In this document: positions 1 through 64,000 of the stretch, piece after piece
Position numbering within the stretch: position 1 is the stretch's first letter
How the letters are laid out: each line of letters starts with the position of its first letter
Assembly (NCBI GenBank): GCA_900754255.1
Contig: CAAECI010000094.1
Span: forward strand, 365-64,364
Direction: 5' to 3'
Origin: an uncultured Succinivibrio sp.
Lineage (GTDB): Bacteria; Pseudomonadota; Gammaproteobacteria; Enterobacterales; Succinivibrionaceae
DNA: 64,000 nucleotides
Translations under genes and position numbers: made by a program
The notes under the pieces: model-generated
What the model was told of the DNA's origin: nothing
The model's input: only the letters and a program-made list of their open reading frames with translations
Database searches by the model: none

Positions 1-16
1 CTGAGCTATAGCCACC
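1..16 (-). tRNA. tRNA-His, 5' part only (truncated by window edge)
   Basis: Reverse complement of 1..20 reads GGTGGCTATAGCTCAG, the characteristic tRNA-His 5' end with the extra G-1. Confidence 0.55.
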
Positions 17-63
17 ACGGTAGAAATTTTAATCCACTCTTTATATCCTGTCCGGAGGCTGGA

Positions 64-140
64 TGGCGCGTCCTAAAGGAATCGAACCTTTGACCCACAG
101 CTTAGAAGGCTGTTGCTCTATCCAACTGAGCTAAGGACGC
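64..140 (-). tRNA. tRNA-Arg (anticodon TCT)
   Basis: Reverse complement folds as a cloverleaf: acceptor GCGTCCT/AGGACGC, D-arm GCTC..GAGC, anticodon loop CTTCTAA, T-arm AAAGG-TTCGATT-CCTTT, 3' CCA. Confidence 0.85.
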
Positions 141-145
141 TCAAG

Positions 146-222
146 TGGTCGGTGATATAGGATTTGAACCTACGACCCCCTCGTCCCGAACGAGATGCGC
201 TACCGGACTGCGCTAATCACCG
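146..222 (-). tRNA. tRNA-Pro (anticodon CGG)
   Basis: Reverse complement: acceptor CGGTGAT/ATCACCG, D-arm GCGC..GCGC, anticodon loop TTCGGGA, T-loop TTCAAAT, 3' ACCA. Confidence 0.85.
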
Positions 223-387
223 AGTGAATTAACGGAGCACATATTATCAAATTCATTTGTTTCGTCAAGCCTTATTTTCATCTTTTTTTTCATACCCTGC
301 CCTCTTTGTAACCAATAATCATCCTTTTAGCTCACTCCTGTGCGCTTTTGATAGAATACGCACGTTCCTTTTCGGGGGTATTTAAAA

Positions 388-1230
388 GTGTTTTTCGGTC
401 TTTCTCTAAACGAGTTGCTTATTTCCATCGGCGTTCTGGTACTTTGTGGTGTTTTTGCCGGTTTTCTGGCAGGACTCCTGGGTATCGGCGGAGGCGTGGT
501 ATTCGTCCCCTGTTTCTTCTTTATTTTTTCCTATTTCTTTCACGTTCCTGCCGATACTGCCATTTTGGTTGCAACCGGCACCTCGTTGCTGTGCATGATC
601 CCAACCTCCATTTCTGCGGCACGCTCACAATACAAGCGCGGAAATATGAATTTGGACATCATAAAAAACTGGTCCGTATCCATGCTCTGCGGCGTCGCCG
701 TCGGTACCGTGGTAGCAAAGTTCTACGGAGGCTCCTGGCTGGCCGTGCTTTTCGGCTCGGTTATGATCATCAACAGCTTAAACATGCTGTTACGCGCCAA
801 GGCCAAGCCTGCCTTCGATTCACTTCCTGGTCGCAATCCTCAGCGTGTAATTGCCTTTTGCATAGCCTGCTTCTCCTCCATGCTGGGAATAGGCGGCGGA
901 ACCTTGACCGTTCCGGTCTTGAATGCCTGCAACGTCAAGGCTCATACCTGCATAGGAACCTCGTCGGCAGTCTCGCTCTTCGTATGCGTGCCGGGAGCCC
1001 TGCTCATGATCTTCATGAACATTTCCGCAACTCCTGCGGATGCCCCCATCGGAACCTTGGGACTTGTAAACGTCCTTACCGCCGTATGCGTAGTTCCCAT
1101 CTCTATTTTATGTGCCCCGCTCGGTGTACGCTTTGGTAAAAGTATTTCTCCCATTACCTTAAAACGCATATTTGCGGTAGCCTTGTTCATAATAAGTGCC
1201 CGCATGCTGTATGAAGGGATCATAGGTTAA
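388..1230 (+). CDS. TauE/SafE (DUF81) family sulfite/anion exporter, membrane protein
   Basis: Polytopic hydrophobic protein with G-rich TM helices ([15 protein letters not shown]; [12 protein letters not shown]) typical of TauE/SafE. The 348..1139 ORF is an alternate frame. Confidence 0.75.
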
Positions 1231-1247
1231 CCTGTTACGGAGTTTTT

Positions 1248-2114
1248 ATGACTGCTCAACTTATTGACGGCAAGGGAATTGCCAAGGAACTGCGTGCTTC
1301 TTTAAGAAAAGAGGTAGACGATCTCGTAGCCGCCGGCAATCGTGCACCGGGACTGGCCGTGATCCTGGTAGGGGAGGATCCTGCATCTCAGGTATACGTG
1401 CGCAACAAGCATAATGCCTGCAAGGACGTAGGGATCAAGACCTTCTCGTACAATTTACCAGCATCGACCTCTCAGGAGGAGCTTTCGCAGTTGATAGCCA
1501 AGCTGAACGCCGATCCCGAGGTCGACGGAATTTTGGTGCAGTTCCCCCTGCCTGAAGGTCTTGATGAGTCTCAGGTAGTTGAGGAGATAAGTCCCGCCAA
1601 GGATGTGGACGGCTTCCATCCCTATAACGTGGGTCGTCTCGTGCAACGCATCCCCTACATCTGTGCCTGCACTCCGCACGGAGTTATGACCTTATTACAC
1701 AGAACCTTAGGCTCGGATCTCAAGGGCTTAAATGCCGTGATCGTCGGAGCCTCCAATATAGTAGGCCGCCCCATGGCACTTGAGCTGCTGCTTGCTGGCT
1801 GCACCGTCACCGTAACTCATCGCTTCAGCCGTCCCGAGGAGCAAAAGGCTCTTATCAAGGCTGCCGATATCGTGGTAGTTGCCGTAGGTAAGCCGCGCTT
1901 TTTGGACGGTTCCCTTATCAAGGACGGAGCCACCGTGATTGACGTAGGTATCAACCGCCTGCCCGACGGAAAATTGTGCGGAGACGTGGATTTCGATAAG
2001 GCTGCGGAGCATGCCGCCTTCATTACTCCGGTTCCGGGCGGAGTAGGTCCCATGACCGTGGCAACCCTGATGGAAAACACCGTCACCGCCTATAAGAGCC
2101 ATATTGCAAAATAA
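1248..2114 (+). CDS. folD: bifunctional methylenetetrahydrofolate dehydrogenase/cyclohydrolase FolD
   Basis: Near-colinear match to E. coli FolD (DGK.IA..., [46 protein letters not shown]). Confidence 0.95.
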
Positions 2115-2125
2115 CTTGGCTCCTG

Positions 2126-2156
2126 TAAAAACACCCGGACAAGCCGGGTGTTTTTT
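2126..2156. terminator. bidirectional rho-independent terminator between folD and fabV
   Basis: Hairpin CACCCGG-ACAAG-CCGGGTG flanked by A-run and T-run. Confidence 0.7.
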
Positions 2157-2187
2157 ACGCGCCGAAAGACGCTAAAATTCATTACAA

Positions 2188-3396
2188 TCAGCGCGGAGCC
2201 ACCATGTCGGTGAGATCTGCTATCTCCACGACGGGATTTTGATCAGCCTTGTAGTCGATGCCGTCGACATCAAAGCCGAACAGCTCAAGGAACTGACGCT
2301 TATAATCGTCATAGTCTCCAAGCTCACGCAGATTGGCCGTAGTGACCTCTCCCCAACGTCTCTTGGTCTCATTCTGAACTGCAGGATCTAGCTCCCAGCC
2401 GTCCATTCTTAGACGCCCCTCGGCATCGATCTCAGCCTTCTTACCGTACAGAGCATCCTCAAACAATCTGTAAATATGCGCAATTAAGGACTCATAGGTT
2501 CCCTTCTCACGCATGACCTTAAAGAGTAAGGCCGTATACAGAGCCATCATAGGAATGGCCGAGGAAGCCTGGGTTACCACGCATTTGAGCACGGTCACGC
2601 GCGCATCGCCCTTAACGCCGGCAAGACGCTCACGGTTGGCTTTGGCAGCACGATCGAGATCCTCCTTAGCCTTGCCCAAAGCTCCGCCCCAATAAATAGG
2701 ATGGGTAAGCTCCGCACCGATATAGGAGTAAGCTACGGTCTTAAAGCCCTCTGAGAGAACTCCGGCCTTTGACAGAGCTTCAATCCAAAGCTCCCAATCC
2801 TGACCTCCCATCACCTTTACGGTGTTGGCAATTTCCTCATCGGTGGCAGGATCAATGGAGGCCTCGATGATCTCATCCTTATTGGTATCAACCGCAGTTG
2901 CAGTATAGGTCTTACCTATGGGCTTCAATACGGAGCGTACCACCTCTCCGGTATCCGGCATCTTGCGGACGGGGGCAGCTAAGGAATAAACGAGGAGATC
3001 GATCTGACCCAAATCCTGTTTAATGATCTCTATGACCTTTTCGCGGCACTCGTTAGAGAAGGCGTCGGCATTGATGTTCTTGGCATACAGCCCCGCTTCC
3101 TTGGCAAATTTGGTAAAAGCGGCGGTATTGTACCAGCCTGCAGTTCCGGGACGCTTCTCGGTTCCGGCCTTTTCGAAGAACACGCCCAAGGTAGCGGCTC
3201 CGGAGCCGAAGGCGGCAGAAATACGTGAAGCCAGACCGTAGCCGGTGGAGGCGCCGATCACCAGCACCTTCTTCGGACCGTTTTCCATTTTCGGCTGTGA
3301 TTTTACAAATTCTATCTGGCTCTTTACGTTGGCCTCACATCCTGCAGGATGAGTGGTAACGCAAATAAAACCGCGAGTCTTCGGTTCGATGATCAT
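2188..3396 (-). CDS. fabV: trans-2-enoyl-ACP (CoA) reductase FabV
   Basis: Starts [24 protein letters not shown], matching the FabV N-terminus. Start set at the internal ATG (3396) preceded by AGGAGC; the ORF-track start at 3513 is an upstream extension. Confidence 0.9.
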
Positions 3397-3578
3397 ATAA
3401 ATGCTCCTAAATAACATCCGCCTTGAATGCGGATCTGTTGAGGGCATTTTAACACATAGCCCGCACTGCACCCGAAAAGCTACATCCTGTGAAGATTTGC
3501 AACCCCTCCTCATATATTTTGTGCGTTATAATTCCAACACTTTTTTCATTTTGTTATGAGTAATATCAGATCCGCTGC

Positions 3579-5087
3579 ATGCGGCAACATTCTTTTTTCA
3601 GTATGAAATCCTTTTTTAAAAACGCTTTTTTATCTCTGCTTTTATCATCATCAACAGTTCTTGCCGTTCCCTCATCATCGCTTCCCGTACAGGGCACCAA
3701 TATGGGTATTGCCTACAGGCTCCCTGGCGGCAACGATATCTACGGCCAAAATTACGATGTATACATGCATCCGGCATCCACGCAAAAGATCCTTACGGCC
3801 TTGGCCGCTTACCTGTATCTGGGACATGACTACAAAATTCGTACCTCGCTTTTGTTAAATCGCAATGTCTTTGATCAAAACGGCAAATTACGCTTAAGCG
3901 CCGACGGTACCTTAAACGGAAATATAGTCATACGTTTCTCAGGAGATCCCACCTTAACCTCCGACAAATATCAAAAGTTGCTAGGTATGCTGAAAAAGGA
4001 GGGGGTCAAAAGGATAGCCGGTCGTGTCATCCTGGATATGAGTCGCTTCGGCGGTCGCAGCCGTGCCAAGGGCTGGTCCTGGGATGATCTGCCCGTATGC
4101 TTCACCGCCCCGGCCGCTGCTGCCATCATCAATCGTAACTGCGCCTTTGCCCAGCTTCAGCCTCATGGAAAAGGAGCTTTGGCAACCGCTGTCATTTCCG
4201 CAGGATCACCCGTCACCATCAGCTCGGATGCCGTGGGTATTCCCGCTTCTCAATACGGAGGAAACTGCGAGCTTGAGGCCAATCTTTATCTGGACAACGC
4301 TTACCATATCACCGGCTGCGTACCCATTCAGAAGGATAACAAGCCATGGCCCTTGTCCCTGTCGGTATCCGATCCTGACAAATGGGGTGAGGATTGGACG
4401 GCCCTGCTACTTAAAAAAATGGGTATAAGCTACGATTCAATCGTAATAAGTCACAACACGGTATCAGGCTATGCCGATTATGGGTATTTGGACTCCGCGC
4501 CCCTAAAGGATCTCGTGCGCTACATGCTGTATCGCTCAAACAATCTCTATGCCGATGCCATATTGAAAAACGTCGGAGCCGAATATTACAAGGAGCCTGC
4601 TACCTACTACCGCGCCGTTACCGCCATGCGCTCCATACTCCAAAAAAATGCGGGGCTTAAGCTTGAGGAATCCTATCAGGTCGACGGCTCTGGACTGTCT
4701 CCGCACAATCTCATCACCCCGGCCCAATTGCTAAGAGTACTGCAATACATCATCGACAACGACGATAAACTTAAGCTACTTGAGGATATGCCCTTGGCCG
4801 CCAAAACCGGAACGCTGAAATGGCGCGGCTCGGTACATGAGGCCCCGCTTGCAAACAACGTGATCGCCAAAACCGGAACCCTCACCAATATTTCTAATTT
4901 GGCAGGAGTAATCACCACAAAATCCGGAAAACGCGTACCCTTCGTATTCTTTACCAACGGTATTTCCCTGCCTCAGCGTCAGCGCGAGGCCGTAATGTAT
5001 CACCGCATGGCCTCCCCGACCTTAGGCTACGAGCGCTACGTGCTGGAGGAAATCTACAACGAAAAGGTAATGGGCCGAGATTTTTAG
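3579..5087 (+). CDS. dacB: D-alanyl-D-alanine carboxypeptidase/endopeptidase (PBP4 family)
   Basis: Signal peptide; SxxK-like YMHPASTQKILTA; later SGLS, KTGTL motifs typical of PBP4/DacB. Confidence 0.8.
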   Translation: MRQHSFFSMKSFFKNAFLSLLLSSSTVLAVPSSSLPVQGTNMGIAYRLPGGNDIYGQNYDVYMHPASTQKILTALAAYLYLGHDYKIRTSLLLNRNVFDQNGKLRLSADGTLNGNIVIRFSGDPTLTSDKYQKLLGMLKKEGVKRIAGRVILDMSRFGGRSRAKGWSWDDLPVCFTAPAAAAIINRNCAFAQLQPHGKGALATAVISAGSPVTISSDAVGIPASQYGGNCELEANLYLDNAYHITGCVPIQKDNKPWPLSLSVSDPDKWGEDWTALLLKKMGISYDSIVISHNTVSGYADYGYLDSAPLKDLVRYMLYRSNNLYADAILKNVGAEYYKEPATYYRAVTAMRSILQKNAGLKLEESYQVDGSGLSPHNLITPAQLLRVLQYIIDNDDKLKLLEDMPLAAKTGTLKWRGSVHEAPLANNVIAKTGTLTNISNLAGVITTKSGKRVPFVFFTNGISLPQRQREAVMYHRMASPTLGYERYVLEEIYNEKVMGRDF

Positions 5088-5105
5088 CACATAGGTTTTG
5101 ACAAG

Positions 5106-5146
5106 ATACTCCGCACCTCATTAAGGTTGCGGAGTATTGCTTTTCT
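5106..5146 (+). terminator. rho-independent terminator after dacB
   Basis: 10-bp stem ATACTCCGCA/TGCGGAGTAT followed by TGCTTTTCT. Confidence 0.7.
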
Positions 5147-5300
5147 ACCATGCCGGATCCCCACACCTCCAAGCTTTTCCCCTACGTAAACGCATAAAAA
5201 AAAATGAATCCATTTTCACGGATCCATCTTCCTAGATCTGAAATCATAAATCCGCCCTCAAGCTCCTTTAGAACAAAGCCGAAGACGGACGAGGCCTATG

Positions 5301-6512
5301 TTACTGCCTGTAATTTTTAAGGAAATGCTCGAGACGATCGCAGGCATCATTGATGATGTCCACGGACGGCAGGAATACCACACGGAAGTGGTTGGGCTCG
5401 GGCCAATTAAAGCCGGTACCCTGCACTATAAGCAACTTTTCCTGCTTTAACAGATCCATTGCAAACTTCTGATCATCCTTAATATTAAAGCGGCTGTCGA
5501 GCTTGGGGAACATGTACAGAGCACCGTGAGGCTTCACCACGCTGACGCCTGGGATGGCATTCAAACGGTTGTACATGGCATCACGCTGCAGATAAAGTCT
5601 GCCACCAGGAATAATAAGTTCATTGATGCTCTGATAGCCGCCGAGTGCGGTTTGAATGGCATATTGCAGAGGAACGTTGGCACAAAGACGCATCGCCATC
5701 ATCATCTTCAGGCCGTCCAGGAAGCCTTTATTGCGCTTGGCATTGCCGGTCACCATCACCCAGCCCATGCGGAAGCCGCAGGAGCGATAGACCTTGGACA
5801 GACCGTTATAGGTAAGCACGGTGATGTCATCAGCCAAGGTAGCAATGGAACGGTGAGCCACATCATCGTAGAGGATCTTGTCGTAGATTTCATCGGCCAG
5901 GATCACCAGATCATGCTTGCGGGCAAACTCCACTATCTCCTGCAGAACAGGAGTTGGATATACGGCACCGGTAGGATTGTTGGGATTGATGAGTACCAAG
6001 GCTACGGTACGTGAGGAGATCTTCTTCTCCATATCCGCAAGATCGGGATACCATCCTGACTGCTCATCACAGATATAGTGAACGGCTTTACCGCCGGCCA
6101 GATTCACGCCGGCCGTCCAAAGCGGATAGTCGGGAGCGGGTACCAGCACCTCATCCCCGTTGTTAAGCAATGCATTCATAGTCATGGTGATGAGCTCGGA
6201 CACGCCGTTGCCGATAAAAATATCGTCGACGTCCACATGCTTCATTCCCGCCTGCTGGTACTTCTGGGCAATGGCTTTACGGGCTGAAAAAATGCCGTTG
6301 CTCTCGCAATAACCGCACGCATTGGGAAGATTTCTGATCACATCCTTGACAACTTCTTCGGGCGCGTCAAAACCAAAAACCGCGGTGTTGCCAATGTTGA
6401 GCTTCAGAATTCTTTCGCCGGCCTCCTCCATTCTCAGAGCCTCCTGATGGATCCGGCCTCTTATGTCATAGCAGACATTGTCCAATTTATGTGATTTTTG
6501 TAAAAGCTTCAT
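5301..6512 (-). CDS. alaA: glutamate-pyruvate (alanine) aminotransferase AlaA
   Basis: Colinear with E. coli AlaA (KLxNVCYDIRG, NIGN..FGFDAP, SKxYRxxGFRxGW, ANVPxQxAIQTALGGYQSI). Confidence 0.9.
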   Translation of the reverse strand: MKLLQKSHKLDNVCYDIRGRIHQEALRMEEAGERILKLNIGNTAVFGFDAPEEVVKDVIRNLPNACGYCESNGIFSARKAIAQKYQQAGMKHVDVDDIFIGNGVSELITMTMNALLNNGDEVLVPAPDYPLWTAGVNLAGGKAVHYICDEQSGWYPDLADMEKKISSRTVALVLINPNNPTGAVYPTPVLQEIVEFARKHDLVILADEIYDKILYDDVAHRSIATLADDITVLTYNGLSKVYRSCGFRMGWVMVTGNAKRNKGFLDGLKMMMAMRLCANVPLQYAIQTALGGYQSINELIIPGGRLYLQRDAMYNRLNAIPGVSVVKPHGALYMFPKLDSRFNIKDDQKFAMDLLKQEKLLIVQGTGFNWPEPNHFRVVFLPSVDIINDACDRLEHFLKNYRQ

Positions 6513-6769
6513 ATTTAAATACCCGTTTTGATTTTGGTTTTAGGAAATTTGATATTAGCACTTTCAGCCCCCAAGATCGCAAACTGAAAATGAGCCCGTA
6601 ACTAAAAACGGACGCTGCTGCCCCCAAAAACCGAATTTCTCCGCGCAGCTGCTTATTTAAAAACCCGCTGACTTTTTTTGAACACCGGCTGTCGTCACTT
6701 TAAAAAAGAGGGCCTTTTCCAAGAAAATTTGATATTTTCTGATATTCTGTGCGCATTGAGAACACGATC

Positions 6770-7252
6770 ATGAGCTCACGAAACATATATTTTCTCACCG
6801 ACGATCACGGAAATAAAACCCATGCGGTAATGCCCATAGCTACCTATAATGCTTTGATGGGGCTTGCGGATCTGGTAAAAAACACCTCACGCATAGGGCG
6901 ACACGAAATTTACGTGCTTAAAATAAAAAACGTAATTGCCCGCGGCTACCCGGACGGACCGCGCAAGCGTCCCGCGTTCGTACTGATCAAGGACTCACAG
7001 GCCGTGCTTGAGGGAGCAGATTCTCTGCCTCAGCATGTTAAGGAGCTGCGTGAAAAATTATTGGATGAAGGGAAGCTGAGACTCGATCCTGAAAACGAAT
7101 GCTTTACGCTGACACAGGATCTGCGTTTAAAAAGCAGCTCGCTTGCTGCCGCCATAGTTTCCGGAAACGTACGTAACGGACTTGACGTATGGATGAACCG
7201 CGAGGGCTTTTCGCTTAAGGAATCGGGTTACGGTCATAGCGGAAAGAGCTGA
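6770..7252 (+). CDS. hypothetical protein
   Basis: Uninterrupted ORF with plausible codon usage. No recognisable motif. ATG start at 6770 preferred over GTG at 6749. Confidence 0.45.
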   Translation: MSSRNIYFLTDDHGNKTHAVMPIATYNALMGLADLVKNTSRIGRHEIYVLKIKNVIARGYPDGPRKRPAFVLIKDSQAVLEGADSLPQHVKELREKLLDEGKLRLDPENECFTLTQDLRLKSSSLAAAIVSGNVRNGLDVWMNREGFSLKESGYGHSGKS

Positions 7253-7330
7253 TCTGCGTTATTAGGGCTCACCTTTTAGACATGGATCGACTAAGAACAG
7301 GCTTATTTAAAACAGGGTTAACTTTAATTT

Positions 7331-8737
7331 ATGGAAAATACAAAGCGCGCAAACTATAAAAGCGAGCGTAAGGGCTCGGAACACGACGGCCGCCAGCGCC
7401 GCAGCAATCACACACCCTACGGACGCAGGAGCGACGGTCCCATGCGTGATCGCAGACACGATCGCAACAAGGCAAAGCGTGAGGAAAGCATGTTCAGATC
7501 GCCCGAGCAGCACGAGGAGCATGTAAGACGCAAGGGCTTCTCGGCTTTCCAGCAGCGCTTGGTTTTATCCATACTTAAGGACGTGCTGGAAAACCATAAA
7601 TCGCTGGATCGCGCCTATGCGCTGTGGTTTTCCAAGGTCAAGCTTGAGAGCGTTGAGCAGGGCTTTCTGATCCGTCAGATCAACGCCATGTTCAACCGCC
7701 TGTCCTATTATGCCTTTGTCTCGGGCTTAAAGCGGCCCTCAGATTTTGAGCGCCACGCCTCGCGCCTGCTTTTCTCCTTCTGTGCCGATCATGATTGGCC
7801 TCTGCCCGAGCTTGAGGGAGAGGAAGGCTTCGATCGCCGCAGCATGAAAAAACGTATGGGAGAGGGACGCAACAATCCGCTCATGAATCAGGGTTGTCCC
7901 GTATGGCTCAATGAAATGGGTGAAAAGGAGCTTAAGGACAGGTGGGAAAACGAGAGAAAGGCTCTGGGCGAACCGGCTCGTCGTTTCATTCGCGCCAACA
8001 CCTTAAAAACGACACGCGACGAATTGGCCCGCGAGCTGTCCCAGGAGGGTACCGTCACCCGTCAGGTAGGCGGATCGCAGGTAGCCCTTGAGGTCACCTC
8101 CAACTCGGCTCTGTTTCGCACGCAGGCCTTCCGTGACGGCAAATTCGAGCAGCAGGATGCGGGCTCCCAAAAGATCTCCGAATTTTTAGCCCCCGCCCCA
8201 GGTGAGCGCGTCGTCGACGCCTGTGCCGGAGCCGGCGGAAAGACTCTGCATCTTGCGGCACTGATGGAGGGCAAGGGACAGATCATTGCCATGGACACGG
8301 AGGAATGGAAGCTTGAGGATCTGAAAAAGCGCGCCCGTCGCGCCGGAGCCTTCAATATTGAAACCCGACTTATCACCTCCACCAAGATCATAAAGCGTCT
8401 TTACGATGCCGCCGATAAGGTGCTTATAGATGCTCCATGCTCGGGAACAGGCGTCGTACGCCGCATGCCGGACTCCAAGTGGCGTGACGGACGTGAAAAG
8501 TTGCGCGAGCTGCTCTATACCCAGGAAGATATTCTCGAGCGTTATGCTCCTATGGTCAGACCGGGCGGTTTTGTCGTCTACTCGACCTGCTCCATCATGC
8601 CATCTGAAAATGAAAAGCAAATCGAAAAGTTTGTAGCCAAGCATCCTGAGGAATACCGTCTCGTCGAGGCCAAACACATCATGCCCTCCGACGGTACCGA
8701 CGGCTTCTATATGGCAAAGCTTGAAAGGATCAAGTGA
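7331..8737 (+). CDS. RsmB/NOL1/NOP2/Sun-family rRNA (cytosine-C5)-methyltransferase with basic N-terminal tail
   Basis: C-terminal SAM-MTase motifs (DACAGAGGKT, DAPCSGTGV, YSTCS). NusB-like central region. 60-aa R/K/E-rich N-terminus. Confidence 0.8.
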   Translation: MENTKRANYKSERKGSEHDGRQRRSNHTPYGRRSDGPMRDRRHDRNKAKREESMFRSPEQHEEHVRRKGFSAFQQRLVLSILKDVLENHKSLDRAYALWFSKVKLESVEQGFLIRQINAMFNRLSYYAFVSGLKRPSDFERHASRLLFSFCADHDWPLPELEGEEGFDRRSMKKRMGEGRNNPLMNQGCPVWLNEMGEKELKDRWENERKALGEPARRFIRANTLKTTRDELARELSQEGTVTRQVGGSQVALEVTSNSALFRTQAFRDGKFEQQDAGSQKISEFLAPAPGERVVDACAGAGGKTLHLAALMEGKGQIIAMDTEEWKLEDLKKRARRAGAFNIETRLITSTKIIKRLYDAADKVLIDAPCSGTGVVRRMPDSKWRDGREKLRELLYTQEDILERYAPMVRPGGFVVYSTCSIMPSENEKQIEKFVAKHPEEYRLVEAKHIMPSDGTDGFYMAKLERIK

Positions 8738-8912
8738 TCACAATCCTTCGGCATATGCCCGCGCACAAAGCGCGGGCATCTTCTTTAAAGAATCGTCGTC
8801 TTTGCTAAAATATTCCATATTGTCATGTATCCTGCTTTATTGTTTGACGACAGCAGATCAGTAGACAGTCAACGGCGATCCCTATTTTCCCCAAAAAATA
8901 TTTACATCAGGT

Positions 8913-9527
8913 ATGAACGACAACGATTTTGCATCTTTGCTTGCTCAATCAGAAAATGAACATGGTGACGATCTGACCTTTGCAGAGGCAGCAGGGCCCG
9001 TCAAACGCATGAAGCAGGACAAGATAGAAAAAAACACCCCGCTCTTGGACAAGAATACCGCCAAGTTGCGTCAGGAGGCGGCCGTTAAATTACCCGAAAA
9101 GCTCACCGAAAGCGCATCCTCAGCCTTCGTACACATGGTAGGTCCTCAGGAGGTGCTGGAGTTTAGGCGTCCCGGTATTCAACCCTATATCATTCGCAAA
9201 CTGAAAAACGGCGAATACAGCGAAGCCGATTTTATAGATTTGCACGGTCTGACCGTGGAAAAGGCCTACGAAAGAGTCATGCGCTTCATAGCTTTTGCCA
9301 AAGAAAAGGAATACCGCTGCATACTCATCATCCACGGCAAAGGACAGATGCAAAAGCAAAAGGCGCTCATCAAAAGCTTTACAGCCCATTGGCTACGCCA
9401 GATCCCCGAGGTCTTGGCCTTTCACTCCGCTCCGGAATGGAAAGGCGGCACTGGTGCCGTAATGATAGTGATGAAAAAAGGTGACAAGGCCTCGGCCCTA
9501 AATCGAGAAATTCACTCACGTCGTTAA
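8913..9527 (+). CDS. smrB: Smr-domain protein (SmrB-like)
   Basis: C-terminal Smr domain (IDLHGLTVEKA..., IIHGKGQ, AFHSAPEWKGGTGA) resembling E. coli SmrB/YfcN. Confidence 0.7.
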   Translation: MNDNDFASLLAQSENEHGDDLTFAEAAGPVKRMKQDKIEKNTPLLDKNTAKLRQEAAVKLPEKLTESASSAFVHMVGPQEVLEFRRPGIQPYIIRKLKNGEYSEADFIDLHGLTVEKAYERVMRFIAFAKEKEYRCILIIHGKGQMQKQKALIKSFTAHWLRQIPEVLAFHSAPEWKGGTGAVMIVMKKGDKASALNREIHSRR

Positions 9528-9599
9528 CTTGATATAGTTTTAATTAGAGCATATATTTAACAAAACTATTCACTTTAGCTATATATTAGAGTACAGAGC

Positions 9600-10445
9600 A
9601 TGCAAACAATTTCTCACGAAAGCTTTGAGGGCGAGCGTCCCCTTTTCGGCAGGAAGGATCTTAAGCTTGATCATGTGATCATACTTCCAGGAGAATCGGC
9701 ACTTAAGGAAACCTCAAACATCGAGGCCGTAAACTGCGAATTCAACGGCAAATACCCTTTTTGGCATACCCACGGCTTTACCGTTACGGACTGCCTGTTT
9801 CGCGAGGGCGCACGTGCCGCCTTATGGTACTCCGATCATCTGATCATGACCGATACTCTGGTGTTGGCCCCCAAAATGTTCCGCGAAATGCACGATCTTA
9901 AGCTTGAGCGTGTACGCATTCCCCATGCCGGGGAAACTCTTTGGTATTGTCACGGCATCAAGTTTAAAGATTGCCGTGCCGATGAGGCCGACTATATATT
10001 CTTAGGCTCAAGCGATATCGAGCTTGAGAAGGTCACTATAAACGGCAACTATTCCTTCCAGAAAACCCACAACGTCATGATCTCGAACTGTGTTTTAAAC
10101 TGTAAGGACGCCTTTTGGGAGTCGGAAAACGTCACCGTTTGCAACAGCATCATCAACGGTGAATATTTAGGCTGGCACTCCAAGGGACTTAAGCTTATTA
10201 ACTGTCACATCAGCGGAACACAACCGCTCTGCTATGCCGAGGATCTTATCCTTGAGAACTGCAGCTTCGACAAGGATGCCGATCTGGCCTTTGAATACAG
10301 CTCCGTACACGCTTCAATCAAGGGTTTCATAAGCTCCGTAAAAAATCCGCTTTCAGGTCACATCACGGCCGCAGGCTACGGAGAAATCATACTGGATGAA
10401 AACCTTAAGGCCCCGGGCGACTGCCTCATCGATACCGCCCTTTGA
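9600..10445 (+). CDS. DUF3737-family (beta-helix-like) protein
   Basis: Repetitive C/N-rich segments, FWHTHGFTVTDC. Family recalled from memory and cannot be verified here. Confidence 0.5.
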   Translation: MQTISHESFEGERPLFGRKDLKLDHVIILPGESALKETSNIEAVNCEFNGKYPFWHTHGFTVTDCLFREGARAALWYSDHLIMTDTLVLAPKMFREMHDLKLERVRIPHAGETLWYCHGIKFKDCRADEADYIFLGSSDIELEKVTINGNYSFQKTHNVMISNCVLNCKDAFWESENVTVCNSIINGEYLGWHSKGLKLINCHISGTQPLCYAEDLILENCSFDKDADLAFEYSSVHASIKGFISSVKNPLSGHITAAGYGEIILDENLKAPGDCLIDTAL

Positions 10446-10465
10446 TTGCCAATTAGGAAAAAAAC

Positions 10466-11632
10466 ATGAGCAAAAGCAACGGATACGGTTTTGACACGGC
10501 TCCGCATCGTCGCGGATCCCGCTCCCTTAAATGGGATATTTGCAAAAAGGACGACGTGATCCCGCTTTGGGTTGCCGATATGGACTTTAAGATCTGCGAT
10601 GCGGTGGAGAGAGCGTTAAGAAAGCGTCTTGATCACGGAGTGTGCGGCTACGGTCTTATTGATGATCTGTGGTATGAGGCTGTCATCAATTGGCAGCAGC
10701 GGCGCAACGGTGTTTTGTATACCAAAAAACAGATCTTGGCGGTGCCCGGAGTGATCCCCGCACTCTCGGCCGTTTTACAGGCTCTGCTGCAGCCGTCCGA
10801 GCAAGTGATCATGCAAACGCCGGCCTACAACTGCTTTTACTCAAGCCTGCGCAACTGCGGTATAGATCTTTTGAAAAATCCGCTGAAGGAAGGCGCAAGG
10901 GGCTACGAGCTTGATTTTGAAGATCTGGAGGCCAAACTCTCCTCGGATCGTGCCCGTGCCTTGCTCCTGTGCAATCCTCATAACCCTACGGGGCGAATTT
11001 GGACGCGCGACGAGCTCATGCGCATCGCCTCGTTGTGCGAAAAATACGACATAACCGTGATCGCTGATGAGATCCACTCCGATCTCAGATCCCGCGACAG
11101 CGTCTTTACCTCCTTTGCAACCTTAAATAGCAAGGTTAAAACCGTAACCCTCAACGCTCCCTCCAAGGCCTTTAATCTCGCAGGCCTGCAGTGCGCTTAT
11201 ATTATGTCCAAGGATGCATCGCTGCTAAGAGAGATCGATCGTCGCGTCAATATCAATGAGATTTGCGATTTGAACGTATTCGGCATTGAGGCCCTGATCG
11301 CCGCCTACAACGAGGGCGAAGGCTGGCTTGAGTCCTTAAATGATTATATTCGCGAGAATTTACACTGTGCATACGAATTCTTTGCAAAGGAGCTGCCGCA
11401 GGTAAAGATCTTCATGCCGCAGTCTACCTATCTCATGTGGCTTGATCTGCGCTCTTACGGCTTAAACTCCGATGAGCTTTTCAAAAAATTTTTGGAGGCG
11501 GGAGTGATGCTAAGCCGTGGCAGTGACTACGGTATTGAAGGGGACGGCTTCATGCGCCTTAACGTCGCCTGCCCCCAAGATCTGCTGCTAAAAGGACTTG
11601 AGAGGATAAAAAAAGCACTTCAGCAAATATAG
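10466..11632 (+). CDS. MalY/PatB-family PLP-dependent C-S lyase / aminotransferase
   Basis: Class I/II aminotransferase fold with NPHNPTGR, SKAFNLAGL (PLP lysine), RLN motifs typical of PatB/MalY. Confidence 0.8.
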   Translation: MSKSNGYGFDTAPHRRGSRSLKWDICKKDDVIPLWVADMDFKICDAVERALRKRLDHGVCGYGLIDDLWYEAVINWQQRRNGVLYTKKQILAVPGVIPALSAVLQALLQPSEQVIMQTPAYNCFYSSLRNCGIDLLKNPLKEGARGYELDFEDLEAKLSSDRARALLLCNPHNPTGRIWTRDELMRIASLCEKYDITVIADEIHSDLRSRDSVFTSFATLNSKVKTVTLNAPSKAFNLAGLQCAYIMSKDASLLREIDRRVNINEICDLNVFGIEALIAAYNEGEGWLESLNDYIRENLHCAYEFFAKELPQVKIFMPQSTYLMWLDLRSYGLNSDELFKKFLEAGVMLSRGSDYGIEGDGFMRLNVACPQDLLLKGLERIKKALQQI

Positions 11633-11774
11633 ACTTTGACAGAATTTAACAAAAATATTTTTTAATATCAGTCAGTTATTCGTAATTTTTGTAGCAATAT
11701 TTTGGTAAATTGCCACAAGCTTTACTTTCTTAAGTTCCCCATTCATGGGGAACTTTATCATACAGCCCCTTAAT

Positions 11775-12305
11775 CTACACGCTGACATCAAGCGACTCCT
11801 GCGCCCGCCCCTCGTCCATGATCTCAAAGCCGTCCTTAGGCAACGAAGGAGCAACACGGTGAATTTTTTCCTCTGCAACCAACGTATTGAACTTCTCCTG
11901 CAAAAGCGGGGACAGGGAGGAGTAGACCTCGGGGGCGAGTCTGCGCTCATACTCGCAAAAAGGCTCGGGATTAAGACAGGAGCTTAAAAAAACATCCCGC
12001 ATATTCCCCTCGTGCAGAAGTGACGAAAGTGCGGCCGCATGCTCGAAATCCTTACCCTCTGCATAATCTCGGCGCTTATTTTGCAATTCAAAATAGGATC
12101 GCAGATCCTTTTTGCCGGAACCGAGACTAAGATCATCGCGACATAGCGGGGCATCGGTCACATCCTGCGACAGCATGGACATAAGCAGATCGAATTCTGC
12201 TCTGTCTCCGGCATTAACGGCAACAGCCGGTCTGCCGTTAAGCTGCAGCTCATCAACCAACACCAAATCGCGAATTTTTTTTTCAAGCATAAAGCCCTCC
12301 CTCAT
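11775..12305 (-). CDS. hypothetical protein
   Basis: ORF only. Divergent from 12389..12889. Confidence 0.4.
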   Translation of the reverse strand: MREGFMLEKKIRDLVLVDELQLNGRPAVAVNAGDRAEFDLLMSMLSQDVTDAPLCRDDLSLGSGKKDLRSYFELQNKRRDYAEGKDFEHAAALSSLLHEGNMRDVFLSSCLNPEPFCEYERRLAPEVYSSLSPLLQEKFNTLVAEEKIHRVAPSLPKDGFEIMDEGRAQESLDVSV

Positions 12306-12388
12306 ACCGTTAAAATCGGCTAAAAAATATTTTTCTTGAATTAACCCGTGACTTTTCTTAAGGTTGAGATCAGGAAGGAGTTGATCAA

Positions 12389-12889
12389 ATGAGTTCTACC
12401 AGTGCCAACGTCATATTTTTCGAAGAGGATCTCCACCCGATCATCCTCTACAACTCAAACGACGGTGCCGTTGCCTCATATTCGGCTCAATACGATCGCG
12501 TGACGGGGGCGGGCATGATCCTATATGAGATGCTGCAGGGCTATCAGAAGGAAAAAAAGATCCCCGATGCCGAGAGAGCAGCCAATGAGTACCTCATGCT
12601 CATGAACGGATCCTGTCGCATCGCCGATCGCATTCACCCCGACGTCGAATATATTTACGTCATGCACTTTCATAACGATCTCAATACCGAGCTTCGTACC
12701 TGTAAGCTCAACGCCTATAAGGTGACGCCGTGGAATTTCACGCACGATCAGGTGTTTTTCAAAATCCGTACCTGGCTTATGGCTAAGGTGCCAGATCAAT
12801 ATTTTGAAAAGCATTATTATGTGCGCCAAATAGGAAGTGAAATAAAAAAAGCTACGCAACAAAAAGAAAAGCTCTCCCCCGAAGACTGA
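12389..12889 (+). CDS. hypothetical protein
   Basis: ORF with RBS-like GGAAGGAG upstream. Confidence 0.5.
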   Translation: MSSTSANVIFFEEDLHPIILYNSNDGAVASYSAQYDRVTGAGMILYEMLQGYQKEKKIPDAERAANEYLMLMNGSCRIADRIHPDVEYIYVMHFHNDLNTELRTCKLNAYKVTPWNFTHDQVFFKIRTWLMAKVPDQYFEKHYYVRQIGSEIKKATQQKEKLSPED

Positions 12890-12979
12890 ACCTCGTGGCG
12901 AGGATCGGGCTGTTTACCCCTGTAGTGCGAAAATTTTAGAAAAAAGATGCGGGGGAATTGAATGATTTGAAGGAAAAAC

Positions 12980-13027
12980 TGAGATCAGATCTCGAATCTC
13001 CCCTCCCTTAAGCAAGGGAGGGAGAGA
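12980..13027. terminator. stem-loops between convergent genes (putative bidirectional terminator)
   Basis: Palindrome GAGATCAGATCTC and a strong hairpin TCTCCCCTCCCTT-AAGC-AAGGGAGGGAGAGA. Confidence 0.5.
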
Positions 13028-13041
13028 GTCAGAAATAAGCT

Positions 13042-14157
13042 TTAGAAACCTATGATCTGACGCAACATGCAGCGCAGAGGCTCAGCAGCGCCCCAAAGCA
13101 GCTGATCGCCTACGGTAAAGGCGGAAATGTAGTTCTCACCCATATTCATCTTACGAATACGACCTACGGGTACGTAAAGACTTCCGGAAACGGCAGCTGG
13201 AGTAAGCTCCTTTAAGGTGATCTCCTTATGGTTAGGGATCACGCGCACCCAAGAATTGTCGCTCTTAATCACATCCTCAATATAATCAAGCGACATATTC
13301 TGCTTAAGCTTGATGGTCACGGCCTGGCTGTGACAACGCATGGAGCTTATACGTACGCAGTTGCCGTCGATGGGCAGAGTACCGGGCTTATAGCCTAAGA
13401 TCTTATTGGCCTCGGCCTGAGATTTCCATTCCTCGCGGGACTGACCGTTTTCAAGCTCCTTGTCGATCCAAGGCAATACCGATCCTGCCAGAGCGGCCCC
13501 GAAATTGGCGGTAGGAAAATCTGCGGCATTCATCTTCGCACGAACCTTACGCTCGATGGCAAGCACCGAGGAGGCTGGATCTGCAAGCTCGGTGGAAACC
13601 TCATTGTACAGGGCCCCCATCTGCATCAAAAGCTCGCGCATGTTCTTGGCACCGGCACCGGAAGCTGCCTGATAGGTCTGCGTGGAAATCCATTCGACGT
13701 TATCGGTCTTGATAAGACCTGCCAGAGCAATCAACAGCAGCGATACGGTGCAGTTGCCGCCTATATAAGACTTGCAGCCGTCATTTAAAGCACGATTAAG
13801 AACGTCGCGGTTTACGGGATCCAATATGATCTTGGTATCGCTTTCCATACGCAACGTGGAGGCGGCATCGATCCAATAGCCGTTCCAGCCCGATTCACGC
13901 AGAGGCTTGAAGATCTTGGAGGTATAATCTCCGCCCTGGGTGGAAATGATAATGTCCATGGCTCTTAAGGCTTCAAGATCATATGCATCCTGCAAGAAGC
14001 CGGTGTCCTTACCCTCTACGGTCGGAGCCTTAAGACCCTTTTGCGAGGTGGTGAAGAATACCGGATCCACCAAAGCGAAGTCTTTTTCCTGCTGCATGCG
14101 ATCCATCAAAACGGATCCCACCATGCCGCGCCAACCGACCAAACCTAATTTTTGCAT
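13042..14157 (-). CDS. asd: aspartate-semialdehyde dehydrogenase
   Basis: Colinear with E. coli Asd from MQKLGLVGWRGMVGSVLM to LRQI. Start set at the ATG preceded by GAGGA with 5-nt spacing; the ORF-track start is an upstream extension. Confidence 0.95.
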   Translation of the reverse strand: MQKLGLVGWRGMVGSVLMDRMQQEKDFALVDPVFFTTSQKGLKAPTVEGKDTGFLQDAYDLEALRAMDIIISTQGGDYTSKIFKPLRESGWNGYWIDAASTLRMESDTKIILDPVNRDVLNRALNDGCKSYIGGNCTVSLLLIALAGLIKTDNVEWISTQTYQAASGAGAKNMRELLMQMGALYNEVSTELADPASSVLAIERKVRAKMNAADFPTANFGAALAGSVLPWIDKELENGQSREEWKSQAEANKILGYKPGTLPIDGNCVRISSMRCHSQAVTIKLKQNMSLDYIEDVIKSDNSWVRVIPNHKEITLKELTPAAVSGSLYVPVGRIRKMNMGENYISAFTVGDQLLWGAAEPLRCMLRQIIGF

Positions 14158-14570
14158 TGTCATCCTCGAAGGCTTAAACGAAATATTGCTTGAATAAGTG
14201 AACGTACTCCCGCCTGTAGCGGCCGGAGTTTCCTGCTTCACCGAAATCTGCACCTAAGCTGTATAACCTCAGCGTCTTACATTCTCTCCGCAGGCTTATA
14301 TTCCCGTGCGAGCCACGGTATTTTCGTGGTCAGCCGTGTTGCTAGTAACCCGACTTCCTCACGAATATTTACGGCATTATTCCGATCACGGTTATGAGGA
14401 CTGCCGCATTTTCTCACAACCTCACCCGTCATCCGCCTTTAAGTGGACGAACGACTTCTGTCGGAACCAAGGTTAAAGAAAAGCCCCGTTGCACGGAGCA
14501 TTTTCCAAAAATTTTTTTGCGGACGTCACGCACCGGTAGGCGCGATCATCACCCGTATTCACGCGGAAAA

Positions 14571-15272
14571 TCAACCTGCGGAGGGAGAGACTGGGCATTT
14601 ATCCACGCTTATACTGCGATCAGGACGCCCGTCGTCCGTTTTTAATAATACATGAAGCGTTTTCCCTGATCTTACGTACAAACTAAATAATTCATTTCTG
14701 CACAAAGCACGTGCACGCCGTAAAAAAGCGTCCTTACGTGCGGCAGCCTCGTCGTCACTTAGATTTGCATACTCATTTCCCGTCTTTTCAATCAAAAGAT
14801 GCAGTCCGTCGGCATCATCGGCGGCGGCGGTGATCTTGGTGTTTTGATCAACGCTCAAGGGCAGATGAGATCTCAGATCATCAAGCGAAAGCTCAGTATC
14901 GTCAGGACCGAAATATCTGTTCCACACCATCCAGGATGCAAAAAGCGCCGCACACAGCACCAGCGCTCTTATGTTTTGCTTGGAAAAGCGCGATTTTTTC
15001 TTTTCTTCCTTCATAGCCTTGAATCTTTGTCTCAGCCCCTCCACATGCGAGTAAAAAATGGCGTCGTATTCTTCCTTTTTTGAATTTTTTTCCTCTTTTA
15101 TCCCCTGCTCCGCCTCCTTCATGAAGGCCTCGCGTCTCACCTTGATTTCAGGAGGCAACCGGTCAAAGGCACTTTTACGTGTGATCCCCAACACCACCCC
15201 CTGATCATGCGTCTCAATTTGCACCGGTTTATTTTGCAAATCACTTTTATTTTTCGCAGTATTTTCCTTCAA
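14571..15272 (-). CDS. hypothetical single-pass membrane protein
   Basis: K/E-rich N-terminus, one TM segment (ALVLCAALFASWMVW). No family recognised. Confidence 0.45.
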   Translation of the reverse strand: MKENTAKNKSDLQNKPVQIETHDQGVVLGITRKSAFDRLPPEIKVRREAFMKEAEQGIKEEKNSKKEEYDAIFYSHVEGLRQRFKAMKEEKKKSRFSKQNIRALVLCAALFASWMVWNRYFGPDDTELSLDDLRSHLPLSVDQNTKITAAADDADGLHLLIEKTGNEYANLSDDEAAARKDAFLRRARALCRNELFSLYVRSGKTLHVLLKTDDGRPDRSISVDKCPVSPSAG

Positions 15273-15647
15273 GCAATACTCCGTCCGACCAAAGCATGCA
15301 CTCGCTTTTGCTATGAAACAAGATAAAATGCGTCCTAGCGTTTATTTAAGAGGATCCTCTTTTTTTGTCATTTTACCCGATTGCGGCGTAAAGCTCCGTC
15401 GTACCGAGCAGAGATAAGCTCAAAAGAAAAAAGATCTCGCGGCACCGTCCGAGTGAATTACGCTTTTTATATTCCTCTGCATAATTTTGCCCTTTTCCAA
15501 GTAGATGCTAGGATCTAAAGGATTAAACTGTATATTGTCATCAAAAGAAAAATCACGCTTGCTTTTTCTCATGCGGTACGACGCCACCTGCCGTCACAAG
15601 CCGCGTTCTGAAATGAAAGCAATACATTCCATAAAAGGTTCCAAGCT

Positions 15648-17426
15648 ATGACCAATATAGTCGGAAAAGACGCTCCGCTTGAAGTTTCCATAGAACGCTT
15701 CCGTGCAGGCTTTAAAAAGCTGAATTTGGAGGTAAGCGAAAGCGGATGGCTCAATCCTCTGCCAAACGTGTTTTCAGTGCACCTTGAGTTTCCGTCCTGT
15801 CCCAGCATTTATTCCAACGGAAAGGGCTCGAGCAAGCTTGCTGCCTTGGCCTCGGCCTACGGAGAGCTGTACGAGCGTCTTGCTACTCACACCTCATTTT
15901 CAGATTATTATTTAGGTCTTGAGAATTCGGAAAGCCCGTACGTACAGTACCCCGACGAGCACTGGAGCACCTTGCCTGCAGACGGTGATACTTCCTTGCC
16001 GCCCGACATTCTCAACGCATCGTTACGCAAGTTCTATACCAAGGATTTAAAGCTTTCCATGGAGGATCTGGTAGATGTTCAGGCCTCATCCTTCTCCCGC
16101 GGCGTGTGCTCTCTACCCTTTACCAACGCCCGTAACGGCGAAACAGTATATTTTCCGGTAAATCTCTTAAACAATCTCTATGCCTCAAACGGTATGAGCG
16201 CAGGCAACAGCGACTATGAGGCGCTAGTACAGGCACTGTCGGAAATATTAGAGCGCCATGTAAAAAAAGAAATCATCAAAAAGGGCCTGTCTCTGCCCGA
16301 GATCCCATCCGAGATCATCGAACGATATCCTAAGAGCGGATCCACCCTTCAGGAGCTGCAGGGACACGGATTTAGCGCCAAGGCCTACGATGCCTCTCTG
16401 GGCGGACGTTTCCCCGTAGTCTGCGTAGTGCTCTTTAATCAGTCGAACGGCACCTGCTGTGCCGCCTTCGGTGCCCATCCCATATTTGAGGTAGCACTTG
16501 ATCGTACGCTCACCGAGCTGTTGCAGGGACGTACCTTTTCTGATCTCGACGGCTTTGAGGCTCCTGTTTTCGATTTAAATCAGTGCGCCGACGACGTCAA
16601 TTTAGTCTCCCATTTCGTGGATTCCACCGGACTTATTCCCATACAAATGTTCCGCCGCAGTCCCGACTTCAAATTTACCGCCTGGGATTTTCGCGGCAAT
16701 ACCCACGATCAATATAAAGCCTTGCGCTATATCATCGCCAAATTGGGCTTTGACATCTACCTGCGCGCCTATAAGCAGATGGGGATCCCCGTTTATCGCG
16801 TCATCGTCCCCGGTATGAGCGAGGTTTATCCTCTGGACGATCTCGTCTACAACAATACCAACGCCTTTATAGATTTTCAGCAGGCCCTGCTCGCACTTCC
16901 CGATTTTTGCGAGAGTCGCGAAACCTACGAGGGCTACTATCACGAGCTTGAGGATTCTGGTTGCGAGGATGAGGCATCCGTTGCCCAGACTTTGGGGGTT
17001 ATGGCCGATCCAGGTACCCCCTGGGAAACACTGCGCTTTGGAGAATTAAAATGTCTTCTGGCCTTGGCCGGAGGACTTAAGGATGAGGCTCTGAACTGGT
17101 GTCGCTGGACACTCGGCTATTGTCATGACGACTTTCCCTTATCGCGTCTGCGTTTTTATCGTTGCCTTGAGAAGGCGCTTGAATGCATCTGCGAATACGA
17201 TGAAAGGCTCGAGGACTACAATGAGCTTTTAAATTCACTCTACGGCATCGAAACGGCCGACGCCGTGCGTGCCCATATAGCAGGCGAGCAACGCTTCTTT
17301 GCGCTTTTAGGTACCGATTTGAATTTAAAAGGCTTCAAAGCTCACGAGGAGCTCATAAGAATATTCAAAATAGTTAAGGAAGCTGCCCTCAATGTTAAAA
17401 ATGAGGTTTCAAACACCCATGAATGA
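15648..17426 (+). CDS. ycaO: YcaO-domain protein
   Basis: N-terminal region and size (592 aa) match E. coli YcaO. Confidence 0.8.
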   Translation: MTNIVGKDAPLEVSIERFRAGFKKLNLEVSESGWLNPLPNVFSVHLEFPSCPSIYSNGKGSSKLAALASAYGELYERLATHTSFSDYYLGLENSESPYVQYPDEHWSTLPADGDTSLPPDILNASLRKFYTKDLKLSMEDLVDVQASSFSRGVCSLPFTNARNGETVYFPVNLLNNLYASNGMSAGNSDYEALVQALSEILERHVKKEIIKKGLSLPEIPSEIIERYPKSGSTLQELQGHGFSAKAYDASLGGRFPVVCVVLFNQSNGTCCAAFGAHPIFEVALDRTLTELLQGRTFSDLDGFEAPVFDLNQCADDVNLVSHFVDSTGLIPIQMFRRSPDFKFTAWDFRGNTHDQYKALRYIIAKLGFDIYLRAYKQMGIPVYRVIVPGMSEVYPLDDLVYNNTNAFIDFQQALLALPDFCESRETYEGYYHELEDSGCEDEASVAQTLGVMADPGTPWETLRFGELKCLLALAGGLKDEALNWCRWTLGYCHDDFPLSRLRFYRCLEKALECICEYDERLEDYNELLNSLYGIETADAVRAHIAGEQRFFALLGTDLNLKGFKAHEELIRIFKIVKEAALNVKNEVSNTHE

Positions 17427-18027
17427 TCTGCATCTTTTTTTGAAGAAATCGGCGCTTACGGCTGTTTTTCTGACTGCGGCTCTTTTGTGCGGCTGTGCGG
17501 GAGTGGATGATACTTCCTCCGAAGGCTCCTGGCTGGACAATTATGCGCATCTTGAAAGACTTACCTTTTATAAAAGCGCAGGCAGGCTGGGAGTATTTAC
17601 TGAAAATAACCGTATCGGCGCTGCCTATGAGCTTGAAGGAATTTCAGGCGGCTTCATTCTGTCAATTAAATCACCCGTCGGCACCACTCTGGCCACCGCC
17701 GCCGTCACCGACAATACTCTGTCCTTCAATACGGGCGGTAAGACCTATAAGGACGATTATGCCGTCGCCATCTTTAAAGAGGCCTTTGGCTTTTCCATTC
17801 CTGCCGACAAATTACAGCGCATCCTGCTCGGAATTCCTAAGGGAAAGCTTTTTAGGGATGACAACGGACGCATAACGCACGCCGAATGGGACGGATATGA
17901 AATAAGCTACAAAGGTGAGGTTTTAGTGCAGGATCTGATCCTGCCTCGGCTCATCGAGGTACAAAAGGACGATTACCGCGTACGCATTCAAATCTCAGAG
18001 TTTAAAATTAAACAGAGTCTTCCATGA
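17419..18027 (+). CDS. lolB: outer-membrane lipoprotein LolB
   Basis: Lipobox LLCGCAG; size and position immediately upstream of ispE-prs as in other gammaproteobacteria. Confidence 0.75.
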   Translation: MNDLHLFLKKSALTAVFLTAALLCGCAGVDDTSSEGSWLDNYAHLERLTFYKSAGRLGVFTENNRIGAAYELEGISGGFILSIKSPVGTTLATAAVTDNTLSFNTGGKTYKDDYAVAIFKEAFGFSIPADKLQRILLGIPKGKLFRDDNGRITHAEWDGYEISYKGEVLVQDLILPRLIEVQKDDYRVRIQISEFKIKQSLP

Positions 18028-18878
18028 TTTTTACCTGTATCAGCCCCTGTAAGATCAACGAATTTTTATACATTACGGGACGTCGTAGCGACGGCTACCA
18101 CGATCTGGAAACCCTGTTCGTGGTCTTAAATTACGGCGATCCCATGAGTTTTGAAATAATCGACGACGATGTGATCGAACTTGATGCGAGCTTTGATTTT
18201 CCCAAGGAGCAGAACCTTATTTACAGGGCCGCCATGCTCTTAAAGGTTAAATACGGGGTTAAAAAGGGCTGTCGCATTACCGTAGATAAGCTCTTACCAC
18301 AAGGCGGCGGTCTGGGCGGAGGATCGGGAAACGCCGCCACCGTGCTGCAGGTTTTATCCGTGCTGTGGGATATTAGACTTGATGATGAGATCCTCATGCA
18401 ACTCGGTATGAGCTTAGGTGCCGACGTACCGCTCTTTATCAAGGGCGTAAGCACCTTCGGGCGCGGACGCGGTGAAATTTTAACTCCGGTAAATTATCCC
18501 CCGCGTTTTTATCTCGTGGTAAACCCGGGCTGCAAGGCTCAGACCTCCGCGCTTTTTTCATCCCCTCTTTTAAAACGGGACAGTAAGCCCTTAACCTATA
18601 CCGAGCATTTACAGCACCCCTTTGAAAATGCCTTTACTCCCGTGGTCTGCGCTCAATTCCCGCAGGTTGTATCACTTTTGCAGGCTCTTTCCTGCTATCA
18701 GGACGCACGTATGTCAGGATCAGGCTCCTCCTGCTTTGTGTCCTTTGATAACAAGGAGGCTTGTGATGAAGCTTATGCAAGCTTTAAAAAGAAGCATCCC
18801 GATCTCTTTTGCTTCAAGGCCTCGGCCTGCCTTGAAAATACGATTAAAAAGGCACTTAGAGAGCAGGGCTTTATTTGA
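18024..18878 (+). CDS. ispE: 4-diphosphocytidyl-2-C-methyl-D-erythritol kinase
   Basis: GHMP kinase motifs (PCKINEFLYITGRR.DGYH, LPQGGGLGGGSGNAA). 4-bp overlap with lolB. Confidence 0.9.
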   Translation: MIFTCISPCKINEFLYITGRRSDGYHDLETLFVVLNYGDPMSFEIIDDDVIELDASFDFPKEQNLIYRAAMLLKVKYGVKKGCRITVDKLLPQGGGLGGGSGNAATVLQVLSVLWDIRLDDEILMQLGMSLGADVPLFIKGVSTFGRGRGEILTPVNYPPRFYLVVNPGCKAQTSALFSSPLLKRDSKPLTYTEHLQHPFENAFTPVVCAQFPQVVSLLQALSCYQDARMSGSGSSCFVSFDNKEACDEAYASFKKKHPDLFCFKASACLENTIKKALREQGFI

Positions 18879-19007
18879 TTGATCCGAAAGCTCTAAAAAA
18901 AAACGCCGCATAAAGGTGCCGCTGAGGTCAAAAGTTCTGATTTTCGGCGCCAATGCGTTAAAATACGCATGTTTTCTTCACACCAATTTTCATCAGGATG
19001 AAACGAC

Positions 19008-19961
19008 ATGGCTGACATGAAGCTCTTCGCCGGGAACAGCGTTCCCGATCTTGCGAAAAAAATCGCCGACCGACTTTATACAAAATTGGGCGACGCTACC
19101 GTAGATACCTTCAGTGACGGAGAGGTACACGTTCAAATCAACGAAAATGTACGTGGCGACGATATCTTCATCATCCAATCGACCTGCGCTCCTACCAACG
19201 ACAATCTTATGGAGCTTATCGTCATGATCGACGCTATGCGTCGTGCCTCCGCCGGGCGTATTACCGCCGTGATCCCTTATTTCGGCTATGCCCGTCAGGA
19301 TCGTCGTCTGCGTTCGGCCCGCGTCCCCATCACCGCCAAGGTAGTAGCAGACTTTTTATCCTCCGTAGGCGTCGATCGCGTGCTCACCGTCGATCTCCAT
19401 GCCGAGCAGATCCAAGGCTTCTTCGACGTCCCCGTCGACAACTGCTTCTCAAGTCAGATCTTCGTTGACGACATGCTTTCCTTGGGGCTTTCAAATCCTT
19501 GCGTGGTTTCCCCCGATATGGGCGGCGTGGTACGTACACGCGCCATTGCCAAGCTTTTGAACAATGCCGACATTGCCATCATCGACAAACGCCGTCCGCG
19601 TCCCAACGTTTCCGAAGTTATGAATCTTATAGGAGAGGTTAAGGATCGCGACTGCATCATAGTCGACGATATATGTGATACCGCAGGCACCCTGTGCAAG
19701 GCCGCTGCGGCATTAAAGGAGCGCGGAGCCAAGCACGTATATGCTTACGTAACCCATCCCGTGCTTTCGGGCAACGCCTATGAAAACGTATCCTCCTCGG
19801 CCATAGACACCCTGGTAGTATCCGATTCCATTCCTCCTACCGAGAGATTTACCAAGCTCAAAAACTTCCGTCAGCTTACCCTCTCCTCCATGCTGGCCGA
19901 GGCCATTCGTCGCATCAACAACGAGGAATCCATTTCCGCCATGTTCCAAAGCGCACTCTGA
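19008..19961 (+). CDS. prs: ribose-phosphate pyrophosphokinase
   Basis: Near-identical to E. coli Prs over its whole length (MKLFAGN..., [19 protein letters not shown]). Confidence 0.95.
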
Positions 19962-20078
19962 TGCTTCAATCCTCCTTACCTGCACAAGGTAGGGAGGACT
20001 TAACCAAAGCTCGGAGAGTGAAACTGCGTTAGACGTACCAAGGACTGACATTAATGCCAGGCCTTGATATTTATGAGG

Positions 20079-21440
20079 CTAGCCATCGATACGTCCCGAA
20101 ATCACTCCCAGCAACGTATCTGACCACTGCAGTGCCTCAAAATAGTCGCCGTAATACACCTCCTTGGGAAAGGATATGCCCAAGCGGTCGGCAATGGAGA
20201 TCAGAGCTTCGGTATCCTTATGCACCATGGCCAAATAGCCCTTGAGCACCAGCCCCAAGGCTCCGTTGCCCTTGTAAAAATCGGCAATGGCGGAGAGCAT
20301 GAATTCGTTATTGCAATGATCACGGCTGTCACGAATTATCTTCGGCATATACATGATCATGCCCACCATAAAAGCATGATTGGTCTCATAATCGTCACAA
20401 ACCATGGCGGCAAAACGACTTATCACCCGACCCGCAATCAGAGCATTTTTAAAATATATAAAGGCCGAGGAGAGTTCGTCGGCTTTGTAGGGGCTGTTGT
20501 CGCCCCTTGAGCTTCTTTCGGCCTTGTCAGTTTCGCAAAGCAACCCGTACATCAGACAGGCACACATTAAATTGACCATGTCGCTTGGGCTGTAATGCAT
20601 ATTCGCATTGCTTACGTAGGCGGCTCCGCGACGCACCGTAGCGGATAAGAGCTTTTTGGAGGAAAATACCTTTTTAATGGCCGCGCCCATTTCAGGATAT
20701 TTGACTCCCAGCCGCACAATCTGCTTAGGATTGTAAATACCTGAAAATACCTCAGCTACGGAGCGTAAAAGCTCGTGTTGCCACAGAGGTCGCTCCTTAT
20801 AGGGCATGAGCGCGGGCTGTACATGACCTGCCACCAGATCAAAGCCCTGTGCCTCCTCGACGGTGAAGCTGCCTATATCTTCCTTAAAGCCTATGTTTTG
20901 CATGTGCGGATGCTTGACCTTAAGTCCTATGAAGGCCGTAAGCAGACCGTCCTTTTGCGCATTGGCGATGAAAAGATAATCTATGCAGTCAAGCAGGGCC
21001 TCGTTTTGCGGTACAGTTCCCATGTCCCCAAGAGACATGGCAAATTGGGCGCCGGCACGGCGCATTCCGAGCATGATCCTCTCCTGCTCATGATTGGGAG
21101 CAAAGCCGTCGGGCAGACGTATGATCAGCTTGTTTTCGGGGATGTGATTGCGATAACGCAGCCAATCTCCCGAGGGTACGGCCCTAAGCATAATACGCTC
21201 CGTTCTAGGCGCTCTCAGCGTGTCGAGATTGTCCGATACCAAAAGATTCTGCATCAGATCGGCCATCTGCTCGTCGCCGACGTTTTCAGTGCCCGTGGTA
21301 TGTCCGGGCGACAGAATAAGATAATTGAAAACCATGCGCCCGTTGCAACGCGAGACGGGAACAATGCCGTAAAGACAAGCGCGGCTTTGAGCCGGCATGT
21401 CCTTGGTAAAGCTCGGATTATAGATATTAAGATCGCCCAT
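20079..21440 (-). CDS. putative signalling protein with degenerate EAL-like and HDOD-like regions
   Basis: Weak EAL-like segment (SLGDMGTVPQNEALLDCIDYLFIAN resembles DDFGTG...KID) lacking catalytic residues. Helical C-terminal half. Start 2 nt after the mpl stop. Confidence 0.4.
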   Translation of the reverse strand: MGDLNIYNPSFTKDMPAQSRACLYGIVPVSRCNGRMVFNYLILSPGHTTGTENVGDEQMADLMQNLLVSDNLDTLRAPRTERIMLRAVPSGDWLRYRNHIPENKLIIRLPDGFAPNHEQERIMLGMRRAGAQFAMSLGDMGTVPQNEALLDCIDYLFIANAQKDGLLTAFIGLKVKHPHMQNIGFKEDIGSFTVEEAQGFDLVAGHVQPALMPYKERPLWQHELLRSVAEVFSGIYNPKQIVRLGVKYPEMGAAIKKVFSSKKLLSATVRRGAAYVSNANMHYSPSDMVNLMCACLMYGLLCETDKAERSSRGDNSPYKADELSSAFIYFKNALIAGRVISRFAAMVCDDYETNHAFMVGMIMYMPKIIRDSRDHCNNEFMLSAIADFYKGNGALGLVLKGYLAMVHKDTEALISIADRLGISFPKEVYYGDYFEALQWSDTLLGVISGRIDG

Positions 21441-21441
21441 A

Positions 21442-22824
21442 TTATTTGCCTGGCGCCGTCAAAGGTGGAAACGAACGCGCTTTAAGTTTATTTAAGATCT
21501 TGGCATGAATTCCGTTAAAGGAACCGTTGCTCATAACGATCACGGTGCTTCCTTTCCGCGCGCTTTGGCAGATCTCGTTGATCAGCGCATCAAAATCATG
21601 CACAACCCTGATTTTTTCACCGGCCAAGGCTTCTGCATTCCAGGCCAGATCGGACGGAGCATAAATAAAGGTTTCGTCGGCATCGCAAAAGGATGCGGCC
21701 AAGGCTTCATGATTGGCTCCCATTCGCATGGAATTAGAGCGCGGCTCAAAAACGGCGATGATATGCGCCTCCCTTCCCAGATGCTCGCGCATACCGTGCA
21801 GAGTAACCCTCACAGCCGTAGGGTGATGGGCAAAATCGTCATACACGCTTACACCGCAAGCCTCCCCCTTTAATTCCATGCGACGCTTAGGTAACACGAA
21901 CGATGACAAAGCAGCCGCAGCAGCCTCGGGATCTATACCGCAATAGCCAGCCGCAACCACGGCATTTAAGGCATTTTTCACGTTGTACTCTCCGGTACAG
22001 GCGAAATTGACGTGCGCTCGCTCTGCTCCCTTATGCAAAATGCAAAACTCCGTACCGTCCTCACGCAACATTTTATAAGACCAGTCCGCATCGGAGAGCC
22101 CGGTGGTAACCACCGGAGTCCAACAGCCCATAGCCAGAGCATCACTTACGTTTTTATCGGCTCGGGGCGCCACCACCAATCCCTTTGAGGGTATGGTACG
22201 CACCAAATGATGGAATTGACGCTCTATATCCCTGACGCTGTCGAAAATATCGGCATGATCGTATTCAATATTGTTGATGATCAGAGCCTGAGGATGATAG
22301 TGCACGAACTTTGAACGCTTGTCGAAAAAAGCACAGTCATACTCATCGGCCTCGATCACAAAATAAGGCGAATCTGTATTGCGAGCCGAGATCCCGTAGT
22401 TTCCCGGTATTCCGCCTATAAGAAAACCGGGATTTTTCCCGCAGACGTCCAAAATCCACGTCAGCATGGCGGAGGTAGTGGTCTTCCCATGGGTACCTGC
22501 CACCGCCAGCACGCATTTTTGTTTTAAATAATGCTCCTCAAGCCATCCCGGTCCCGAAACATAGGGAAAATTTTCATTGAGCATGCGCTCTATGACCGGC
22601 ATGCCGCGACGCATGACATTACCCACGACTATAAGATCGGGACGCAGATCCAGTTGCTTTGCGTCATAGCCCTGATAGATCTCGATCCCGGCCTTCTGTA
22701 ATTCCTCGGACATAGGCGGATATACGTTTTGATCGGCCCCCGTGACCTTAAAGCCGGCCTGTCTTGCGATCATGGCGATCCCGCCCATGAAGGTTCCGCA
22801 AATTCCCAATATATGAATGTGCAT
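21442..22824 (-). CDS. mpl: UDP-N-acetylmuramate:L-alanyl-gamma-D-glutamyl-meso-diaminopimelate ligase
   Basis: Colinear with E. coli Mpl (MHIHILGICGTFMGG, GTHGKTTT, DEYDCAFFDKRSKFVHY). Confidence 0.9.
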   Translation of the reverse strand: MHIHILGICGTFMGGIAMIARQAGFKVTGADQNVYPPMSEELQKAGIEIYQGYDAKQLDLRPDLIVVGNVMRRGMPVIERMLNENFPYVSGPGWLEEHYLKQKCVLAVAGTHGKTTTSAMLTWILDVCGKNPGFLIGGIPGNYGISARNTDSPYFVIEADEYDCAFFDKRSKFVHYHPQALIINNIEYDHADIFDSVRDIERQFHHLVRTIPSKGLVVAPRADKNVSDALAMGCWTPVVTTGLSDADWSYKMLREDGTEFCILHKGAERAHVNFACTGEYNVKNALNAVVAAGYCGIDPEAAAAALSSFVLPKRRMELKGEACGVSVYDDFAHHPTAVRVTLHGMREHLGREAHIIAVFEPRSNSMRMGANHEALAASFCDADETFIYAPSDLAWNAEALAGEKIRVVHDFDALINEICQSARKGSTVIVMSNGSFNGIHAKILNKLKARSFPPLTAPGK

Positions 22825-22826
22825 AC

Positions 22827-23882
22827 TCATTCTCCGCACTTTAGGTATGGCTTAAAGGCACTGCTTGCACGTCCGCCGCTCTTACCGTCCTTCATTTCGA
22901 TGGTATAGACGGCCACGCCCTCCCGTTCAGCCCACTCCAAAGCCTTATCGGCTCCCCAAACCAAAAGTCCCGTATCCAGAGCATCAGTCTCAAAGGCCGT
23001 ATCGGCAATTACAGTAACCGACATGGTCGAATGATCGACGGGACGGCCGGTCTTGGGATCTATGGCGTGTGAATAGATACGTCCGTTCTTTTCATCCTTA
23101 AAATAATTGCGATAGGATCCGGCGGTGGACATAGCCTTGCCCATGGGACATACGGTGGCAAAAATACTGTGATCAGGGGTCGAAGGATCCTCAATTCCTA
23201 TGCGCCAGGGCTTACCACGGGAATTTACGCCCGCACTTCTGGAGGCTCCGGCTACGCTTGCAAAATAATTCTTTATGCCCTTGGCATCAAGCATGGCGGC
23301 AACGGCGTCGGCGCCCAACCCCTCGCCGACGGTAGCCAAATCGATGCGAACCTCAGGATATGCTTTTTCTAAATAATGCCGCCCGTTTTCTTCATAAAGC
23401 TTAAACTTGTCGGGACCGACAAGCCTTTTGGCCGTCTCTACGGCGGTAGGATCGGGCTCGCGGCTCAATCTTTTGTCTTTGCCGAAGCCCCAAAGGTTGA
23501 CCAAAGGGCCTACGGTAATGTCCATCGCATAATCTATACGCGCAGATTGCTTTTGACAGCCTGAAATGATCTTAAAGAGCAAGGGAGATATTTCCACGGG
23601 TTCGGTGCTCTTCAAATCATCGAGGCGATAAAGCTCGGCCTTGGGATCAAAGGTGGAGATCACATCGACTATCCTTTTAAATTCCGCTTCGCAGTCGGCG
23701 GTTAATTGTCCGCTTCCTCCTTCATAGGGCGACACGCTTTGCACCATATAGAAGGTGCCCATGGTCTTGCCCTGGGACATCGCAACGTCCTGTACCGTAT
23801 TTTCCTTATCGTTGCAGGCTACAGCCAAAAGGACGGCCGAGACCGCAATTGCAATCAGCTTTTTCATTTTAAATATCCGCAC
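22827..23882 (-). CDS. apbE: FAD:protein FMN transferase (ApbE family) lipoprotein
   Basis: Signal peptide/lipobox, ApbE signatures (YSHAIDPKTGRPV, GDGLG). Confidence 0.85.
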   Translation of the reverse strand: MRIFKMKKLIAIAVSAVLLAVACNDKENTVQDVAMSQGKTMGTFYMVQSVSPYEGGSGQLTADCEAEFKRIVDVISTFDPKAELYRLDDLKSTEPVEISPLLFKIISGCQKQSARIDYAMDITVGPLVNLWGFGKDKRLSREPDPTAVETAKRLVGPDKFKLYEENGRHYLEKAYPEVRIDLATVGEGLGADAVAAMLDAKGIKNYFASVAGASRSAGVNSRGKPWRIGIEDPSTPDHSIFATVCPMGKAMSTAGSYRNYFKDEKNGRIYSHAIDPKTGRPVDHSTMSVTVIADTAFETDALDTGLLVWGADKALEWAEREGVAVYTIEMKDGKSGGRASSAFKPYLKCGE

Positions 23883-24039
23883 TGCCGTGCCTTTTTATGT
23901 ACCCGAGTCCTGATCCGAAAACAACTGAGGGTACGCATTTTCAATTGATGTTAATCTTAGGAGCGTCCGTCGTTAAACGGCTTCTTCCTTACATGCAAAA
24001 ACTCCCTTTTGACAGGGAGTTTGCAAAGAAAAGAGATCC

Positions 24040-24273
24040 TCAGACGGATTTGTGGGGAATGACCTCGGGGCCCTTGCAATCGGCCTTGGGCTTATGTCCG
24101 CTCTTTCCGGCATAGCCGCACAAGGTACTGTTGCAGCTTGCACAGGACATAGATTGCAAAATTGCCGCCGTGGCTTCATCTTCAGTCTTCAAAGGACGCT
24201 TGTTGAGGATTAAGCCCAATGCCATGGCACCTGCAAACAGCAGGAAAAGCACGAAGCTTGCTATATAGACCAT
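24040..24273 (-). CDS. nqrM: NqrM-like small membrane protein (Na+-NQR maturation factor)
   Basis: 77 aa, N-terminal TM helix plus a cysteine cluster (CASCNSTLC...C). Immediately downstream of apbE, as nqrM is in Vibrio. Confidence 0.5.
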   Translation of the reverse strand: MVYIASFVLFLLFAGAMALGLILNKRPLKTEDEATAAILQSMSCASCNSTLCGYAGKSGHKPKADCKGPEVIPHKSV

Positions 24274-24632
24274 CGCAACATCTCCTTTAGCGCAAAAATA
24301 AAAAAGTTTCGGGGGCTTTTGTGCCCTTGCCTAATTATAGCAAAGTAATGATTTTTTCCGTGCTCAAACGGCATGGCCGCGGGCATTTTTACGCTTACAG
24401 TTATTTTTTGACGTGTATAATAAGACGATTTAAAGATCTCACCATCCAAAACGTACGGGAAGATCGCGGCCTTTTTCCCAAAGACTTTTCCCCGTTATGC
24501 GGATCATAAAAAGTGAGATATAAGCGGGCTCGCCCCGGCCATATTTTGTTTTTTGATCGGACGATTAACGATTTTTTACGTAAAGCCTTTACAGCTTGAA
24601 CCGATTTCCTCCGATCCTTTGCGGATTTTTCA

Positions 24633-26357
24633 ATGAGAACTACTAAATTCCTACTTTCTACCCTGAAAGAAACCCCTGCCGAGGCCGTACTGGCCAGTCA
24701 CCGTTTAATGCTGCGTGCCGGACTCATTCGTCAGGTAAGTCAGGGCGTATATACCTGGTTGCCTCTAGGCATGCGCGTACTTAATAAGGCCGCAAACATA
24801 GTACGTGAGGAGTACGATAAAGCCGGTGCTTTGGAGCTTACCATGCCCTTCGTACAGCCTGCTGATCTGTGGCGTGAATCCGGCCGTTACGACAAATACG
24901 GTCCCGAGCTTTGCCGCTTTGAGGATCGCAAGGAAAACGAATATGTGCTGGGACCTACTCATGAGGAGGTGATCACCGCCGTTGCCCGTCGCGAGATCAA
25001 AAGCGCCCGTCAAATGCCGGTTACCCTGTACCAAATCCAATGGAAATTCCGCGACGAGATCCGCCCCCGCTTCGGCGTGATGCGCAGCCGTGAATTCCTC
25101 ATGGCCGACGGCTATTCCTTCGATCTTGATACCGAGGGACTCAAAAAGTCCTATGAAGCCATGTATCAGGCCTATATCAACATGTTTACACGCATGGGCC
25201 TGAATTTCCGTCCCGTGGAGGCCGATACAGGCTCCATAGGCGGATACAAGTCTCATGAGTTTCAGGTGCTGGCTGACTCGGGCGAGGATCTCATAGCCTG
25301 GTCAGACGGATCCGATTACGCCGCCAACATCGAAAAGGCCGAGACACTGGCCCCTACCTGCGAGCGCGAAGCCCCTGCAGATCCATACTCCGAGGTTCCC
25401 ACTCCCGGTGCTCACACCGTGGATGAAGCCTGCAAGGCCGTGGGCGTACCCGTTGAAAAAATGCTCAAGAGCCTCATCGTTCACGGCAAAAAAAATGAAG
25501 ACGGTACCAACGAGCTCGTAATGATCTGCCTTTGCGGAAATCAGGAATTAAACGAGATCAAGGCCGTCAAGGCCGGCGGTATTGCCGATCCCATTGAATT
25601 TGCATCCGACGAAGAGATCAGAAAGGCCACCGGAGCACATCCGGGCTCCTTAGGCCCCGTAGGCTTTAAGGGACGCATTCTCGTCGACCGTACCGCCGAT
25701 CGCATGGCTAACTTTGCCTGCGGTGCCAATAAGGACGGCTTCCACCTTATAAACGTCAATTGGGATCGCGATGTTCCTTCCTATGAGGTGTTTGATCTGC
25801 GCAATGTTGAGGAGGGTGATCCCAGCCCCGACGGCAAGGGAACCCTGCATTTACGTCGCGGTATTGAGGTAGGACACGTATTCATGCTCGGCACCAAATA
25901 CTCCGAGGCCATGGGTTGCACCGTAGCCGATGAAAACGGAGAAAACATTCCCATGATCATGGGCTGCTACGGTGTGGGTGTGACCCGTGCCATTGCCGCC
26001 GCCATCGAGCAGAATCACGACGAGCGCGGCATTATCTGGAACGATGCCCTAGCACCCTATCAGGTTGCCATTATCTCCGTTCGTGCCGATAAATCAAAAG
26101 CCGTTTTCGATACCGCTGAAAAGCTATATGCCGATCTTTGCGCCGCCGGCATTGAGGTCATCTACGATGATCGCGACGAACGTCCCGGAGTAAAATTTGC
26201 CGATATGGATCTCATAGGCATACCCCATATCATCACCATCGGCGATAAGGGACTTGAAAAGGGTTGCATAGAGTATAAGAACCGCCGCAGCGGTCAAAAG
26301 GAGGACCTAAGCTGCGACGATATGCTAAATGCCGTTCTGGCAAAGCTTCGCAGCTAA
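24633..26357 (+). CDS. proS: prolyl-tRNA synthetase
   Basis: Class II aaRS motifs, colinear with bacterial ProS (574 aa). Confidence 0.95.
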
Positions 26358-26582
26358 TCGCGCTCCTTTTTGATAAAGCCCCCGCCCCCCGCGGGGGCTT
26401 TTTAATAACGCCTTTATCTGCGCCGTCTGCCATCCCTGCCTTGCTAAATCCTCACTGACGTCCAATGCTCGGATCATGCGCACAAAGGCTCCTAAAGCCC
26501 CTCTTGTTTTTTCATCGCTAAACGGCGACACTTTTCTCAACTTACCTTGTAATTATTAAACCTAGGAAATAACGGAAAATAC

Positions 26583-26864
26583 ATGGCTTTCCCCGATGAA
26601 CTCATACAACGCTCAGAAAGGCTTTCCAAAACCGCACTTGCAGGCTGCAAGCCCGAAGTCTACGAGTATATGTCCGCCTTGCTTACGGATATAGTGGACG
26701 CTGTGAAAAACCTTTCGGATCCGCAGCTTATAGAGATGCTAAACGGCATCATACGCGAGTTGCTCTCGGCTCAGGAGGCAGGCGATCTTTATAGAATTTC
26801 CGACGATCTCGGCTATGAGCTGCCCTATGTGCTACGGGAAATTGCCCCGCATATCAAAGGCTGA
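26583..26864 (+). CDS. small hypothetical protein (possibly UPF0352/YejL-like)
   Basis: 93-aa helical ORF; weak resemblance only. Confidence 0.35.
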   Translation: MAFPDELIQRSERLSKTALAGCKPEVYEYMSALLTDIVDAVKNLSDPQLIEMLNGIIRELLSAQEAGDLYRISDDLGYELPYVLREIAPHIKG

Positions 26865-26964
26865 ACCAAAATAGTCAGTACAGAAAAAACGGGCAATGAT
26901 CTTACCCGTTTGCAAAAAACTTATAAAAAGGTGGCACGGCTATGCGCGGCGGTGACGCCCGTTT

Positions 26965-28065
26965 TCAGATGATCTGCAACTCGCCGTCTATAGCTCCTGC
27001 CTGATCTAAGGCCTCAAGCACCGACATAAGATCGCCCGGAGCCAAGCCCACCTGATTTACGGCTCTTACCAGATCATCCAGGGAAGCACCGGAATCAAAT
27101 TTAAACATCTTGCCCTTTTTTTCCTGCACGTTGATCTGGGAGTTGGGGATCACCGCCGTACGTCCCTGTGAAAAGGAATTAGGCTGCGAAACCTGAGGAT
27201 CCTCGCTCACGGTCACGGTCAGACCGCCGTGGGTTACGGCCACGGGCTTTAATTTTACGTTGCTGCCTATGACTATGGTGCCGGTTCTGGAGTTGACCAC
27301 GATCCTGGCCTTATCGTCACCCTGAGCAACATCCAGATTTTCAATGGCCGACAGGTATTCCACGCGCTTGGCCGGATTTCTAGGTGCCATCACGCGGACG
27401 GAAACCGCATCCTGAGCGACGGCCGAACCGTTGCCGAAAAAGTTATTGATGGCATCAGCCACATTTTTGGCGGAGGTAAAATCAGGACGATCGAGATTGA
27501 GCACGAAACTGTCGGAGCTGGCAAAGCTGTTCGGAACCTCTCTCTCCACGATGGCTCCGTTGGCAATGCGACCTACGGTAGGAGTATTGACGGTAACCTT
27601 GGATCCGTCCGCCCCCTCGACACCCAAGCCGCCCACTACCAAAGATCCCTGTGCGATGGCATAGACATTGCCGTCTATACCGCGCAGCATGGTTTGCAAT
27701 AATGTACCGCCGCGCAACGAGGTCGCCTCGCCTATGGCGGATACCGTCACATCCACGGTCTGACCGCGCTTGGCAAAGGGCGGCAGCGTGGCATGAATGG
27801 CCACGGGAGAAACGTCCTTGATCTTAAGCGAGGTGGAATCGGGCACCTTGATCCCGAAATTATTGAGCATGGAGCGGAAGGTCTGCTCGGTAAATTTATT
27901 GTTTTTTTCACCGGTTCCGGCCAAGCCCACAACCAAGCCGTAGCCTACGAGCTGATTGTCGCGTACACCCTCCACGCTCGAGATATCCTTGATGCGGGCC
28001 GCATCGGCGTTCAACGCTAAAAACGTCATGCACATCAAAGCTGTCAGCCATTTAAACGTTTTCAT
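26965..28065 (-). CDS. flgI: flagellar P-ring protein FlgI
   Basis: Signal peptide, then [29 protein letters not shown] as in the FlgI family. Confidence 0.9.
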
Positions 28066-28125
28066 ACATCCATCCGCAAAAAATCACCGTTTATCTTTAC
28101 CGAGTCCGCACGAATTGCAAAATGC

Positions 28126-28815
28126 TCAGCCGAAGATATTAAATACGCTGTTGAAGAACTTGGACAACCAGCCGCGCTCCTGGGTATTGGCCAAGTCGCC
28201 GGTACCGCCGTACTGAATGCGGGCGTTGGCAATACGCTGCGAGGAAACGGTGTTGTCCGAATTGATGTCCTCGGGGCGAACCAAGCCGGTTACGCGCACA
28301 TATTCATTACCGTTATTGAGCATGAGCCATTTTTCACCCTGCACCTGCAGATTGCCGTTGGCAAGTACGCGCACCACGCTTACGGAGATCTGTCCTGAAA
28401 GCGAGTTGCTCTGTGAGGCATTGCCGGAGCCTGAGAATTCCTGAGAATTGGACAGACTTAGGGTAGGCTTGTAGCTGCGAAGATGCAGATCGCGACCTGC
28501 CAAATTCACGTTGCCGAAATTGACCTCATCCTCCTTGGCCATGGAGGTTCCCGCTTTTTTAGATGCTGAGGTAGCCTCCTCCAAGGATACCGAAATGATA
28601 TCACCTACGCGGTGAGCCTTGGTATCGGTATAAAGACCGTTGGAGCTATTGTTGGGATTATAGATCCCGCCCGTCGGTACCGGAGATGAATAATCCTGCT
28701 CGGGCAAGGCCGGAGCAAAGGCGGGATCGTCGGGCTTGGGATCAAAGGTATCCAAGGCACAGCCGGTAAGCATCCATGCGGCAACGGTCGTTGCCATTAA
28801 GGCTTTATTAAACAT
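28126..28815 (-). CDS. flgH: flagellar L-ring lipoprotein FlgH
   Basis: Lipobox LTGCAL; FlgH-family C-terminal region. Confidence 0.85.
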   Translation of the reverse strand: MFNKALMATTVAAWMLTGCALDTFDPKPDDPAFAPALPEQDYSSPVPTGGIYNPNNSSNGLYTDTKAHRVGDIISVSLEEATSASKKAGTSMAKEDEVNFGNVNLAGRDLHLRSYKPTLSLSNSQEFSGSGNASQSNSLSGQISVSVVRVLANGNLQVQGEKWLMLNNGNEYVRVTGLVRPEDINSDNTVSSQRIANARIQYGGTGDLANTQERGWLSKFFNSVFNIFG

Positions 28816-28857
28816 AATTTTTCTCTCCCGGGCTTTTTTATATTATTTTCTTAGCCG

Positions 28858-29643
28858 CTATACCGATTGAATGAGCGAGCCCATCATCTCATCGACGGTG
28901 GTCAGCACCTTGGAATTCATCTCATATACGCGCTGGGCCGTAATTAGATTTACGAGCTCCTCGGTTACCTTCACGTTTGAGGTTTCAAGCATACTCTGAC
29001 GTATGGAGCCCATGCCGTCCTGTCCGCCTATACCCTGCTGAGGTGCACCCGAGGCAGTGGTCTCCAAAAAGAGGTTGTCACCTACCGGTTCAAGTCCCGA
29101 GGGATTTATGAAGTCGGTTACGGTGATCTGCCCTAAATCCTGAGATACTCTCGAGTTGCCCACGGTAACGCTTACCTGACCGTCACGACCTACGCTGATG
29201 GCCGTAGCGTTTTCAGGTACCTGCATCTGCGGTAATAAAGGGAATCCGTCGACATTGACGATGGTTCCCTCCTCGTTTTTCGAGAACTGGCCGTTACGGG
29301 TATAAGCCGTGGTGCCGTCAGGAAGCTGGATTTCAAAGAAGCCGCGCCCCTGGATCATAAGATCGAAGCTGTTGTCGGTAGTCTCGACGTCACCCTGACC
29401 GAATTGCTTTTGAGTGGCCACGACCTTGGAGCCGGCACCCAGCATCAGCCCCTCGGGCAGATAGCTGTCGGCACTGGATCTGCCGCCGGGCTGGTTGATC
29501 TTTTGATACAAAAGATCCTCAAAAATGGCGCGACTTTTCTTAAAGCCTACGGTGGATGCGTTGGCCAGATTGTTGGACGTAACCGAAATATTGGTCTGCT
29601 GAGCGTCTAGACCGGTTTTACTAATCCATAATGCCGGGATCAT
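28858..29643 (-). CDS. flgG: flagellar distal rod protein FlgG
   Basis: Colinear with E. coli FlgG (ISKTGLDAQQTN...NLAN.ST.GFK ... EMN). Confidence 0.9.
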   Translation of the reverse strand: MIPALWISKTGLDAQQTNISVTSNNLANASTVGFKKSRAIFEDLLYQKINQPGGRSSADSYLPEGLMLGAGSKVVATQKQFGQGDVETTDNSFDLMIQGRGFFEIQLPDGTTAYTRNGQFSKNEEGTIVNVDGFPLLPQMQVPENATAISVGRDGQVSVTVGNSRVSQDLGQITVTDFINPSGLEPVGDNLFLETTASGAPQQGIGGQDGMGSIRQSMLETSNVKVTEELVNLITAQRVYEMNSKVLTTVDEMMGSLIQSV

Positions 29644-29651
29644 AAGCTCTC

Positions 29652-30401
29652 CTATTGATAACTAAGCAGACGATCCTGGGCTTGATCCATTTGCCCGGCC
29701 TCGTCTATCAATTTAACCGTGGTGTCATATTGACGCTGAATGCGGATGAGGGATGTCAATTCCTCGACGGGATTGACGTTGGATCCCTCCAGCATGCCGC
29801 TGCGCACCTTCACCGTTTGATCTTGTGCAAGACTCGTGCCGTCTCTCAAACGAAACAGACCGTCATAGCCCTTTTCTATATCCTTGTAGCTCTCGGGATT
29901 GACGAGCTTTATGCGCTGGTAATTCTCCAGCACATTAGTGGCTGCCCCCTGGGGGCGCCCGGAGATCACGCCGTCGTCGCTTATATGTACGGCCTCGAGC
30001 ATGGGCGGCAGAATGATTTGAGTTCCGTCCTCATCGAGCACGTCCAAGCCGTTTTGAGTCCTGAGCACTCCGTCGGCTCCAACCATAAGCGATCCCATAC
30101 GGGTATAAGCCTCGTTGCCGTCACGATCGTTGACGGCAATAAAGCCGTCTCCCTGCACGGCAATATCCAAATCACGATCCGTGGTTTCAATGGCCCCGCC
30201 TGACATGTTGTAGCCCGGACGCTCATCCATAGCAAAGGCTCGCGAGGGATAGGCATCGGCAAAGACGCTCATGGCGCGGGAATTTTCAAAATCAGCCTTA
30301 AAACCGGTGGTATTGGCATTGGCAAGATTGTTCGAACGTACGGCCAAAGAATGGAAATTTTCCTTAGCCCCCGACATTGCCACCCATAATAATTTATCCA
30401 T
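29652..30401 (-). CDS. flgF: flagellar proximal rod protein FlgF
   Basis: Colinear with E. coli FlgF (SNNLANANTTGFK ... MLEGSNVNPVEE). Confidence 0.85.
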   Translation of the reverse strand: MDKLLWVAMSGAKENFHSLAVRSNNLANANTTGFKADFENSRAMSVFADAYPSRAFAMDERPGYNMSGGAIETTDRDLDIAVQGDGFIAVNDRDGNEAYTRMGSLMVGADGVLRTQNGLDVLDEDGTQIILPPMLEAVHISDDGVISGRPQGAATNVLENYQRIKLVNPESYKDIEKGYDGLFRLRDGTSLAQDQTVKVRSGMLEGSNVNPVEELTSLIRIQRQYDTTVKLIDEAGQMDQAQDRLLSYQ

Positions 30402-30449
30402 CGATACCTCCGCGTCCTAAAACGCAGTTTTATATTCTGATAAATATAT

Positions 30450-30465
30450 TGCAACAGCCGTGCCA
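30450..30465 (-). promoter_or_regulatory. sigma54 promoter (TGGCAC-N5-TTGCA) upstream of flgF
   Basis: Minus strand reads TGGCACGGCTGTTGCA, a perfect -24/-12 consensus about 50 nt upstream of the flgF ATG. Confidence 0.6.
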
Positions 30466-30532
30466 TGTTTAAACGGCCTTTGATTTATCAATGAGATGGA
30501 TTTTTAAGGAAAGAGAAGATGGATTGGATCAC

Positions 30533-30566
30533 AGAAGTACAGTCGGTTTTCCGACTGCACTTCTGA
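30533..30566 (-). other. 15-bp stem-loop between flgD and flgF (no U-tract)
   Basis: CAGAAGTACAGTCGG-TTTT-CCGACTGCACTTCTG with one mismatch. Confidence 0.6.
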
Positions 30567-30587
30567 TAAGGATGGGACAGCAGAATG

Positions 30588-31295
30588 TTACATGGCGATC
30601 TCGGTCACGTCCGAAAGCTTGACATCGCCGTAACCGACGAGATTCAAAATAGTATCCGAGCTCGTCTTGCCTAAGGTTACGCTGCCCACCACCGCATAGG
30701 TGGACACGGGTAACGACACGGCCTGTCCGTCGCGTACGGCCTCGGCGCTGATGCTGTATATTCCGGCCGGAAGCTTTTTACCCTCAGAGTCGGTACCGTC
30801 CCAGCTGAAGTCCATGGATCCCGAACCTGCATCCGCCGTATAGCTCCCCACTACCGAGCCTGATGAATCGGTAACGGTGATCTTAAGGTTATTGGCTCCG
30901 GTGCCCGCATCGATCTTGGCACTTAATGCATTGGAGCCGTCAAAGAAGCCCGAGCTCTTATCAGTCAGCACCGAACGTCCCACCAAGCTGGACGCCGAAA
31001 GCGCCGAGCTTGAGGAAATGGCATTGACCACGTTGTCCATGCCCGAAGTTATGGTATTCAAATTCTGCACTATCGACAGCTGCGACATGGTATTGACCAT
31101 TTGGGTATTGTCCACTGGAGACGTAGGATCCTGATTGGACAACTGCGTGGTCAAAAGCTTCAGGAAATCCTCCTGATTCAGGGTATTCGAGGACTGGGTT
31201 TTCGACGCATTCTGCGAGGCAATATACGACGGAGTCTTGCCTATGGAGCTGTAATCAAAACTGTTTGAATCCGACATTTGGACTCTCCCCCTCAA
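30588..31295 (-). CDS. flgD: flagellar hook capping/assembly protein FlgD
   Basis: FlgD N-terminal motif (QEDFLKLLTTQLSNQDPTSPVDNTQMVNTMSQLS). Confidence 0.8.
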   Translation of the reverse strand: MRGRVQMSDSNSFDYSSIGKTPSYIASQNASKTQSSNTLNQEDFLKLLTTQLSNQDPTSPVDNTQMVNTMSQLSIVQNLNTITSGMDNVVNAISSSSALSASSLVGRSVLTDKSSGFFDGSNALSAKIDAGTGANNLKITVTDSSGSVVGSYTADAGSGSMDFSWDGTDSEGKKLPAGIYSISAEAVRDGQAVSLPVSTYAVVGSVTLGKTSSDTILNLVGYGDVKLSDVTEIAM

Positions 31296-31533
31296 TCGGG
31301 CATTATTTGCCGCTTGTTTTCTTATTTAAGCTAAATAATACATATTCCGTGCCATGAAAGGAAACTTTTAAAAGTCATTTGTAATATAACGTTTTTTTAG
31401 CTTAAGGTAATTGCAATACCTCGATCCCTCTCTTTCTTTTGCCTTTAATTACTTTAGCAGAGGCAGACTTTGCCGCCTGCTTTTTTTATATTTGCCGCAC
31501 TTACAAATCACTCTTACCTTAATCTCAAATAAA

Positions 31534-31565
31534 AAAGCAGCCCGAACAAAGGCTGCCCTCTCATG
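31534..31565 (-). terminator. rho-independent terminator just downstream of flgC
   Basis: Minus strand GGCAGCC-TTTGTTCG-GGCTGC followed by TTTTTT. Confidence 0.6.
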
Positions 31566-31578
31566 CTGCACCGCGCGA

Positions 31579-32043
31579 TCAGCCGTTGCTCTGTCCGAGA
31601 CGCAACGTTGCCTGCAACATACTCTTGGCGTTGGAGGCTATCTGCACCGCCGTTTGATAATTACGGCTTGCACTGATCATATCCGTCATTTCCTCCACGG
31701 GATTTACGTTCGGCCTGTATATATACCCCTTTTCATCCGCCAGAGGATGGTTGGGATTGTATTCCTGTATGGCCGGCGCATCGGATTCGATTATGCCCTT
31801 TAAGGCCACGCCTATACCATAAGGTTCGCCGCTATGCGGATCGACGGGCTCACCGCTTTCGGAATTTAAGCGCATGGCCTCGTCCATGGCTGCTTGAAAT
31901 AGAGGACGTCTGGCCTTATACACGGTATCCACGCTCGAGCTTACGGATTCGGCATTGGCCAAATTGGATGCGGTGGCATTCAAACGCACGGATTCGGCGT
32001 TCATAGCCGTTCCGGCAATATCCAAAATTCTAAATACGCTCAT
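31579..32043 (-). CDS. flgC: flagellar basal-body rod protein FlgC
   Basis: Colinear with E. coli FlgC (FxIxGxA...NLANA.S ... YxxPxV). Confidence 0.9.
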   Translation of the reverse strand: MSVFRILDIAGTAMNAESVRLNATASNLANAESVSSSVDTVYKARRPLFQAAMDEAMRLNSESGEPVDPHSGEPYGIGVALKGIIESDAPAIQEYNPNHPLADEKGYIYRPNVNPVEEMTDMISASRNYQTAVQIASNAKSMLQATLRLGQSNG

Positions 32044-32057
32044 ATTTCACCCCTTGC

Positions 32058-32486
32058 CTATGAATTCATTTTCAATGCCGACATCAGCTTTTGGATGCGG
32101 GAATTTAAGAAAGTTAACGAGGCCTGATATTCAAGTGAATTTTGTGTGTAATTCATGCGCTCGGTATTGGTTTCGACGGTGTTGCCGTTGCCGGTATCTG
32201 CCTGATAAGGATTACGGTACTTAAGCGTAAGCTCGGGATCCTCAGGCAACATTCCCACGTCCATATGTCTGTCGTCGGTCTTAACCATGGGAGCGTCGAC
32301 ACCGTCATTTTTTACAAGCGAGCGTCCAGACGCCTGAGACAGGGCCAGAGAAAAATCCAGATCACGGGCCTTATAGCCCGGTGTCTCGGCATTGGCCAAA
32401 TTTCCGGCAAGCACCTCGGCGCGTTTCGTACGCACTCCCAAGGTGTACTGGTGTATTCCGAATACCTTGTCAAAGGATACCGACAT
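32058..32486 (-). CDS. flgB: flagellar basal-body rod protein FlgB
   Basis: FlgB motifs (RxEVLAGNLANAETPGYKARDLDF ... GNTV ... NSLEYQ). Confidence 0.9.
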   Translation of the reverse strand: MSVSFDKVFGIHQYTLGVRTKRAEVLAGNLANAETPGYKARDLDFSLALSQASGRSLVKNDGVDAPMVKTDDRHMDVGMLPEDPELTLKYRNPYQADTGNGNTVETNTERMNYTQNSLEYQASLTFLNSRIQKLMSALKMNS

Positions 32487-32504
32487 AGTTGCACTCCCGC
32501 GGCG

Positions 32505-32557
32505 TCAAAAAAAATGCTTCTGCCGTTTTATTACCAGCAGAAGCATTATCCGTGCCA
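32505..32557 (-). promoter_or_regulatory. composite element: cheR rho-independent terminator overlapping a sigma54 promoter for flgB
   Basis: Minus strand AATGCTTCTGC-loop-GCAGAAGCATT plus U8. TGGCAC-GGATA-ATGCT sits on the 5' arm of the same hairpin. Confidence 0.5.
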
Positions 32558-32573
32558 CCTAAGAGCGAGGCTT

Positions 32574-33935
32574 TTAGGAGCGCAATTTATAAATGATGCC
32601 GGGGTTGCAACGCAGCATTTCGAATTTCTCGGCAACACCGCTTACGGTCTCGGTAGAGCCCAAAATAAGGTAACCGCCAGGATTTAGACAGGAAACGAAT
32701 TTCTTTAGGATCTGGCACTTCACGTCATTGTTGAAATAAATGAGCACGTTGCGACAGAAGATCACGTCAAAGCGTCCCATCAGCGCAAAGGATCCGAGCA
32801 AATTAAGCGGCCTGAACTCCACCATGCGGGAAAGACGCGGGTCAATACGCATAAGAGCCGGATTATGCGTGGGCTTGAAGAATTTGGCCCGGCGCTCGGC
32901 ACTTAAGCCACGGGAGAGGGCATGTGCATCATACAGTCCCTCACGACAGCGCTGCAGCATTTCGGTGGATAAATCGGTACCTATGATCTGAACCAAGGAC
33001 GGATCGATATGTACCATGCGTCCCATCATTTCCTGAATGGTGATGGCGATGGAATAAGGCTCCTGTCCCGATGAGCAGGCCGCCGACCATATTCTGACCT
33101 GACGATCGGTTCCGCGCATAACCAGATCGGGAATGATGATGTTCTGCAACGCCAGATAAGGATAGGTATCACGGAACCACAAGGTTTCATTGGTGGTCAT
33201 AGCATCGACCACATCATCGATAAGTCTTTGATTCTTACCGTCAAAAACCTGAGCAAGTAGCCTGTCGATACTGTCGCAACGATAACGGGCCAAAAGTCCC
33301 GTAAGACGAGAGGACACCAAATATTGCTTGCCATTGCCCAATACAATACCGGTTTTTTCCTGTAAATAGGCGGCAAAGCGATGATATTGCATGTCCGTGA
33401 GCGAGCCCTCCGTCGCTGCCGATGTCGAGCGGCGGACAGCGGGAACCACATCCGGATTTCTGGAATATCCGGCACGCACCGAGGCTGAAGCCGAGGCCTT
33501 ATCGGCCGGCAAGCCAATACGGCTTAGACGCTGCTCGGCAGAGGGATCGATGGTTCGTTTAAAGAGAGTTCCGCTATCTCTGTTCTTCTGCTCAGCGGCC
33601 TTGCGGGCCTCCTGCTGAGCCTGCAGTCTGGCCCGAGCCGCCTGCAAACGTTCGTCAAAGGAAGGATCCTTTGTCGATACACCCTTGGTATAGTTATCGG
33701 AGGTTGATGAATAGGATGTGCGTGTCGGGATATTGCGTTCACGACTTAGGCGTGCCGCAGATCCCACACGGGTTACGGGACGCGAAGAGACACTGCTTCC
33801 CTCAGTTGGGCGCGAAGCGGGCCCTGAGGCAGGAGTATCATCAGTATAAGGAGAATTATCCTCATAATAATCTTGCTCGGGCGTCTTGTTCTTGCGTTTA
33901 AAAAAGAAAAACATGCTTCGGATCCTCGCAAACAA
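32574..33935 (-). CDS. cheR: chemotaxis protein methyltransferase CheR with a ~170-aa disordered N-terminal extension
   Basis: C-terminal 280 aa are a canonical CheR (N-terminal helical domain plus SAM-MTase, GxGxG-like CSSGQEPYS). N-terminus is S/T/R/Q-rich with no internal ATG. Confidence 0.8.
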   Translation of the reverse strand: MFARIRSMFFFFKRKNKTPEQDYYEDNSPYTDDTPASGPASRPTEGSSVSSRPVTRVGSAARLSRERNIPTRTSYSSTSDNYTKGVSTKDPSFDERLQAARARLQAQQEARKAAEQKNRDSGTLFKRTIDPSAEQRLSRIGLPADKASASASVRAGYSRNPDVVPAVRRSTSAATEGSLTDMQYHRFAAYLQEKTGIVLGNGKQYLVSSRLTGLLARYRCDSIDRLLAQVFDGKNQRLIDDVVDAMTTNETLWFRDTYPYLALQNIIIPDLVMRGTDRQVRIWSAACSSGQEPYSIAITIQEMMGRMVHIDPSLVQIIGTDLSTEMLQRCREGLYDAHALSRGLSAERRAKFFKPTHNPALMRIDPRLSRMVEFRPLNLLGSFALMGRFDVIFCRNVLIYFNNDVKCQILKKFVSCLNPGGYLILGSTETVSGVAEKFEMLRCNPGIIYKLRS

Positions 33936-34131
33936 ATGCTCCGCGTCTAAGACGGCAATTAAAAGAATCGTTAATCACGGCGTGGTGAAATGTGCTTTTT
34001 TACGATCTCAGCAGGTTATTTTAACGCTTTAAGCCTTTAAAACCGCATTAAAGTGAAAAAACACCTCATAATATATGAGCTTATTGCAAAAAGGGGTACC
34101 CCAAGGCACCCCTTAAGCATCAGTGTCACTA

Positions 34132-35115
34132 TTACTTATCCTTCTGCTTGATAAGATCAAAGCCTGATGCTCCTCCCTCCACCAGCTCTATTCCTTTCTT
34201 TACGGCCGCCCCCAGCTCGCCGGCCTCAAACTTAGGAATAAAGTCGTTAACTCCCACTTTTTTCACCATATTAATGTTGAAAACACCCGAGAGCGAGGAG
34301 TGCATGATCACGTACAGATTTTTCAATGCCTGATCGGCACGTATGCTGGCCGTAAGGGTATAACCGTCCATTTCCGGCATCTCTACGTCGGAAATCACAA
34401 GCTTTACCTTCTGGGTAACGTCACCGGCATTTTGGGCCATCTCACGCAGCATATTCAAAGCCTTGAGACCGTCCATAGCCTCTATAACCTCCACGCCCAG
34501 CTGCTTTAGGGCGGACTTTATCTGCTTACGAGCCACCATGGAATCGTCTGCAACCAATACGGTGGTATGATTGCGTCGGCATTTTTCAGCAAAGGCCTCA
34601 TCCTCGGAAAGCACCTGAGGCTGCAGGCGCACGTCAACAGGAGAGATCTCCTCCAAAATCTTTTCAACATCGATGATCTCGACAAGCTCCTTGTCGATCT
34701 CTGTTACCGAGGTCATATAATTGCTGTGACCTGCGCCCTTGGGAGGAGGGAGGATCTTGGACCAGTTCATATTAAGAATACGCTCGACCCCCGAGACCAA
34801 AAAGCCCTGAGTGGAACGGTTATATTCGGTAATGATGATGAAGGCCTTTTCAGGATCGGCAACTCCGACACCGCCTATGGCCTGAGCTAAATCGATGACT
34901 GAAATGGTTTGTCCGCGAATTCTGGCCACGCCTATTACGTGCCTTTGCAGATGCGGCAACTTGGTCAGATGCGGGCAGGGTAAAACCTCGCGTACCTTAA
35001 AAACGTTGATCCCGTAACGTTGCTTGAGACCGGATAATTTAAAGAGCAAAAGCTCCATGCGATTTTGTCCGACGATTTCCGTCAACTCGTTAACCGAGTC
35101 CATTACTCCAATCAT
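34132..35115 (-). CDS. cheV: chemotaxis protein CheV (CheW-like domain plus receiver domain)
   Basis: N-terminal CheW-like domain; C-terminal REC domain (VLVADDS..., DVEMPEMDG, K). Confidence 0.85.
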   Translation of the reverse strand: MIGVMDSVNELTEIVGQNRMELLLFKLSGLKQRYGINVFKVREVLPCPHLTKLPHLQRHVIGVARIRGQTISVIDLAQAIGGVGVADPEKAFIIITEYNRSTQGFLVSGVERILNMNWSKILPPPKGAGHSNYMTSVTEIDKELVEIIDVEKILEEISPVDVRLQPQVLSEDEAFAEKCRRNHTTVLVADDSMVARKQIKSALKQLGVEVIEAMDGLKALNMLREMAQNAGDVTQKVKLVISDVEMPEMDGYTLTASIRADQALKNLYVIMHSSLSGVFNINMVKKVGVNDFIPKFEAGELGAAVKKGIELVEGGASGFDLIKQKDK

Positions 35116-35639
35116 TGATGGTCCCCTTTATATGTATTACCTCTCCTCATCAACGATAAGGAGCTGTATATAGGATTTCAGTACGCAAATTAAGTGCACG
35201 GATTTTACATCAAATACACTTAAAGTTTTTACGATCCACGCTTTCTTTTCTGATGAAGGCGTGTTTTCAAAAAACATTAACGTTTACCTTTAATACGATA
35301 TTATGTCCGAGATTTGTCTCGGACGCTTGCTTTTGTATCACACCTTTGTTAATTGCGTCGCAAGAAACGCAAATCAAAGCCCCTGAGTGCTAGAATTAAA
35401 GCATGTAAATATGAATTTTCAAGACATCGGATAGGATGCAGACGGCGTTTTACCGCCTTCACTGCTCTTAAGTCATTTTCATGTTTCAGAACACTTAAAA
35501 ATTCACTTCACCTAATTTTTTCGATACCCATCAGGTATCCTAATTGCTGTTGACAGCTGCATCGTGATCCTAGTTGCCGTTATCAAAAGCAGTCAAGGAG
35601 AAATCACACTATTTTTCCACGATAATACAGGAGCACAAC

Positions 35640-36338
35640 GTGAAAAAAAGCCGGCTATTTTTATTATCGTTCCTAATTGCCGTTTGCTTTAATGATCCCG
35701 CACTTGCAAATCAGGAGGACGCTGCTTTTTTAAGAAAAGCAGCCGAGCAATATATGCTCGCGCAGTTTGCAAAAACTCCCGGAATGAAGATAGAAGTCAG
35801 CGCCGGAAATATAGATGAAGGCAAAAATTACGGCGGACGCTGCGAGGGCTATCTTACGGCGCAGCTGCAGGGAAGGCGCATTCAACGTAATAATCAGGTC
35901 AAAATGGTATGCAAAAAGCCGTCCGGAGGTTATACCGTACTGGTTCCCGTTACCGTACGCAAGCTGATCCCTACGCTGACGGCGGTGCAAAATTTACCCA
36001 GGCGTACGGTGCTTGATGAAAGCATGCTCTCGCAAAGCTACGTGGATGCCGATCTCAATTCTGCACAGGCCGTAACTGACATCACATTGCTTGAGGGATC
36101 CCGTCTTAAAAAGGATATAAAAGCAGGAGAGCAGATTAAAAACGGTGATTTTTGTATGGTGTGTCGCGGAGATCCTGTCGCCATAGAGGCCAAAACTGGC
36201 TCCCTGTCGGTAAAAACCTCGGGACAGGCCTTGTCAGACGGCAACTACGGAGATCAGGTACAGGTCAGGAATACCAAAACCCGCAAGCTGGTAAACGGCT
36301 TGGTTACGGCCCCGGGAGTGATCACAGTCCCGCTGTGA
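35640..36338 (+). CDS. flgA: flagellar basal-body P-ring formation chaperone FlgA
   Basis: Signal peptide and C-terminal SAF/FlgA domain (GEQIKNGDF..., GQALSDGNYGDQVQVRN). GTG start at 35640 with an AGGAG RBS; the ORF-track start is an upstream extension. Confidence 0.75.
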   Translation: MKKSRLFLLSFLIAVCFNDPALANQEDAAFLRKAAEQYMLAQFAKTPGMKIEVSAGNIDEGKNYGGRCEGYLTAQLQGRRIQRNNQVKMVCKKPSGGYTVLVPVTVRKLIPTLTAVQNLPRRTVLDESMLSQSYVDADLNSAQAVTDITLLEGSRLKKDIKAGEQIKNGDFCMVCRGDPVAIEAKTGSLSVKTSGQALSDGNYGDQVQVRNTKTRKLVNGLVTAPGVITVPL

Positions 36339-36431
36339 TCCGTGTTTGATAACGGATCGAGAAGACTTACAATAGAAAACGCCTGCGTCACGATTTAAAA
36401 AATTTTTTTCTGAAAAGTTAAAAAAATTATT

Positions 36432-36458
36432 TAAAGAATTTTTAAGAGCTGACGTTAA
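36432..36458 (+). promoter_or_regulatory. possible sigma28 (FliA) promoter for flgM
   Basis: TAAAGAAT-N11-GACGTTAA against consensus TAAAGTTT-N11-GCCGATAA (6/8 and 6/8 matches). Confidence 0.3.
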
Positions 36459-36533
36459 GAAATTAAATGATTAAGAACGTTCCGAATTTTAACTATTAAT
36501 GGAGCGTCAGAGAGAAAAGCCGAGGTGAAAATT

Positions 36534-36851
36534 ATGACGATTGAGATCCTGAACGACCGTAGCATGAGTTCAGTTAAGAATGGTCATGCCGCGGCTTCTT
36601 CAAAAAAGATTTCAAAGGGTGACGAAAAGGTTGCTTCTGCGCCGGTAAAAAGTGACGACGTTAAGCTGACCGATTCTGCCAAAGCCTTTTCTCGTGCCAG
36701 TGCAATTGCCGTATCATCCGACGGTATAGACCAATCAAAGGTCGACAAATTGAAGGCGGCCGTCAGGGACGGGTCTTACAAGGTCGATTATGAGTCGGTT
36801 GCCGCCAAGATGCTTAAGGACGAAAGTGAGCTAAGCGCGATATTCGGCTGA
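36534..36851 (+). CDS. flgM: anti-sigma-28 factor FlgM
   Basis: About 100-aa protein with the FlgM C-terminal helix motif (SAIAVSSDGIDQSKVDKLKAAVRDGSYKVD). ATG at 36534 with a GAGGTG RBS. Confidence 0.8.
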   Translation: MTIEILNDRSMSSVKNGHAAASSKKISKGDEKVASAPVKSDDVKLTDSAKAFSRASAIAVSSDGIDQSKVDKLKAAVRDGSYKVDYESVAAKMLKDESELSAIFG

Positions 36852-36868
36852 TTTGAAACGATAAACAA

Positions 36869-36907
36869 CACCGTCTCAGTGCAGGAGCTGAGGCGGTGTT
36901 TTTTTTT
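36869..36907 (+). terminator. rho-independent terminator after flgM
   Basis: CACCGTCTCAG-TGCAGGAG-CTGAGGCGGTG followed by T9. Confidence 0.8.
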
Positions 36908-37005
36908 GTATGTTCTTCTCAGCACGCGCGCTTAATTACTTATTTTTAATAATAAAAAAAGAACTCATACCCAAAAAAATACGCGCGGGCTAACTCCATG
37001 CTTAC

Positions 37006-38061
37006 TTAAGCGGCAGTGCAGCTTCCTTCTTCATCCTTACCCTTTTTGACGCCGCTCTTTGCTTTCTTAGCCTCACAAAGCTCGTCAGGCTCCAGCAAAG
37101 CGGCCGGAGCCTGACGCCCCATCAAGGCATCGTCATCAGATCCGTTTCCGAATATATCATTACAAATACGCATGACATATTCCCTTTCCTCCTTAGGCAA
37201 ACGCGCGGCAAAAGCAGTCTCCAGGGCCTTGGGCACCGAAAGACTTGCGCAGACGTTAAGCAACGAGGCTACTCTTACCAGAGATCGGGTGGAAAAGGGG
37301 GCAGATAATGAAGCGCGCCCCTGCTCGGGACACGAGGTATGTCTTAGCTCCTGCGCCAAATGCACCAACTTTTCAAATATTTCATCATCAAGCCTTGAGC
37401 AGCGTTTCTTTAGGATCCTAAGCTCTACTCTTTTTTCCGGATAACCGACCTCCACAAAACGCCAGCGATCAAGAAAGGCCTGATTAAGCTGTCTTGTACC
37501 GTTATAAAAGCCCATGGCATCTCCCATTCCCTTGGTATTGGCCGTAGCGATCACGCGGAAGAAAGGAGAAGGCTCAATGATTTCTCCATTGTTTTGAGTG
37601 ATGGTGAGAGCTCTGCCCTCAAGCACGTCATTTAAGGCCGCAAGCTCTCCAGGAGGCATAAGGTCGATCTCATTTAGGATCAGGATCTTCCCAAGATTCA
37701 TGGCCTCTACCAGAGGACCGTATTGATATACGAGTTCACCATGCCTTAGTGTGGCATGCCCCATAAGATCGAAGGCCTCGGTGCGTGAGGAAAGAGTCAA
37801 TTGCACAACCTCCCATCCAAGACGTGCCGCCGTTTGCAAGGCCATCGAGGTCTTACCGCAGCCTGCAGGTCCAGAAAGAAAAAGACAATCCTTTTGAGGA
37901 TAGGCCAAATACAGCAAAAGCTGATTCAATACCGGCAGGTCGAATATATAGTTCTCATCGATGGCGGGGGGATTGGTTATATCATCAGGATCCGGTATCG
38001 TCATACTCTCAAGGCACAAACGTGAGGATGCAAATATTTCTCTCAAATTTACTTCAGCCAT
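37006..38061 (-). CDS. AAA+ ATPase, MoxR/CbbQ/NorQ/CobS-like
   Basis: Walker A (SGPAGCGKTS), Walker B (ILILNEID) and the MoxR-type helix-2 insert region. Strong SD (GGAGG) before the ATG at 38061. 8-nt overlap (ATGGCTGA) with the upstream gene. Confidence 0.7.
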   Translation of the reverse strand: MAEVNLREIFASSRLCLESMTIPDPDDITNPPAIDENYIFDLPVLNQLLLYLAYPQKDCLFLSGPAGCGKTSMALQTAARLGWEVVQLTLSSRTEAFDLMGHATLRHGELVYQYGPLVEAMNLGKILILNEIDLMPPGELAALNDVLEGRALTITQNNGEIIEPSPFFRVIATANTKGMGDAMGFYNGTRQLNQAFLDRWRFVEVGYPEKRVELRILKKRCSRLDDEIFEKLVHLAQELRHTSCPEQGRASLSAPFSTRSLVRVASLLNVCASLSVPKALETAFAARLPKEEREYVMRICNDIFGNGSDDDALMGRQAPAALLEPDELCEAKKAKSGVKKGKDEEGSCTAA

Positions 38062-38437
38062 GCTGTACCTCCGTGAACACCGGATCCGGATCAACGTTTC
38101 TTGCAGGATCAGCTCCGACCTCACATATAGATTGAGCATTAACCTCGGTAATTTCAACGGATGTAAGATCTCGTCCCACAAAACAACGGCGACGCAGCTT
38201 ACCACTTATAAATAAGATCTTGCCCGCATGTATCATATCCATACAGCGACTGGCTAAATTGTTGTTTTGCGCATCTCTGACCGCTACATGAAGACGGGTG
38301 GAGGAAAAAGGACCGTCACCGGGATCGGGTGACGTTACCAGATCAAAAAAGATCATGCGTCCGTTCCTACCCTTATAGTATTTGATCTTAGGATCATCCA
38401 TGACCCTGCCTACCAGCATTACTTGATTGTTCGACAA
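38054..38437 (-). CDS. SSB-like OB-fold protein (no acidic C-terminal tail)
   Basis: N-terminal NQVMLVGRVMDDPKIKYYKGRNG resembles the SSB NKVILVGNLGQDPEVRY segment. TTG start with a perfect AAGGAG SD. Translationally coupled to the AAA+ gene. Confidence 0.5.
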   Translation of the reverse strand: MSNNQVMLVGRVMDDPKIKYYKGRNGRMIFFDLVTSPDPGDGPFSSTRLHVAVRDAQNNNLASRCMDMIHAGKILFISGKLRRRCFVGRDLTSVEITEVNAQSICEVGADPARNVDPDPVFTEVQHG

Positions 38438-38482
38438 GAGAGTTCTCCTTACTTCAAAGAAATTAACTCCCTATATGCTATA

Positions 38483-38521
38483 AAAAGCGCCAAGTCACTC
38501 CCCCCGAAAACCGGCGCTTTT
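38483..38521. terminator. bidirectional terminator at the left island boundary
   Basis: AAAAGCGCC-loop-GGCGCTTTT. Confidence 0.6.
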
Positions 38522-38697
38522 AGCCATTTCTGATTTTTTTCTGGGCTTTTTAATAGTAAATAATTGCTTGTATAAACCATAGTCAACGCTCGCTTAATAT
38601 GGCATGACGGTCGACCTCGGCTTGTTTGTCTTTTCCTTGGTACAAAAACCTCAATAAAATGCGATCAAGACATAATGGAGTGACACGCAATATTCAG

Positions 38698-39903
38698 CTA
38701 TTTAAATCTTATTTGCAAATTCAAATTAAGATAGAATTTGTTGTTTTCGCAGTAGATAGTCATGAACTTATGCCTTTTCGCAGACGGACTTTCAAAACAC
38801 AAGTTTTCGTAAAGGTATTGTTTGAACTCCTCGGTCATACACGAATGTACTGCAACGATTTCGCCGTCATCCTTAACTACCACATATCCGCCGTTTACAG
38901 AAACTTTTCCGTTCCAAGGTTTACTCATACGCATGCCTGTAAACATATCAAACAGCAGATTTGAGATTTTTTTCTCATAAATGTATAAACAGTTGCTAAT
39001 CCCATAATCTGCATTTTCTGCGTCATGCTCAGAAACATATTCACAAGCTTCTTTAACCGAACTGTGTTCTTTCTTTGCCGAAGAATTAAAATAATAATAT
39101 TTAAGCAATGCTGCTGTAATACCTGGCAACTCCTTTCCGCCTGAGGTTATCAAATTTAACGCTGTGAATTCTCCGCAAGTTTTTTCAAAACGCAGATCGC
39201 AATTACTTTCTTTCAATAAATTCATTCGTTTACTGAACGAGGTAGATTTTTTTCCAGAGGAATCTGTATCCCACAAACAATTAAATGCTTCCATGATTTG
39301 TGCGTTACAGCCGATCACTTCGTACTGGAAATTCGTATTGTCGGCACTGGCATTAAAGAGCGTAGCCTTACCGGTTGGAAAGCTGGTTTTTATAGAATAA
39401 GCAAGCAGAGATTCCACACCTGTACGATAATCGGAAGCAAGAAAGTTGATGTCCGGCGTTCCACCGAAAAAACTCTTAGTCCCTTGTTGAGCAGGAGCCT
39501 TCAATTTCGTTACTTTTAGTTTGATTGCCAGAAACTTGCTGACATTACGGTCCTCAATACCCTCTTTGGGTTTTGCATTTTTGATCAAATCCCAGACTTT
39601 TTTTGCACACTTCTGAACGTCTTCAGACGAGACAAAACCGATGTCCAACTTTTCGTTTTCCGTTTTGTCCCAAACCGTATATGTGATATTTCTTGTTTTT
39701 TTATCTTCGTTATTGTGAGACGGTTCGTATTCAATCAGACGATTAGGAATTTCCTCTCGTAGAATTTTAAGAATGTTTAGATAAACTGCTTTATTAAGTT
39801 GCATCCCACTGTCCGCTGCGTACAGTTTTCCTTCATTCAAAATTTTTAAAAATACATATATTTCAGCCCATTCTCCGCGGTTTCCCGTTGTTATTTCCGT
39901 CAT
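38698..39903 (-). CDS. type II restriction endonuclease (HpaII-family-like), partner of the m5C MTase
   Basis: 4-bp overlap (ATGA) with the upstream MTase gene. N-terminal GEWAEIYVFLKIL...GKLYAAD resembles what I recall of the HpaII-type REase family (from memory, unverified). Confidence 0.5.
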   Translation of the reverse strand: MTEITTGNRGEWAEIYVFLKILNEGKLYAADSGMQLNKAVYLNILKILREEIPNRLIEYEPSHNNEDKKTRNITYTVWDKTENEKLDIGFVSSEDVQKCAKKVWDLIKNAKPKEGIEDRNVSKFLAIKLKVTKLKAPAQQGTKSFFGGTPDINFLASDYRTGVESLLAYSIKTSFPTGKATLFNASADNTNFQYEVIGCNAQIMEAFNCLWDTDSSGKKSTSFSKRMNLLKESNCDLRFEKTCGEFTALNLITSGGKELPGITAALLKYYYFNSSAKKEHSSVKEACEYVSEHDAENADYGISNCLYIYEKKISNLLFDMFTGMRMSKPWNGKVSVNGGYVVVKDDGEIVAVHSCMTEEFKQYLYENLCFESPSAKRHKFMTIYCENNKFYLNLNLQIRFK

Positions 39904-41003
39904 TTTAGAATCATCCTTATTTGATTAGCGATCGCCTCAATTACGGGAACCGTAACGCTGTTTCCGAATTGTTTATATAGGTGAGTATCAGCTAACACCA
40001 ATTTAAAATCATCGGGAAAGCCTTGCAGTCTGGCCCATTCTCTTGGAGTCATTTTTCTAATATCTTCCTTATTTATTACACCCTTAATGTGCGTAACCGG
40101 TGTCATGCTGTGCTCACGGTGATCTATAATCAAATTTCGTTCTCTTCCCATTCCGCCGCATACGATGGCTGAAGCTATTCCGTTCATATCTTTGATTTCG
40201 TAGCCGAATCCATGACCAAGAGCCTCGTGTCTGGCTTTATGACGCTTCAATGTCTCAACGTAAACATCTGAGAGGTAGTATTTTGAGGAAACCGGAGCTT
40301 TTTCCAGAATATCACTGATGCATGCTCTAATTCCGGTAGGAGTCGGAAATTTAAAAGAGGACGAATCCAAATCATCTCTGAAGGCGACTATATAAATTCG
40401 CTCCCTATTTTGCGGCACACCAAAGTCTTTACTATTCAGAACCTGAGAATAGACCCTGTACCCGATCTGTTCAAATGCCCCCCTGATAACTTTAAAAGTT
40501 CTGCCGCGGTCGTGTATAACCAGTCCCTTTACGTTTTCGCAAAAAATAACCTTTGGCTTGTGTTTGTCACAAATACGCACCACATCTTGAAACAAAGTAC
40601 CGCGGCACAATCCTTTGTAGTCGTCATTGAACCCCATACGCTTTCCTGCTAAAGAAAACGCCTGACACGGGAAACCAGCCAAACATATATCAAAGTCAGG
40701 AACGTCTTTTTCAGATATTTTTGTTATATCTCCACTGATCTCGAAAGGATCGTGAAAATTTGCGGTATAGGTTTTCTGTGCATATTTGTCCCATTCACTG
40801 ACAAATACAGTCTCTATGCTGTTGTTAAATGCTCTGTCGAAACCTATTCTGATCCCACCAATTCCAGCGAAGAGATCAACTGAACGAAAATTTTTTAATG
40901 AACTCACTGGTTTTAGACTCGTAAATAAAATGTGATATTGTACTTCTCTATATTGCCGTTTTCGGTATTTCAATAAACGATTCGTCCGAACGAAGCCATG
41001 CAT
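39900..41003 (-). CDS. DNA (cytosine-5)-methyltransferase
   Basis: Motifs I (DLFAGIGG), IV (GFPCQAFSLAGKR), VI (ENVKGL), VIII (QNRERIYIV), X (GNSVTVPV). Confidence 0.9.
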   Translation of the reverse strand: MHGFVRTNRLLKYRKRQYREVQYHILFTSLKPVSSLKNFRSVDLFAGIGGIRIGFDRAFNNSIETVFVSEWDKYAQKTYTANFHDPFEISGDITKISEKDVPDFDICLAGFPCQAFSLAGKRMGFNDDYKGLCRGTLFQDVVRICDKHKPKVIFCENVKGLVIHDRGRTFKVIRGAFEQIGYRVYSQVLNSKDFGVPQNRERIYIVAFRDDLDSSSFKFPTPTGIRACISDILEKAPVSSKYYLSDVYVETLKRHKARHEALGHGFGYEIKDMNGIASAIVCGGMGRERNLIIDHREHSMTPVTHIKGVINKEDIRKMTPREWARLQGFPDDFKLVLADTHLYKQFGNSVTVPVIEAIANQIRMILK

Positions 41004-41400
41004 TTAAAATGTCAACTGTCTTCTCTCTTTTAGATTTATTTGTCAACATGCAGGTCCAAACGACGGCAATTCTTAAACCGAGAGATAACAGTTGTCCTAT
41101 GACTTGAGCATCTCTCTTCTTATTTTTTTCTATTTTATCAATCCAAAAACCTCGATTTGTAGAAGGTAGCGAGGATTTTAAGCAATTTGCATGACCGTGC
41201 CAAAAGCATCCGTTTACCATCACGACGGCGTTGTATTTTTTAAAAAATAAATCGGGCGTACCTGGGAGACTTTTTACACAAGTCCGATAGCGATATCCCA
41301 TAGAAAACAACTTTTTTCTTATAAACATTTCAGGACCAGTATTTTTGGATCGAATGAGAGACATGTTCCTGCTTCTTTCTTTCTGATTTTTTGTATCCAT
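40948..41400 (-). CDS. vsr: very-short-patch repair endonuclease Vsr
   Basis: Vsr motifs (SLIRSKNTGPE, PGTPDL, NGCFWHGH, FW..K...N..RD). Overlaps the 5' end of the MTase gene. Confidence 0.85.
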   Translation of the reverse strand: MDTKNQKERSRNMSLIRSKNTGPEMFIRKKLFSMGYRYRTCVKSLPGTPDLFFKKYNAVVMVNGCFWHGHANCLKSSLPSTNRGFWIDKIEKNKKRDAQVIGQLLSLGLRIAVVWTCMLTNKSKREKTVDILNAWLRSDESFIEIPKTAI

Positions 41401-41698
41401 CTTTTCAATCCTCGATAAGTATAAGGTATGGATTTCCCTTCCCAAACCGAACCATGCGATTATACGTTTTGTATAACGCCTTTCTTAATTATTTCAAGAC
41501 AATCACATCAAGTACCGCAGACTGAACTTACGATTTATTAAAGACTTAATTCTTTACCTATATTTTCAAAATATCGCAAGCTTACTAAAAGTAAGTATAG
41601 TCAATATTTTAGCTATACTCAAAATATTGATAATATTTTTAAAATATTTATAATATATAAAGAATATTAATTTACACTTCTTTACAACACAAGGAATA

Positions 41699-41935
41699 GT
41701 GCAGATGAACGATACAGAATCCAAAAGAGAAAAATTTGTGAGGTTGGCTGAAGCAAGAACCAATAAGATTATTGATATGCTCAAGCTTTTAGGCAATTGC
41801 AGTAACTCAAATATATATGAGTACACGAAGGCGGATGTGGATAAAATTTTTTCAGCCATAGAAGCGGCAGTAAAATCTGCCAAACAGGGATATCTGATCA
41901 AAACAAACAATGAAGATGAAAGGTTCAAACTGTAA
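41699..41935 (+). CDS. small helical protein of unknown function (leader of the GHKL operon)
   Basis: 78-aa ORF directly upstream of the GHKL ATPase gene. Confidence 0.4.
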   Translation: MQMNDTESKREKFVRLAEARTNKIIDMLKLLGNCSNSNIYEYTKADVDKIFSAIEAAVKSAKQGYLIKTNNEDERFKL

Positions 41936-41957
41936 ATTAACTACAGGACGGTGCAGT

Positions 41958-43973
41958 ATGTACACAAATGATAATAAACAGCCGCAGTGGGATTTTCCTG
42001 GTTACCCATCAGGAAGCGGTCCTATTACTCAAGGACTTAACACGATAATACAGGATTCATTCAGAGAAAAACCTTTGGATTCATTAATTCGAGAGTGCTG
42101 TCAAAATTCATTGGATGCTTCGGCTAACAACGGAAAGCCCGTCAGAATAGAGTTTCATACTTTTGAAATGTTAACTTCCGATCTGCCGGGAATAGGCGCA
42201 CTGAAAAAGCATATAAAATCATGTCTTAACGGGGTGAATAAATCTAATAATGAGGGAACGAAAAATCCAGAAAAAATACTATACGAAACGGCAAATAGGA
42301 TATTAAACGACAGAAAATTGCTTTGTCTCAGGATAAGTGATTTCAACACTACCGGATTACCTGGGTCCAGAAAACCAAAAGATATTTATAAACTAACCCA
42401 ATGGTATAGATGTGTTGAAACAATGGGATGCTCAGGAGATAAAGAAAAATCGTCAGGGGGGTCCAAAGGAGTAGGTAAATCAACTGCATTTTATAATTCA
42501 GGCATCAGGACAGTGTTTTTTAATACCCTTGACCAAAACGGCGATGAAGCTTCAGAAGGAGTATCTTGGCAAACTTCACATTATGACAGCGATAATAATG
42601 AATGTACTCAGGGATTTTATGCTTGTAAAAATCAAGGTAGGAGACAAGCAATATATGCACAAACCATATTGGATAATTCATTTAAACGAAATGAACCTGG
42701 TACTGACCTCTTTATCATAGGTTTTAATCAAAATGAGAATGAATTCGGAGAAGATCATGATCTAGACACCGTCGTAAAGAATGTCGTAGTAGATTCTTTT
42801 TTACCCGCAATAAAAGCAGGTAATATAATTATCAAAACTGAAAGATCTGAAATAAGCCGTAATACATTACCTGATATCATAAAATATCTCTCATCCGAAG
42901 CCGTACCTAAGAAACGCATCAAACAAGCTAAATCCAACACTGAATTCAATTCAGTTATCGATTCTGAAATACCCGTAAATACATTAGAAACTGATAGCTT
43001 AGGTATAAAAGGGAAATTCGAAATCAAATTGCTTGCCAAGGATGATTACTGTAAAAAAATTGCCGTCTACCGAGAAATTGGCATGAAAATAAAAGAGTTT
43101 AAACCCAGAAAACCATTCGGCTTTGCCGGAGTATTAATAATAAAAGGTCCGGATTTAAATGAATTTATGAAAAACATGGAGACTAGCGCACATAATGACT
43201 GGCATCCAGATATCTATAATGCTGATAAAGAGCAGCTAAAAATTGCAAAACAAATAAAGGACAAACTAACTTATTTTGTTAAAGAATGTGTTGAAAATAT
43301 AAAAACCGAAACAAACAGCGATGATAAAATTGATTCAGGACTCGGAGCTTTATTTCCTGATTCCAATGATTCTTTAAAAACAAAAGGTGAATCTGTTTTC
43401 GGATTGGATCAGTTTGAGGATAAAAAGGAGTTTATTTTTAAAAATTCTTTATCAAACAAAGAAAACACTGTCAGTTATAAAAAAAATGATAAAGAACCCA
43501 ACAAAATATCAATAGATAAAAATGGCGATATAAATGATAAAGAATTCAGATCGACGACGAAAAGAAAAAAAAGCTCACATGATAGGACAGAATCCATCAG
43601 TCCCAACAATACTACGAACAAAGATAATCTTAATAAAGAAATCGAATCAAAGTTCGAAACAGTAAAAGTGAATCTGTCAAATATAAAATTCATTCCATTG
43701 GACAATGAAGGATTCAAATTTAGAGTGAGTTTCATTCCTGAAGTAGGCTATAAAACGGCAATGATTCGATTTAATGTGGCTGGTGAAACTACTGATTATT
43801 CATTACCGATCGCTTATGCAGAAAATGACAAAGGTCCTATTACAATTGAAAAAAACAGTATTTTGTTCGGCGTTCGCCTTACTAGGAATAAACCGTACTC
43901 TTTGGTAATAAAGTTGGAAGATAATACATTCAAATCTTTTTCGGTGGTTGTAGATGCTTATAAGAAAAAATAG
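41958..43973 (+). CDS. GHKL-superfamily (HATPase_c; Hsp90/MORC-like) ATPase protein, ~671 aa, with a large uncharacterised C-terminal region
   Basis: Bergerat-fold motifs: N-box LIRECCQNSLDA (ExxxNSxDA); motif II-like LRISDFNTTGLPGS; G2-box GGSKGVGKSTAFYNS (compare Hsp90 GVGFYSAF). Start at the ATG with an AGGA RBS. Confidence 0.65.
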   Translation: MYTNDNKQPQWDFPGYPSGSGPITQGLNTIIQDSFREKPLDSLIRECCQNSLDASANNGKPVRIEFHTFEMLTSDLPGIGALKKHIKSCLNGVNKSNNEGTKNPEKILYETANRILNDRKLLCLRISDFNTTGLPGSRKPKDIYKLTQWYRCVETMGCSGDKEKSSGGSKGVGKSTAFYNSGIRTVFFNTLDQNGDEASEGVSWQTSHYDSDNNECTQGFYACKNQGRRQAIYAQTILDNSFKRNEPGTDLFIIGFNQNENEFGEDHDLDTVVKNVVVDSFLPAIKAGNIIIKTERSEISRNTLPDIIKYLSSEAVPKKRIKQAKSNTEFNSVIDSEIPVNTLETDSLGIKGKFEIKLLAKDDYCKKIAVYREIGMKIKEFKPRKPFGFAGVLIIKGPDLNEFMKNMETSAHNDWHPDIYNADKEQLKIAKQIKDKLTYFVKECVENIKTETNSDDKIDSGLGALFPDSNDSLKTKGESVFGLDQFEDKKEFIFKNSLSNKENTVSYKKNDKEPNKISIDKNGDINDKEFRSTTKRKKSSHDRTESISPNNTTNKDNLNKEIESKFETVKVNLSNIKFIPLDNEGFKFRVSFIPEVGYKTAMIRFNVAGETTDYSLPIAYAENDKGPITIEKNSILFGVRLTRNKPYSLVIKLEDNTFKSFSVVVDAYKKK

Positions 43974-44313
43974 ATTATTTGCTTATCCTGTTTTAAATGA
44001 TCTTAATAAAAATTACAAAAAAGGAAAATTTAGTGCAGAACTTATTGATAAAAGTTTCGGAGATTATTATGTTTTTGATTGTCATTGCGAACTAGAAAAT
44101 AATAAAAGCATAGAAGCACTTATAAACGAAAGCAAGTGCCTTTATACTTGTTTAGTTGAATGTGGAAAAACGAAATACAGATATCTGTACAGCAGTAAGA
44201 CCCCTATTTTTGAAATAAAGATAAAGAAAACGGAATTATGCGGGCATGTTGAATTTTCTATTAATATAGTTGCCACAAAAAAAAAATACAAAATTTTTCG
44301 TCACCTGATTTAG
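43954..44313 (+). CDS. hypothetical Cys-rich protein. Possibly the 5' part of a gene split by a frameshift at an A10 tract.
   Basis: Overlaps the GHKL gene by 20 nt. Contains CHC...C..C..C. Ends 35 nt after an A10 run. Confidence 0.4.
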   Translation: MLIRKNRLFAYPVLNDLNKNYKKGKFSAELIDKSFGDYYVFDCHCELENNKSIEALINESKCLYTCLVECGKTKYRYLYSSKTPIFEIKIKKTELCGHVEFSINIVATKKKYKIFRHLI

Positions 44314-44378
44314 GCGAAGATTACTCCGGAAGATTAATAAACTTTGACGAGGGATCATTTATTGCTATCGGCCCCCAG

Positions 44379-44855
44379 TTGAGTGAAAATTTTCCCATGC
44401 TTAATGACAGCACTTTTGGGAAAAACAACTCTTTTATCAAAATACAACGTTGTATTAATCCAGATCCATCAATGAGTGTTGATTGGGACGATAATAATAT
44501 TACCATCTATTTATTTAACGATATATATCAATCATATTTAAAATACAAAGACCACAAAAATGTATTTAATCTCCTTATCCAGATGATAGTTGTTCCTGCC
44601 CTTATGGATGTTTTTTCAAAAATCGGCAGTGAATTAAATCATGATTTAATTAGTCCCGATTCCACTAAATGGTACCAAACAATAGATCGTCAATATAAAA
44701 AAGAAAGAAGCAATCGATGTCTGAAGGATGATATAGAATCAGATTCATCCTGTTTGACCATTGTACAAGATATTTTGAAACAACCTTTACGATGTGCTGT
44801 AAATTCTTTAGATGATCTCTTAATTTCTTTTGAAGGCGAGGATATGAATGAATAA
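44379..44855 (+). CDS. hypothetical protein. Frame is open upstream back to 44265.
   Basis: TTG/ATG starts. The reading frame overlaps the preceding ORF across the A10 tract. Confidence 0.4.
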   Translation: MSENFPMLNDSTFGKNNSFIKIQRCINPDPSMSVDWDDNNITIYLFNDIYQSYLKYKDHKNVFNLLIQMIVVPALMDVFSKIGSELNHDLISPDSTKWYQTIDRQYKKERSNRCLKDDIESDSSCLTIVQDILKQPLRCAVNSLDDLLISFEGEDMNE

Positions 44856-45633
44856 TCTAATTTATTTTAAAAGAGAAACGGTAGGAATAATTAAACATGA
44901 TTTAAAATTTATTCTTAATATTTTTTTTACAAATAATCCAATAGAAGAATTGGAGAAAAAATACGGGGAAATAATGGCGTATAAAACCTCCTTTTCATGC
45001 TCTGATTTCTCACTCCTTAAAGATAACGGAGAATGTGTTGGAGATCTGGAAGCCGTAAAACTTGTCCAAGATAAAATGGGGAACATGCCTGCCGCTTTGG
45101 CCTCTGAGGAAGGAATGTGGTCGGCATTAAGCCTTTCCGAACAGTTTTGGCCATATGTTAGAAAAAGATGGTTTATTCCTGCTTTGGAGAGACACTGCAA
45201 CACTAAAGAACCACCTATAAATATGGAACAGAAGGATAAAATATCACAATGGTTGCTTGCCAGAATTTTTTTTGAAAACTATCGCATTACTCGCCATGTT
45301 TTAGCCAGACTGTGGTGGATTGGCAAAATGACCTTTGTTGAAGGAGAAGATCCTTATAAACTTACGACCTTTGTCATGCGCAGTGAAGCATTAGTCACTG
45401 CAATATTCGAACGCAGTCAGGGATCGAACAGGACGCTGGTAAGAAATCTATGTTTCGAATTAATGAAAAGAGAAAAAAACGGAGAGTTAACGGTTAATCA
45501 GAATCTGATAAGAGAACTGTTCAAATATGTTAACGCTTGCGGCGGAGGCATATTGATAGACGAGGTGGCAAACAATCCTGATTCATTATCATTTTTAATG
45601 GATGCATTTTTAAAATGGTATAGACGCCGATGA
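44848..45633 (+). CDS. hypothetical protein (261 aa), last gene of the GHKL operon
   Basis: 8-nt overlap with the preceding ORF; no recognisable motif. Confidence 0.5.
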   Translation: MNNLIYFKRETVGIIKHDLKFILNIFFTNNPIEELEKKYGEIMAYKTSFSCSDFSLLKDNGECVGDLEAVKLVQDKMGNMPAALASEEGMWSALSLSEQFWPYVRKRWFIPALERHCNTKEPPINMEQKDKISQWLLARIFFENYRITRHVLARLWWIGKMTFVEGEDPYKLTTFVMRSEALVTAIFERSQGSNRTLVRNLCFELMKREKNGELTVNQNLIRELFKYVNACGGGILIDEVANNPDSLSFLMDAFLKWYRRR

Positions 45634-45881
45634 CTTATCAAAGAAGCGGCAGTTTATCTTCGATGAGGGTTAAATCTCACCAAAAATGACAGCTGGATGC
45701 AAAAAAACATGCCTATGCTGTAAAATTCACTCCAATGCTCAGATTTTTCTTAATTACTTGATTATTTTTTATTAAAGAAAATGAAGTTAAACAAAGTGCC
45801 TAGTTGCGCCTTGGCAAAGCGGAGATCAATTCGTCTGAAGTCTCCGCCCCTTTAGCAACGAAAATAAATCAGGACAATATA

Positions 45882-46352
45882 ATGCTTTACACCTTTAAAA
45901 TTTATCCCTCCGGTTGGGGCCGGATCGCCTACCGGGTGATGGAAGTAGGCGGAGACAAATCCTTCGACAGCTTGGCAATGGATATTCTGGCCGCATTTAA
46001 CTTTGGCTGCAATCATCTGTATGAATTCAGAAACACATTAGGAAGATCCGACCGTAGCATTATATTTAATCCCAACTACGACAATTTTAATCCGCTCTTG
46101 GGGTTTATCGGTGGAAACGACAGCGACACTGCCGACGAATATAACGATCCCTGTCCAGACCGCAGACATTATGACAGCCGCAGACCGATTAAATTCCTAA
46201 ATCCGGAAAAAAGTTCAAAATTTTATTTTCATTATGATTTCTGTGATGATTGGATTTTTGTCATCCATGTCTCCAAAGTAGAGGCCGATAAGCCATCACC
46301 TGATCACTCAAATGTCATTAAAAGCGTCGGGAAAGTAGGAGGCCGATATTAA
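45882..46352 (+). CDS. pRiA4b ORF-3-like (IS1096 TnpR-passenger-like) family protein
   Basis: N-terminal MLYTFKIYPSGWGRIAYRVMEV...HLYEF matches the pRiA4_ORF3 domain pattern (Y.lKV.L.g..PpIWRR..V...HLyeF). Confidence 0.55.
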   Translation: MLYTFKIYPSGWGRIAYRVMEVGGDKSFDSLAMDILAAFNFGCNHLYEFRNTLGRSDRSIIFNPNYDNFNPLLGFIGGNDSDTADEYNDPCPDRRHYDSRRPIKFLNPEKSSKFYFHYDFCDDWIFVIHVSKVEADKPSPDHSNVIKSVGKVGGRY

Positions 46353-46410
46353 AGCGAGGTTGAGGGATAAGCTCTTCGTTTAAGACACCGGCAGATTTAT
46401 GATGCCGAAG

Positions 46411-46438
46411 AAGCGGCTTTAAAATGTCCGCTTTTTTA
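46411..46438 (+). terminator. rho-independent terminator
   Basis: AAGCGG-loop-CCGCTT plus T6. Confidence 0.5.
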
Positions 46439-46514
46439 TTTAAGCACACGTTATAGAAAGTTCCGGGGCCTAAGGGCCGGCTATGCCGTCCATACTTTGC
46501 TCCGAGGCTGCACA

Positions 46515-46540
46515 CATAAAAAAGACGCCTTTACGGCGCC
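46515..46540 (-). terminator. terminator downstream of tRNA-Arg(CCT)
   Basis: Minus strand GGCGCC-GTAAA-GGCGTC followed by TTTTTTAT. Confidence 0.5.
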
Positions 46541-46543
46541 CTG

Positions 46544-46618
46544 TGGCGACCCCAGTAGGAATCGAACCTACAACTAGCCCTTAGGAGGGGCTTGTTATAT
46601 CCATTTAACTATGAGGTC
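46544..46618 (-). tRNA. tRNA-Arg (anticodon CCT)
   Basis: Reverse complement GACCTCA-TA-GTTA..TAAC-A-AGCCC-CTCCTAA-GGGCT-AGTT-GTAGG-TTCGATT-CCTAC-TGGGGTC-G-CCA. Confidence 0.85.
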
Positions 46619-46702
46619 AACGCACGGCATTATAGCAATTTTCGTGCGCTTCTTCCAAAAAATGGCTTTGGCCTCCACAAAATTTAGTTCTAATGAAAAA
46701 AA

Positions 46703-47875
46703 TTAAAGCATGGGTACGGCCAGATCGTGCAGTCTGATATTGAGCAGATTGTCGTCAAGCGAGTTGCTTTTTAGAAAAGCGGTATTGCGATCAACCCTTT
46801 GAACGGTATAGGTTCCGCTTGCCCTTTCGCTTTGACTAAAGCTGCGTCCGTCAGGATCATAGCCCTCCGAATACTGCTCTATGGCAAATTTCATACCGCG
46901 ACGTATGCCGTTCTCAGATCCCAAATTAATGATGAAGCCGTCATCCTCTATATCTATGATCTCCGCCTGAACCGAACGGCACTGTAAAAGGCCCGTCACA
47001 TCCTCGGCAGCCCTTTTAGCCAAATCGTTCATACGTCTTCCGAAATCACTGCCGGCAAAAAGCTCCGATCGCATATCTATATATTGCCCCTGCTTAAACG
47101 GCCAGTCGGCAACCATGTCATATTGCTTGGAAAACACACACATGCCGTCCTTTGCATCGTATACATTGATACCAAAGGAAAGAGTGCGCGTTCTTTGATA
47201 AAAAAGCTTATCCAAAACCCCGTTTCCCGCATCCGCAGCCGCTGCCGTATTGATGCTGCCCGTGATCAAAAACTGCGCATTTCCCTGCCTTGAAGCCGAG
47301 ATTATTTCATCCTGCAAGAGCTGATCGGGTGAGGAAGGTCCCAATGTTCCGCGTAAAACGGCATTGCTTTGCGGACGCATGAGCAACGAGGGGGACTTAG
47401 CTATATGTGAAAACACGGCCCTTGAGAGCTCTTTGTTTATATTGTCTATGCCGGCACTTCCCTGATATGCATTTTGATCGGCATACACAAAGGTTAAGGG
47501 CAAAACCGCCTTTTTTATCGAGGAGGCGGCACAGGTAGAAACGCGGCTTTCATCCAGCAAAACCTTGACGACCACCTCTACCCTGCCGCGGGTATTTTGC
47601 TCGGATACCACCACCACCTTTCTGACGGGAACGGCGCTTTGAACCTTAGTCCCGCCGGAGCCTAACACTCCGTCCCTAAAATCCTGTACCGTGGTAACCT
47701 GTGCTCCGGCCTCGAGCATGGCATTGCGTATGGCATCGTTTACGGCAGCATCGCGGGCATTTCCCACCGAATCGAGCACGGCGGCAGATCCGGTCACGGT
47801 ATGCCAGCCGGCGTAAGCAGATCCTGATATACACAGCAAGGCACTTAGGGCTATGATGCTTAGAGTATTACGCAT
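46703..47875 (-). CDS. flgT: flagellar H-ring/outer-membrane disk protein FlgT-like
   Basis: Signal peptide. About 390 aa. Divergently oriented to the flgO-flgP pair, as flgT is in Vibrio. Confidence 0.5.
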   Translation of the reverse strand: MRNTLSIIALSALLCISGSAYAGWHTVTGSAAVLDSVGNARDAAVNDAIRNAMLEAGAQVTTVQDFRDGVLGSGGTKVQSAVPVRKVVVVSEQNTRGRVEVVVKVLLDESRVSTCAASSIKKAVLPLTFVYADQNAYQGSAGIDNINKELSRAVFSHIAKSPSLLMRPQSNAVLRGTLGPSSPDQLLQDEIISASRQGNAQFLITGSINTAAAADAGNGVLDKLFYQRTRTLSFGINVYDAKDGMCVFSKQYDMVADWPFKQGQYIDMRSELFAGSDFGRRMNDLAKRAAEDVTGLLQCRSVQAEIIDIEDDGFIINLGSENGIRRGMKFAIEQYSEGYDPDGRSFSQSERASGTYTVQRVDRNTAFLKSNSLDDNLLNIRLHDLAVPML

Positions 47876-47997
47876 AACTCCTCCGTCTGAAATCCATCAT
47901 TTGGCACTGAACTTGCATTATTCATACCTAAAATATGTGACGTAATGATGACACGATTTAAATAATTAATTTCATGCAGTATGCAGGAGAGGCCCTC

Positions 47998-49011
47998 ATG
48001 AAAGCAAATATCCTATTGATTGCGGCGTTTATCATGGCTTTGTCCGTGAACGGATGCGCGGCAAATAATGCCAAGGGAGGCAATGAAAGCATATATGATC
48101 GTCCCGGCATGGAGATAAGCAAGACGGCCTCTCAAATGGCCGATACCCTGTGCGAAACCTTTAAACATGATCTTGAGGCTAAGGCTCGTAGCGATCACAG
48201 TGAATTTAAGAATTTCCCGATTGTAGGAGTAACCTCCTTCGTTGATACCGACACCTATGAGAATGCCGGACATTTGGGCAGAAGTCTGGGAGAGTTTTTC
48301 ATTCACGAGCTCGACCGTCGCGGGATCCCCGTCGCCGAATTTAAAACCACCGGCAGTCTCAGCATCACCGAGGACGGCGAGGACATATTCTCCCGTGATT
48401 ACAAGAAGCTCAAAGGGCAGGCCAAATTCCGTCATCTGCTTGCAGGGACCATCACGCGCAATGAATACGGCGTAGTGCTGTCTGGACGTATCATAGACAT
48501 GCAAAGCTCTCAGGTACGCGGATCGGCCACGGGCTTCATCCCATATAAATATCTGCCCTATTGCTATCGTACTCGGGAAAAGAATTGTTCCTTTGAAGGC
48601 AGTATTTCGTATTCAACCTATATTCCCTCATCAAAAAACATAAATTCCGGCACTGCGGTGAGCTCCTCGGGTAATGTAACGGACACCGTCACCTCCGTAC
48701 ATGCTACGGTAAGCGACTCCTCGACCTACGTCTCGACAGTAAAGAGCAACGGTAATATGCGTGAGGACGCCGCCGCGCGCACCGCTCGGGAGAAGCTTGA
48801 GCACGATCCTCTTTTTAATGAGAAATATTACCCGCAGGGGGCCAAAACCTCCCCCACCTCAAACGGTAATTACGAGCAATTCATTCATGATAAGGGCTCC
48901 ATGCGCGGACATTCCTCCGTGATCTATCCTGCCGATTCTTATCTTTACGGCGGACACTTGGTACGAGATGTGCATGATCAAAGTCAGTACCAAAGAATAG
49001 AGGACAATTAA
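47998..49011 (+). CDS. flgO: FlgO-like lipoprotein with an S/T-rich C-terminal extension
   Basis: Lipobox VNGCA; LpoB/FlgO-like core (VGVTSFVDTD...GRSLGEFFIHELDRRG); directly precedes flgP. Confidence 0.5.
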   Translation: MKANILLIAAFIMALSVNGCAANNAKGGNESIYDRPGMEISKTASQMADTLCETFKHDLEAKARSDHSEFKNFPIVGVTSFVDTDTYENAGHLGRSLGEFFIHELDRRGIPVAEFKTTGSLSITEDGEDIFSRDYKKLKGQAKFRHLLAGTITRNEYGVVLSGRIIDMQSSQVRGSATGFIPYKYLPYCYRTREKNCSFEGSISYSTYIPSSKNINSGTAVSSSGNVTDTVTSVHATVSDSSTYVSTVKSNGNMREDAAARTAREKLEHDPLFNEKYYPQGAKTSPTSNGNYEQFIHDKGSMRGHSSVIYPADSYLYGGHLVRDVHDQSQYQRIEDN

Positions 49012-49493
49012 TGCTTTTTACAGGCGGTTTTATGAAACTCAGACTTATTTGCACGGCATTAGTTGCAATGACGATGCTGGGAGCTTGCTCGGGAATGCTG
49101 TCAAGCACCTCCTTTACGCGAGATCTGGCCTACACGGATACCGGAGTCCATCGTCCCGATGAATTTCCCATCCTGCACGCCACCGGCTATGCTTCGATCT
49201 CCAGACAGCCCGGGCGTACCCAGGCCGAAAAGGAAATCACCGCCATGCGGGCCTCCAAGATTGAAGCCTACCGAGAGCTTACCGAGCAGGTAAACGGGAT
49301 CTATGTTAAAGCCGACAGCGCCGTCGACGGTAATACCCGTCAATTGCGTGACGGTATCAAAACTCAGGTTGAAGGCTATGTGCACGGCGCCCGCGTGATC
49401 CGTCAATATCCGGTAGGCGACAGCTACGCTACCGAATTGGAGCTTGATACCAAGATCATTTATGACCTGTACGATCTGAGAGGAGCATTGTAA
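49011..49493 (+). CDS. flgP: flagellar assembly lipoprotein FlgP (LPP20-like)
   Basis: Lipobox LGACSG; 160 aa; LPP20/FlgP-like pattern (ATGYAS...A...A.....L.EQVNGIYV). TAATG overlap with flgO; AGGA RBS. Confidence 0.6.
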   Translation: MLFTGGFMKLRLICTALVAMTMLGACSGMLSSTSFTRDLAYTDTGVHRPDEFPILHATGYASISRQPGRTQAEKEITAMRASKIEAYRELTEQVNGIYVKADSAVDGNTRQLRDGIKTQVEGYVHGARVIRQYPVGDSYATELELDTKIIYDLYDLRGAL

Positions 49494-49951
49494 TGAATCA
49501 GTTTACGGCATCCCCGTCCCCCGCCGTTTTACCGGTGGCATTCTTTATTAAGGAGCAAGAGCAAACTCTTGCGACCCTGCACGATCTTCTCATGCGTGAA
49601 AGACTGGCCCTGAGACATCGGGAGTTAAAGGACGTCAACGATTTGGCACAGAAAAAATCCGCCCTTATGGTTAAGCTACAGGCCAATGATCAAAAGATCA
49701 GACTGCATCCGGAGGCTAACCTACTGAAAACCGTCTTTAAGGATCGCGTGGATGCGATCAAGACCGCGCTTAAGGAATGCAAGCGCCTAAACGGTATCAA
49801 CGGTCGCCTTATAAACCTTGCCTTAAATTCTACGATCAGACTTTCTGCAGTGCTTATGCAGACCCGTGATCGCGTAACCCGCAATTTAACCTACAACGAT
49901 CACGGCCGCACCACCGCCCGCGGCCCCATGCGCCTGAGCATAGAGTGTTAA
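49493..49951 (+). CDS. flgN: flagellar export chaperone FlgN-like
   Basis: About 150-aa helical protein with a FlgN-like heptad pattern. Coupled (TAATG) to flgP. Confidence 0.5.
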   Translation: MNQFTASPSPAVLPVAFFIKEQEQTLATLHDLLMRERLALRHRELKDVNDLAQKKSALMVKLQANDQKIRLHPEANLLKTVFKDRVDAIKTALKECKRLNGINGRLINLALNSTIRLSAVLMQTRDRVTRNLTYNDHGRTTARGPMRLSIEC

Positions 49952-49961
49952 TATGCTTTAT

Positions 49962-50040
49962 TTTGGTGCATAGCGGGTTTTAAACCCAGCTCGTGCACCT
50001 TTTGTTTAAGATCCCCTTTGAATGGGGATTTGTTTTTATA
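49962..50040 (+). terminator. tandem rho-independent terminators after flgN
   Basis: GGTGCATAGCGGGTTTT/AAACCCAGCTCGTGCACC, then ATCCCC-TTTGAA-TGGGGAT plus T-run. Confidence 0.6.
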
Positions 50041-50094
50041 GCACAACCCCCGCTTTGCTTTCTTAATATTTTGATCTTTGACAGGGGCTTTTCC

Positions 50095-51603
50095 GTGCAA
50101 TCAAATCAAGATCCCGCAATCACCGGCCAAGGCGGTCTCAAGCGCTCCTTCGGTCTGTGTGAAGCTATTACCATCACCGCCGGATCCGTGATCGGCGTAG
50201 GTTTGTTTACCGTCGGCTCAAATGTAGTCGGTACATTGGGGGCCGCTGTGATCCTGGCAACGCTGGTGGCACTTGTGATCAGCGTCTACCCGGCCATGCT
50301 GTACGCAGAAATGGGAGCCGCCCTGCCCTATGCCGGCGGTACCTATCAGTTCGCCTCTCTGGGCTTAGGTCGCGCTGCCGGCATGCTGGCAGGCTGGAAC
50401 TTCATCATCTCGCTGGTGGCGGTCACCGGAGGTGAGGCTCTGGCCTTCTCTTACTATTTCAAGACCTTACTCTCCGCTTTGGGTATAGATCTTGAAATGT
50501 CCGACGTAATGCTGGCCTCACTCGTTTGTGCCGCCTTTATCATTGCCAACGTTTTCGGCGTTAAATTTACCGGCAGATTGCAAAACGGTTTTATGTTTTT
50601 CTTCTGGGGTGTGGCCGTGATCTGGTTTTTAACCATGATCCCCAATATTCATCTGCCTTACTTTGTTAAGGCGCCCGAATTTCTGGATTTTAGCGGTGAA
50701 GCAAGCTTCATGTCCCAGGTTTGCCTGATATGGTGGTGCTTTGCCGGCTTCGAGGCCTGTGTAGCCATGGGTGAGGAAATACGCTTCCCCCGCATCACGC
50801 TACCGCGTGCGCTCTTTTTAGCTCCCTTTGTAGTCTTTGCCGTCAATGCCCTCTTCCAGTGGTATCTGGTCGGCATCACTCCGGCCGAGGAGCTTAAGGC
50901 CATTGCCGAGGCCGACGCCCCCTTTGCGCAGGCCATGATGTCTGCGGGGATCTTAGGCTTCCCGCTTATATTGCTGGCTGCCGGCATCGCCTTCGGCGGT
51001 GATTTCTCCACCCTGAACGCCTCGATCGCAACGCCCCCTCGTTATCTTTTTACTATGGCTCGCGACGGCTCCATGCCCAAGATCTTTGCAAAGGTCTCCA
51101 AGCGTTATCAGACCCCCTATGTGGCGGTGATTTCCTTAGGCCTGCTCTCAATTGCACTGGTAGCCTCGAACTCACTCATCTACATTGCCTCCCTGTCTTT
51201 GTTTGCCGATCTCTTTTACTACGTAATCGGCATCATCGCTGCTTTGGCCCTGCGCAAGCGCCGCCCCGATCTTATCCGTACCTATAAAGCCCCCTTCATC
51301 AGCATAGGAGCGCCGATCTCCGCTCTCATCTACCTCTATATGATGACCGAGCTGGATGTCGACGCATTCATAACCGGAGCCGCTTGGTGCGTATTGGGGC
51401 TTGCCGTGTACTTCATCTGCAAGGCTAAATACGGTAAGGCCGGTGAATTTAAGCTGGATATGAAGATCTCAGGCGCAGATGAGATCCCCACCGCCGCAGA
51501 AAGAGCTCACCTCGATCGTGAGTATCTGACCTGGAGGATCGTGGTAGGAACAGCCTGTATCCTTGCCGTCTGCCTGTTCGCCGTACCCTTTGTTTTTGCG
51601 TAA
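50095..51603 (+). CDS. APC-superfamily amino-acid permease
   Basis: 12-TM profile with an APC signature region (FGLCEAITITAGSVIGVGLF). GTG start with a GGGG RBS; the ORF-track N-terminus is probably spurious. Confidence 0.75.
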   Translation: MQSNQDPAITGQGGLKRSFGLCEAITITAGSVIGVGLFTVGSNVVGTLGAAVILATLVALVISVYPAMLYAEMGAALPYAGGTYQFASLGLGRAAGMLAGWNFIISLVAVTGGEALAFSYYFKTLLSALGIDLEMSDVMLASLVCAAFIIANVFGVKFTGRLQNGFMFFFWGVAVIWFLTMIPNIHLPYFVKAPEFLDFSGEASFMSQVCLIWWCFAGFEACVAMGEEIRFPRITLPRALFLAPFVVFAVNALFQWYLVGITPAEELKAIAEADAPFAQAMMSAGILGFPLILLAAGIAFGGDFSTLNASIATPPRYLFTMARDGSMPKIFAKVSKRYQTPYVAVISLGLLSIALVASNSLIYIASLSLFADLFYYVIGIIAALALRKRRPDLIRTYKAPFISIGAPISALIYLYMMTELDVDAFITGAAWCVLGLAVYFICKAKYGKAGEFKLDMKISGADEIPTAAERAHLDREYLTWRIVVGTACILAVCLFAVPFVFA

Positions 51604-51664
51604 GGGATAAATAAGCTTAAGGGGGCGTATAACGCCCCCCTTCTTTTTTCCATGTCCTATAAGA

Positions 51665-52717
51665 TTAATTTGCCTTACGAGCTTCCATCTCCAGCTCATG
51701 CAAAGCCTGTCGCAGTATCCAAGCCTTAGCAGGATATTTATGCAGATAACGACGGCGCACGTATTCTGATTTTTTGATAAAGGGCTCAGTGTCAGGCTCT
51801 ATGATCTTGACCCTGCCCTTGTGGCGAAGTCGCGACAAATCTATGTTTTCAAGCTCGGCCGTAAGCTCGCTTACGAAGGTCCCGGCCTTAACGGCCTCGT
51901 CCTTCACGATCCCGCGCTCGCTTTCGCTTAATTTATCCCACACAGCATATGACATAAGTAATACATAATTCATGCGCGCATGACTGGTAATGGAAAGATA
52001 ATGCATGTAATCATCGAGATGATTGGACACGATCATGGATACGGGTAGCATGATCCCGTCCAAATAACCGTGCTTTACGGCATATACTCCGCTCGTGAAG
52101 GACATCTCACAGGGCTCGGCATTCATAGCAAAAAGATAATCCTCATCGGGCCCCGGACCGCGTACCCAAAATCTTTGTCCCTCCATATCCTCAGGCGAAT
52201 ACACGGGACGGTCACGCATCAGGATCTGTAAATACCCGCCGTACCATACGTCAAGACCGACCAGATGCGAGGCCACCACGGGAAAATTTTTGAGGCCGTT
52301 TTTTATAATGGGATTGCCGGGCTGCATGATGGTTTCAAAGGAGGCAGGCTGCATCAAAAACGGCACACCCAGAAGCTCAATACCCGGATCCTGTGTTCTT
52401 AAACGGTTAACCGGAACCAAGGACAGATCCAAAGTATTCACTACGGTATTTAGTACTATGTCCGAATTAACGGCTGACGGAGAAAAAAGATTTTGCTCGA
52501 TCAAAATCATCCCGCCCGTTCTTGTTGCGACGTTCTTGGCAAACTGCCTTAGGGCCTCGACGAAGGGGGAGTATGAATTGTCCTCAAGCGCATAGTGCAA
52601 TATCAAAGGCTCGGTACGCTCGGGTACGCTTTTTTTTTCGCCGCCACCCGAGCAACCCGTGCAAACAAGCAAAAGCCCCAACGCTAAAACAAGGGCTGAA
52701 AGAGACGATCTGAACAT
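51665..52717 (-). CDS. TRAP-transporter solute-binding lipoprotein (DctP family). Orphan; no dctQM nearby.
   Basis: Lipobox LVCTGC. DctP-like motifs (LGVPFLMQ, EDMEGQRFWVRG, HGYLDGIMLPVS...H). Confidence 0.65.
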   Translation of the reverse strand: MFRSSLSALVLALGLLLVCTGCSGGGEKKSVPERTEPLILHYALEDNSYSPFVEALRQFAKNVATRTGGMILIEQNLFSPSAVNSDIVLNTVVNTLDLSLVPVNRLRTQDPGIELLGVPFLMQPASFETIMQPGNPIIKNGLKNFPVVASHLVGLDVWYGGYLQILMRDRPVYSPEDMEGQRFWVRGPGPDEDYLFAMNAEPCEMSFTSGVYAVKHGYLDGIMLPVSMIVSNHLDDYMHYLSITSHARMNYVLLMSYAVWDKLSESERGIVKDEAVKAGTFVSELTAELENIDLSRLRHKGRVKIIEPDTEPFIKKSEYVRRRYLHKYPAKAWILRQALHELEMEARKAN

Positions 52718-52855
52718 GATGTATGTAGTTATTAACGCAATTTATTAAATCCTACGGATACGAAATCGCCGCTCGTTTAAGGCACGGCTTAAGACGAAAT
52801 CTGCAACCTCATCGGAGATGCTTGTACCCTCTTTCCTGCATTAACGTAAAGAAGA

Positions 52856-54283
52856 TCAGCCGGGAATGATCATGCCCTCGTCACGCATTTTGGCTATCTT
52901 ATAACGCAATGTACGCGGACTTATCCCGAGCTTTTCGGCCACGGCCTGACGGTTTCCGTGCAGCTCTATGAGCGCATCCAAAATGATCTGAAATTCCTGC
53001 TGCTTAAGCTCCCCTCCCAAATTGGCAGGGATCCTTTGAGTACGCAAAGGATCATTTAATGCGCCGTCCGCGTCGTCGGGGACGTCAGTATCCTGACGCT
53101 CCTCCAGCACGGGAGCGACAAGTGAGTCATCACTGCCCTGCAGGGCCTCATCAAGTCCCTGCTCATCAAAAATAATATCGCCCTCGCTCACACTCTTGCC
53201 GTTACATAAAATAAGCGCACGCTGCACTATATTGTCAAGCTCACGCACGTTGCCCGGGAATGAATAGCCGCTTAATTTGGCACTTGCAGCATCGCTTATT
53301 TCAGGAATAGCCTGATTCATTTCGCGAGCATGTTTTTCCAGCAAAAAGCGGGCGATTGGAACTATATCCAAGGGACGATCCTTAAGAGCCCTCCAGTGTA
53401 AGGGGAAAACGTTAAGGCGATAATAGAGATCCTCTCTGAATTTATGCTCGGCCACGGCCTGACGCAGATCACGATTTGAGGTTGCAATCACGCGTACGTC
53501 CAAAGCTATGCTCTTTCTTGATCCCAAACGCTCCACCTCTCGTTCCTGCAGAACGCGCAGCAATTTAGCCTGCAGGCTGAGATCCATCTCGGTGATCTCG
53601 TCCAAAAGTATGGTTCCGCCCTGAGCCTGCTCGAATTTGCCGGGACAAGCCTGCACCGCGCCCGTAAAAGCGCCCTTCTCATACCCGAACAGTGTTGATT
53701 CAAGCATGGTATCGGGAATGGCCGCACAGTTGATGGCGACAAAGGGACCGCCGGCTCGAGGCGATTTGTCATGCACGTAGCGCGACAAAATTTCTTTACC
53801 CGATCCTGAAGGTCCCGTGATCATAACGGTGGCATCGCTTAAGGCTACCTTAGCCGCCAGCTTTAACAGCTCACCTGTGGACGGATCCTTCCATACGGGC
53901 TCGCCCTTTACCACATATTTAACCGGAACATAGCGTGAGACCTGATTTAGCAATACCTCCGGAGCAAAGGGCTTTGACAGATAGTCCACCGCTCCGTCAC
54001 GCATGGCCGCTACCGCTCCGTTGATATTGGCATACGCGGTCATGAGCAGTACCGGCACGGAGGGGTATTTTTCATGAATGCTGTTTAAAAGCTTATGCCC
54101 GTCCATACCGTCCATCTGAACGTCGGTGATGACCATATCGGCCACACGGCGCGAGAGGATCTGCAACGCTTCCTCGCCCGATCCTGCCTCCACGCAGGCA
54201 TAACCTGCCAGCATCAGCGTATCGCAAATGGCCTCACGCAAACTGCTGTCGTCATCAACTATCAGGATCTGGCTTTGGCTCAT
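52856..54283 (-). CDS. flrC: sigma54-dependent response regulator (FlrC/FleR-like)
   Basis: REC domain (IVDDD...DVQMDGMDG). AAA+ with GAFTGA (YEKGAFTGA). C-terminal HTH. Confidence 0.8.
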   Translation of the reverse strand: MSQSQILIVDDDSSLREAICDTLMLAGYACVEAGSGEEALQILSRRVADMVITDVQMDGMDGHKLLNSIHEKYPSVPVLLMTAYANINGAVAAMRDGAVDYLSKPFAPEVLLNQVSRYVPVKYVVKGEPVWKDPSTGELLKLAAKVALSDATVMITGPSGSGKEILSRYVHDKSPRAGGPFVAINCAAIPDTMLESTLFGYEKGAFTGAVQACPGKFEQAQGGTILLDEITEMDLSLQAKLLRVLQEREVERLGSRKSIALDVRVIATSNRDLRQAVAEHKFREDLYYRLNVFPLHWRALKDRPLDIVPIARFLLEKHAREMNQAIPEISDAASAKLSGYSFPGNVRELDNIVQRALILCNGKSVSEGDIIFDEQGLDEALQGSDDSLVAPVLEERQDTDVPDDADGALNDPLRTQRIPANLGGELKQQEFQIILDALIELHGNRQAVAEKLGISPRTLRYKIAKMRDEGMIIPG

Positions 54284-54302
54284 GTTATTTCCTCAATTAC
54301 CC

Positions 54303-55307
54303 TCAGGCAGCCTCCGTAGAATTAGGCTCACCCTGCTTTATATATTCGGGGATCATAAGTGAAAACACCACCGGATAGGCGGGGGTTTCACCCAGCTCGA
54401 GACGACCGTGATGAACGCGCACGACCGCCGCCACCACCGCAAGTCCCAAGCCGGTACCGTTGCTCTTGGTGGTATAGAAGGGCTCGAAGATCTTTTTCCT
54501 CATATCCTCGGGGATCGCGGGACCGTTATTGGCCACCTGCAAAACGATCATATCCTTTTCCTTTCTGAGCACTATTTTAACCTTTTTGGCTCCGGCTTCG
54601 ACGGCATTGGCCACAAGATTTGAAAGAGCCCCGGACAGGGCCGTATTATTTCCCAAAATATGCATGGGAGGCTCCCCGATCTCGGTTGCAAGTTCGGCTC
54701 CGGCACGGGTGATCACGCTTTGCACGGAGGAGATGCAGTCGTTTACCAAATCCACCGCCTCGATGCAACTTACGCTTTGGGCATCCGAACGGGCATACAT
54801 CAGAATATCGGATACCTGGGCCTCAAGAGCCTCCAAACGGGACATAAGCTTTTTCTGGAAGGCATTGCGCGACTGCGAAGGGAGACGCGGATTGGCCAAA
54901 TTTGCTGCATACAGCATTGCCGCCGACAGCGGGGTTCTGATCTGATGCGCAAGCGAGGCCGCCATACGTCCGAGAGATGACAAACGCTCCATGTGACGCA
55001 ACTTGTCCGACATTTCGCGACTGGCGGTAAGATCATTCATCTGTACCAGCTGACCGTGAGATAAGGGGGTTGTCAGCACCTGCAGCTTTTTACCGTCGCG
55101 AGTTGAGATCTCCTGACCGTCATCCTTCTGCGGACGAAACACGGCCTGAATAATCTCATACCAATGTCGCCCCTCCAAGGTAGCCTCCCCCAGCATCTCC
55201 AAAGCGGCGGCATTGGCCTTATTCACTACGCCGTGCTCATCCAAAATAACTACGGCCGCAGGGATCTTTGAAAAGACCTCGGAAAATAATTCTTGCTCGG
55301 TTGCCAT
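54303..55307 (-). CDS. flrB: cytoplasmic PAS-histidine kinase (FlrB/FleS-like)
   Basis: PAS region, H-box (SLAHQIRTPLS), HATPase N/G boxes (NAVEAG; GTGLGLAV). No TM segments. Confidence 0.7.
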   Translation of the reverse strand: MATEQELFSEVFSKIPAAVVILDEHGVVNKANAAALEMLGEATLEGRHWYEIIQAVFRPQKDDGQEISTRDGKKLQVLTTPLSHGQLVQMNDLTASREMSDKLRHMERLSSLGRMAASLAHQIRTPLSAAMLYAANLANPRLPSQSRNAFQKKLMSRLEALEAQVSDILMYARSDAQSVSCIEAVDLVNDCISSVQSVITRAGAELATEIGEPPMHILGNNTALSGALSNLVANAVEAGAKKVKIVLRKEKDMIVLQVANNGPAIPEDMRKKIFEPFYTTKSNGTGLGLAVVAAVVRVHHGRLELGETPAYPVVFSLMIPEYIKQGEPNSTEAA

Positions 55308-55399
55308 AAACGCCTCGATATATTTACTGATGTATACAACGAGTGTTACAACAACCGTGCCAACTTATTTAATAATAACCTATTGTTTATAAACAGTTT

Positions 55400-56296
55400 T
55401 TAATGTGTCAATTTTTTGTTGAGCAAAATCTCCGCAAATATTCGGGCCTGAGGAGACAAAACCGAGGAAGCCCGACGACAAAGCTTTACCGACCAGGCGG
55501 GGGTGCCGACGGGGCTTATGAAGCGCAGATCCGCAGGGATTTGCGCTTTAAAGCCCGCCACCGCATATTTTTCACCGGCACCGCGCAGCAGGCTTAAGGC
55601 ATGATCGAGCTCAACGTAGGTACCGGCATTGTTTACGGCACTGGACGCACTGCATAAAAAATCCTTAAAGAATTGAAATTCGCGTTCATCCTCTCCGTTT
55701 AATATATAAAAATCCGAAAGTTCCTCGGCACTGCAGTGTTTTCCTGCAGCTAACGGCGAGGCGGTCGTGACATAAAAGCCTGGTTCGACTAGGCTCTTTG
55801 TGCCGGGCACACTCTCGCATTGCAGATCCCACATATCAATGAACTCGGGAACCAATACGAAATCACAGGTGCCCTTATCCACCGCATCATAAAGTGCACA
55901 GCAACCGTTTTTACGGATCACGATCTCAGTATGGACATGCTCAGCCTTGATTTGCGCCGCAGCTCTCCCCACCGCTTCTAAGGCTGCACCGGCACCCGCA
56001 CTTACACCTATGTAGACGTTACCTGAGATGCATTCCTCGCTTTTTAGCTCGCACGCCGTCTTCTCGGATAAAAGCAGGATCTCCTCGGCTCTGTGACGCA
56101 GGATCGCTCCCTTTTCGGTAAGAGTCAGGGTACGACCGCGACAGCCGCGATTGAAAAGCTTAATGTGAAACTCGCTTTCAAGCTCCTGAAGCTGACGAGA
56201 AAGCGTAGGCTGAGTCACTCCGAGCCTGCTTGCCGCCGAGGAAATATTTCCCTCGCGCGCCACCGTCAGAAAATACCTCAGCACGCGCAGATCCAT
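55400..56296 (-). CDS. LysR-family transcriptional regulator
   Basis: N-terminal wHTH (DLRVLRYFLTVAREGNISSAA..LGVTQPTLSRQLQELE) plus a substrate-binding domain. Confidence 0.85.
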   Translation of the reverse strand: MDLRVLRYFLTVAREGNISSAASRLGVTQPTLSRQLQELESEFHIKLFNRGCRGRTLTLTEKGAILRHRAEEILLLSEKTACELKSEECISGNVYIGVSAGAGAALEAVGRAAAQIKAEHVHTEIVIRKNGCCALYDAVDKGTCDFVLVPEFIDMWDLQCESVPGTKSLVEPGFYVTTASPLAAGKHCSAEELSDFYILNGEDEREFQFFKDFLCSASSAVNNAGTYVELDHALSLLRGAGEKYAVAGFKAQIPADLRFISPVGTPAWSVKLCRRASSVLSPQARIFAEILLNKKLTH

Positions 56297-56399
56297 GCGC
56301 CCCTCCTTCTAAAACTAATTCGTTACAGCATAGCACAAGAGCGCTATTTACCGGTTTTAGGGCTTATACCTAATCTCAAAAAGTAAACGCCCAAACGCA

Positions 56400-56432
56400 A
56401 AAAAGCCCCCGTAATTGCTTACGGAGACTTTT
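56400..56432 (-). terminator. terminator downstream of purL
   Basis: Minus strand CTCCGTAA-GCAA-TTACGGGGGC followed by TTTTTTG. Confidence 0.5.
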
Positions 56433-56466
56433 TTTCATCACAGTTGGCGACGCCCGTCAGATCTTA

Positions 56467-59400
56467 TCAACCGACGAAGACACGGGCGTTTCTAAACACA
56501 CGCATCCAGGGGCTGTCCTCACCCCACTCGTCGGGATGCCAGGAATTTGCCACGGTACGCATTACGCGCTCGGGATGAGGCATGAGCACGGTGAAACGAC
56601 CGTCCGGAGTGGTAACGGAGGTAATACCCTCGGGCGAACCGTTGGGATTTAAAGGATAGGTCGTGGCGATCTTACCCTTGTGATCGATATAACGCACGGC
56701 CGCAAGTCCCTGAGCATTTAAGGCCTTAAGCTGCTCCTGCGACGCGAACTCAGCGCGACCCTCCCCGTGAGATACGACTATGGGCATCCTTGATCCGGAC
56801 ATACCGGCAAAGAGTACCGAGGGGCTGTCTTGGATCTCAACCTCTACGAAACGGGCCTCAAAGCGCTCGGACAAATTGGTCACGAAGCGCGGCCAATTTT
56901 CAGCACCGGGGATCAGATCCTTGAGGGTGGACATCATCTGGCAGCCGTTGCAAACACCCAAGGCGAAGGTATCCTTACGCTCGAAGAACTTCGAGAAGGT
57001 CTCCGCTCCGCGACTTGAGAAAAGCACGGACTTGGCCCAGCCCTCACCGGCGCCTAAAACGTCGCCGTAGGAGAAGCCGCCGCAGGCGGCAAAGCCCTTG
57101 AACTCCTTAAGATCGCAATCTCCCGAAAGTATGTCGCTCATATGTACGTCGACACAGGTAAAGCCCGCACGATCAAAGGCCGCAGCCATTTCTCCCTGAG
57201 AATTGACTCCCTCCTCACGCAGTACGGCCAGCTTGGGACGCAGACCCTTACTGATATAAGGTGCCGCCACATCCTCACTCACATTGAAGCTTAAATCGGC
57301 GAACAAACCGCGATCCTCGTCGTTGCTCTTATCGGCAAACTCCTCCTTTGCACACTCAGGATTGTCACGCAGGGCCTGCATACGGTAGGTGGTTTCACCC
57401 CAAATAGTTCTGAAGTAACCGCGCTTTTGGTTGATTACGTCCGCACCGTCGCGTATGAAGATCACGCGATCCTCATCATTCAAGGTTCCGAGATCGAAGG
57501 AACAGCTGGCAAGACCGTGTCCCGACAAAATGTTGAGTACGGTTTCGGCATCCTCGGTACGAACCTGCATGACGGCACCGGGCTCCTCGTTAAAGAGTAC
57601 GGCCAGATTATCCTGACCGAGCTGGCTGATATCGGCGGTAAAGCCGCAGTGACCGGCAAAGCTCATTTCACACAATGTCACGAAGAGACCACCGTCTGAA
57701 ATATCGTGATAAGCCAAAAGTTTACCGTGACGATTCAAGAACTGTACGGCATCAAAAAGTCCCTTCAGACGGGAAGGCTGATCAAGATCGGCACACTTGT
57801 CACCAAGCTGTCTGTATACCTGAGTCAAAGCCGAGCCGCCGAGGCGATTGCGGCGATCGCCCAGATCCACATAAATAAGGCGCGTATCGCCCAGATCGTT
57901 TCTAAGCTGCGGAGTTAAGGTCTTTCTTACGTCCTCTACGCGGGCAAAGGCCGACACCACCAGCGACATGGGGGAAGTTACGGATTTTTCCTTGCCGTCC
58001 TCCGTCCAGGTGGTACGCATGGACATGGAATCCTTACCTACGGGGGTGGAGATCCCAAGTACCGGGCACAATTCCTCACCCAGAGTCTTTACGGCCTCGT
58101 AAAGACCGGCATCGTCACCCAGATGTCCGTTGGGGCTCATCCAGTTGGCCGAGAGCTTCACGCGATTTAACTCGCCTATATCGGCGGCGGCGATGTTGGT
58201 TACGGCCTCAGCGATGGCAAGACGTACGGAAGCCTTGTGATCAAGCAAAGCCACCTGTGGACGCTCGCCGATGGCTCCGGCCTCACCGTGATAGCTGTCA
58301 TAGGAGGCACAGGTCACGCCCACGTCGGCTACTGGTACCTGCCAAGGACCCACCATCTGATCACGGGCCACAAGTCCGGTCACGGAGCGATCGCCTATGG
58401 TAATGAGGAAGGTCTTTTCGGCAACGGTGGGCAGACGCAGCACACGCTCGCAGGCCTCAAGCAGATCGACGTTTTGGGTATCGAAGGGCTTGGAGGAATG
58501 CTTGGCGCTCTTGACGTTCTTCACCATGCGCGGAGGCTTGCCGAGCAGGATCTCAAGCGGCAGATCGATGGGGGTGTTGCCGAAGTATTCGTCATGCACA
58601 ACCACACGACGTTCGGCCGTGGCGGTGCCGATGATCGCATATTGAGCACGCTCGCGTTTGCAGAAATTCTCGAAGGTTTCCAAATTCTCGGGCATGACGG
58701 CCAATACATAGCGCTCCTGTGACTCATTGCACCAGATCTGCAAAGGAGACATGCCGGGCTCGTCATTGGGCACCTTACGCAATTCAAACTCACCGCCTAC
58801 GCCGCCGTCGGCCACCAGCTCGGGCATGGCGTTGGACAATCCGCCCGCTCCCACGTCATGTATAAACATGATGGGATTGTTTTCCCCGAGCTCCCAGCAG
58901 GCATCGATCACCTCCTGACAGCGACGCTGCATCTCGGGGTTGCCACGCTGTACGGAAGCAAAATCCAAGCTTTCTGAGGAAGCACCCGAATTCATGGAGG
59001 AAGCCGCACCGCCGCCGAGACCGATGTTCATGGCAGGACCGCCCAAAACGATCAGCTTGGCACCGGGATCAATGTGATCCTTGTGAATGTGCTCGCGGCG
59101 AATATTACCCCAGCCGCCTGCCAGCATAATGGGCTTGTGATAGCCACGCACCTCGCGACCGTTGAAGCTGTCGACCTCTTCCTCGTAGGTTCTGAAATAA
59201 CCGCAAAGATTGGGACGGCCGAATTCGTTATTGAAGGAAGCGGCGCCTAAAGGTCCCTCAATCATGATCTGCAAAGCCGAGGCCAGACGGTCGGGCTTGC
59301 CGAAATCATGCTCCCAGGGCTGTACGGCACCCGGTATACGCAGATTTGACACCGTAAAGCCACAAATGCCGGCCTTGGGCTTGGAGCCTACGCCGGTTGC

Positions 59401-60360
59401 ACCCTCATCGCGGATCTCACCGCCTGAGCCTGTGGCTGCCCCGGGGAAAGGGGAAATGGCGGTGGGATGGTTATGGGTTTCAACCTTCATGAGTATGGGC
59501 ATATCCTCCTCATGATAGGTATACACATGATCGGGATTGGGGAAGAAACGGCCGGCCTTGGATCCTTCCATAACGGCGGCGTTGTCTTTATAGGCCGACA
59601 GTACATAATCCGGAGTTTTCTCGGTGGAATTACGTACCATCTTGAAAAGGGATTTTTCCTTATGCTCGCCGTCTATGGTCCAATCGGCGTTGAAGACCTT
59701 ATGGCGGCAGTGCTCGGAGTTCATCTGTCCGAACATGTACAGTTCAACGTCGGTAGGATCGCGTCCCAAATTCTTGAAGCTGTCCATGAGATATTCCATC
59801 TCAGGCTCGTTTAAGGCAAGTCCCAGCTCGACATTGGCCTTACGTATGGCCTCCATACCCTCGGTGGTCAGAGCCACGGTCTTAAAGGGGGCGGGAGTCT
59901 GCTTGTCAAAGACGGCCGCAGCCTCCTCAACGGTATCAAGCACGGTCTCCATCATACGATCGTGAATGAGCGCACTTATGGCCTTGCGCTCTGCGGCGTC
60001 GAATTTACCTTCCTCTTTTGCAATGTAATAGGCAATACCGCGTTCGACACGACGGATCTTGGTCAGTCCGCAGTTTTTGGCAATGTCGGTAGCCTTTGAG
60101 GACCAGGGAGAAATGGTCCCCACGCGCGGGATCACCATAAAGAGCTCGCCTTGATCCTCGCTTTCGACGTTTTTAGGACCATAGGTCAGAAGCTTACTTA
60201 AAACCTCGGTTTCGTCAGCACTGAGAGGTTCGGCGGCGTCATAAAAATGAACGTAATGAGTGGTAATCGATGAAACTTTAAGGCCTGCGCCTACAAATTC
60301 CTGCTTGAGTTTATCGAGTCTGAAATCCGATAGGGCACGAGAGCCGCGCATGATTTGCAT
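56467..60360 (-). CDS. purL: phosphoribosylformylglycinamidine synthase (large PurL)
   Basis: 1297-aa single-chain FGAM synthetase colinear with E. coli PurL, including the C-terminal glutaminase domain (GVCNGCQ). Confidence 0.95.
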
Positions 60361-60825
60361 AGTATGAAAGATCCCGCATACGATGAATGATAAGGATGAC
60401 GCTGTGACGGCCTTTAACGCACCGCCAAAGCCTTCGCCGCAAAGATAAAAAACGGCTTAATTATTTTAACACACGTAGTAAGCTTACGTGTGTCCGCACG
60501 ATCCCATTGCACCGTCACCATATATATCTTTATTTCCGAAAAAGAGGCGGAAACTTCAATAAAGACGGTATGTTGCACGATGCCGGAAGCGGCAAACGAT
60601 CTTTAAATATGATTAACATCGGCATGATCTGTGTCCGCACGGAAACAATAAGGAGGATCATGGCCGTTGCCCGCAGATTGATCGGCTATGGAAAATCGGA
60701 CACACTTTTCTTATTCACCTTGGATGGGCAACGGTTTTATGTTCTTTATTGAACAACGTAAAGTGAAGTTGCGTTATAATCGTCTCGTAACTAGTTGAAA
60801 AATATCAGACGAGAAGCAAAATAAA

Positions 60826-60966
60826 ATGAAAAGATCATCCCACCTCGCCCGTCGTATGACGGCCCTTAACCGTACCAGACGCCGTCGTATCTTCATGCGC
60901 GCCGTCAAGGCCAGACGCCTTGCCCGTCAGGAAGTTTTCTTTATGCAGGAAGATCCCAAGAATTAA
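60826..60966 (+). CDS. possible small Arg-rich protein (46 aa), unverified
   Basis: ATG with an AAGCAAAATAAA leader. Followed 55 nt later by a clean rho-independent terminator. No recognisable family. Confidence 0.25.
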   Translation: MKRSSHLARRMTALNRTRRRRIFMRAVKARRLARQEVFFMQEDPKN

Positions 60967-61020
60967 TTTATTGGCACTCTCTTTGCTTACAACAGTATGC
61001 AGAGAATCAAAAAAGCGAAA

Positions 61021-61046
61021 AAGCGGCAGTTTTCTGCCGCTTTTTG
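61021..61046 (+). terminator. rho-independent terminator upstream of fliS
   Basis: GCGGCAG-TTTT-CTGCCGC plus T5. Confidence 0.7.
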
Positions 61047-61063
61047 TTTGCAAGGAGAGAAAA

Positions 61064-61537
61064 ATGTATAACCGCAGGAATCTCGACGCCTACCGCAAAA
61101 ACAGCGTCAGAGCCGAGCTTTCGGTAGCCGATCCCTACACCATCACGAAAATGCTGTTTCAGGGAGCCTTCGAGCGTCTCATGCAGGCCAAGGGAGCCAT
61201 TGAGCACGGGGATCTGGAGCTTAAGGGACGCAAACTCTCGTCCGCCTCCGTGATCATTGAAAATCTGCGCTCCACTTTGGACTTTAAGATCAATAAGGAG
61301 CTTGCCCAAAGGCTGTTTGATCTCTACACCTACGTCATCGACCGTATTGCCGATGCCTCGGTGGAGGTAAGTCTTGCCCCCATTGATGCCGCACTGAAGG
61401 TCCTCATCCCCCTAAAATCAGCCTGGGACAGTATTCCTCTCACCGAGCAGCAAAAGGCCGCACAGCAAAGAATGTCCGTACAAAGCGACGCCGTTGCCGT
61501 TACCGGAACGGGCGCAATTGCCAGCGGTGCGGTATGA
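61064..61537 (+). CDS. fliS: flagellar export chaperone FliS
   Basis: FliS pattern (AY...SV..A.PY.LI.MLFQGA...L..A..AI...D...K......A..II..L...LD...G.E.A..L..LY.Y). AAGGAG RBS. Confidence 0.8.
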   Translation: MYNRRNLDAYRKNSVRAELSVADPYTITKMLFQGAFERLMQAKGAIEHGDLELKGRKLSSASVIIENLRSTLDFKINKELAQRLFDLYTYVIDRIADASVEVSLAPIDAALKVLIPLKSAWDSIPLTEQQKAAQQRMSVQSDAVAVTGTGAIASGAV

Positions 61538-61544
61538 TAGGGGC

Positions 61545-61943
61545 ATGACCAAAGACTGTCCCTTTATATTTTTGATCCTTGCCATAAGCACAGGTGCCGC
61601 CTGCGGCGCCGTTTTGCGTTATCTGCTAAGCCTGTGGCTGAATCCTAAACTGTCATTTTTGCCGGCAGGAACGCTCCTATGCAACCTGACGGGAGCCTTT
61701 TTAATCGGACTTATAAGCGCCTATCTAAGTCATAAAACCGGCATCAGCCCATATACAAAGCTTTTTTTGATCACGGGCTTTCTGGGCAGTCTCACTACCT
61801 TTTCAACCTTTTCATTGGAGTCGGTAAACCTCATTTTGCACGGGGATCCCTACCGTACTCTGTGTCATATGCTTTTGCACCTTGCCGGATCCGTGATCCT
61901 GGCCTTTGCAGGTATCATTCTCGGAAAAAGGATTTTTTATTAA
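61545..61943 (+). CDS. crcB: fluoride ion channel CrcB/FluC
   Basis: 4-TM protein of about 130 aa with the CrcB signature GFLGSLTTFSTFSLE. Confidence 0.85.
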   Translation: MTKDCPFIFLILAISTGAACGAVLRYLLSLWLNPKLSFLPAGTLLCNLTGAFLIGLISAYLSHKTGISPYTKLFLITGFLGSLTTFSTFSLESVNLILHGDPYRTLCHMLLHLAGSVILAFAGIILGKRIFY

Positions 61944-61957
61944 AAGGGGAGTTTGTC

Positions 61958-62284
61958 ATGAATGACGATTGTAAGGAGCTTATTCTTAAAATCGAAGAGC
62001 TCGTAGATAAGCTTGCAACTTTGCAACAGGCAAAGGCCTACGCCGAGGCCGCGGAGCTTTTTAATTCCGACCTGATACCTCTTATAAAGCAACTTGAGCT
62101 CGCAGATAAAGGCATGCTTGCTCCATATCAAAACGAATTGCGACGGTTTTACGACATATTGCTTGACGGTATGAGCGAGGCGGTACACGAGCACGAAGCA
62201 ATACGTAACGAGCTGACGGGACTTAGAAAAAAGTCGGCGGGGATCAACGCCTATGTGAACAACAGCAGACGCAAGCTCTATTAA
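61958..62284 (+). CDS. small helical protein, possibly FliT-like flagellar chaperone
   Basis: 108-aa all-helical ORF with a GGGGAG RBS, between fliS/crcB and maf. Position-based call only. Confidence 0.3.
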   Translation: MNDDCKELILKIEELVDKLATLQQAKAYAEAAELFNSDLIPLIKQLELADKGMLAPYQNELRRFYDILLDGMSEAVHEHEAIRNELTGLRKKSAGINAYVNNSRRKLY

Positions 62285-62325
62285 TTTTACAGCCAAGTCG
62301 CATAAGCAGGAAAACAAGGAACAGC

Positions 62326-64000
62326 ATGGATATTGAAACACTGGCTTTAAAGGGCGGACCCCTAAGCGCCGATGAGATTAGACGCGTCAAGGCCTTAAGT
62401 CGTTTGCAGGGTGCCATGTCCGACATGCTGGTAGCGCGCTTTCAGGAAAATATTCGTGCCTTTTCTGCCCATCTTCCCGAGATTGCCGCCCAATTTAAGC
62501 ATTACCGACCTACACAGAATTTAGAATTTTTCTGCACGGAAAACGGGATCCCGAATTTGATGCTTCCGGATCGGGGCGGAGATATTTTTTATAAGACCGA
62601 CAATCCTCAGGACTTTTGCGACGCACAGGCTCAAAGGGCCATACATGAGCATATATTTACCGGCACCCGCTATAAAAAAGAGTGGGATCCCTACGGACAG
62701 ATACATTTTCGTTACCTCGAGGAGGCCGTAGCTAAGGAAAACGAGGCCTCCTGCAACGAGGAGCTCATAAGCGCGGAGGAGCTCAAATCCATTCCCAATG
62801 CCGTGATCGTCGGCATCGGTCTCGGTTATATACTGCAAAGCTTATACAGTCGCGCGGAGATCATAAATTTGGTAGTGGTCGAGCCCGATCTCGACATGTT
62901 TTACGCCTCCCTGCATTGCTTTGAATGGGCGCCCTTCCTTGATTTTCTCAAGGAAAACCATTTCGGGATCAATTTGCTCTTAGGTCAGACGCCAGAGCAG
63001 CTCTCTTTGGATCTCGGCGCCTACTACGAGCATCACGGACGCTTTTTGAGCGCTCAATGCCTCTGTCTTGTGCACCACGCCGGCAAGGAGATACGTAAAG
63101 TCGTAGACACCCTGCTTAACGACTACTATCGCCTGCATGCGGCCATGGGCTTTTTTGACGATCATCTTTTCGGAACCTCACACGCTCTGTATGCCGCCAC
63201 CCATCACAAGCATTTCGTGCGTGCCGACGTAAGCCTGCCTGAGGAATACCGCCAGGTTCCGCTCTTCATCATCGGCAATGGACCGTCCTTAGACGAGGAC
63301 ATTCCCTATTTAAGAAAACATCAGGACGAGGCGGTGATCATAGCCTGCGGCACGGCCCTCGATACCCTGTATCATGCTGGAATAAAGCCGGATTTTTATG
63401 CCGCTACGGAACGCACTCCCGAGATCTGCGAGACCATTGATGCCATTCCCGATCGCGAATTCATACGCTCTTTGACCCTCATTGCCGGGGATGTGATCCA
63501 TCCCTATACTCAGGATCTCTTCGAGCATACGGCCATTTTCGGAAAGCCCGACGAGCCGTTTTATTGGCGCATGTTTGCAAGACATCCAAAAGGTCGCCTC
63601 ATTCGCCCCGTAAACGTAATGAATCCCATCGTGGGCAATCTCGGAGTCTCAGCCGGCTTAGCCTTGGGCTTTCGCAACGTAGTTCTGTTCGGACTCGACA
63701 ACGGCAAAAACATCAAGGCCGACCGCATGCATTCAAAATACTCCGTAACCTACGGGGAAAACGGCCTGTCGGATACAAGCGGCAATTACAATACGCAAAA
63801 CGGCCCCCTGCTTCCCGGGAACTTCGGCGGAGAGGTTGCGGCCAATTACATATTCCGTTTGGCCAACCGTCATATGGAGCTCGTGATCCGCCTGATGAAG
63901 GAAAACGATGCGCAGCTTCAGATCATAAACTGCTCGGGCGGAGCCTTAATCGAGGGCGCAGATCCGGTACACAGTAAGGATCTTAAGCTTAAGAGCGGAA
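62326..64000 (+). CDS. motility accessory factor (Maf; DUF115/MptE-like, flagellin glycosylation). Partial; continues beyond the window.
   Basis: Open frame from the ATG at 62326 to the window end. DUF115-like core (PLFIIGNGPSLD...IIACGTA). Confidence 0.65.
   Translation, partial: MDIETLALKGGPLSADEIRRVKALSRLQGAMSDMLVARFQENIRAFSAHLPEIAAQFKHYRPTQNLEFFCTENGIPNLMLPDRGGDIFYKTDNPQDFCDAQAQRAIHEHIFTGTRYKKEWDPYGQIHFRYLEEAVAKENEASCNEELISAEELKSIPNAVIVGIGLGYILQSLYSRAEIINLVVVEPDLDMFYASLHCFEWAPFLDFLKENHFGINLLLGQTPEQLSLDLGAYYEHHGRFLSAQCLCLVHHAGKEIRKVVDTLLNDYYRLHAAMGFFDDHLFGTSHALYAATHHKHFVRADVSLPEEYRQVPLFIIGNGPSLDEDIPYLRKHQDEAVIIACGTALDTLYHAGIKPDFYAATERTPEICETIDAIPDREFIRSLTLIAGDVIHPYTQDLFEHTAIFGKPDEPFYWRMFARHPKGRLIRPVNVMNPIVGNLGVSAGLALGFRNVVLFGLDNGKNIKADRMHSKYSVTYGENGLSDTSGNYNTQNGPLLPGNFGGEVAANYIFRLANRHMELVIRLMKENDAQLQIINCSGGALIEGADPVHSKDLKLKSG

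Follow-up and report, generated by a model that had tools for sequence, protein, structure and literature searches.

The window, that is the whole 64,000-nt stretch of DNA analysed here, carries a flagellar gene cluster in which the hook-cap gene flgD forms a unit of its own and is followed directly by flgF. We consider it probable that this locus represents the hook-basal-body portion of a polar flagellar regulon of the Vibrio/Aeromonas type (Succinatimonas-like; Succinivibrionaceae, Aeromonadales), divided into three sigma54-type units, with flgE and flgJKL located elsewhere. The apparent hole in the flagellar operon would then be a stable, clade-wide reorganisation, and neither an error nor a gene loss.

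The ORF listing, Pfam and NCBIfam give the minus-strand order cheV-cheR-flgB-flgC / flgD / flgF-G-H-I, and both family databases agree with the order flgB-flgC / flgD / flgF-G-H-I reported in the preliminary description of this DNA. The features of the cluster are listed below from high to low coordinates.

34132-35115, minus strand: cheV (Pfam and NCBIfam)
32574-33935, minus strand: cheR (Pfam and NCBIfam)
32542-32557, minus strand: predicted sigma54 promoter of flgB, TGGCACGGATAATGCT, one mismatch to the consensus
32058-32486, minus strand: flgB, proximal rod (NCBIfam TIGR01396 FlgB, 106 bits, above cutoff)
31579-32043, minus strand: flgC, proximal rod (NCBIfam TIGR01395 FlgC, 145 bits, above cutoff)
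31527-31558, minus strand: intrinsic terminator 3' of flgC, GGGCAGCC-loop-GGGCTGC followed by TTTTTTATTT, -21.5 kcal/mol
31457-31480, minus strand: upstream palindrome, GCAGGCGGCAAAGTCTGCCTCTGC, with a CGGCAA half-site, one mismatch to GCGGCA-N5-TGCCGC
31339-31354, minus strand: predicted sigma54-type promoter of flgD, TGGCACGGAATATGTA, with an exact -24 box and GT in place of GC in the -12 box
31297-31313, minus strand: palindrome in the flgD 5' leader, GCGGCAAATAATGCCCG, GCGGCA-N5-TGCCSG, between promoter and ribosome-binding site
30588-31277, minus strand: flgD, hook cap (hook assembly), a single-gene unit (Pfam)
30532-30565, minus strand: flgD hairpin, 15-bp stem and 4-nt loop, -26.3 kcal/mol, z = -6.7, 22 nt after the flgD stop
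30450-30465, minus strand: predicted sigma54 promoter of flgFGHI, TGGCACGGCTGTTGCA, exact consensus
29652-30401, minus strand: flgF, distal rod together with flgG (NCBIfam and Pfam above cutoff)
28858-29643, minus strand: flgG, distal rod together with flgF (NCBIfam and Pfam above cutoff)
28126-28815, minus strand: flgH, L-ring (NCBIfam and Pfam above cutoff)
26965-28065, minus strand: flgI, P-ring (NCBIfam and Pfam above cutoff)
26884-26911, minus strand: intrinsic terminator 3' of flgI, with flgJKL not following (terminator scan and sequence)

In gene content the window is of the Vibrio/Aeromonas polar type, with cheV-cheR beside flgB, flgA and flgM divergent and upstream of cheV, and flgO, flgP and flgT present. 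Its further flagellar genes are flgT, flgO, a probable flgP, flgN (46703-49951) and a solitary fliS; flgP is called from its position alone, having no Pfam match in the window and a weak LPP20 match in the related locus L014. The contiguous flgBCDEFGHIJKL of the Vibrio/Aeromonas type was not found, because flgE, flgJ, flgK and flgL are missing from the cluster and from the whole 64 kb. A phmmer search of all six-frame ORFs in the 64 kb gave no further rod/hook-family paralogue, and tblastn with FlgE, FlgJ, FlgK and FlgL from related loci returned only cross-matches to FlgF and FlgG, so the earlier observation that flgE does not lie between flgD and flgF holds for the entire window. Likewise, flgJKL do not come after flgI, as had been noted; the flgI terminator is followed by the convergent orf93 and then proS. 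In 15 related loci, too, a search reaching 10 kb from flgD gave none of the four genes. Separately, the window contains a pair of genes for a PAS kinase and a sigma54-type response regulator (52856-55307; 52856-55362 with its own sigma54-like promoter), the regulator with its sigma54-interaction domain being encoded at 52856-54283; NCBIfam gave no FlrBC assignment for this pair.

By its FlgD homologues and a scan of a genome collection, the window belongs to the Succinatimonas/Succinivibrio clade of Succinivibrionaceae. In all genome loci recovered (13 of 13), flgF directly follows flgD with a gap of 110-230 nt. The same order is found in the closed S. dextrinosolvens chromosome (CP068345.1), and an independent MAG contig, 99% identical to the window, takes in everything from cheR to flgD plus the beginning of the following gene, which could be aligned with flgF at its 5' end. 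In total, 15 independent assemblies share the flgD-flgF junction. The preliminary description had set beforehand, as one of two findings that would overturn it, a reassembly placing flgE in this gap. Only the unusual gene order speaks for an artefact in which misassembly or collapse dropped flgE, which we regard as practically negligible, since the same junction recurs in 13 species-level loci, in a closed chromosome and in the 99%-identical contig, and the gap itself contains a conserved terminator and promoter module. With an identical junction in 15 assemblies misassembly is excluded, and by this comparison the arrangement is a trait of the whole clade and not a peculiarity of one genome.

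FlgE proteins of the clade were reached only through a search of 50% clusters followed by cluster look-up. A query with FlgE of locus L016 had yielded only Aeromonas-like or outgroup proteins, and the contexts of P0194, P0210 and P0188 turned out to be canonical clusters of other organisms. In five lineages of Succinivibrionaceae (L024-26, L027/28, L029/30, L032, L033-35), flgE is a single gene amid non-flagellar neighbours; one of the contigs is named Succinivibrio. The orphan FlgE proteins are 55-72% identical between these lineages, and their named relatives come from Succinivibrio and Anaerobiospirillum. In four of the five lineages the gene lies directly after nth-rnfABCDGE (3' of rnfE), and in the fifth after EamA transporter genes. 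A perfect TGGCAC-N5-TTGCT promoter lies 75-120 nt 5' of every orphan flgE, and each copy has a terminator to itself. Thus, flgE appears not to have been lost in the clade, but relocated as a single-gene unit of the sigma54 type, usually just after rnfABCDGE, and its solitary occurrence elsewhere in related genomes points to a genuine rearrangement, shared by the lineage, of an otherwise ordinary system. The preliminary description had called for locating flgE, flgJ, flgK and flgL elsewhere in the genome; this succeeded for flgE in the five lineages, with the window's own species not tied to any of them. No genes common to the orphan-flgE contigs and the window were found; for example, the orphan FlgE P0494 comes from MAG GCA_037301515.1, and a window-like contig from a different MAG, GCA_037232295.1. 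For that reason, the presence of flgE in the exact species, which we infer to have kept it, is a clade-level inference.

A contrasting possibility is flagellar decay, in which the species would have lost flgE and flgJKL and be non-motile, the remaining genes being relics or serving another role such as secretion. The absence of flgE, flgJ, flgK and flgL from the 64-kb window and the missing tie between orphan flgE and the window species are compatible with it, as is a chicken-caecum proteome study that reported neither flagellin nor chemotaxis proteins for S. hippei ET63 and named C. jejuni as the only motile strain tested (PMC11204068). However, flgD, flgC and flgG are under strong purifying selection, with dN/dS of 0.02-0.11 (0.04-0.11 for flgD against relatives, with dS saturated), and FlgG is 94-95% identical between species. 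All the promoters are conserved, each of the five lineages has an intact orphan flgE with a promoter of the flagellar type, and we know of no function for a hook cap without a hook. FlgD itself is intact: the N-terminal region (PF03963, 68 bits) and the Ig-like and Tudor-like domains (PF13860, 55 bits; PF13861, 52 bits) all score above the gathering score, which places it among the hook-cap proteins, and it is 100% identical to the database protein P0001. An intact flgD under purifying selection, together with the identity of FlgG, indicates that the flagellar system is maintained, and decay is accordingly very unlikely.

The boundary between flgC and flgD was described earlier as a terminator followed by an AT-rich gap of 284 nt. 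The terminator is canonical, with a GC stem of 6 bp (5 GC pairs), an 8-nt loop and a T6 run after it, and its predicted fold extends to 15 pairs through pairing of the A-tract with the U-tract; every one of the 9 relatives with flgC has a hairpin and a T-run 3' of that gene. A consensus scan for sigma70 promoters and terminators showed no enrichment compared with shuffles and missed the flgC terminator. The length of the gap has to be corrected. Database proteins and relatives back the ATG at 31277 as the flgD start (229 aa), from which the gap measures 301 nt with 39% GC (283 nt from the TTG start), and it is not empty, since it holds a conserved promoter and palindromes. Moreover, flgD is physically apart from flgBC in six relatives: L003 and L007 have 5 kb of unrelated genes between flgC and flgD (gamma-glutamyltranspeptidase, a RelA/SpoT-domain protein, a dicarboxylate symporter), in L010 flgD-flgFGHI comes after der and other housekeeping genes, and L006, L008 and L011 have no flgBC within 10 kb upstream of flgD. 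In these relatives flgD must use its own promoter, and the comparison marks the flgC|flgD junction as a true boundary.

At the other end of flgD, in the 186-nt gap before flgF, the strong stem-loop of the preliminary description is real, but it lies one base from where it had been put (30533..30566), and no U-tract accompanies it. In its tail, TCCAATCCAT, only 3 of 10 positions are T, and the hairpin is not a canonical intrinsic terminator. All relatives have a strong hairpin at this position; in most (L003, L005-L013) it is flanked by A- and T-runs and terminator-like, while that of S. dextrinosolvens likewise lacks a U-tract. The alignment suggests that the window has lost, by deletion, an upstream terminator hairpin that its closest relatives have behind flgD, and with the remaining hairpin U-less, some read-through from flgD to flgF is plausible. 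Rfam gave no known RNA family in the flgC-flgD or flgD-flgF gap.

These hairpins bear on the possibility of one transcript from flgB to flgI, in which they would stabilise or process the mRNA, the internal sigma54 sites would only add to expression, and flgD would not be truly monocistronic. The U-less hairpins of the window and S. dextrinosolvens would fit such a transcript, and V. cholerae and P. putida are known to have internal promoters within longer flagellar operons (PMC3439928; bioRxiv 10.1101/2021.08.29.457346). It is nevertheless unlikely, given the canonical flgC terminator here and in the 9 relatives, the separation of flgD from flgBC in six relatives, and the terminator-like hairpin after flgD in most of them. 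We infer instead separate flgBC, flgD and flgFGHI transcripts, with the units probably dependent on RpoN and an activator.

The consensus sigma54 promoter that had been placed before flgF at 30450..30465 was recovered as an exact match to TGGCAC-N5-TTGCW. The exact consensus occurs 3 times in the window (0.03 expected), each time just 5' of a flagellar gene (flgF, flgO, fliS), and the GG-N10-GC site before flgF ends 35-45 nt 5' of the ATG in 15 of 15 loci. Upstream of flgB, TGGCAY-N5-WTGC is kept at the same position in 9 relatives. In outgroup loci, flgE is followed by a terminator and then by a sigma54 promoter 52-55 nt before flgF. Because the same module comes after flgE in these outgroups, the terminator and flgF promoter are apparently ancestral and now simply lie 3' of flgD.

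A further putative promoter of the sigma54 type, overlooked in the preliminary description, belongs to flgD itself. TGGCAY-N5-TTG(A/T)A is found 62-84 nt 5' of the flgD ATG in 15 of 15 loci, across genomes of 37-66% GC. Every one of them has an exact -24 box and conserved spacing, with a -12 dinucleotide of GT or GA and never GC; unlike here, GC is retained at -12 in the promoters of flgB, flgF and flgE. On this conservation, we conclude that flgD carries its own predicted promoter.

This promoter is accompanied by two palindromes, both of which hold their position irrespective of the upstream gene. The upstream one lies about 100-125 nt 5' of the flgD promoter, and relatives have GGCGGCAAA-N-CTGCCGC at a kept position 5' of flgD whichever gene precedes it. 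In the leader, the half-site CGGCA(A/G) occurs at the same position in 12 of 15 loci. Similar palindromes are found 5' of the orphan flgE promoters and in the fliS leader. The CGGCAA half-site is identical to the motif proposed for FlrC (bioRxiv 10.1101/2021.08.29.457346), and the upstream palindrome is a candidate enhancer site of the FlrC/FleR type, with the chances for and against roughly balanced.

The reading as an enhancer site is not secure, since CGGCAA is common genome-wide and this kind of palindrome serves as a terminator stem in L033. The palindromes GCGGCA-N5-TGCCGC could instead be generic hairpins of the clade, such as terminator remnants, REP-like elements or 5'-UTR stabilisers, a serious contender that we place a little below an even chance. 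Throughout the window the CGGCAA hexamer occurs 106 times compared with 29 expected (3.6-fold over), and the palindrome pattern is not enriched there, either with up to 2 mismatches (4 compared with 3.7 expected) or in its strict form. The flgE terminator stem of L033 is itself GGCGGCA..TTGCCGCC, the copy at flgO is inside the coding sequence, and another copy is found 3' of flgE in L024, away from any promoter. Generic hairpins account less well for the position relative to the flgD promoter, which is kept in genomes of 37-66% GC, or for the half-site being the proposed FlrC motif, and the outgroup loci L016-L023 lack good copies (one weak match inside L018). Furthermore, L010 and L006/L008/L011 retain CGGCAA while its pairing partner is altered, which points to recognition of sequence rather than structure.

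According to the model of three sigma54-type units, the first would consist of the flgB promoter, flgBC and a terminator; the second of the CGGCAA palindrome, the flgD promoter, the leader palindrome, flgD and the hairpin; and the third of the flgF promoter, flgFGHI and a terminator. Like flgE, flgJKL would occupy remote units elsewhere. Each promoter would be bound by RpoN holoenzyme, and its activator, an enhancer-binding protein of the flagellar FlrC/FleR or FlrA/FleQ types, would probably bind the CGGCAA palindromes on either side of the flgD start site, one upstream and one just downstream. This would make the hook cap, the hook, the proximal rod and the distal rod with the rings separately tunable expression modules. 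A bolder and rather doubtful extension takes the flgD unit (CGGCAA palindrome, sigma54 promoter with non-GC -12, leader palindrome) for a portable, clade-specific cassette with a similar counterpart of canonical -12 at orphan flgE. The acquisition of such self-contained cassettes, dependent on an FlrC-type activator, would have let the hook-cap and hook genes leave the operon, and the deviant -12 of the flgD promoter, retained in 15 species, would be the sign of a separate class in kinetics or activator; if so, the hook cap gets its own timing relative to rod and hook.

The related loci can be arranged into a three-step series of operon break-up, from a canonical cluster, through flgE with its own promoter still in place, to flgE relocated and flgD alone. 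Outgroup contigs of Aeromonadales-like bacteria (L018, L021/22, L023) retain cheV-cheR-flgBCDEFGHIJK(L). An intermediate is found in L016/L017, from uncultured Succinivibrionaceae, where tightly linked flgBCD precede a terminator and a sigma54 promoter, after which come flgE, two reverse ORFs and flgFGHI. In common with the clade of the window, flgJKL are missing beside flgFGHI, a terminator lies behind flgD and a sigma54 promoter belongs to flgE alone; in contrast to the window, flgD is still joined to flgBC (22-nt gap) and flgE still lies between flgD and flgF. An ancestral flgBCDE + flgFGHIJ(KL) arrangement has probably been broken up in evolution.

Annotators of gut and rumen Succinivibrionaceae MAGs should look for flgE (3' of rnfE), flgJ, flgK and flgL at orphan loci before they score a genome as non-flagellate. 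The set of conserved promoters and palindromes also offers concrete targets for RpoN/FlrC tests in a little-studied family, in an otherwise ordinary system. Literature searches that were not aimed at the flgD/flgE arrangement turned up no description of it. The parts are all of known kinds (sigma54 promoters, terminators, standard flg genes); specific to this clade, as far as the sequences tell, are the single-gene flgD, the relocated single-gene flgE and the conserved promoter with a non-GC -12 and CGGCAA palindromes.

Among known systems, cluster 3 of V. cholerae (flgBCDE, flgFGH, flgIJ, flgKL; RpoN/FlrC class III) has the same gene families and the same flanking cheV, cheR, flgA, flgM, flgO, flgP and flgT. 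RpoN promoters are documented there before flgB and flgF, the sites of the window being predicted: ChIP-seq and RNA-seq assigned flgBCDE and flgFGH an RpoN promoter each, the one at flgF being among the RpoN ChIP-seq sites (PMC3439928). The V. cholerae flaA promoter, TGGCACACTAATTGA, has a TTGA -12 box (PMC3439928), which resembles the flgD promoter of the window and is a precedent for a non-GC -12. In Vibrio, unlike in the window, flgBC share a transcript with flgD and flgE, and flgH is followed by flgIJKL; in the window a terminator comes after flgC, flgD has a predicted promoter to itself, and the cluster is without flgE, flgJ, flgK and flgL.

In Pseudomonas, with flgBCDE / flgFGHIJKL, the flgE|flgF border is a recurrent point of splitting or insertion, and the promoters of flgB and flgF are sigma54-dependent (bioRxiv 10.1101/2021.08.29.457346). 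The window shares the break at flgF and, as predictions, both sigma54-type promoters. Pseudomonas keeps flgE with flgBCD, whereas in the window flgE alone has departed and flgD stays beside flgF. In Campylobacter and Helicobacter, hook and rod genes are scattered in small sigma54-dependent units, one of them consisting of flgE alone, and the activator is FlgR, for which we know of no DNA site. They belong to an unrelated lineage, and the scattering there extends to the whole regulon.

The gap between cheR and flgB combines a promoter with a hairpin, and the gene upstream of it encodes an extended CheR:

32507-32557 (-), 13-bp hairpin followed by T8, overlapping the sigma54 promoter of flgB at its -12 element
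32574-33935 (-), CheR, 453 aa, in which the CheR N-terminal domain begins only at residue 184

The layout of promoter, hairpin and TTTTTTTTGACG in this gap is kept in 9 relatives. The hairpin probably ends the cheV-cheR transcripts, with the flgB transcript beginning within it. The additional N-terminal region of CheR (about 180 aa) has no Pfam match and is less conserved than the remainder of the protein, and one S. dextrinosolvens contig carries a 596-aa version.

Another sigma54-like site lies within a coding region:

29826-29841 (-), CGGCACGAGTCTTGCA inside flgF, about 185 nt before flgG

A looser pattern, TGGCAY-N5-WTGHW, is matched at the equivalent position inside flgF in many relatives. 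The site could be an internal promoter of flgG, or just a conserved coding motif. Beyond the other end of the flg genes, near the flgI-proS interval, several relatives keep a small ORF (39-59% identity) for which no family match was found:

26583-26864 (+), ORF of 93 aa

The gene fliS is solitary, flanked by purL and crcB, and has its own promoter:

60826-61537 (+), fliS region
60826-60966, very basic 46-aa ORF immediately upstream of fliS
60972-60987, fliS sigma54 promoter, an exact match to the consensus
61022-61045, leader palindrome AGCGGCAGTTTTCTGCCGCT, then a T-run

The true start of fliS is probably the ATG at 61064, and the palindrome with its T-run resembles an attenuator or a site for an activator.

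A two-gene regulatory locus is a candidate for FlrBC/FleSR, the flagellar sensor kinase and sigma54 enhancer-binding regulator, an identity for which family models gave no confirmation:

52856-55362 (-), cytoplasmic PAS histidine kinase and sigma54-activator response regulator

Upstream of the pair is a promoter that resembles the sigma54 type and has TTGT as its -12 box (TGGCACGGTTGTTGTA), and a DctP-family binding protein gene comes after it.

Outside the window, at 13483-15063 of contig L029, from one lineage with a single-gene flgE at a separate locus, fliK is found 2 kb downstream of this orphan flgE, and a CGGCA palindrome is located at the start of fliK. Among the proteins brought up by the search for FlgE in 50%-cluster representatives were many giant homologues, about 900-1700 aa in length.

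Two features concern the arrangement of the flagellar cluster itself:

38200-46620, low-GC island (GC 30-41% vs about 49%)
46544-46618 (-), tRNA-Arg(CCT), bordering the island
49493-49951 (+), flgN, after flgO and flgP

The island contains an HpaII-type restriction enzyme, a C5 cytosine methylase, a Vsr nicking endonuclease, a DUF6339 protein and a PRiA4_ORF3-like protein, together with several ORFs without Pfam matches. It is an insertion that separates moxR/flgM from flgT, while in S. dextrinosolvens these flanking flagellar genes adjoin each other. The displacement of flgN from flgM is a further sign of a reshuffled flagellar cluster, since flgN adjoins flgM in the outgroup loci, whereas in the window it follows flgO and flgP.

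Follow-up and report, generated by a model that had tools for sequence, protein, structure and literature searches.

A 64-kb stretch of DNA from an uncultured Succinivibrio sp. (64,000 nucleotides, referred to here as the window) carries, between flgM and a defence island, a small gene resembling those of single-stranded-DNA-binding (SSB) proteins joined to a gene for a MoxR-like AAA+ ATPase. The question raised by this locus is what such a pair does, where it came from, and to which of its two neighbours, if to either, it belongs.

A sequence-only reading of the window had placed the pair between flgM and the island, and both open reading frames are confirmed there, at the same coordinates and on the minus strand, a detail left unstated by that reading, with flgM (36525-36851) on one flank and the restriction-modification (R-M) and defence island on the other. 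The small gene (38054-38437) begins with TTG and encodes a 127-aa, tail-less OB-fold protein of the SSB family. The ATPase gene (37006-38061) begins with ATG and encodes a 351-aa, Vcrx089-like AAA+ protein of the CbbQ/NorQ/CobS class (MoxR clade); a 399-aa ORF with a GTG start is an over-extension, and the 351-aa version is preferred. A Shine-Dalgarno sequence, AAGGAG (38445-38450, minus strand), stands 7 nt 5' of the TTG codon. At the junction (38054-38061), the plus strand reads tcagccat, that is, ATGGCTGA on the minus strand, so that the TGA stop of the small gene overlaps the ATG start of the ATPase gene. This 8-nt overlap bears out the translational coupling proposed earlier, and the two genes form a genuine translationally coupled operon. 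Neither gene is a chance ORF, for both evolve under purifying selection. In three sets of close relatives the dN/dS of the ATPase gene is 0.035-0.051 and that of the small gene 0.11-0.27; a fourth set gives higher values, 0.21-0.29 and 0.18-0.42, respectively. The leader of the pair forms no significant hairpin (z = -1.9), and an Rfam scan of the locus gave no match.

The ATPase matches the Pfam families AAA_5 (75 bits) and CbbQ_C (31 bits). The best 21 Foldseek matches of its structural model (pLDDT 81) are all NorQ or CbbQ chains, with target-normalised TM-scores (TMt) of 0.82-0.88, and its sequence matches in the PDB are midasin, CobS (E 4.5e-27), NorQ and CbbQ. Walker A reads SGPAGCGKTS in full (residues 63-72), its core GPAGCGKT (residues 64-71) being encoded at 37849-37872 on the minus strand, and Walker B reads ILILNEID (residues 126-133; LILNEID, 127-133), encoded at 37663-37686 on the same strand, with Asn replacing the usual Asp. 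Across 32 homologues, G64, G67, C68, G69, K70 and T71, the sensor-1 residue N175, R199/R201 and the sensor-2 residue R259 are invariant, and conservation at N130 and E131 is 90% or more. Walker A, sensor 1, the Arg finger and sensor 2 are thus intact, and Walker B carries N-E instead of D-E. Motifs, Pfam and Foldseek agree with the initial description of a MoxR/CbbQ-like AAA+ protein, and from sequence and model the ATPase is predicted to be a ring remodeller of the NorQ/CbbQ fold with its catalytic motifs in place. Its fold is that of the ATPases in the NorQ/NorD, CbbQ/CbbO and CobS/CobT(/CobN) systems; however, these systems possess a VWA-MIDAS adaptor, none of which adjoins this ATPase, and the locus contains no nitric-oxide reductase, Rubisco or cobalamin genes.

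The small protein scores 28.3 bits against the Pfam SSB family PF00436 (cut-off 26; E 2e-6) and 27 against the NCBIfam ssb model (cut-off 54). With its AlphaFold2 model (pLDDT 75), the best 50 Foldseek matches in the PDB are all single-stranded-DNA-binding proteins, nearly all of them bacterial, with TMt up to 0.88, so the SSB-type OB fold first suggested for it stands. It shares with the homotetrameric SSB of the E. coli type the OB fold, the N-terminal NxVxLxG motif, an equivalent of His55 and the G-x-L-R-x-R strand, but lacks the disordered linker and the DDDIPF tip of that protein. The absence of an acidic tail, also claimed at the outset, holds in the sense that there is no DDDIPF-type C-terminal tip, although the short tail, DPARNVDPDPVFTEVQHG, is mildly acidic; the protein ends in ...DPDPVFTEVQHG, and its relatives have variable ends or stop right after the OB fold. 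The ssDNA-stacking positions W40, W54, F60 and W88 of E. coli SSB are occupied by P, L, D and F, and since just one of these four canonical positions (that of W88, with Phe) is still aromatic, ssDNA binding by the window's protein is uncertain. Within its family, Phe60 has been lost throughout, the position never being aromatic, and Trp40 in most members; the W54 position is usually Y or F and that of W88 is aromatic in about half, and the window copy has lost Trp54 too. A profile of the family finds the SSBs of integrative and conjugative elements (ICEs) and IncC plasmids at E 2e-14 to 4e-17, and these SSBs (L012, L078, L100) keep the DDDIPF tip that the window's protein lacks. A word-indexed homologue search with the small protein alone returned a single 99% twin, and one with a 21-sequence family alignment gave 7 matches; an exhaustive profile search of 1.84 billion proteins found 11 representatives of the family below E 1e-10, beyond which it merges into general SSBs. 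The OB fold of the small protein derives from that of an SSB and is degenerate, the tip and most of the stacking aromatics being gone.

The arrangement recurs in dozens of species. Among 56 loci of the Succinivibrionaceae type, the SSB-like gene lies directly upstream of the ATPase gene in 33, always on the same strand, the junction in relatives varying between an overlap of 19 nt and a gap of 154 nt; in the other 23, including those of S. dextrinosolvens DSM 3072, Ruminobacter and most Anaerobiospirillum, the small partner is missing, so the SSB-like gene is not obligatory. Long AAA+ fusions from Anaerobiospirillum, examined as a Rosetta-stone test, contain no SSB-like domain. In Succinatimonas, Succinivibrio and Anaerobiospirillum the ATPase gene sits between flgN and flgM, in Ruminobacter amid housekeeping genes, and at the locus of the S. 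hippei YIT 12066 type the pair stands between feoAB and a pst phosphate-transporter operon with a flavodoxin gene. In Succinatimonas and Succinivibrio loci the identity of the ATPase is 52-71%, beside 63-79% for CheV and 54-86% for FlgP. The ATPases of the family form one clade in the tree (bootstrap 96%), and synteny and phylogeny together indicate that the pair is an old chromosomal resident, vertically inherited in the Succinivibrionaceae. A conserved housekeeping operon in related genomes, for instance a CobS-like one, was among the outcomes that the sequence-only reading had named as counting against its view, as was a small protein outside the OB family; the relatives do largely show a conserved chromosomal CobS-like pair, but the small protein stays within the OB family.

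Outside this family, relatives of the ATPase with 36-47% identity are found on thousands of conjugative plasmids and ICEs; in a plasmid collection they occur in 3,864 records, 2,861 of them conjugative. IncC plasmids, pAsa4/pAsa4c, SXT-like elements and a Salmonella genomic island show the gene order AAA, hypothetical, (ssb), bet, exo, DUF3150 and VWA, and ICE-type loci the order SSB, AAA, DUF3150 and VWA, with two genes inserted after the SSB in some. The view that an SSB-like partner is unusual was therefore overstated, ssb linkage being common for this AAA+ subfamily on conjugative elements; what is unusual in the window is that the SSB-like gene and the ATPase alone remain, and that the SSB is degenerate. 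The modules of ICEs and plasmids in which an SSB precedes a CobS-like AAA+, DUF3150 and a CobT-like VWA protein (for example the Trichlorobacter-type locus L012 and the locus of a Methylococcus MAG, L077) share with the pair the SSB-then-AAA+ order on one strand and the AAA+ subfamily (36-46% identity), but they continue into DUF3150 and VWA after the ATPase, encode a canonical SSB with an acidic tip and have type IV secretion genes nearby, none of which applies in the window.

By sequence comparison, the closest characterised relative of the ATPase is Vcrx089: the protein at the Vcrx089 position of an IncC plasmid whose gene order is identical to that of pVCR94 matches it with 43% identity across 300 residues (E 4e-72). 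The genes vcrx089-090 belong to the hde operon (pVCR94, pKAZ3; SXT/R391 ICEs) and serve the evasion of type I R-M in the recipient (Roy et al. 2020, PMC7498323), and their deletion raises restriction by EcoKI and EcoBI 400-900-fold (PMC11602122); the module is entered in AntiDefenseFinder as 'vcrx089_090' (PMC11724313). In the TnSeq screen of this work, five genes proved to be required, and neither the DUF3150 nor the VWA gene further downstream was one of them, from which it follows that an ATPase of the Vcrx089 type can act with a non-VWA partner. The two ATPases have the AAA_5 + CbbQ_C architecture in common, and the IncC protein shows the same unusual N-E Walker B (LLLINEVD). Vcrx089 also opens a compact operon in which an ssb gene occurs, but this ssb lies two genes downstream of the ATPase, whereas the SSB-like gene of the window lies upstream and overlaps it. 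Moreover, the plasmid operon contains Vcrx090, bet, exo, DUF3150 and VWA, all absent from the pair, and such operons reside on conjugative elements, while the pair is passed on vertically with the chromosome. Among the annotated ORFs around the pair there is neither bet nor exo, and tblastn with the Vcrx090 proteins of IncC and pAsa4c found no homologue in the window or in any Succinivibrionaceae locus, so anti-restriction activity cannot simply be transferred from Vcrx089 to the pair; hhalign likewise gave no relationship between the small-protein family and Vcrx090 (probability 0.1%). SXT s063 was considered as an ATPase of this type and set aside, the SetCD paper placing it divergent from the s089 operon, and the published transfer defect of about 100-fold upon s063 deletion belongs to that divergent gene, not to the ATPase. 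Literature searches on DUF3150, on CobS/CobT in conjugation and on cobaltochelatase in ICEs yielded nothing useful.

The explanation that accommodates these observations best, and to which we give about an even chance, is that the pair is a domesticated remnant of a mobile-element module composed of SSB, CobS-like AAA+, DUF3150 and VWA, of which the first two genes were kept, and that it takes part in a DNA transaction. The SSB-like protein, as an oligomer, would take the place held elsewhere by a VWA or Vcrx090 partner and would be a putative adaptor or substrate of the AAA+ hexamer, through which ATP-driven remodelling would reach ssDNA or a protein complex bound to DNA; the transaction might be, for example, the alleviation of nuclease or restriction attack, or assistance to repair or recombination. 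A flagellar or cobalt-chelation role appears less likely. A bolder version, to which we attach little probability, holds that the host family has permanently domesticated a plasmid anti-restriction ATPase, joined to a tail-less SSB in degenerate form, as an ATP-driven restriction-alleviation or DNA-protection device of its own. If so, the device could, for example, protect the chromosome or entering ssDNA as R-M systems and defence islands, such as the neighbouring one, are gained and lost. It would then be the first version of the Vcrx089-type machinery on a chromosome and without VWA and Vcrx090, and would suggest that ATPases of this type work through ssDNA or an SSB-like surface. Thousands of multidrug-resistance plasmids, IncC plasmids among them, carry Vcrx089-type ATPases, as do SXT/R391 ICEs. 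These ATPases strongly blunt type I restriction, and a minimal chromosomal pair conserved in a gut and rumen family offers a simpler system in which to find their target. The pair also illustrates the apparent fixation, in a host chromosome, of a counter-defence gene from a mobile element.

The domesticated-remnant reading has to be weighed against a more conventional one, in which the ATPase is a classical MoxR-VWA chaperone of the CbbQ/NorQ/CobS type with its VWA partner elsewhere in the genome, leaving the SSB-like gene as a bystander or with a minor accessory part. We regard this as rather unlikely. NorQ and CbbQ, whose fold the ATPase shares, work via VWA partners, and the SSB-like gene has been lost repeatedly. 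Furthermore, VWA-linked paralogues of the ATPase with 57-61% identity (L024/L096 and L011), from the same lineages, nest within the chromosomal clade with a bootstrap of 100%, which makes a VWA partner elsewhere in the genome possible. Nevertheless, tblastn with five probes detected no VWA or DUF3150 gene in the whole window, in accordance with the initial remark that a VWA partner is missing, and about 50 syntenic loci show none in the 6-8 kb around the ATPase. The coupling of the SSB-like and ATPase genes is tight, often overlapping, and under purifying selection in most lineages, and the partner of Vcrx089 in IncC is itself a non-VWA protein.

The flagellar neighbourhood suggests another role: the pair would assist the Vibrio-type flagellar system as an accessory chaperone or remodeller and be co-expressed with flgO-flgP-flgN, its point of action being, for example, the export-chaperone or anti-sigma (FlgN/FlgM) cycles or the assembly of the H-ring. 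This we consider unlikely. The position between flgN and flgM is kept in most of the motile Succinivibrionaceae genomes sampled, on the strand of flgO-P-N, and the ATPase evolves at a rate similar to that of the flanking flagellar genes. A scan from flgN to the small gene in three loci (L007, L001 and L026) showed no convincing terminator or promoter in between, so that co-transcription with flgO-flgP-flgN is possible in species with collinear genes. In the window, however, an inversion has parted the pair from flgN. Elsewhere, the gap between flgN and flgM also houses unrelated cargo (an amino-acid permease, an EamA transporter), and the pair or a lone ATPase persists at loci with no flagellar genes nearby (L010/L045, L042/L044, L049, L052, L092/L103 and L101). 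No sigma54 or sigma28 motif precedes the pair in the window or in 33 related loci, whereas good ones were found before flgO and the flgB-type operons, which served as positive controls, and homologues outside the Succinivibrionaceae are all in DNA-metabolism operons of conjugative elements. The assertion that the pair stands outside the flagellar regulon thus holds in part: neither protein matches a flagellar Pfam family and the sigma motifs are lacking, but the synteny with flgN and flgM speaks the other way and renders the assertion only weakly testable. Should the pair serve the flagellar locus after all, it would represent a flagellar accessory factor of a kind not seen before.

On the other flank, the island (38541-46345) comprises an HpaII-type R-M system, Vsr and the PADLOC candidate system PDC-M33, and the pair abuts it, which could make the pair a part of this island or a separate defence system. 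Either is very improbable. A sister contig (L095), 99.5% identical, keeps the pair and has no island, the position corresponding to 38540 being joined to that of 46346 via 106 nt, and the pair is likewise kept without such an island in more than 50 species-level loci of the Succinivibrionaceae; PADLOC, run on both proteins, assigned no model and gave no meaningful match. The association between pair and island put forward by the sequence-only reading is therefore not supported: the island is a strain-specific indel, independent of the pair. Nor is the pair derived from a phage in any recent sense, as viral contigs provide solely distant, cyanophage-type CobS-like relatives, at 38% identity or less.

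That the ATPase is a genuine cobaltochelatase CobS, or the pair a decaying, non-functional remnant of a mobile element, is hardly credible, since, for all that CobS is its best NCBIfam match, that JGI labels some homologues CobS and that the ancestry of the pair lies in mobile elements, the score against the CobS equivalog TIGR01650 (92 bits) falls far below the cut-off of 558.55, no CobT or VWA-type gene is found in the window, and a dN/dS of about 0.05 with invariant catalytic residues rules out decay. The present annotation as 'CobS / cobaltochelatase' is wrong.

The SSB-like gene and the neighbouring AAA+ ATPase gene form a genuine, coupled and selected two-gene unit, which dates far back in Succinivibrionaceae and has nothing to do with the adjoining defence island. 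Both are on the minus strand: the small gene runs from 38437 to 38054 (127 aa) from a TTG start, with a Shine-Dalgarno sequence, AAGGAG, read 7 nt upstream on the same strand, and the ATPase gene from 38061 to 37006 (351 aa) from an ATG start, with the N-terminus MAEVNL. At 38054-38061, tcagccat on the plus strand corresponds to ATGGCTGA on the coding strand, and thus the TGA of the small gene overlaps the ATG of the ATPase. The dN/dS ratio in three sets of closely related loci was 0.035-0.051 for the ATPase and 0.11-0.27 for the small gene, with higher values for the set of loci L001/L021/L053 (0.21-0.29 and 0.18-0.42, respectively). The small protein evolves several-fold faster, being 33-43% identical where the ATPase is 62-71% identical. 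The small gene call in L004, a metagenomic variant of the L001-type locus, has just 86 aa and is accompanied by an altered flgM ORF (5760-6020 and 7283-7720), possibly owing to frameshifts or assembly errors.

The ATPase is a member of the Vcrx089, or mobile-element 'CobS-like', subfamily. It contains AAA_5 and CbbQ_C domains (Pfam), and its translation includes both motifs quoted in the sequence-only reading, SGPAGCGKTS (Walker A) and LILNEID (Walker B). Its sequence matches in the PDB are midasin AAA modules, CobS (E 4.5e-27), NorQ and CbbQ, and the AlphaFold2 structure predicted for it (pLDDT 81) aligns with those of NorQ and CbbQ at a target-normalised TM-score (TMt) of up to 0.88. K70, the sensor-1 N175, R199/R201 and the sensor-2 R259 are invariant across 32 homologues. 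The Walker B Asp is replaced by Asn throughout the family alignment (N130-E131), and since N-E is also present in the Walker B of the Vcrx089-type protein from IncC, the change is a family trait rather than decay.

The partner of this ATPase is a degenerate SSB. The small protein narrowly passes the Pfam SSB cut-off (28.3 bits, cut-off 26, E 2e-6) and misses that of NCBIfam ssb (27 against 54); its AlphaFold2 model (pLDDT 75) predicts a five-strand OB topology, and the top 50 Foldseek matches of this model in the PDB are all single-stranded-DNA-binding proteins, nearly all bacterial (TMt 0.69-0.88). Aligned with E. coli SSB, it retains the N-terminal NxVxLxG, the His55 equivalent and the GxLRxR strand, whereas the ssDNA-stacking W40, W54, F60 and W88 are replaced by P, L, D and F; in its family, position W54 mostly has Y or F, position F60 never has an aromatic residue, and about half of the members have one at W88. 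The disordered linker and DDDIPF tip are absent from the small protein, whereas SSBs encoded beside the homologous ATPase in ICEs and IncC plasmids retain both.

Relatives of the ATPase at 36-47% identity are found in 3,864 plasmid records (2,861 conjugative) and in regions that resemble ICEs in Chromatiaceae, Methylococcales, Desulfovibrio, Sutterella and Trichlorobacter; those in phages (cyanophage 'CobS') are less closely related, with no more than 38% identity. One recurrent layout is AAA+ - DUF3150 - VWA(CobT-like); a canonical ssb gene is located upstream of it or in the vicinity. The other is AAA+ - 300-aa hypothetical - ssb - bet - exo - DUF3150 - VWA and is carried by IncC, pAsa4 and SXT-type MOBH/MPF_F elements. 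Roy et al. 2020 described it as the hde operon, whose vcrx089 (AAA_5 + CbbQ_C) and vcrx090 allow type I restriction to be evaded in the recipient and whose ssb-bet-exo genes repair CRISPR-Cas breaks (PMC7498323). An independent study reported 400-900-fold more EcoKI/EcoBI restriction upon vcrx089-90 deletion (PMC11602122), and vcrx089_090 is a two-gene system in AntiDefenseFinder (PMC11724313). The IncC protein at the Vcrx089 position is 43% identical to the window's ATPase (E 4e-72). Neither the window nor any chromosomal locus has a Vcrx090 homologue, and Vcrx090 is unrelated to the SSB-like family. This ATPase family and its ssb linkage are already known; no description was found in the literature of a chromosomal, family-wide version without VWA and Vcrx090, with a tail-less SSB partner and at a flagellar locus.

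We infer that the pair may be what remains, after domestication, of an SSB-AAA+-DUF3150-VWA module. An oligomer of the SSB-like protein would act as adaptor or substrate of a hexameric AAA+ remodeller, the target would be DNA or DNA-bound proteins, and, by analogy with Vcrx089-090, the role could be countering nuclease or restriction attack or aiding repair. The statements on identity and evolution are, jointly, probably correct, those on mechanism are together tentative, and the interpretation as a whole is about evenly poised between right and wrong.

An unlikely alternative is a MoxR-VWA system whose VWA partner is encoded elsewhere in the genome. A bootstrapped neighbour-joining tree of 71 ATPases places those of Succinivibrionaceae in one clade (96%), apart from the mobile-element clade (100%), and two VWA-linked genes, L024/L096 and L011, are nested within this chromosomal clade; a chromosomal-type ATPase can therefore still combine with a VWA partner, leaving room for one encoded in trans. 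In L024/L096, the sister of the L001 group (100% support) and from the same MAG lineage as L001, the gene after that of the ATPase encodes a 557-aa VWA/CobT-like protein. This ATPase paralogue (L096 3494-6392, also in L024, L097 and L098) is 57-61% identical to that of the window, and the run of small same-strand ORFs without family matches in L096 suggests a mobile element; the nesting suggests gene capture or exchange between chromosome and element.

A flagellar accessory role for the pair is rather improbable. With one genome scanned per species, the ATPase occurs at 44-71% identity throughout Succinivibrionaceae (Succinatimonas, Succinivibrio, Anaerobiospirillum, Ruminobacter and Succinimonas), and most loci have the order tRNA-Arg, flgT(-), flgO-flgP-flgN(+), variable cargo, SSB-like, AAA+(+), flgM-flgA(-), cheV-cheR(+), other cargo in the flgN|flgM gap being an amino-acid permease or EamA transporter. 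The flagellar setting is not exclusive: in a S. hippei YIT 12066-type locus the pair has feoAB on one side and, on the other, a pst phosphate-transporter operon that includes a flavodoxin gene; housekeeping genes surround the ATPase in Ruminobacter, and in one Succinivibrio MAG it adjoins tRNA-Arg and proS, with no flagellar genes in view. A same-strand SSB-like gene is immediately upstream of the ATPase in 33 of 56 Succinivibrionaceae-type loci, the junctions ranging between overlaps of up to 19 nt and gaps of up to 154 nt; it is absent from some Succinivibrio (including S. dextrinosolvens DSM 3072), the Ruminobacter/Succinimonas group and most Anaerobiospirillum. In several non-flagellar loci (L010 5787-5844, L045 7751-7808, L049, L042 and L044), the tRNA that elsewhere flanks flgT has its 3' end ~150-600 nt away from the ATPase, whether or not the SSB-like gene is present, with IS66 fragments close by in L010; the flagellar block may have been lost or relocated.

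The promoter scan was positively controlled by perfect or one-mismatch sigma54 -24/-12 motifs (TGGCAC-N5-TTGC) at 47902 (+), directly upstream of flgO, and at 30465 (-) and 32557 (-), upstream of flgB/flgF-type rod-gene operons. No sigma54 or sigma28 motif precedes the pair in the window or 33 related loci, bar a weak sigma28-like match in L001 and a badly placed sigma54-like match in L042; read-through from flgN is possible in collinear species. The pair has a conserved leader that contains a hairpin with a UUUUUAU run (38477-38524, minus strand), the folding z-score of -1.9 being statistically unremarkable, and a second hairpin spans the Shine-Dalgarno region of the small gene; Rfam gave no match in the locus. 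An RBS-sequestering structure has been described upstream of vcrx089 (Roy et al., PMC7498323).

The sequence-only reading had noted that the pair borders on the defence island; an association with the island was not borne out, and membership of an island or defence system is very improbable. The sister contig L095 (99.5% identity) matches the window from the flagellar side to 38540, retains the pair, and continues with 106 unrelated nt in place of the island before window positions 46346-46600 resume, adjoining tRNA-Arg(CCT) (46544-46618), which makes the 7.8 kb from 38541 to 46345 an insertion specific to the strain. It encodes, on the minus strand, an HpaII-type REase (38698-39903), a C5 DNA methyltransferase (39900-41003) and Vsr (40948-41445), followed by components A (41910-43973) and C/DUF6339 (44848-45633) of PDC-M33, a candidate system in PADLOC, and by PRiA4_ORF3 (45804-46352). 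No PADLOC model matched either protein of the pair, and no integrase was seen in the island. The island occupies a new tRNA|SSB-like junction: relative to relatives such as locus L015, the block tRNA-Arg(CCT)-flgT-flgOPN-amino-acid permease (46544-51603) is inverted, with breakpoints at dctP/tRNA and permease/SSB-like gene, which brought the tRNA beside the pair and split the pair from flgN. That the ATPase is a true CobS or the pair a decaying remnant is scarcely credible. CobS is the top NCBIfam match of the ATPase, at 92 bits against a cut-off of 558.55, and the protein is therefore not CobS.

PDC-M33B appears as two ORFs (43954-44313 and 44379-44855), one matching the N-terminal half and the other the C-terminal half of its PADLOC model (289 positions), and could be a frameshifted or inactivated gene or a truly split one. 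At their C-termini the ATPases have variable tails of low complexity, frequently with a terminal basic cluster: P0037 and P0040, solo ATPases of the L042/L044 type without the SSB-like partner, end in the AT-hook-like RGRPKK, and a weaker basic patch, KKAKSGVKKGK, is present in the tail of the window's ATPase. In Anaerobiospirillum (L056, L060, L061, L065, L067 and L070, ~5000-10200 in each), the ATPase lies within an 820-1290-aa ORF, whose N-terminal boundary may be over-extended because these are longest-ORF calls in GC-rich DNA. Several genes without Pfam match lie upstream, and the SSB-like gene is missing from such loci, L069 being the exception. In the 300-600-aa N-terminal region, three species share conserved motifs, HLKHGSMYWARL among them, and two further ones have sequence of low complexity; the ATPase lid domain carries a ~140-aa insertion.

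Follow-up and report, generated by a model that had tools for sequence, protein, structure and literature searches.

What does a group of genes built around a MORC-like ATPase do beside a type II restriction-modification cassette? A locus in a 64,000-nucleotide stretch of DNA from an uncultured Succinivibrio sp. (the window) raises this question. The original prediction, made from the letters of the sequence, described a five-gene operon that matched no named system and proposed that it might be a novel anti-phage defence module. We have examined the island that carries these genes, their products, the DNA that precedes them and their relatives in other genomes.

A strain-variable island that adjoins a tRNA gene

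The genes lie in a low-GC island (30-41% GC, versus about 50% in the flanks) whose limits, positions 38541 to 46345, are set by alignment with a sister strain and by the GC profile. The island holds the restriction-modification cassette, the genes that we call S, A, B and C, and a PRiA4_ORF3 gene (45804-46352), and it adjoins a gene for tRNA-Arg(CCT) (46544-46618). The alignment of the sister strain, L094, with the window breaks off after position 38540 and resumes at 46346/46688; this strain lacks the island, and a TnpB element occupies the same slot.

As first described, genes for Vsr, a methylase and a restriction enzyme lie upstream of the operon on the opposite strand. This type II cassette (38698-41445, − strand), recognized by Pfam, NCBIfam and PADLOC matches, is divergent from S and comprises the genes for the HpaII-type enzyme (38698-39903, −), the C5 cytosine methylase (39900-41003, −) and Vsr (40948-41445, −). 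That the neighbouring genes serve in defence is plausible, as evident by their location in a strain-variable island by a tRNA gene and by the presence of relatives on conjugative plasmids and in a temperate phage.

Five open reading frames and four predicted genes

All of the open reading frames (ORFs) assigned to the operon are found on the + strand, at 41699-41935 (78 aa), 41910/41958-43973 (687/671 aa), 43954-44313 (119 aa), 44379-44855 (158 aa) and 44848-45633 (261 aa). The overlapping stops and starts reported for them are real for A and B (20 nt) and for B and C (8 nt), but not for the 119- and 158-aa ORFs, which are in different frames and lie 65 nt apart.

These two ORFs appear to be parts of one gene, B, because they share a profile, are joined by the addition of one nucleotide and have homologues that are single ORFs. 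Specifically, the 5′ part (43954-44313, +), which encodes the 119-aa product and its N-terminal domain, matches positions 4-108 of the 289 in the PADLOC profile PDC-M33B, and the translated 3′ part (44287-44855, +) matches positions 148-283 of the same profile. The 119-aa product ends at an out-of-frame stop past a run of ten A nucleotides (A10; 44277-44286, +), which is the longest homopolymer in the window and the site of the frameshift. One A added to this run yields a single ORF of 301 aa, and over its full length this reconstructed B aligns with single ORFs in 78 of 80 related loci; in 74 of the 80, the B homologue is one ORF of 258-319 aa. The frame of the 3′ part is open from position 44274, and the 158-aa ORF as previously drawn begins at a TTG at 44379. 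The frameshift in the window copy of B had been overlooked.

Because the 119- and 158-aa ORFs would thus be one frameshifted gene, the predicted operon consists of S (76-78 aa), A (671 aa), B and C (261 aa). We therefore read the locus as a four-gene operon, S-A-B-C, around a MORC-like ATPase, and the five-gene arrangement is set aside.

A, B and C belong to a catalogued defence candidate

The view that no named system matches this locus has to be withdrawn in part, since A, B and C match the PADLOC models PDC-M33A, PDC-M33B and PDC-M33C. PDC-M33 is a PADLOC ‘phage defence candidate’ (Payne et al., bioRxiv 10.1101/2024.01.29.577857). The match of A to its profile has an E value of 1.2e-123 and covers profile positions 4-625 of 627, that of C has an E value of 9e-38, and the three genes follow one another in the order A-B-C on one strand, as in the model. 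The cassette is therefore of the same family and is not uncatalogued, and with an ATPase that fits the previously described paraMORC2 group, the proposed novelty of A-B-C is lost. The PDC-M33 model consists of three genes with no assigned domains, and it excludes S, the operator and the methylase linkage described below; unlike the model, the window carries a frameshifted B.

Gene C (44848-45633, +), which follows B in 71 of the 80 loci, encodes a DUF6339 protein (Pfam PF19866, E = 2e-30), contrary to the statement that none of the downstream products has a recognizable domain. No nuclease or other catalytic domain is detected in B or C. One longer relative of C has a C-terminal extension that resembles a helix-turn-helix (HTH), as judged from a single sub-threshold match to Pfam HTH_6.

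A resembles a paraMORC2-type enzyme

The product of A (41958-43973, +, with an alternative upstream ATG at 41910) comprises, in order, a GHKL domain, an S5 (transducer) domain, a long helix, a linker (residues 455-563) that is disordered and rich in K, D, S and N, and a C-terminal beta-sandwich (566-670). The N-box and G2-box motifs on which the ATPase assignment was originally based, LIRECCQNSLDA and GGSKGVGKSTAFYN, are present and fall on invariant columns in an alignment of 62 family sequences. In this alignment N50, D53, D128, G133, G168-K174 and T249 are invariant and E46 is kept in at least 90% of members. The ATP site is thus intact, and fold matches agree with the GHKL assignment. E408 and H412, which form an ExxxH motif directly after the last S5 helix of the structural model, are likewise invariant in the 62 sequences. 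The MORC-specific S5 motif GhXhhpXXRhl is carried by none of the 62 family members, and A has no Pfam signature of the HATPase_c_3 type at E values up to 0.1.

In 2008, paraMORC2 proteins were predicted to act in restriction-modification systems (Iyer, Abhiman and Aravind, PMC2292703). Set against the published description of that family, A fits a paraMORC2-type GHKL+S5 enzyme. The features in common are a GHKL domain with intact ATP motifs, an S5 domain that ends in ExxxH, a patchy and mainly Gram-positive distribution, and neighbours that include cytosine methylases, Vsr and SF2 helicases. Partners equivalent to B, C and S are not described in the part of the article that was read.

Another prokaryotic MORC-related GHKL ATPase, VcSduA (Shedu type I-D / paraMORC3), acts in anti-phage defence, and its GHKL glutamate is required for this activity (PMC12137116). 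VcSduA unites the ATPase and a fused DUF4263 nuclease of the PD-(D/E)xK type in one polypeptide, whereas the ATPase described here has separate partners with no detected nuclease domain, and neither A, B nor C has a DUF4263 or Shedu match in Pfam or PADLOC. When compared with the N-terminal ATPase modules of eukaryotic MORC3, MORC2 and SMCHD1 and of bacterial MutL, A shows 11-14% sequence identity, and the C-terminal parts differ.

S is a conserved protein preceded by a conserved palindrome

The ORF for S (41699-41935, +) extends for 78 aa from a GTG at 41699, but the likelier start is the ATG at 41705 (76 aa), which has AGGA 8-9 nt upstream. Sequence-based prediction indicates a mostly helical protein. 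Its family is highly conserved (70% mean column identity) and large (2207 clusters of homologues at 60-74% identity; 4334 representatives when the level is set to 50%). S has no match in Pfam, PHROG, PADLOC or the PDB, none of the 2207 clusters has a Pfam domain, and no HTH family is among the Pfam matches of 70 S members at E values up to 10. It lies directly 5′ of A in 43 of the 76 loci that have upstream sequence, and it also heads effector modules other than A-B-C.

A promoter with a putative operator (41627-41668, +; promoter scan 11 of 12) precedes the operon. Its −35 box is TTGATA (41627-41632) and its −10 box is TATAAT (41649-41654), and the spacer is occupied by the palindromic unit AATATTTTTAAAATATT (41632-41648). 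A further copy, which departs from this unit at one position, is at 41652-41668. The 17-bp consensus AATATT-N5-AATATT is conserved before S genes: the exact unit is found once within the window, and 1.43 Mb of related loci contain 28 exact units, of which 26 sit no more than 180 nt upstream of an S gene. When one mismatch is permitted, a unit is present in 27 of 47 S-upstream regions compared with 8 of 906 control upstream regions. The hexamer occurs 3.3-fold above its frequency in shuffled sequence, with spacings of 11, 20 and 31 bp.

From these features, it seems probable that S is a controller-like autoregulator. Like the controller (C) proteins of type II restriction-modification systems, S is small, heads a putative restriction operon, has palindromic repeats over its own promoter that recall C-boxes, and is kept across different effector sets. 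Unlike those proteins, it has no Xre or HTH_3 match, and its DNA binding is putative; the fact that no known DNA-binding domain is recognized in S counts against a regulatory role. The conservation of S, its position at the head of other modules and the conserved operator before it are reported here for the first time.

The poly-A run of B varies in length among close relatives

Near-identical assemblies carry runs of eight (L082), nine (L101-L103), ten (the window and L081) or eleven (L099 and L100) A nucleotides at the frameshift site of B. The A8 allele encodes an intact 299-aa B on eight contigs and the A11 allele an intact 300-aa B on four, the 3′ part of B being the in-frame continuation in both. 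The A10 allele encodes the 119-aa product on six public contigs, and the A9 allele a 117-aa product on two to three contigs. B is also inactivated by a nonsense codon in the assembly L088.

The length of a repeat within an ORF therefore varies among close strains and toggles the frame of B, which is a hallmark of a contingency locus. Because A10 is an out-of-frame length, full-length B is not expected from the window copy, and we read this copy of the operon as being in the OFF state by way of a slippery poly-A run. As with phase-variable restriction-modification and defence genes, in-frame and out-of-frame lengths of a homopolymer within the ORF coexist; in contrast with known contingency loci, the tract is not kept in the wider family. 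Of 74 other B genes, just two have runs of at least eight A nucleotides, which makes any phase variation a local feature. By chance, an A8 run is expected about once per AT-rich operon and an A10 run 0.15 times per operon, and some of the variation in tract length could be assembly error.

Relatives are linked to C5 cytosine methylases

Relatives are encoded in 442 of 185,579 species genomes, and the protein clusters of A number over 1,100. In the 80 loci fetched, which come from many phyla and include plasmids and a temperate phage, the genes keep the order A-B-C. The copy on a Lactococcus conjugative plasmid has an AlwI restriction enzyme on one side and AbiGI/GII on the other, and another relative adjoins the integrase of a temperate phage.

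The tie to restriction-modification suggested by the window extends to these relatives and is specific to C5 cytosine methylases. By tblastn, 41 of the 80 loci have such a methylase within 10 kb, frequently as part of one compact module, and so do 30 of the 47 loci of at least 15 kb, although these counts are not independent events because the loci share ancestry. C5 DNA_methylase also ranks first among the Pfam families of nearest neighbours (13 of 99), and loci with S are enriched for it (30 of 43, versus 8 of 37 without S; p = 2e-5). A methylase of ~530 aa is convergent to C at a distance of 35-46 bp in 13 loci, and in seven it directly precedes S on the same strand. Several of these methylase modules have no recurrent family of restriction-enzyme genes beside them, as judged from flanks that were clustered rather than scanned for domains. 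A second effector set of the same design, methylase-S-GHKL-like-254 aa, is absent from PADLOC. Both the conservation of the A-B-C order over the 80 loci and its linkage to C5 cytosine methylases are new here. The sequence retrieved for the other 39 loci reveals no C5 methylase, and some carry different partners (in nine loci a PLD-helicase-DUF3427 protein), which counts against a methylation-linked function.

Discussion

We favour the interpretation, with a probability of roughly 60%, that S-A-B-C is a methylation-linked, ATP-dependent restriction module, regulated by S and switched by the poly-A run, of the candidate PDC-M33 family with its paraMORC2-type ATPase. S would act at its own promoter, where it would bind the AATATT-N5-AATATT units and restrain expression in the way of the controller proteins of restriction-modification systems. 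A would dimerize on ATP and clamp or loop DNA in the manner of MORC, MutL and GyrB proteins, and B and C would supply DNA recognition and the damaging activity. A neighbouring m5C methylase, in this island that of the HpaII-type cassette, would mark host DNA as self, and the module would therefore serve as an ATP-dependent arm for the restriction of unmethylated DNA that enters the cell. Slippage in the poly-A run would turn this costly module on and off. The C5 methylase of the window is a candidate source of the self mark; an HpaII-type restriction enzyme of its own already accompanies it and makes a second arm superfluous, which weighs against our reading.

The same fact is accommodated by a defence that is independent of methylation, such as an abortive-infection or toxin-type system that responds to a phage cue, with C5 methylases as co-riders in islands and mobile elements. 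The 39 loci without a nearby C5 methylase fit such a system, as does the Lactococcus plasmid copy beside AlwI and AbiG, for which an incomplete gene table annotates no C5 methylase, and repeated inactivation of B, by poly-A frameshift and by nonsense codon, is what might be expected of a toxic effector. However, the methylase holds a fixed and very close position, convergent to C or directly upstream within the operon of S, while the outer flanks vary. Moreover, the C5 methylase is the only strongly recurrent neighbour family, and its enrichment at S-bearing loci points the same way, so we consider methylation-independent defence unlikely. A role in DNA repair, with A as a MutL-like helper of Vsr on the T:G mismatches that arise from deamination of 5-methylcytosine, we regard as very improbable: Vsr is present in only 9 of the 80 loci, many lack any methylase, plasmid and phage copies sit among Abi and restriction genes, and neither phase variation nor repeated inactivation is anticipated for a repair helper.

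It might also be argued that the cassette in this island is a decaying remnant, and that A10 reflects pseudogenization or an assembly error rather than regulated phase variation. B is split in both the window and L081, the coverage of L081 is only ~4x (judged from its contig name), poly-A tracts are not family-wide in B, and an A8 run is unsurprising in such an operon. Nevertheless, the run takes four lengths in independent samples whose sequences are in other respects 99.8-99.9% identical, the two in-frame lengths (A8, A11) and the two out-of-frame ones (A9, A10) are all seen, a run as long as A10 is not readily expected by chance, and A, C and S are intact with all invariant residues. Decay or error therefore seems improbable to us. 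Given that the window copy is predicted to be OFF, an A8 or A11 allele is the choice for cloning.

More tentatively, and with some doubt on our part, S-led MORC-like cassettes, in which a methylase, S and a GHKL ATPase are followed by B and C or by different partners, could be the restriction arm of a widespread, hitherto undescribed class of ATP-dependent restriction-modification systems based on 5-methylcytosine. S would then represent a new family of controllers that read AATATT-N5-AATATT, and the poly-A run in B would switch the system in this gut bacterium. S and its operator may also be a portable regulatory module common to several effector sets, some of which are not in PADLOC. Comparative genomics has predicted this large family twice, as paraMORC2 in 2008 and as PDC-M33 in 2024. 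If the broader proposal is correct, a prokaryotic MORC-type ATPase would read, or act with, cytosine methylation, much as eukaryotic MORC proteins have a link to silencing based on DNA methylation. If restriction is driven by a methylation-linked, MORC-like clamp, it would reveal a role that MORC-type ATPases had before their recruitment to methylation-linked silencing in eukaryotes.

Operon organization and family assignment

The operon is carried on the forward strand within a stretch of 30–41% GC, amid surrounding sequence of approximately 50% GC. It begins with a gene for a small protein called S (41699–41935, 78 aa), followed by the gene for the ATPase A (41910/41958–43973, 687/671 aa), two ORFs that cover gene B (43954–44313, 119 aa; 44379–44855, 158 aa), and gene C (44848–45633, 261 aa). 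Upstream of the operon, on the opposite strand, are genes for Vsr, a C5 cytosine methylase and an HpaII-type restriction enzyme. The original prediction regarded the operon as an uncatalogued arrangement. From the PADLOC matches, it is evident that the cassette has already been catalogued, as a candidate: the 671-aa protein matches PDC-M33A (E = 1e-123), the 119-aa and 158-aa products cover positions 4–108 and 148–283 of the single profile PDC-M33B, and the 261-aa protein matches PDC-M33C. PDC-M33 belongs to a set of 145 ‘phage defence candidates’ that Payne et al. (bioRxiv 10.1101/2024.01.29.577857) drew from genes lying within BREX, DISARM and type I restriction-modification systems and describe as untested. 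Literature searches on PDC-M33, DUF6339 and GHKL defence yielded no experimental work on the family.

The products of S, A and B have no match in Pfam, NCBIfam or PHROGs, and the match of C to DUF6339 (E = 2e-30) is the only one in these databases for any product of the operon. An earlier statement that the proteins downstream of A carry no recognizable domain does not hold for C. Profiles of A, B, C and S searched against PDB sequences returned only noise, scanning every sequence in the B and S alignments against Pfam at loose thresholds gave only scattered chance matches, and a homologue search with a fused B and C query returned nothing. One longer relative of C has a C-terminal extension with a weak, sub-threshold match to HTH_6. 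A single-sequence AF2 model of C was discarded (pLDDT 44).

A strain-variable island between flagellar genes

The outer flanks of the island are flagellar genes, with cheV, flgA and flgM on one side and flgT, flgO and flgN on the other. A contig from a sister strain of the same species (L094) aligns with the window as far as 38540 and again from 46346/46688. In its slot between flgT/tRNA-Arg and an SSB/AAA gene pair, an IS605-type TnpB gene (Cas12f1-like_TNB; L094:11499–12782) replaces both the restriction-modification genes and the defence cassette. These alignment breakpoints and the TnpB gene in the slot delimit an island of about 38541–46345 that varies among strains. Approximately 350 bp of window sequence (46346–46692) is duplicated beside the TnpB gene in L094. 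A 78-aa ORF in this slot was considered as a possible S gene and rejected, as it is unrelated.

The tRNA-Arg(CCT) gene on the reverse strand (46544–46618), at the edge of the variable slot, is a likely hotspot of integration; those island ORFs that were examined showed no gene recognized as an integrase. A PRiA4_ORF3 protein (PF07929; 45804–46352) is encoded downstream of the operon at the end of the island, and is not linked to the cassette elsewhere, as tblastn gave no matches in the 80 related loci used for comparison. Between flgM and the island, on the reverse strand (37006–38437), are genes for a CobS-like AAA+ ATPase (AAA_5/CbbQ_C; best PHROG ‘porphyrin biosynthesis’, E = 3.5e-56) and a small SSB-like protein. 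This pair also occurs in the sister strain without the island.

A has features of a paraMORC2-type ATPase

The proposal that the 671-aa protein is a GHKL ATPase is well founded. Both motifs originally quoted sit on conserved columns of a 62-sequence alignment. Residues N50, D53, A54, D128 and G133 are invariant among these sequences, as are G168-S169-G171-G173-K174 and G248-T249-D250, while E46 is kept in at least 90% of members and a segment comprising R372-G375-M376-K377 is conserved. In an AlphaFold model (pLDDT 78.9), a GHKL domain is followed by an S5/transducer domain, a long helix, a disordered linker (455–563) and a C-terminal beta-sandwich, and Foldseek matches of the model include GyrB, TopoVI-B, MORC3/4, MLH1, SMCHD1 and MutL (E = 1e-8 to 1e-4).

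Unlike MORC proteins proper, all 62 members of the A family lack the MORC-specific S5 motif. An E408xxxH412 motif at the end of the S5 domain is invariant. ExxxH at this position is given by Iyer et al. (2008, PMC2292703) as the mark of their paraMORC2 group, which is described as mostly Gram-positive and cyanobacterial and as linked to cytosine methylases, Vsr and helicases. We therefore assign A to the paraMORC2 type on the basis of motif, architecture, distribution and context. We also considered a split histidine kinase in which S provides a DHp-like hairpin. This reading was rejected because S has no conserved histidine and A carries the S5 domain of the gyrase/MutL/MORC clade.

Homologues of A form more than 1,100 clusters, and relatives occur in 442 of 185,579 species genomes, chiefly in Bacillota, and in smaller part in Veillonella, Leptotrichia, Treponema, Bacteroidales and archaea. 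They are also present on 21 plasmids and in two phage records. On a conjugative plasmid of Lactococcus lactis, A-B-C is flanked by an AlwI-family restriction enzyme and AbiGI/GII, and in a temperate phage of Clostridium innocuum, S-A-B-C adjoins the integrase, with a C5 methylase nearby.

Association with C5 methylases

The link to restriction-modification that had been suggested for this operon recurs among its relatives: a C5 methylase was detected by tblastn in 41 of the 80 loci, and in 30 of the 47 loci of at least 15 kb. C5 cytosine methylase is also the top Pfam family among the 99 nearest neighbours in 33 loci (13 proteins), and no adenine-methylase family is among the recurrent families listed for these neighbours. 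A methylase is present in 30 of 43 loci with S versus 8 of 37 others (Fisher p = 2e-5, with shared ancestry ignored).

A methylase of ~530 aa is convergent to C at a distance of 35–46 bp in 13 loci, and lies directly upstream of S on the same strand in seven. The latter form is a compact operon with the order (Vsr)-methylase-S-A-B-C-large protein-(Vsr). The large protein (925–1105 aa; cluster 4), which is absent from the window, starts 0–28 bp after C in 19 of the 80 loci (L079:13461–16256 and 18 others); one subtype may include it as a fifth component. Its first third carries RNA_pol_A_CTD/HhH and Sigma70_r4 domains, followed by ~600 residues with no assigned domain. A second subtype, without S, is accompanied by a PLD-SF2 helicase-DUF3427 protein (nine loci).

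S and its putative operator

S is 60–74% identical across phyla (mean column identity 70%), compared with only ~28% for A. At 50% identity, its family is represented by 4,334 sequences, and some of these are N-terminal domains of longer proteins. Of the 76 loci for which upstream sequence is available, 43 have S directly 5′ of A. S also leads other modules. One of these encodes a 766–768-aa protein with GHKL-like G1 and G2 boxes (a weak hhalign match) and a 253–254-aa protein; both are absent from PADLOC, and the smaller has no detectable relatedness to B or C. Another S-led module carries an HNH protein. Two loci have a second copy of S ~9.6 kb from the first (L026:11078–12388 and L045:19410–19897), followed in L026 by genes for an HNH protein of 262 aa and a protein of 81 aa, and in L045 by that for the 81-aa protein alone. 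Both copies are divergent from a fused C5 methylase-NgoFVII gene.

The palindromic unit AATATT-N5-AATATT is concentrated before S genes, as evident from the location of 26 of 28 exact copies in 1.43 Mb of loci within 180 nucleotides upstream of S. When up to one mismatch is allowed, 27 of 47 non-redundant regions upstream of S contain the unit, compared with 8 of 906 other upstream regions of the same loci. The AATATT hexamer is enriched 3.3-fold over dinucleotide shuffles, with spacing peaks at 11, 20 and 31 bp. The sole exact unit in the window (41632–41648) spans the spacer between a TTGATA −35 and a TATAAT −10 element, and a second unit lies 20 bp beyond it. No known DNA-binding domain was found in S. 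From this sequence pattern, we infer that S is a controller-type autoregulator with the unit as its putative operator.

A variable poly-A tract in B

The two B fragments lie in different frames, the second of which is open back to 44274. Inside B is a run of ten A residues (44277–44286), the longest homopolymer of the window. With one A added to this run, B reads as a single ORF of 301 aa. Over its full length it aligns with a single ORF that immediately follows gene A in 78 of the 80 loci and is 258–319 aa long in 74 of them. B is therefore one gene broken at the poly-A tract, which corrects the earlier count of five genes.

Other public assemblies carry the same island at 99.8–99.9% identity, with tract alleles of A8 (L082), A9 (L101–L103), A10 (the window and L081) and A11 (L099, L100). 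The corresponding B products are 299 aa (A8, 8 contigs), 117 aa (A9, 2–3 contigs), 119 aa (A10, 6 contigs) and 300 aa (A11, 4 contigs). Sample ERR5192228 and assembly GCA_900526655.1 are examples of sources with an A8 or A11 allele. Only 0.15 runs of A10 length are expected in the operon, and runs of at least eight are found in only 2 of 74 other B genes. We read the tract, from these alleles, as a slippage-prone element that would toggle B on and off, with the window representing the ‘OFF’ state, although some of the length variation may stem from assembly error.

In a second lineage, B is interrupted by a nonsense codon in one of the five sister contigs. These contigs, from another gut species (L088–L092), carry S-A-B-C with an A protein of 43–44% identity, adjoining SieB, a Dcm methylase and EcoRII, whose gene is split into an N-terminal and a C-terminal fragment (L088:8248–9135; L088–L092:4629–5803); the nonsense change is GGA to TGA. 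A further frameshift allele lies upstream of the poly-A run in one public contig (protein P0440, in the B cluster of 43954–44313). Its change of ELCGHVEF to ELCGMLNF is consistent with a GGG run shortened by one G, and may reflect either true variation or an error of sequencing.

Proposed mechanism and alternatives

The family, fold, conserved gene order, mobility, methylase linkage, putative operator and tract polymorphism are documented here. In the mechanism that we consider most likely, S would hold down transcription of the operon, A would act as an ATP-driven dimeric DNA clamp, and B and C would recognize DNA and damage it. Host DNA would be spared by the m5C mark of the neighbouring methylase, and the poly-A tract would toggle this costly module. 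There is precedent for a paraMORC-class ATPase in defence, as VcSduA, a validated paraMORC3 protein, requires its own GHKL glutamate (PMC12137116).

The methylation part of this proposal faces three objections: the DNA examined for half of the loci contains no methylase, the methylase in the window is already paired with its own restriction enzyme, and neither B nor C shows a visible nuclease domain. A defence or abortive-infection system that operates independently of methylation is an unlikely alternative given the recurrent methylase linkage. We give somewhat less credence to a decaying or misassembled copy that undergoes no phase variation. B is indeed broken in the window and in L081, but the same island encodes full-length B with the A8 and A11 alleles. 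It is very improbable that the operon encodes a MutL-like helper of Vsr repair; Vsr was detected by tblastn in only 9 of the 80 loci.

The cassette belongs to a known kind, catalogued as a candidate. As far as our searches show, the literature contains no description of the putative S operator, of the operon types coupled to a methylase or of the proposed switching by the poly-A tract.

Follow-up and report, generated by a model that had tools for sequence, protein, structure and literature searches.

A length-variable poly-A tract divides the gene PDC-M33B of a candidate phage-defence cassette from an uncultured Succinivibrio

Homopolymer switching of defence genes between ON and OFF states is textbook knowledge in a few pathogens, whereas, to our knowledge, it is hardly documented for newly catalogued defence candidates other than restriction-modification (R-M) systems or for uncultured gut commensals. 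Four groups of described systems are close enough to the present locus to be compared with it. In Vibrio cholerae O1, the genes wbeL (A8) and manA (A9) carry poly-A contingency loci within their coding sequences, and single-base changes in these tracts truncate the product (Seed et al. 2012, PMC3441752). The genes switched there make the phage receptor, the O antigen, and the switching was shown experimentally, including reversion of manA (PMC3441752). The poly-A tract at the 5' end of inlA, a virulence gene of Listeria monocytogenes, mutates at approximately 1,000 times the rate of point mutation (Orsi et al. 2010, PMC2831843), and its frameshift alleles have multiple independent origins. In the phase-variable R-M genes of Neisseria, Haemophilus, Helicobacter, and Campylobacter, defence genes go in and out of frame through changes in a tract within them, and ON and OFF alleles coexist; these organisms have many such loci, usually with poly-G/C or multi-nucleotide repeats, and high rates have been measured (bioRxiv 10.64898/2026.01.10.698759, PMC5084427). 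Finally, in many bacteria RNA polymerase slips efficiently on runs of at least nine A or T, which is used by Thermus dnaX (A9), Shigella mxiE, and insertion sequence (IS) elements to join two overlapping frames so that the slipped product is a fusion (Baranov et al. 2005, PMC1088944).

The locus described in this study lies in a stretch of 64,000 nucleotides from an uncultured Succinivibrio sp. (assembly GCA_900754255.1, contig CAAECI010000094.1), which is referred to as the window, and its features are listed in Table 1. A run of 10 adenines breaks the gene PDC-M33B (hereafter M33B) of a candidate defence cassette, and other gut samples carry 8, 9, 10, or 11 adenines at this site, so that the site resembles an ordinary switch of the slipped-strand type, of which the window would show the OFF state. 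M33B thus probably contains a hypermutable poly-A tract of which A10 is the OFF allele, and the tract most likely switches the cassette, or an activity that depends on M33B, between lineages. Similar to wbeL and manA, the tract belongs to a gammaproteobacterium, consists of coding poly-A (8 to 9 nucleotides in V. cholerae), truncates the product by single-base changes, has natural variant alleles, and would be linked to the conflict between phage and host; unlike them, it is part of an intracellular candidate defence cassette, occurs in four lengths (A8 to A11), and is known from population-level evidence. The frameshift alleles are of multiple independent origins, as in inlA, and the rough excess of changes in the tract is comparable with that of inlA, but the tract of M33B is in the middle of a domain. 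In comparison with the phase-variable R-M genes, there is a single tract, made of poly-A, in a non-R-M candidate cassette of uncultured gut Succinivibrionaceae. The dnaX and mxiE genes and the IS elements depend on their out-of-frame arrangement, which is conserved, whereas in M33B this arrangement is one of four alleles and is absent from the orthologues.

Table 1. Features of the cassette and its surroundings in the window, and the tract alleles with the contigs that carry them.
Feature	Position or contigs	Strand	Remarks
HpaII-like restriction enzyme	38698..39903	-	divergent neighbour module
m5C DNA methyltransferase	39900..41003	-	divergent neighbour module
Vsr	40948..41445	-	divergent neighbour module
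Sigma-70-like promoter, TTGATA-16-TATAAT	41627..41654	+	upstream of the small ORF; 11/12 matches, consensus scan only
Small conserved ORF, 76 aa (78 aa from GTG at 41699)	41705..41935	+	first cassette gene; outside the PADLOC model
PDC-M33A, GHKL-type ATPase (putative)	41958..43973	+	PADLOC E = 1.2e-123; alternative upstream ATG at 41910
PDC-M33B, whole gene	43954..44855	+	broken by frameshift at the tract; intact alleles 299 aa (A8) and 300 aa (A11)
Frame-1 ORF, 119 aa	43954..44313	+	M33B residues 1-110 followed by one additional Lys and 8 residues read out of frame
Second A-run, A6	43959..43964	+	in the overlap of M33A stop and M33B start
Frame-3 continuation	44265..44855	+	M33B from residue ~108 to the C-terminus
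Variable tract, A10	44277..44286	+	out-of-frame (OFF) length in the window; A8, A9, A10, or A11 in other contigs
PDC-M33C, DUF6339 protein	44848..45633	+	PADLOC E = 9.1e-38; start overlaps M33B stop by 8 nt
A8 allele (in frame)	L001-4, L017, L018, L028, L031-36		299 aa; P0001, P0153, P0157
A9 allele (out of frame)	L016, L019		117-aa fragment
A10 allele (out of frame)	window, L005-9		119-aa fragment
A11 allele (in frame)	L012 (GCA_900526655.1), L015		300 aa; P0154

An earlier note on this DNA had reported the A10 run and had placed it in the overlap of two consecutive open reading frames (ORFs); upon re-reading, the coordinates of the run were reproduced exactly, as were those of the frame-1 ORF and of the segment 44265..44313, across which frames 1 and 3 are both open. 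Frame 3 has a TAA codon at 44262..44264 and is open from there to the stop codon at 44853..44855. The sequence context is GTTGCCAC-A10-TACAAAATT (GCCAC-A10-TAC), which corresponds to approximately codons 108-111 of the 299 codons of M33B. The run is the sole homopolymer of 10 or more nucleotides in the window and is followed in length by five 9-mers. Given the local composition, 0.34 A/T runs of at least this length would be expected in the window, 0.16 in the cassette, and 0.04 in the M33B gene, and therefore the A10 run by itself is only mildly unusual. The aspect that is not attributable to chance is its position, as it falls exactly at the point where the match to the N-terminal part of one protein family ends and that to its C-terminal part begins.

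The two ORFs are the pieces of a single gene, as the earlier note had supposed. Of the 289 positions of the PDC-M33B profile in PADLOC-DB, 4-108 align with the N-terminal ORF (E = 2.1e-24) and 106-283 with the frame-3 part (E = 8e-32); the fused protein covers positions 4-283 in one stretch (E = 3.5e-59). Although an initial word-indexed protein search gave two relatives only, the family emerged with an exhaustive HMMER search, in which 1,169 cluster representatives were found at E ≤ 0.001, almost all of them single proteins of 280-305 aa. Nearly all of the best 150 of these 1,169 relatives are 276-305 aa long and align end to end; the short exception among them, P0003 (152 aa), is a C-terminal fragment called from split alleles. 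The statement that one added A would restore a protein of about 300 aa was borne out by nature: the A11 allele, present in at least four contigs, encodes exactly the 300-aa fusion, whose conceptual sequence is also that of the natural protein P0154. Sequence searches with M33A and M33B in the PDB, with M33A, M33B, and the small ORF in Pfam (E up to 10), and with all of the cassette proteins in NCBIfam gave no match.

In the family alignment, two residues stand at the site of the Lys-Lys pair encoded by the tract; thus, the version with eight adenines, ACA-AAA-AAA-ATA, has the length typical of the family, and A8 appears from this alignment to be the ancestral tract length. The AF2 model of M33B (pLDDT 92) consists of an N-terminal β-sandwich, which extends to residue ~186, and a C-terminal domain made of helices. 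In this model, a turn between the predicted strands 97-107 and 111-114 holds the Lys-Lys pair. Since the site is in a turn and the family has two residues there, the additional lysine of the A11 product is plausibly tolerated in the modelled fold. In contrast, truncation at the tract would break the chain inside the β-sandwich, which is predicted to destroy the fold, and the entire helical C-terminal domain would be lost.

The locus was compared in 22 further non-redundant contigs, which were found by exact-protein look-ups and are derived from human-gut metagenomes and metagenome-assembled genomes (MAGs) of separate samples and projects, with various assemblers; several of the look-ups were keyed on an exact match to M33A or M33C, so that the set is biased toward intact neighbours. 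This comparison of orthologous loci, which the earlier note had proposed as a way of finding a fused ORF, yielded fused, in-frame alleles as well as two out-of-frame lengths. Each length has a definite effect on the frame: A8 and A11 are read through, and A9 and A10 terminate shortly after the tract. All four lengths occur on backgrounds with at least 99.8% identity to the window over 2.2-5 kb, and the A9, A11, and some of the A8 carriers differ from it by 1-6 mismatches over that length. A second lineage (L001-4 and L028), which diverges from the window by approximately 1%, has A8. The locus thus combines a repeat inside an ORF with length polymorphism on near-isogenic flanks and toggling of the frame. 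Beyond these contigs, no match was found with the locus DNA in E. coli genomes and PLSDB plasmids or with a pattern spanning the tract in a scan of JGI metagenomes, and a scan of genome contigs with the fused protein gave 261 pattern matches, of which none was confirmed.

Homopolymers are prone to sequencing and assembly errors, and several of the contigs are of low coverage (e.g., cov 2.2-4.8 in the SPAdes names), so that the true sequence might be in frame and the A10 run an artifact. However, the identical A10 run is present in at least nine contigs from separate samples, projects, and assemblers, each of the lengths recurs in several contigs in concordance with the single-nucleotide polymorphism (SNP) clades, and four homopolymers of 8 nt, none of them more than 1 kb away from the tract, are invariant in the same contigs. 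The recurrence of the lengths in independent contigs together with their agreement with the SNP clades excludes an error of this kind for practical purposes, and we attach hardly any credence to it.

The SNPs of the locus were polarised with lineage 2 (the second lineage mentioned above) as the outgroup. The window belongs to a clade defined by 42045A and 43013G, which has A10. Within this clade, a sub-clade with 43255A contains both A10 (L009) and A11 (L012 and L015). In a separate clade with 45288A and 45816G, A8 (L017) and A9 (L016 and L019) are found, and the clade of L031-36 and the outgroup both have A8. Starting from A8, parsimony requires at least three independent events, i.e., A8 to A9, A8 to A10, and A10 to A11, the last of which is the single OFF-to-ON change and is placed within the 43255A sub-clade. 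The same sequences have 16 substitutions over 5,001 aligned sites; the events in the tract therefore represent roughly a thousand-fold excess per site, a rough figure that refers to differences between strains. As controls, the 8-mers in M33A (A8 at 43479 and 43565) and M33C (T8 at 44921 and 45266) are of fixed length, and M33A and M33C are intact in 22 of the 22 loci. On the other hand, an intergenic A7 run at 45701 varies in length, which, set against the fixed 8-mers, indicates that homopolymer indels arise generally and persist only where they are tolerated.

These observations give strong population-level support to the ON/OFF switch by slipped-strand mispairing in a candidate defence gene that the earlier note had suggested, with four lengths on near-identical backgrounds, at least three changes, and invariant control runs. 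Under this reading, mispairing of the slipped strands during replication would add or remove adenines and thereby create heritable alleles. The A8 (Thr-Lys-Lys) and A11 (Thr-Lys-Lys-Lys) alleles would be ON, and the A9 and A10 alleles would be OFF through truncation of the protein in the middle of the β-sandwich; the state of the tract would then switch the candidate cassette, or its M33B-dependent activity, between lineages. The A10-to-A11 change suggests that the switch may be reversible, and the excess of tract events is consistent with a high switching rate. The length of the tract mostly follows the clades and is not scattered among them, however, and clade-specific lengths are explained equally well by rapid switching, by switching at a moderate rate, and by the fixation of a few mutations. 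Based on these features, the locus appears to be a real contingency-type locus of the homopolymer kind, ordinary in its mechanism and of a well-known class, and it is presented here as a candidate.

The serious rival to this reading is decay without adaptive value at a hotspot of mutation, according to which M33B is dispensable or costly and is being lost, and the A11 allele is a chance step of +1 rather than a selected reversion. The A8 tract is trivially yielded by AT-rich codons (ACA-AAA-AAA-ATA, with AAA for Lys) in an island of 35% GC, and its mutability need not have evolved; the clade-wise distribution of the lengths and the variable intergenic A7 run, which illustrates how common homopolymer indels are where they are tolerated, agree with this explanation. 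In addition, M33B has been frameshifted independently of the tract. In L028, the A6 run in the overlap of M33A and M33B has become A7, by which M33B is cut to 6 aa and M33A is lengthened from 671 to 679 aa, and P0158 is a 104-aa M33B product with a frameshift elsewhere than in the tract. Between lineage 1 and lineage 2, M33B has 6 non-synonymous and 2 synonymous changes, whereas the changes in M33A (18 nucleotide versus 7 amino-acid differences) and M33C (6 nucleotide versus 2 amino-acid differences) are mostly synonymous. The off-tract lesions and these differences in M33B also fit a simple relaxation or loss of the gene. Against decay, every frameshift is in M33B, while M33A, which is larger and has two A8 runs, and M33C, which has two T8 runs, are intact even in the OFF lineages; none of the OFF contigs has a secondary lesion in the C-terminal half of M33B, downstream of the tract; the majority of the contigs (about 20 of ~32) are in frame; and parsimony places a change from OFF to ON inside a sub-clade that is defined by one SNP. 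Taken together, we regard decay as unlikely, although it deserves more weight than any of the other rivals.

The frame relationship at the A10 run also raises the possibility that recoding is the normal mode of expression, in which a programmed -1 ribosomal frameshift or transcriptional slippage would produce the 119-aa and 300-aa proteins at a fixed ratio. The slippery heptamer (AC)A_AAA_AAA is present in the zero frame (frame 1), and either a -1 slip on it or one added A gives a 300-aa product that is exactly that of the A11 allele, with the trans-frame peptide VATKKKIQNFSSPDLGEDYSGR (…VATKKKIQNF…); runs of this length are, moreover, known to promote slippage of RNA polymerase (PMC1088944). 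The stimulatory elements of programmed frameshifting were, however, not found: the predicted fold of 44270..44370 has a free energy of -11.4 kcal/mol and is no better than those of shuffled sequences (z = 0.47; 132 of 200 shuffles at least as stable), and a reading of the upstream sequence TTAATATAGTTGCCAC revealed no Shine-Dalgarno-like element. In orthologues with 59%, 45%, and 41% identity, the residues at this position are ITSDII, ATEDI, and ATEEI; these genes have no homopolymer or slippery run there and are, like the other relatives, single ORFs. Within the same species, the in-frame A8 and A11 alleles coexist with the A10 allele, and the split is limited to shallow clades of this one species. 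The lack of a stimulatory RNA structure and of a slippery site in the distant orthologues does not support programmed frameshifting, and this part of the earlier note is not upheld; recoding as the normal mode of expression is very improbable. Programmed transcriptional slippage was rejected as well, since the A10 run is long enough (at least nine) but the out-of-frame arrangement is not conserved. Because RNA polymerase slips on runs of nine or more adenines, it is plausible that the A10 allele makes some full-length M33B, via RNA-polymerase slippage or a -1 slip, as an adventitious leak and not as a programmed signal.

The models PDC-M33A, PDC-M33B, and PDC-M33C are all matched in the window by adjacent, co-directional genes in this order. 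The stop codon of M33A overlaps the start of M33B by 20 nt, and no terminator-like site was seen in 41300..46000. From this arrangement, the small ORF, M33A, M33B, and M33C probably form a four-gene operon, of which M33B would be the third gene and in which translation is likely to be coupled. In L022, L037, L038, L039, and L043, the three genes likewise follow each other as A-B-C, each start overlapping the preceding stop. The small ORF is also present upstream of M33A in L022, L037, and L039, where it is 70-79% identical while M33A is 43-55% identical. Compared with the PDC-M33 system as defined in PADLOC (Payne et al.), the copy in the window differs in that M33B is split and in that the 76-aa gene, which is absent from the model, precedes M33A.

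M33A is composed of an N-terminal region of 450 aa that resembles GyrB, MORC, and MutL and a C-terminal β-domain. The invariant motifs are QN..D (Q49, N50, and D53), D..T.G (D128, T131, and G133), and G..G.G (G168, G171, and G173). In Foldseek comparisons, the AF2 model (pLDDT 80) matched GyrB, ParE, topo VI-B, MORC3/4, MLH1, and SMCHD1, with E values of 1.7e-8 to 8e-4. With its N-box, G1, and G2 motifs and the predicted fold of an ATPase plus transducer, M33A can be assigned to the GHKL (Bergerat-fold) ATPases at the level of the model.

The cassette is located in an island of low GC content (~38-46.4 kb; 34-40% GC versus ~50%) between flgM and flgT, with tRNA-Arg(CCT) on the right flank, and the adjacent HpaII-like R-M genes have no split of the kind seen in M33B. 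The FlgT encoded there shares 54-57% identity with FlgT of Succinivibrio and Succinatimonas MAGs, which agrees with a Succinivibrionaceae-like gammaproteobacterium. Elsewhere, its neighbours are LlaJI-type R-M genes (L039-42) and genes of a ResIII helicase and an Eco57I-like methylase (L043). The neighbourhood of defence genes that marks PDC-M33 was thus found both here, as R-M and Vsr genes, and elsewhere, as R-M or helicase genes. An obligatory linkage of M33 with an m5C methyltransferase was considered and rejected; it holds for the window and L039 and is false for L043. The 145 PDC systems are candidates for phage defence that were found by "guilt-by-embedding" (bioRxiv 10.1101/2024.01.29.577857); a full-text literature search found no paper that names PDC-M33 or DUF6339. 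From its gene content and neighbours, the operon is a candidate anti-phage cassette, and defence would then be the function that is switched. With M33B in third place in a coupled candidate defence operon beside R-M and Vsr genes, the tract most likely toggles the cassette or its M33B-dependent activity.

M33B alone is frameshifted; in the OFF lineages, M33A, M33C, and the highly conserved 76-aa protein are all intact. This pattern prompts another reading, in which the tract tunes or re-programmes the cassette instead of simply turning all of it on and off. M33B would be a gating or specificity subunit whose loss changes the action of the remaining proteins, and the A10 allele might supply a low, graded amount of M33B via RNA-polymerase slippage, which would give at least three states. 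We consider tuning of this kind improbable, if somewhat less so than recoding as the normal mode of expression. Under the preferred ON/OFF switch, it would seem that the cassette is sufficiently active or costly for the ON or OFF state to be of consequence. The natural series of A8, A9, A10, and A11 on near-isogenic backgrounds offers, for the candidate system PDC-M33, a ready-made genetic experiment, in which strains with M33B on and off, and their phage load, are comparable in the same metagenomes. An uncharacterised multi-gene target together with a series of four alleles is a useful handle rather than a surprise. With respect to annotation, the two "hypothetical" ORFs that are listed in many MAGs, one of 119 aa and the other of 127, 152, or 158 aa, are one gene.

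The A6 run located where the stop of M33A overlaps the start of M33B is an A7 run in one contig of lineage 2, L028 (Logan SRR18498598), where M33B is cut to 6 aa and M33A is 8 aa longer. Because M33B is shortened to 6 aa, this A7 allele represents an independent knock-out of M33B, located at a different homopolymer from the main A10 tract. At the intergenic A7 run, L017 of lineage 1 (the window and near-identical contigs) carries A6, as do L001 and L028 of lineage 2 (approximately 1% divergent); this is homoplasic variation in homopolymer length in non-coding DNA and serves as a neutral baseline.

Between the two lineages, five of the six amino acid differences in M33B fall within 50 bp (44454..44503; residues 167-183). 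The whole gene carries 6 non-synonymous and 2 synonymous differences, which are small numbers, whereas M33A and M33C have changed mainly at synonymous positions. This pattern, which comprises few differences, could stem from recombination, from relaxed constraint, or from a surface region of the protein being under diversifying selection.

The most conserved gene in the M33 cassette is a 76-aa ORF immediately 5' of M33A, with 70-79% identity against 43-55% for M33A and 41-59% for M33B. This ORF is not included in the PDC-M33 model of PADLOC, and PADLOC, Pfam, and NCBIfam all gave no match for it. It is probably a fourth component of the cassette or a regulator.

Features of the window and of related contigs (L-prefixed coordinates)
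Feature	Coordinates	Strand	Location
Low-GC island	about 38000..46400		between flagellar genes flgM and flgT
76-aa ORF	41705..41935	+	immediately 5' of M33A
76-aa ORF counterparts	L022:1463-1693; L037:24-254; L039:7729-7977		other contigs
A6 run	43959..43964		overlap of M33A stop with M33B start
Intergenic A7 run	45701..45707		intergenic
PRiA4_ORF3-like gene	45804..46352		in low-GC island
tRNA-Arg(CCT)	46544..46618	-	adjoins island end

The island, with a GC content of 34-40% against about 50%, contains the M33 cassette, the HpaII-like R-M/Vsr module, an AAA_5/CbbQ-like ATPase, an SSB-like ORF, and the PRiA4_ORF3-like gene, and it resembles a defence island associated with a tRNA. In four other contigs (L039..L042, positions 1367-11646; Logan SRR2557xxxx/SRR25448453), an M33 cassette with 43% identity is divergently oriented to an adjoining complete LlaJI-type system. 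This system comprises RE_LlaJI, an AAA_5 McrB-like protein, and two m5C methyltransferases; a SieB-like gene is close by. As in the window, the cassette adjoins an m5C R-M system in divergent orientation.

The neighbouring flgT is called as two ORFs of 144 aa and 265 aa, rather than a single one of 390 aa, in an A8 contig (L031:10500-11671; ERZ28575245), and the call in L034 is 394 aa long and lacks a Pfam match; the flgT calls in these two samples may reflect a frameshift or a variant.
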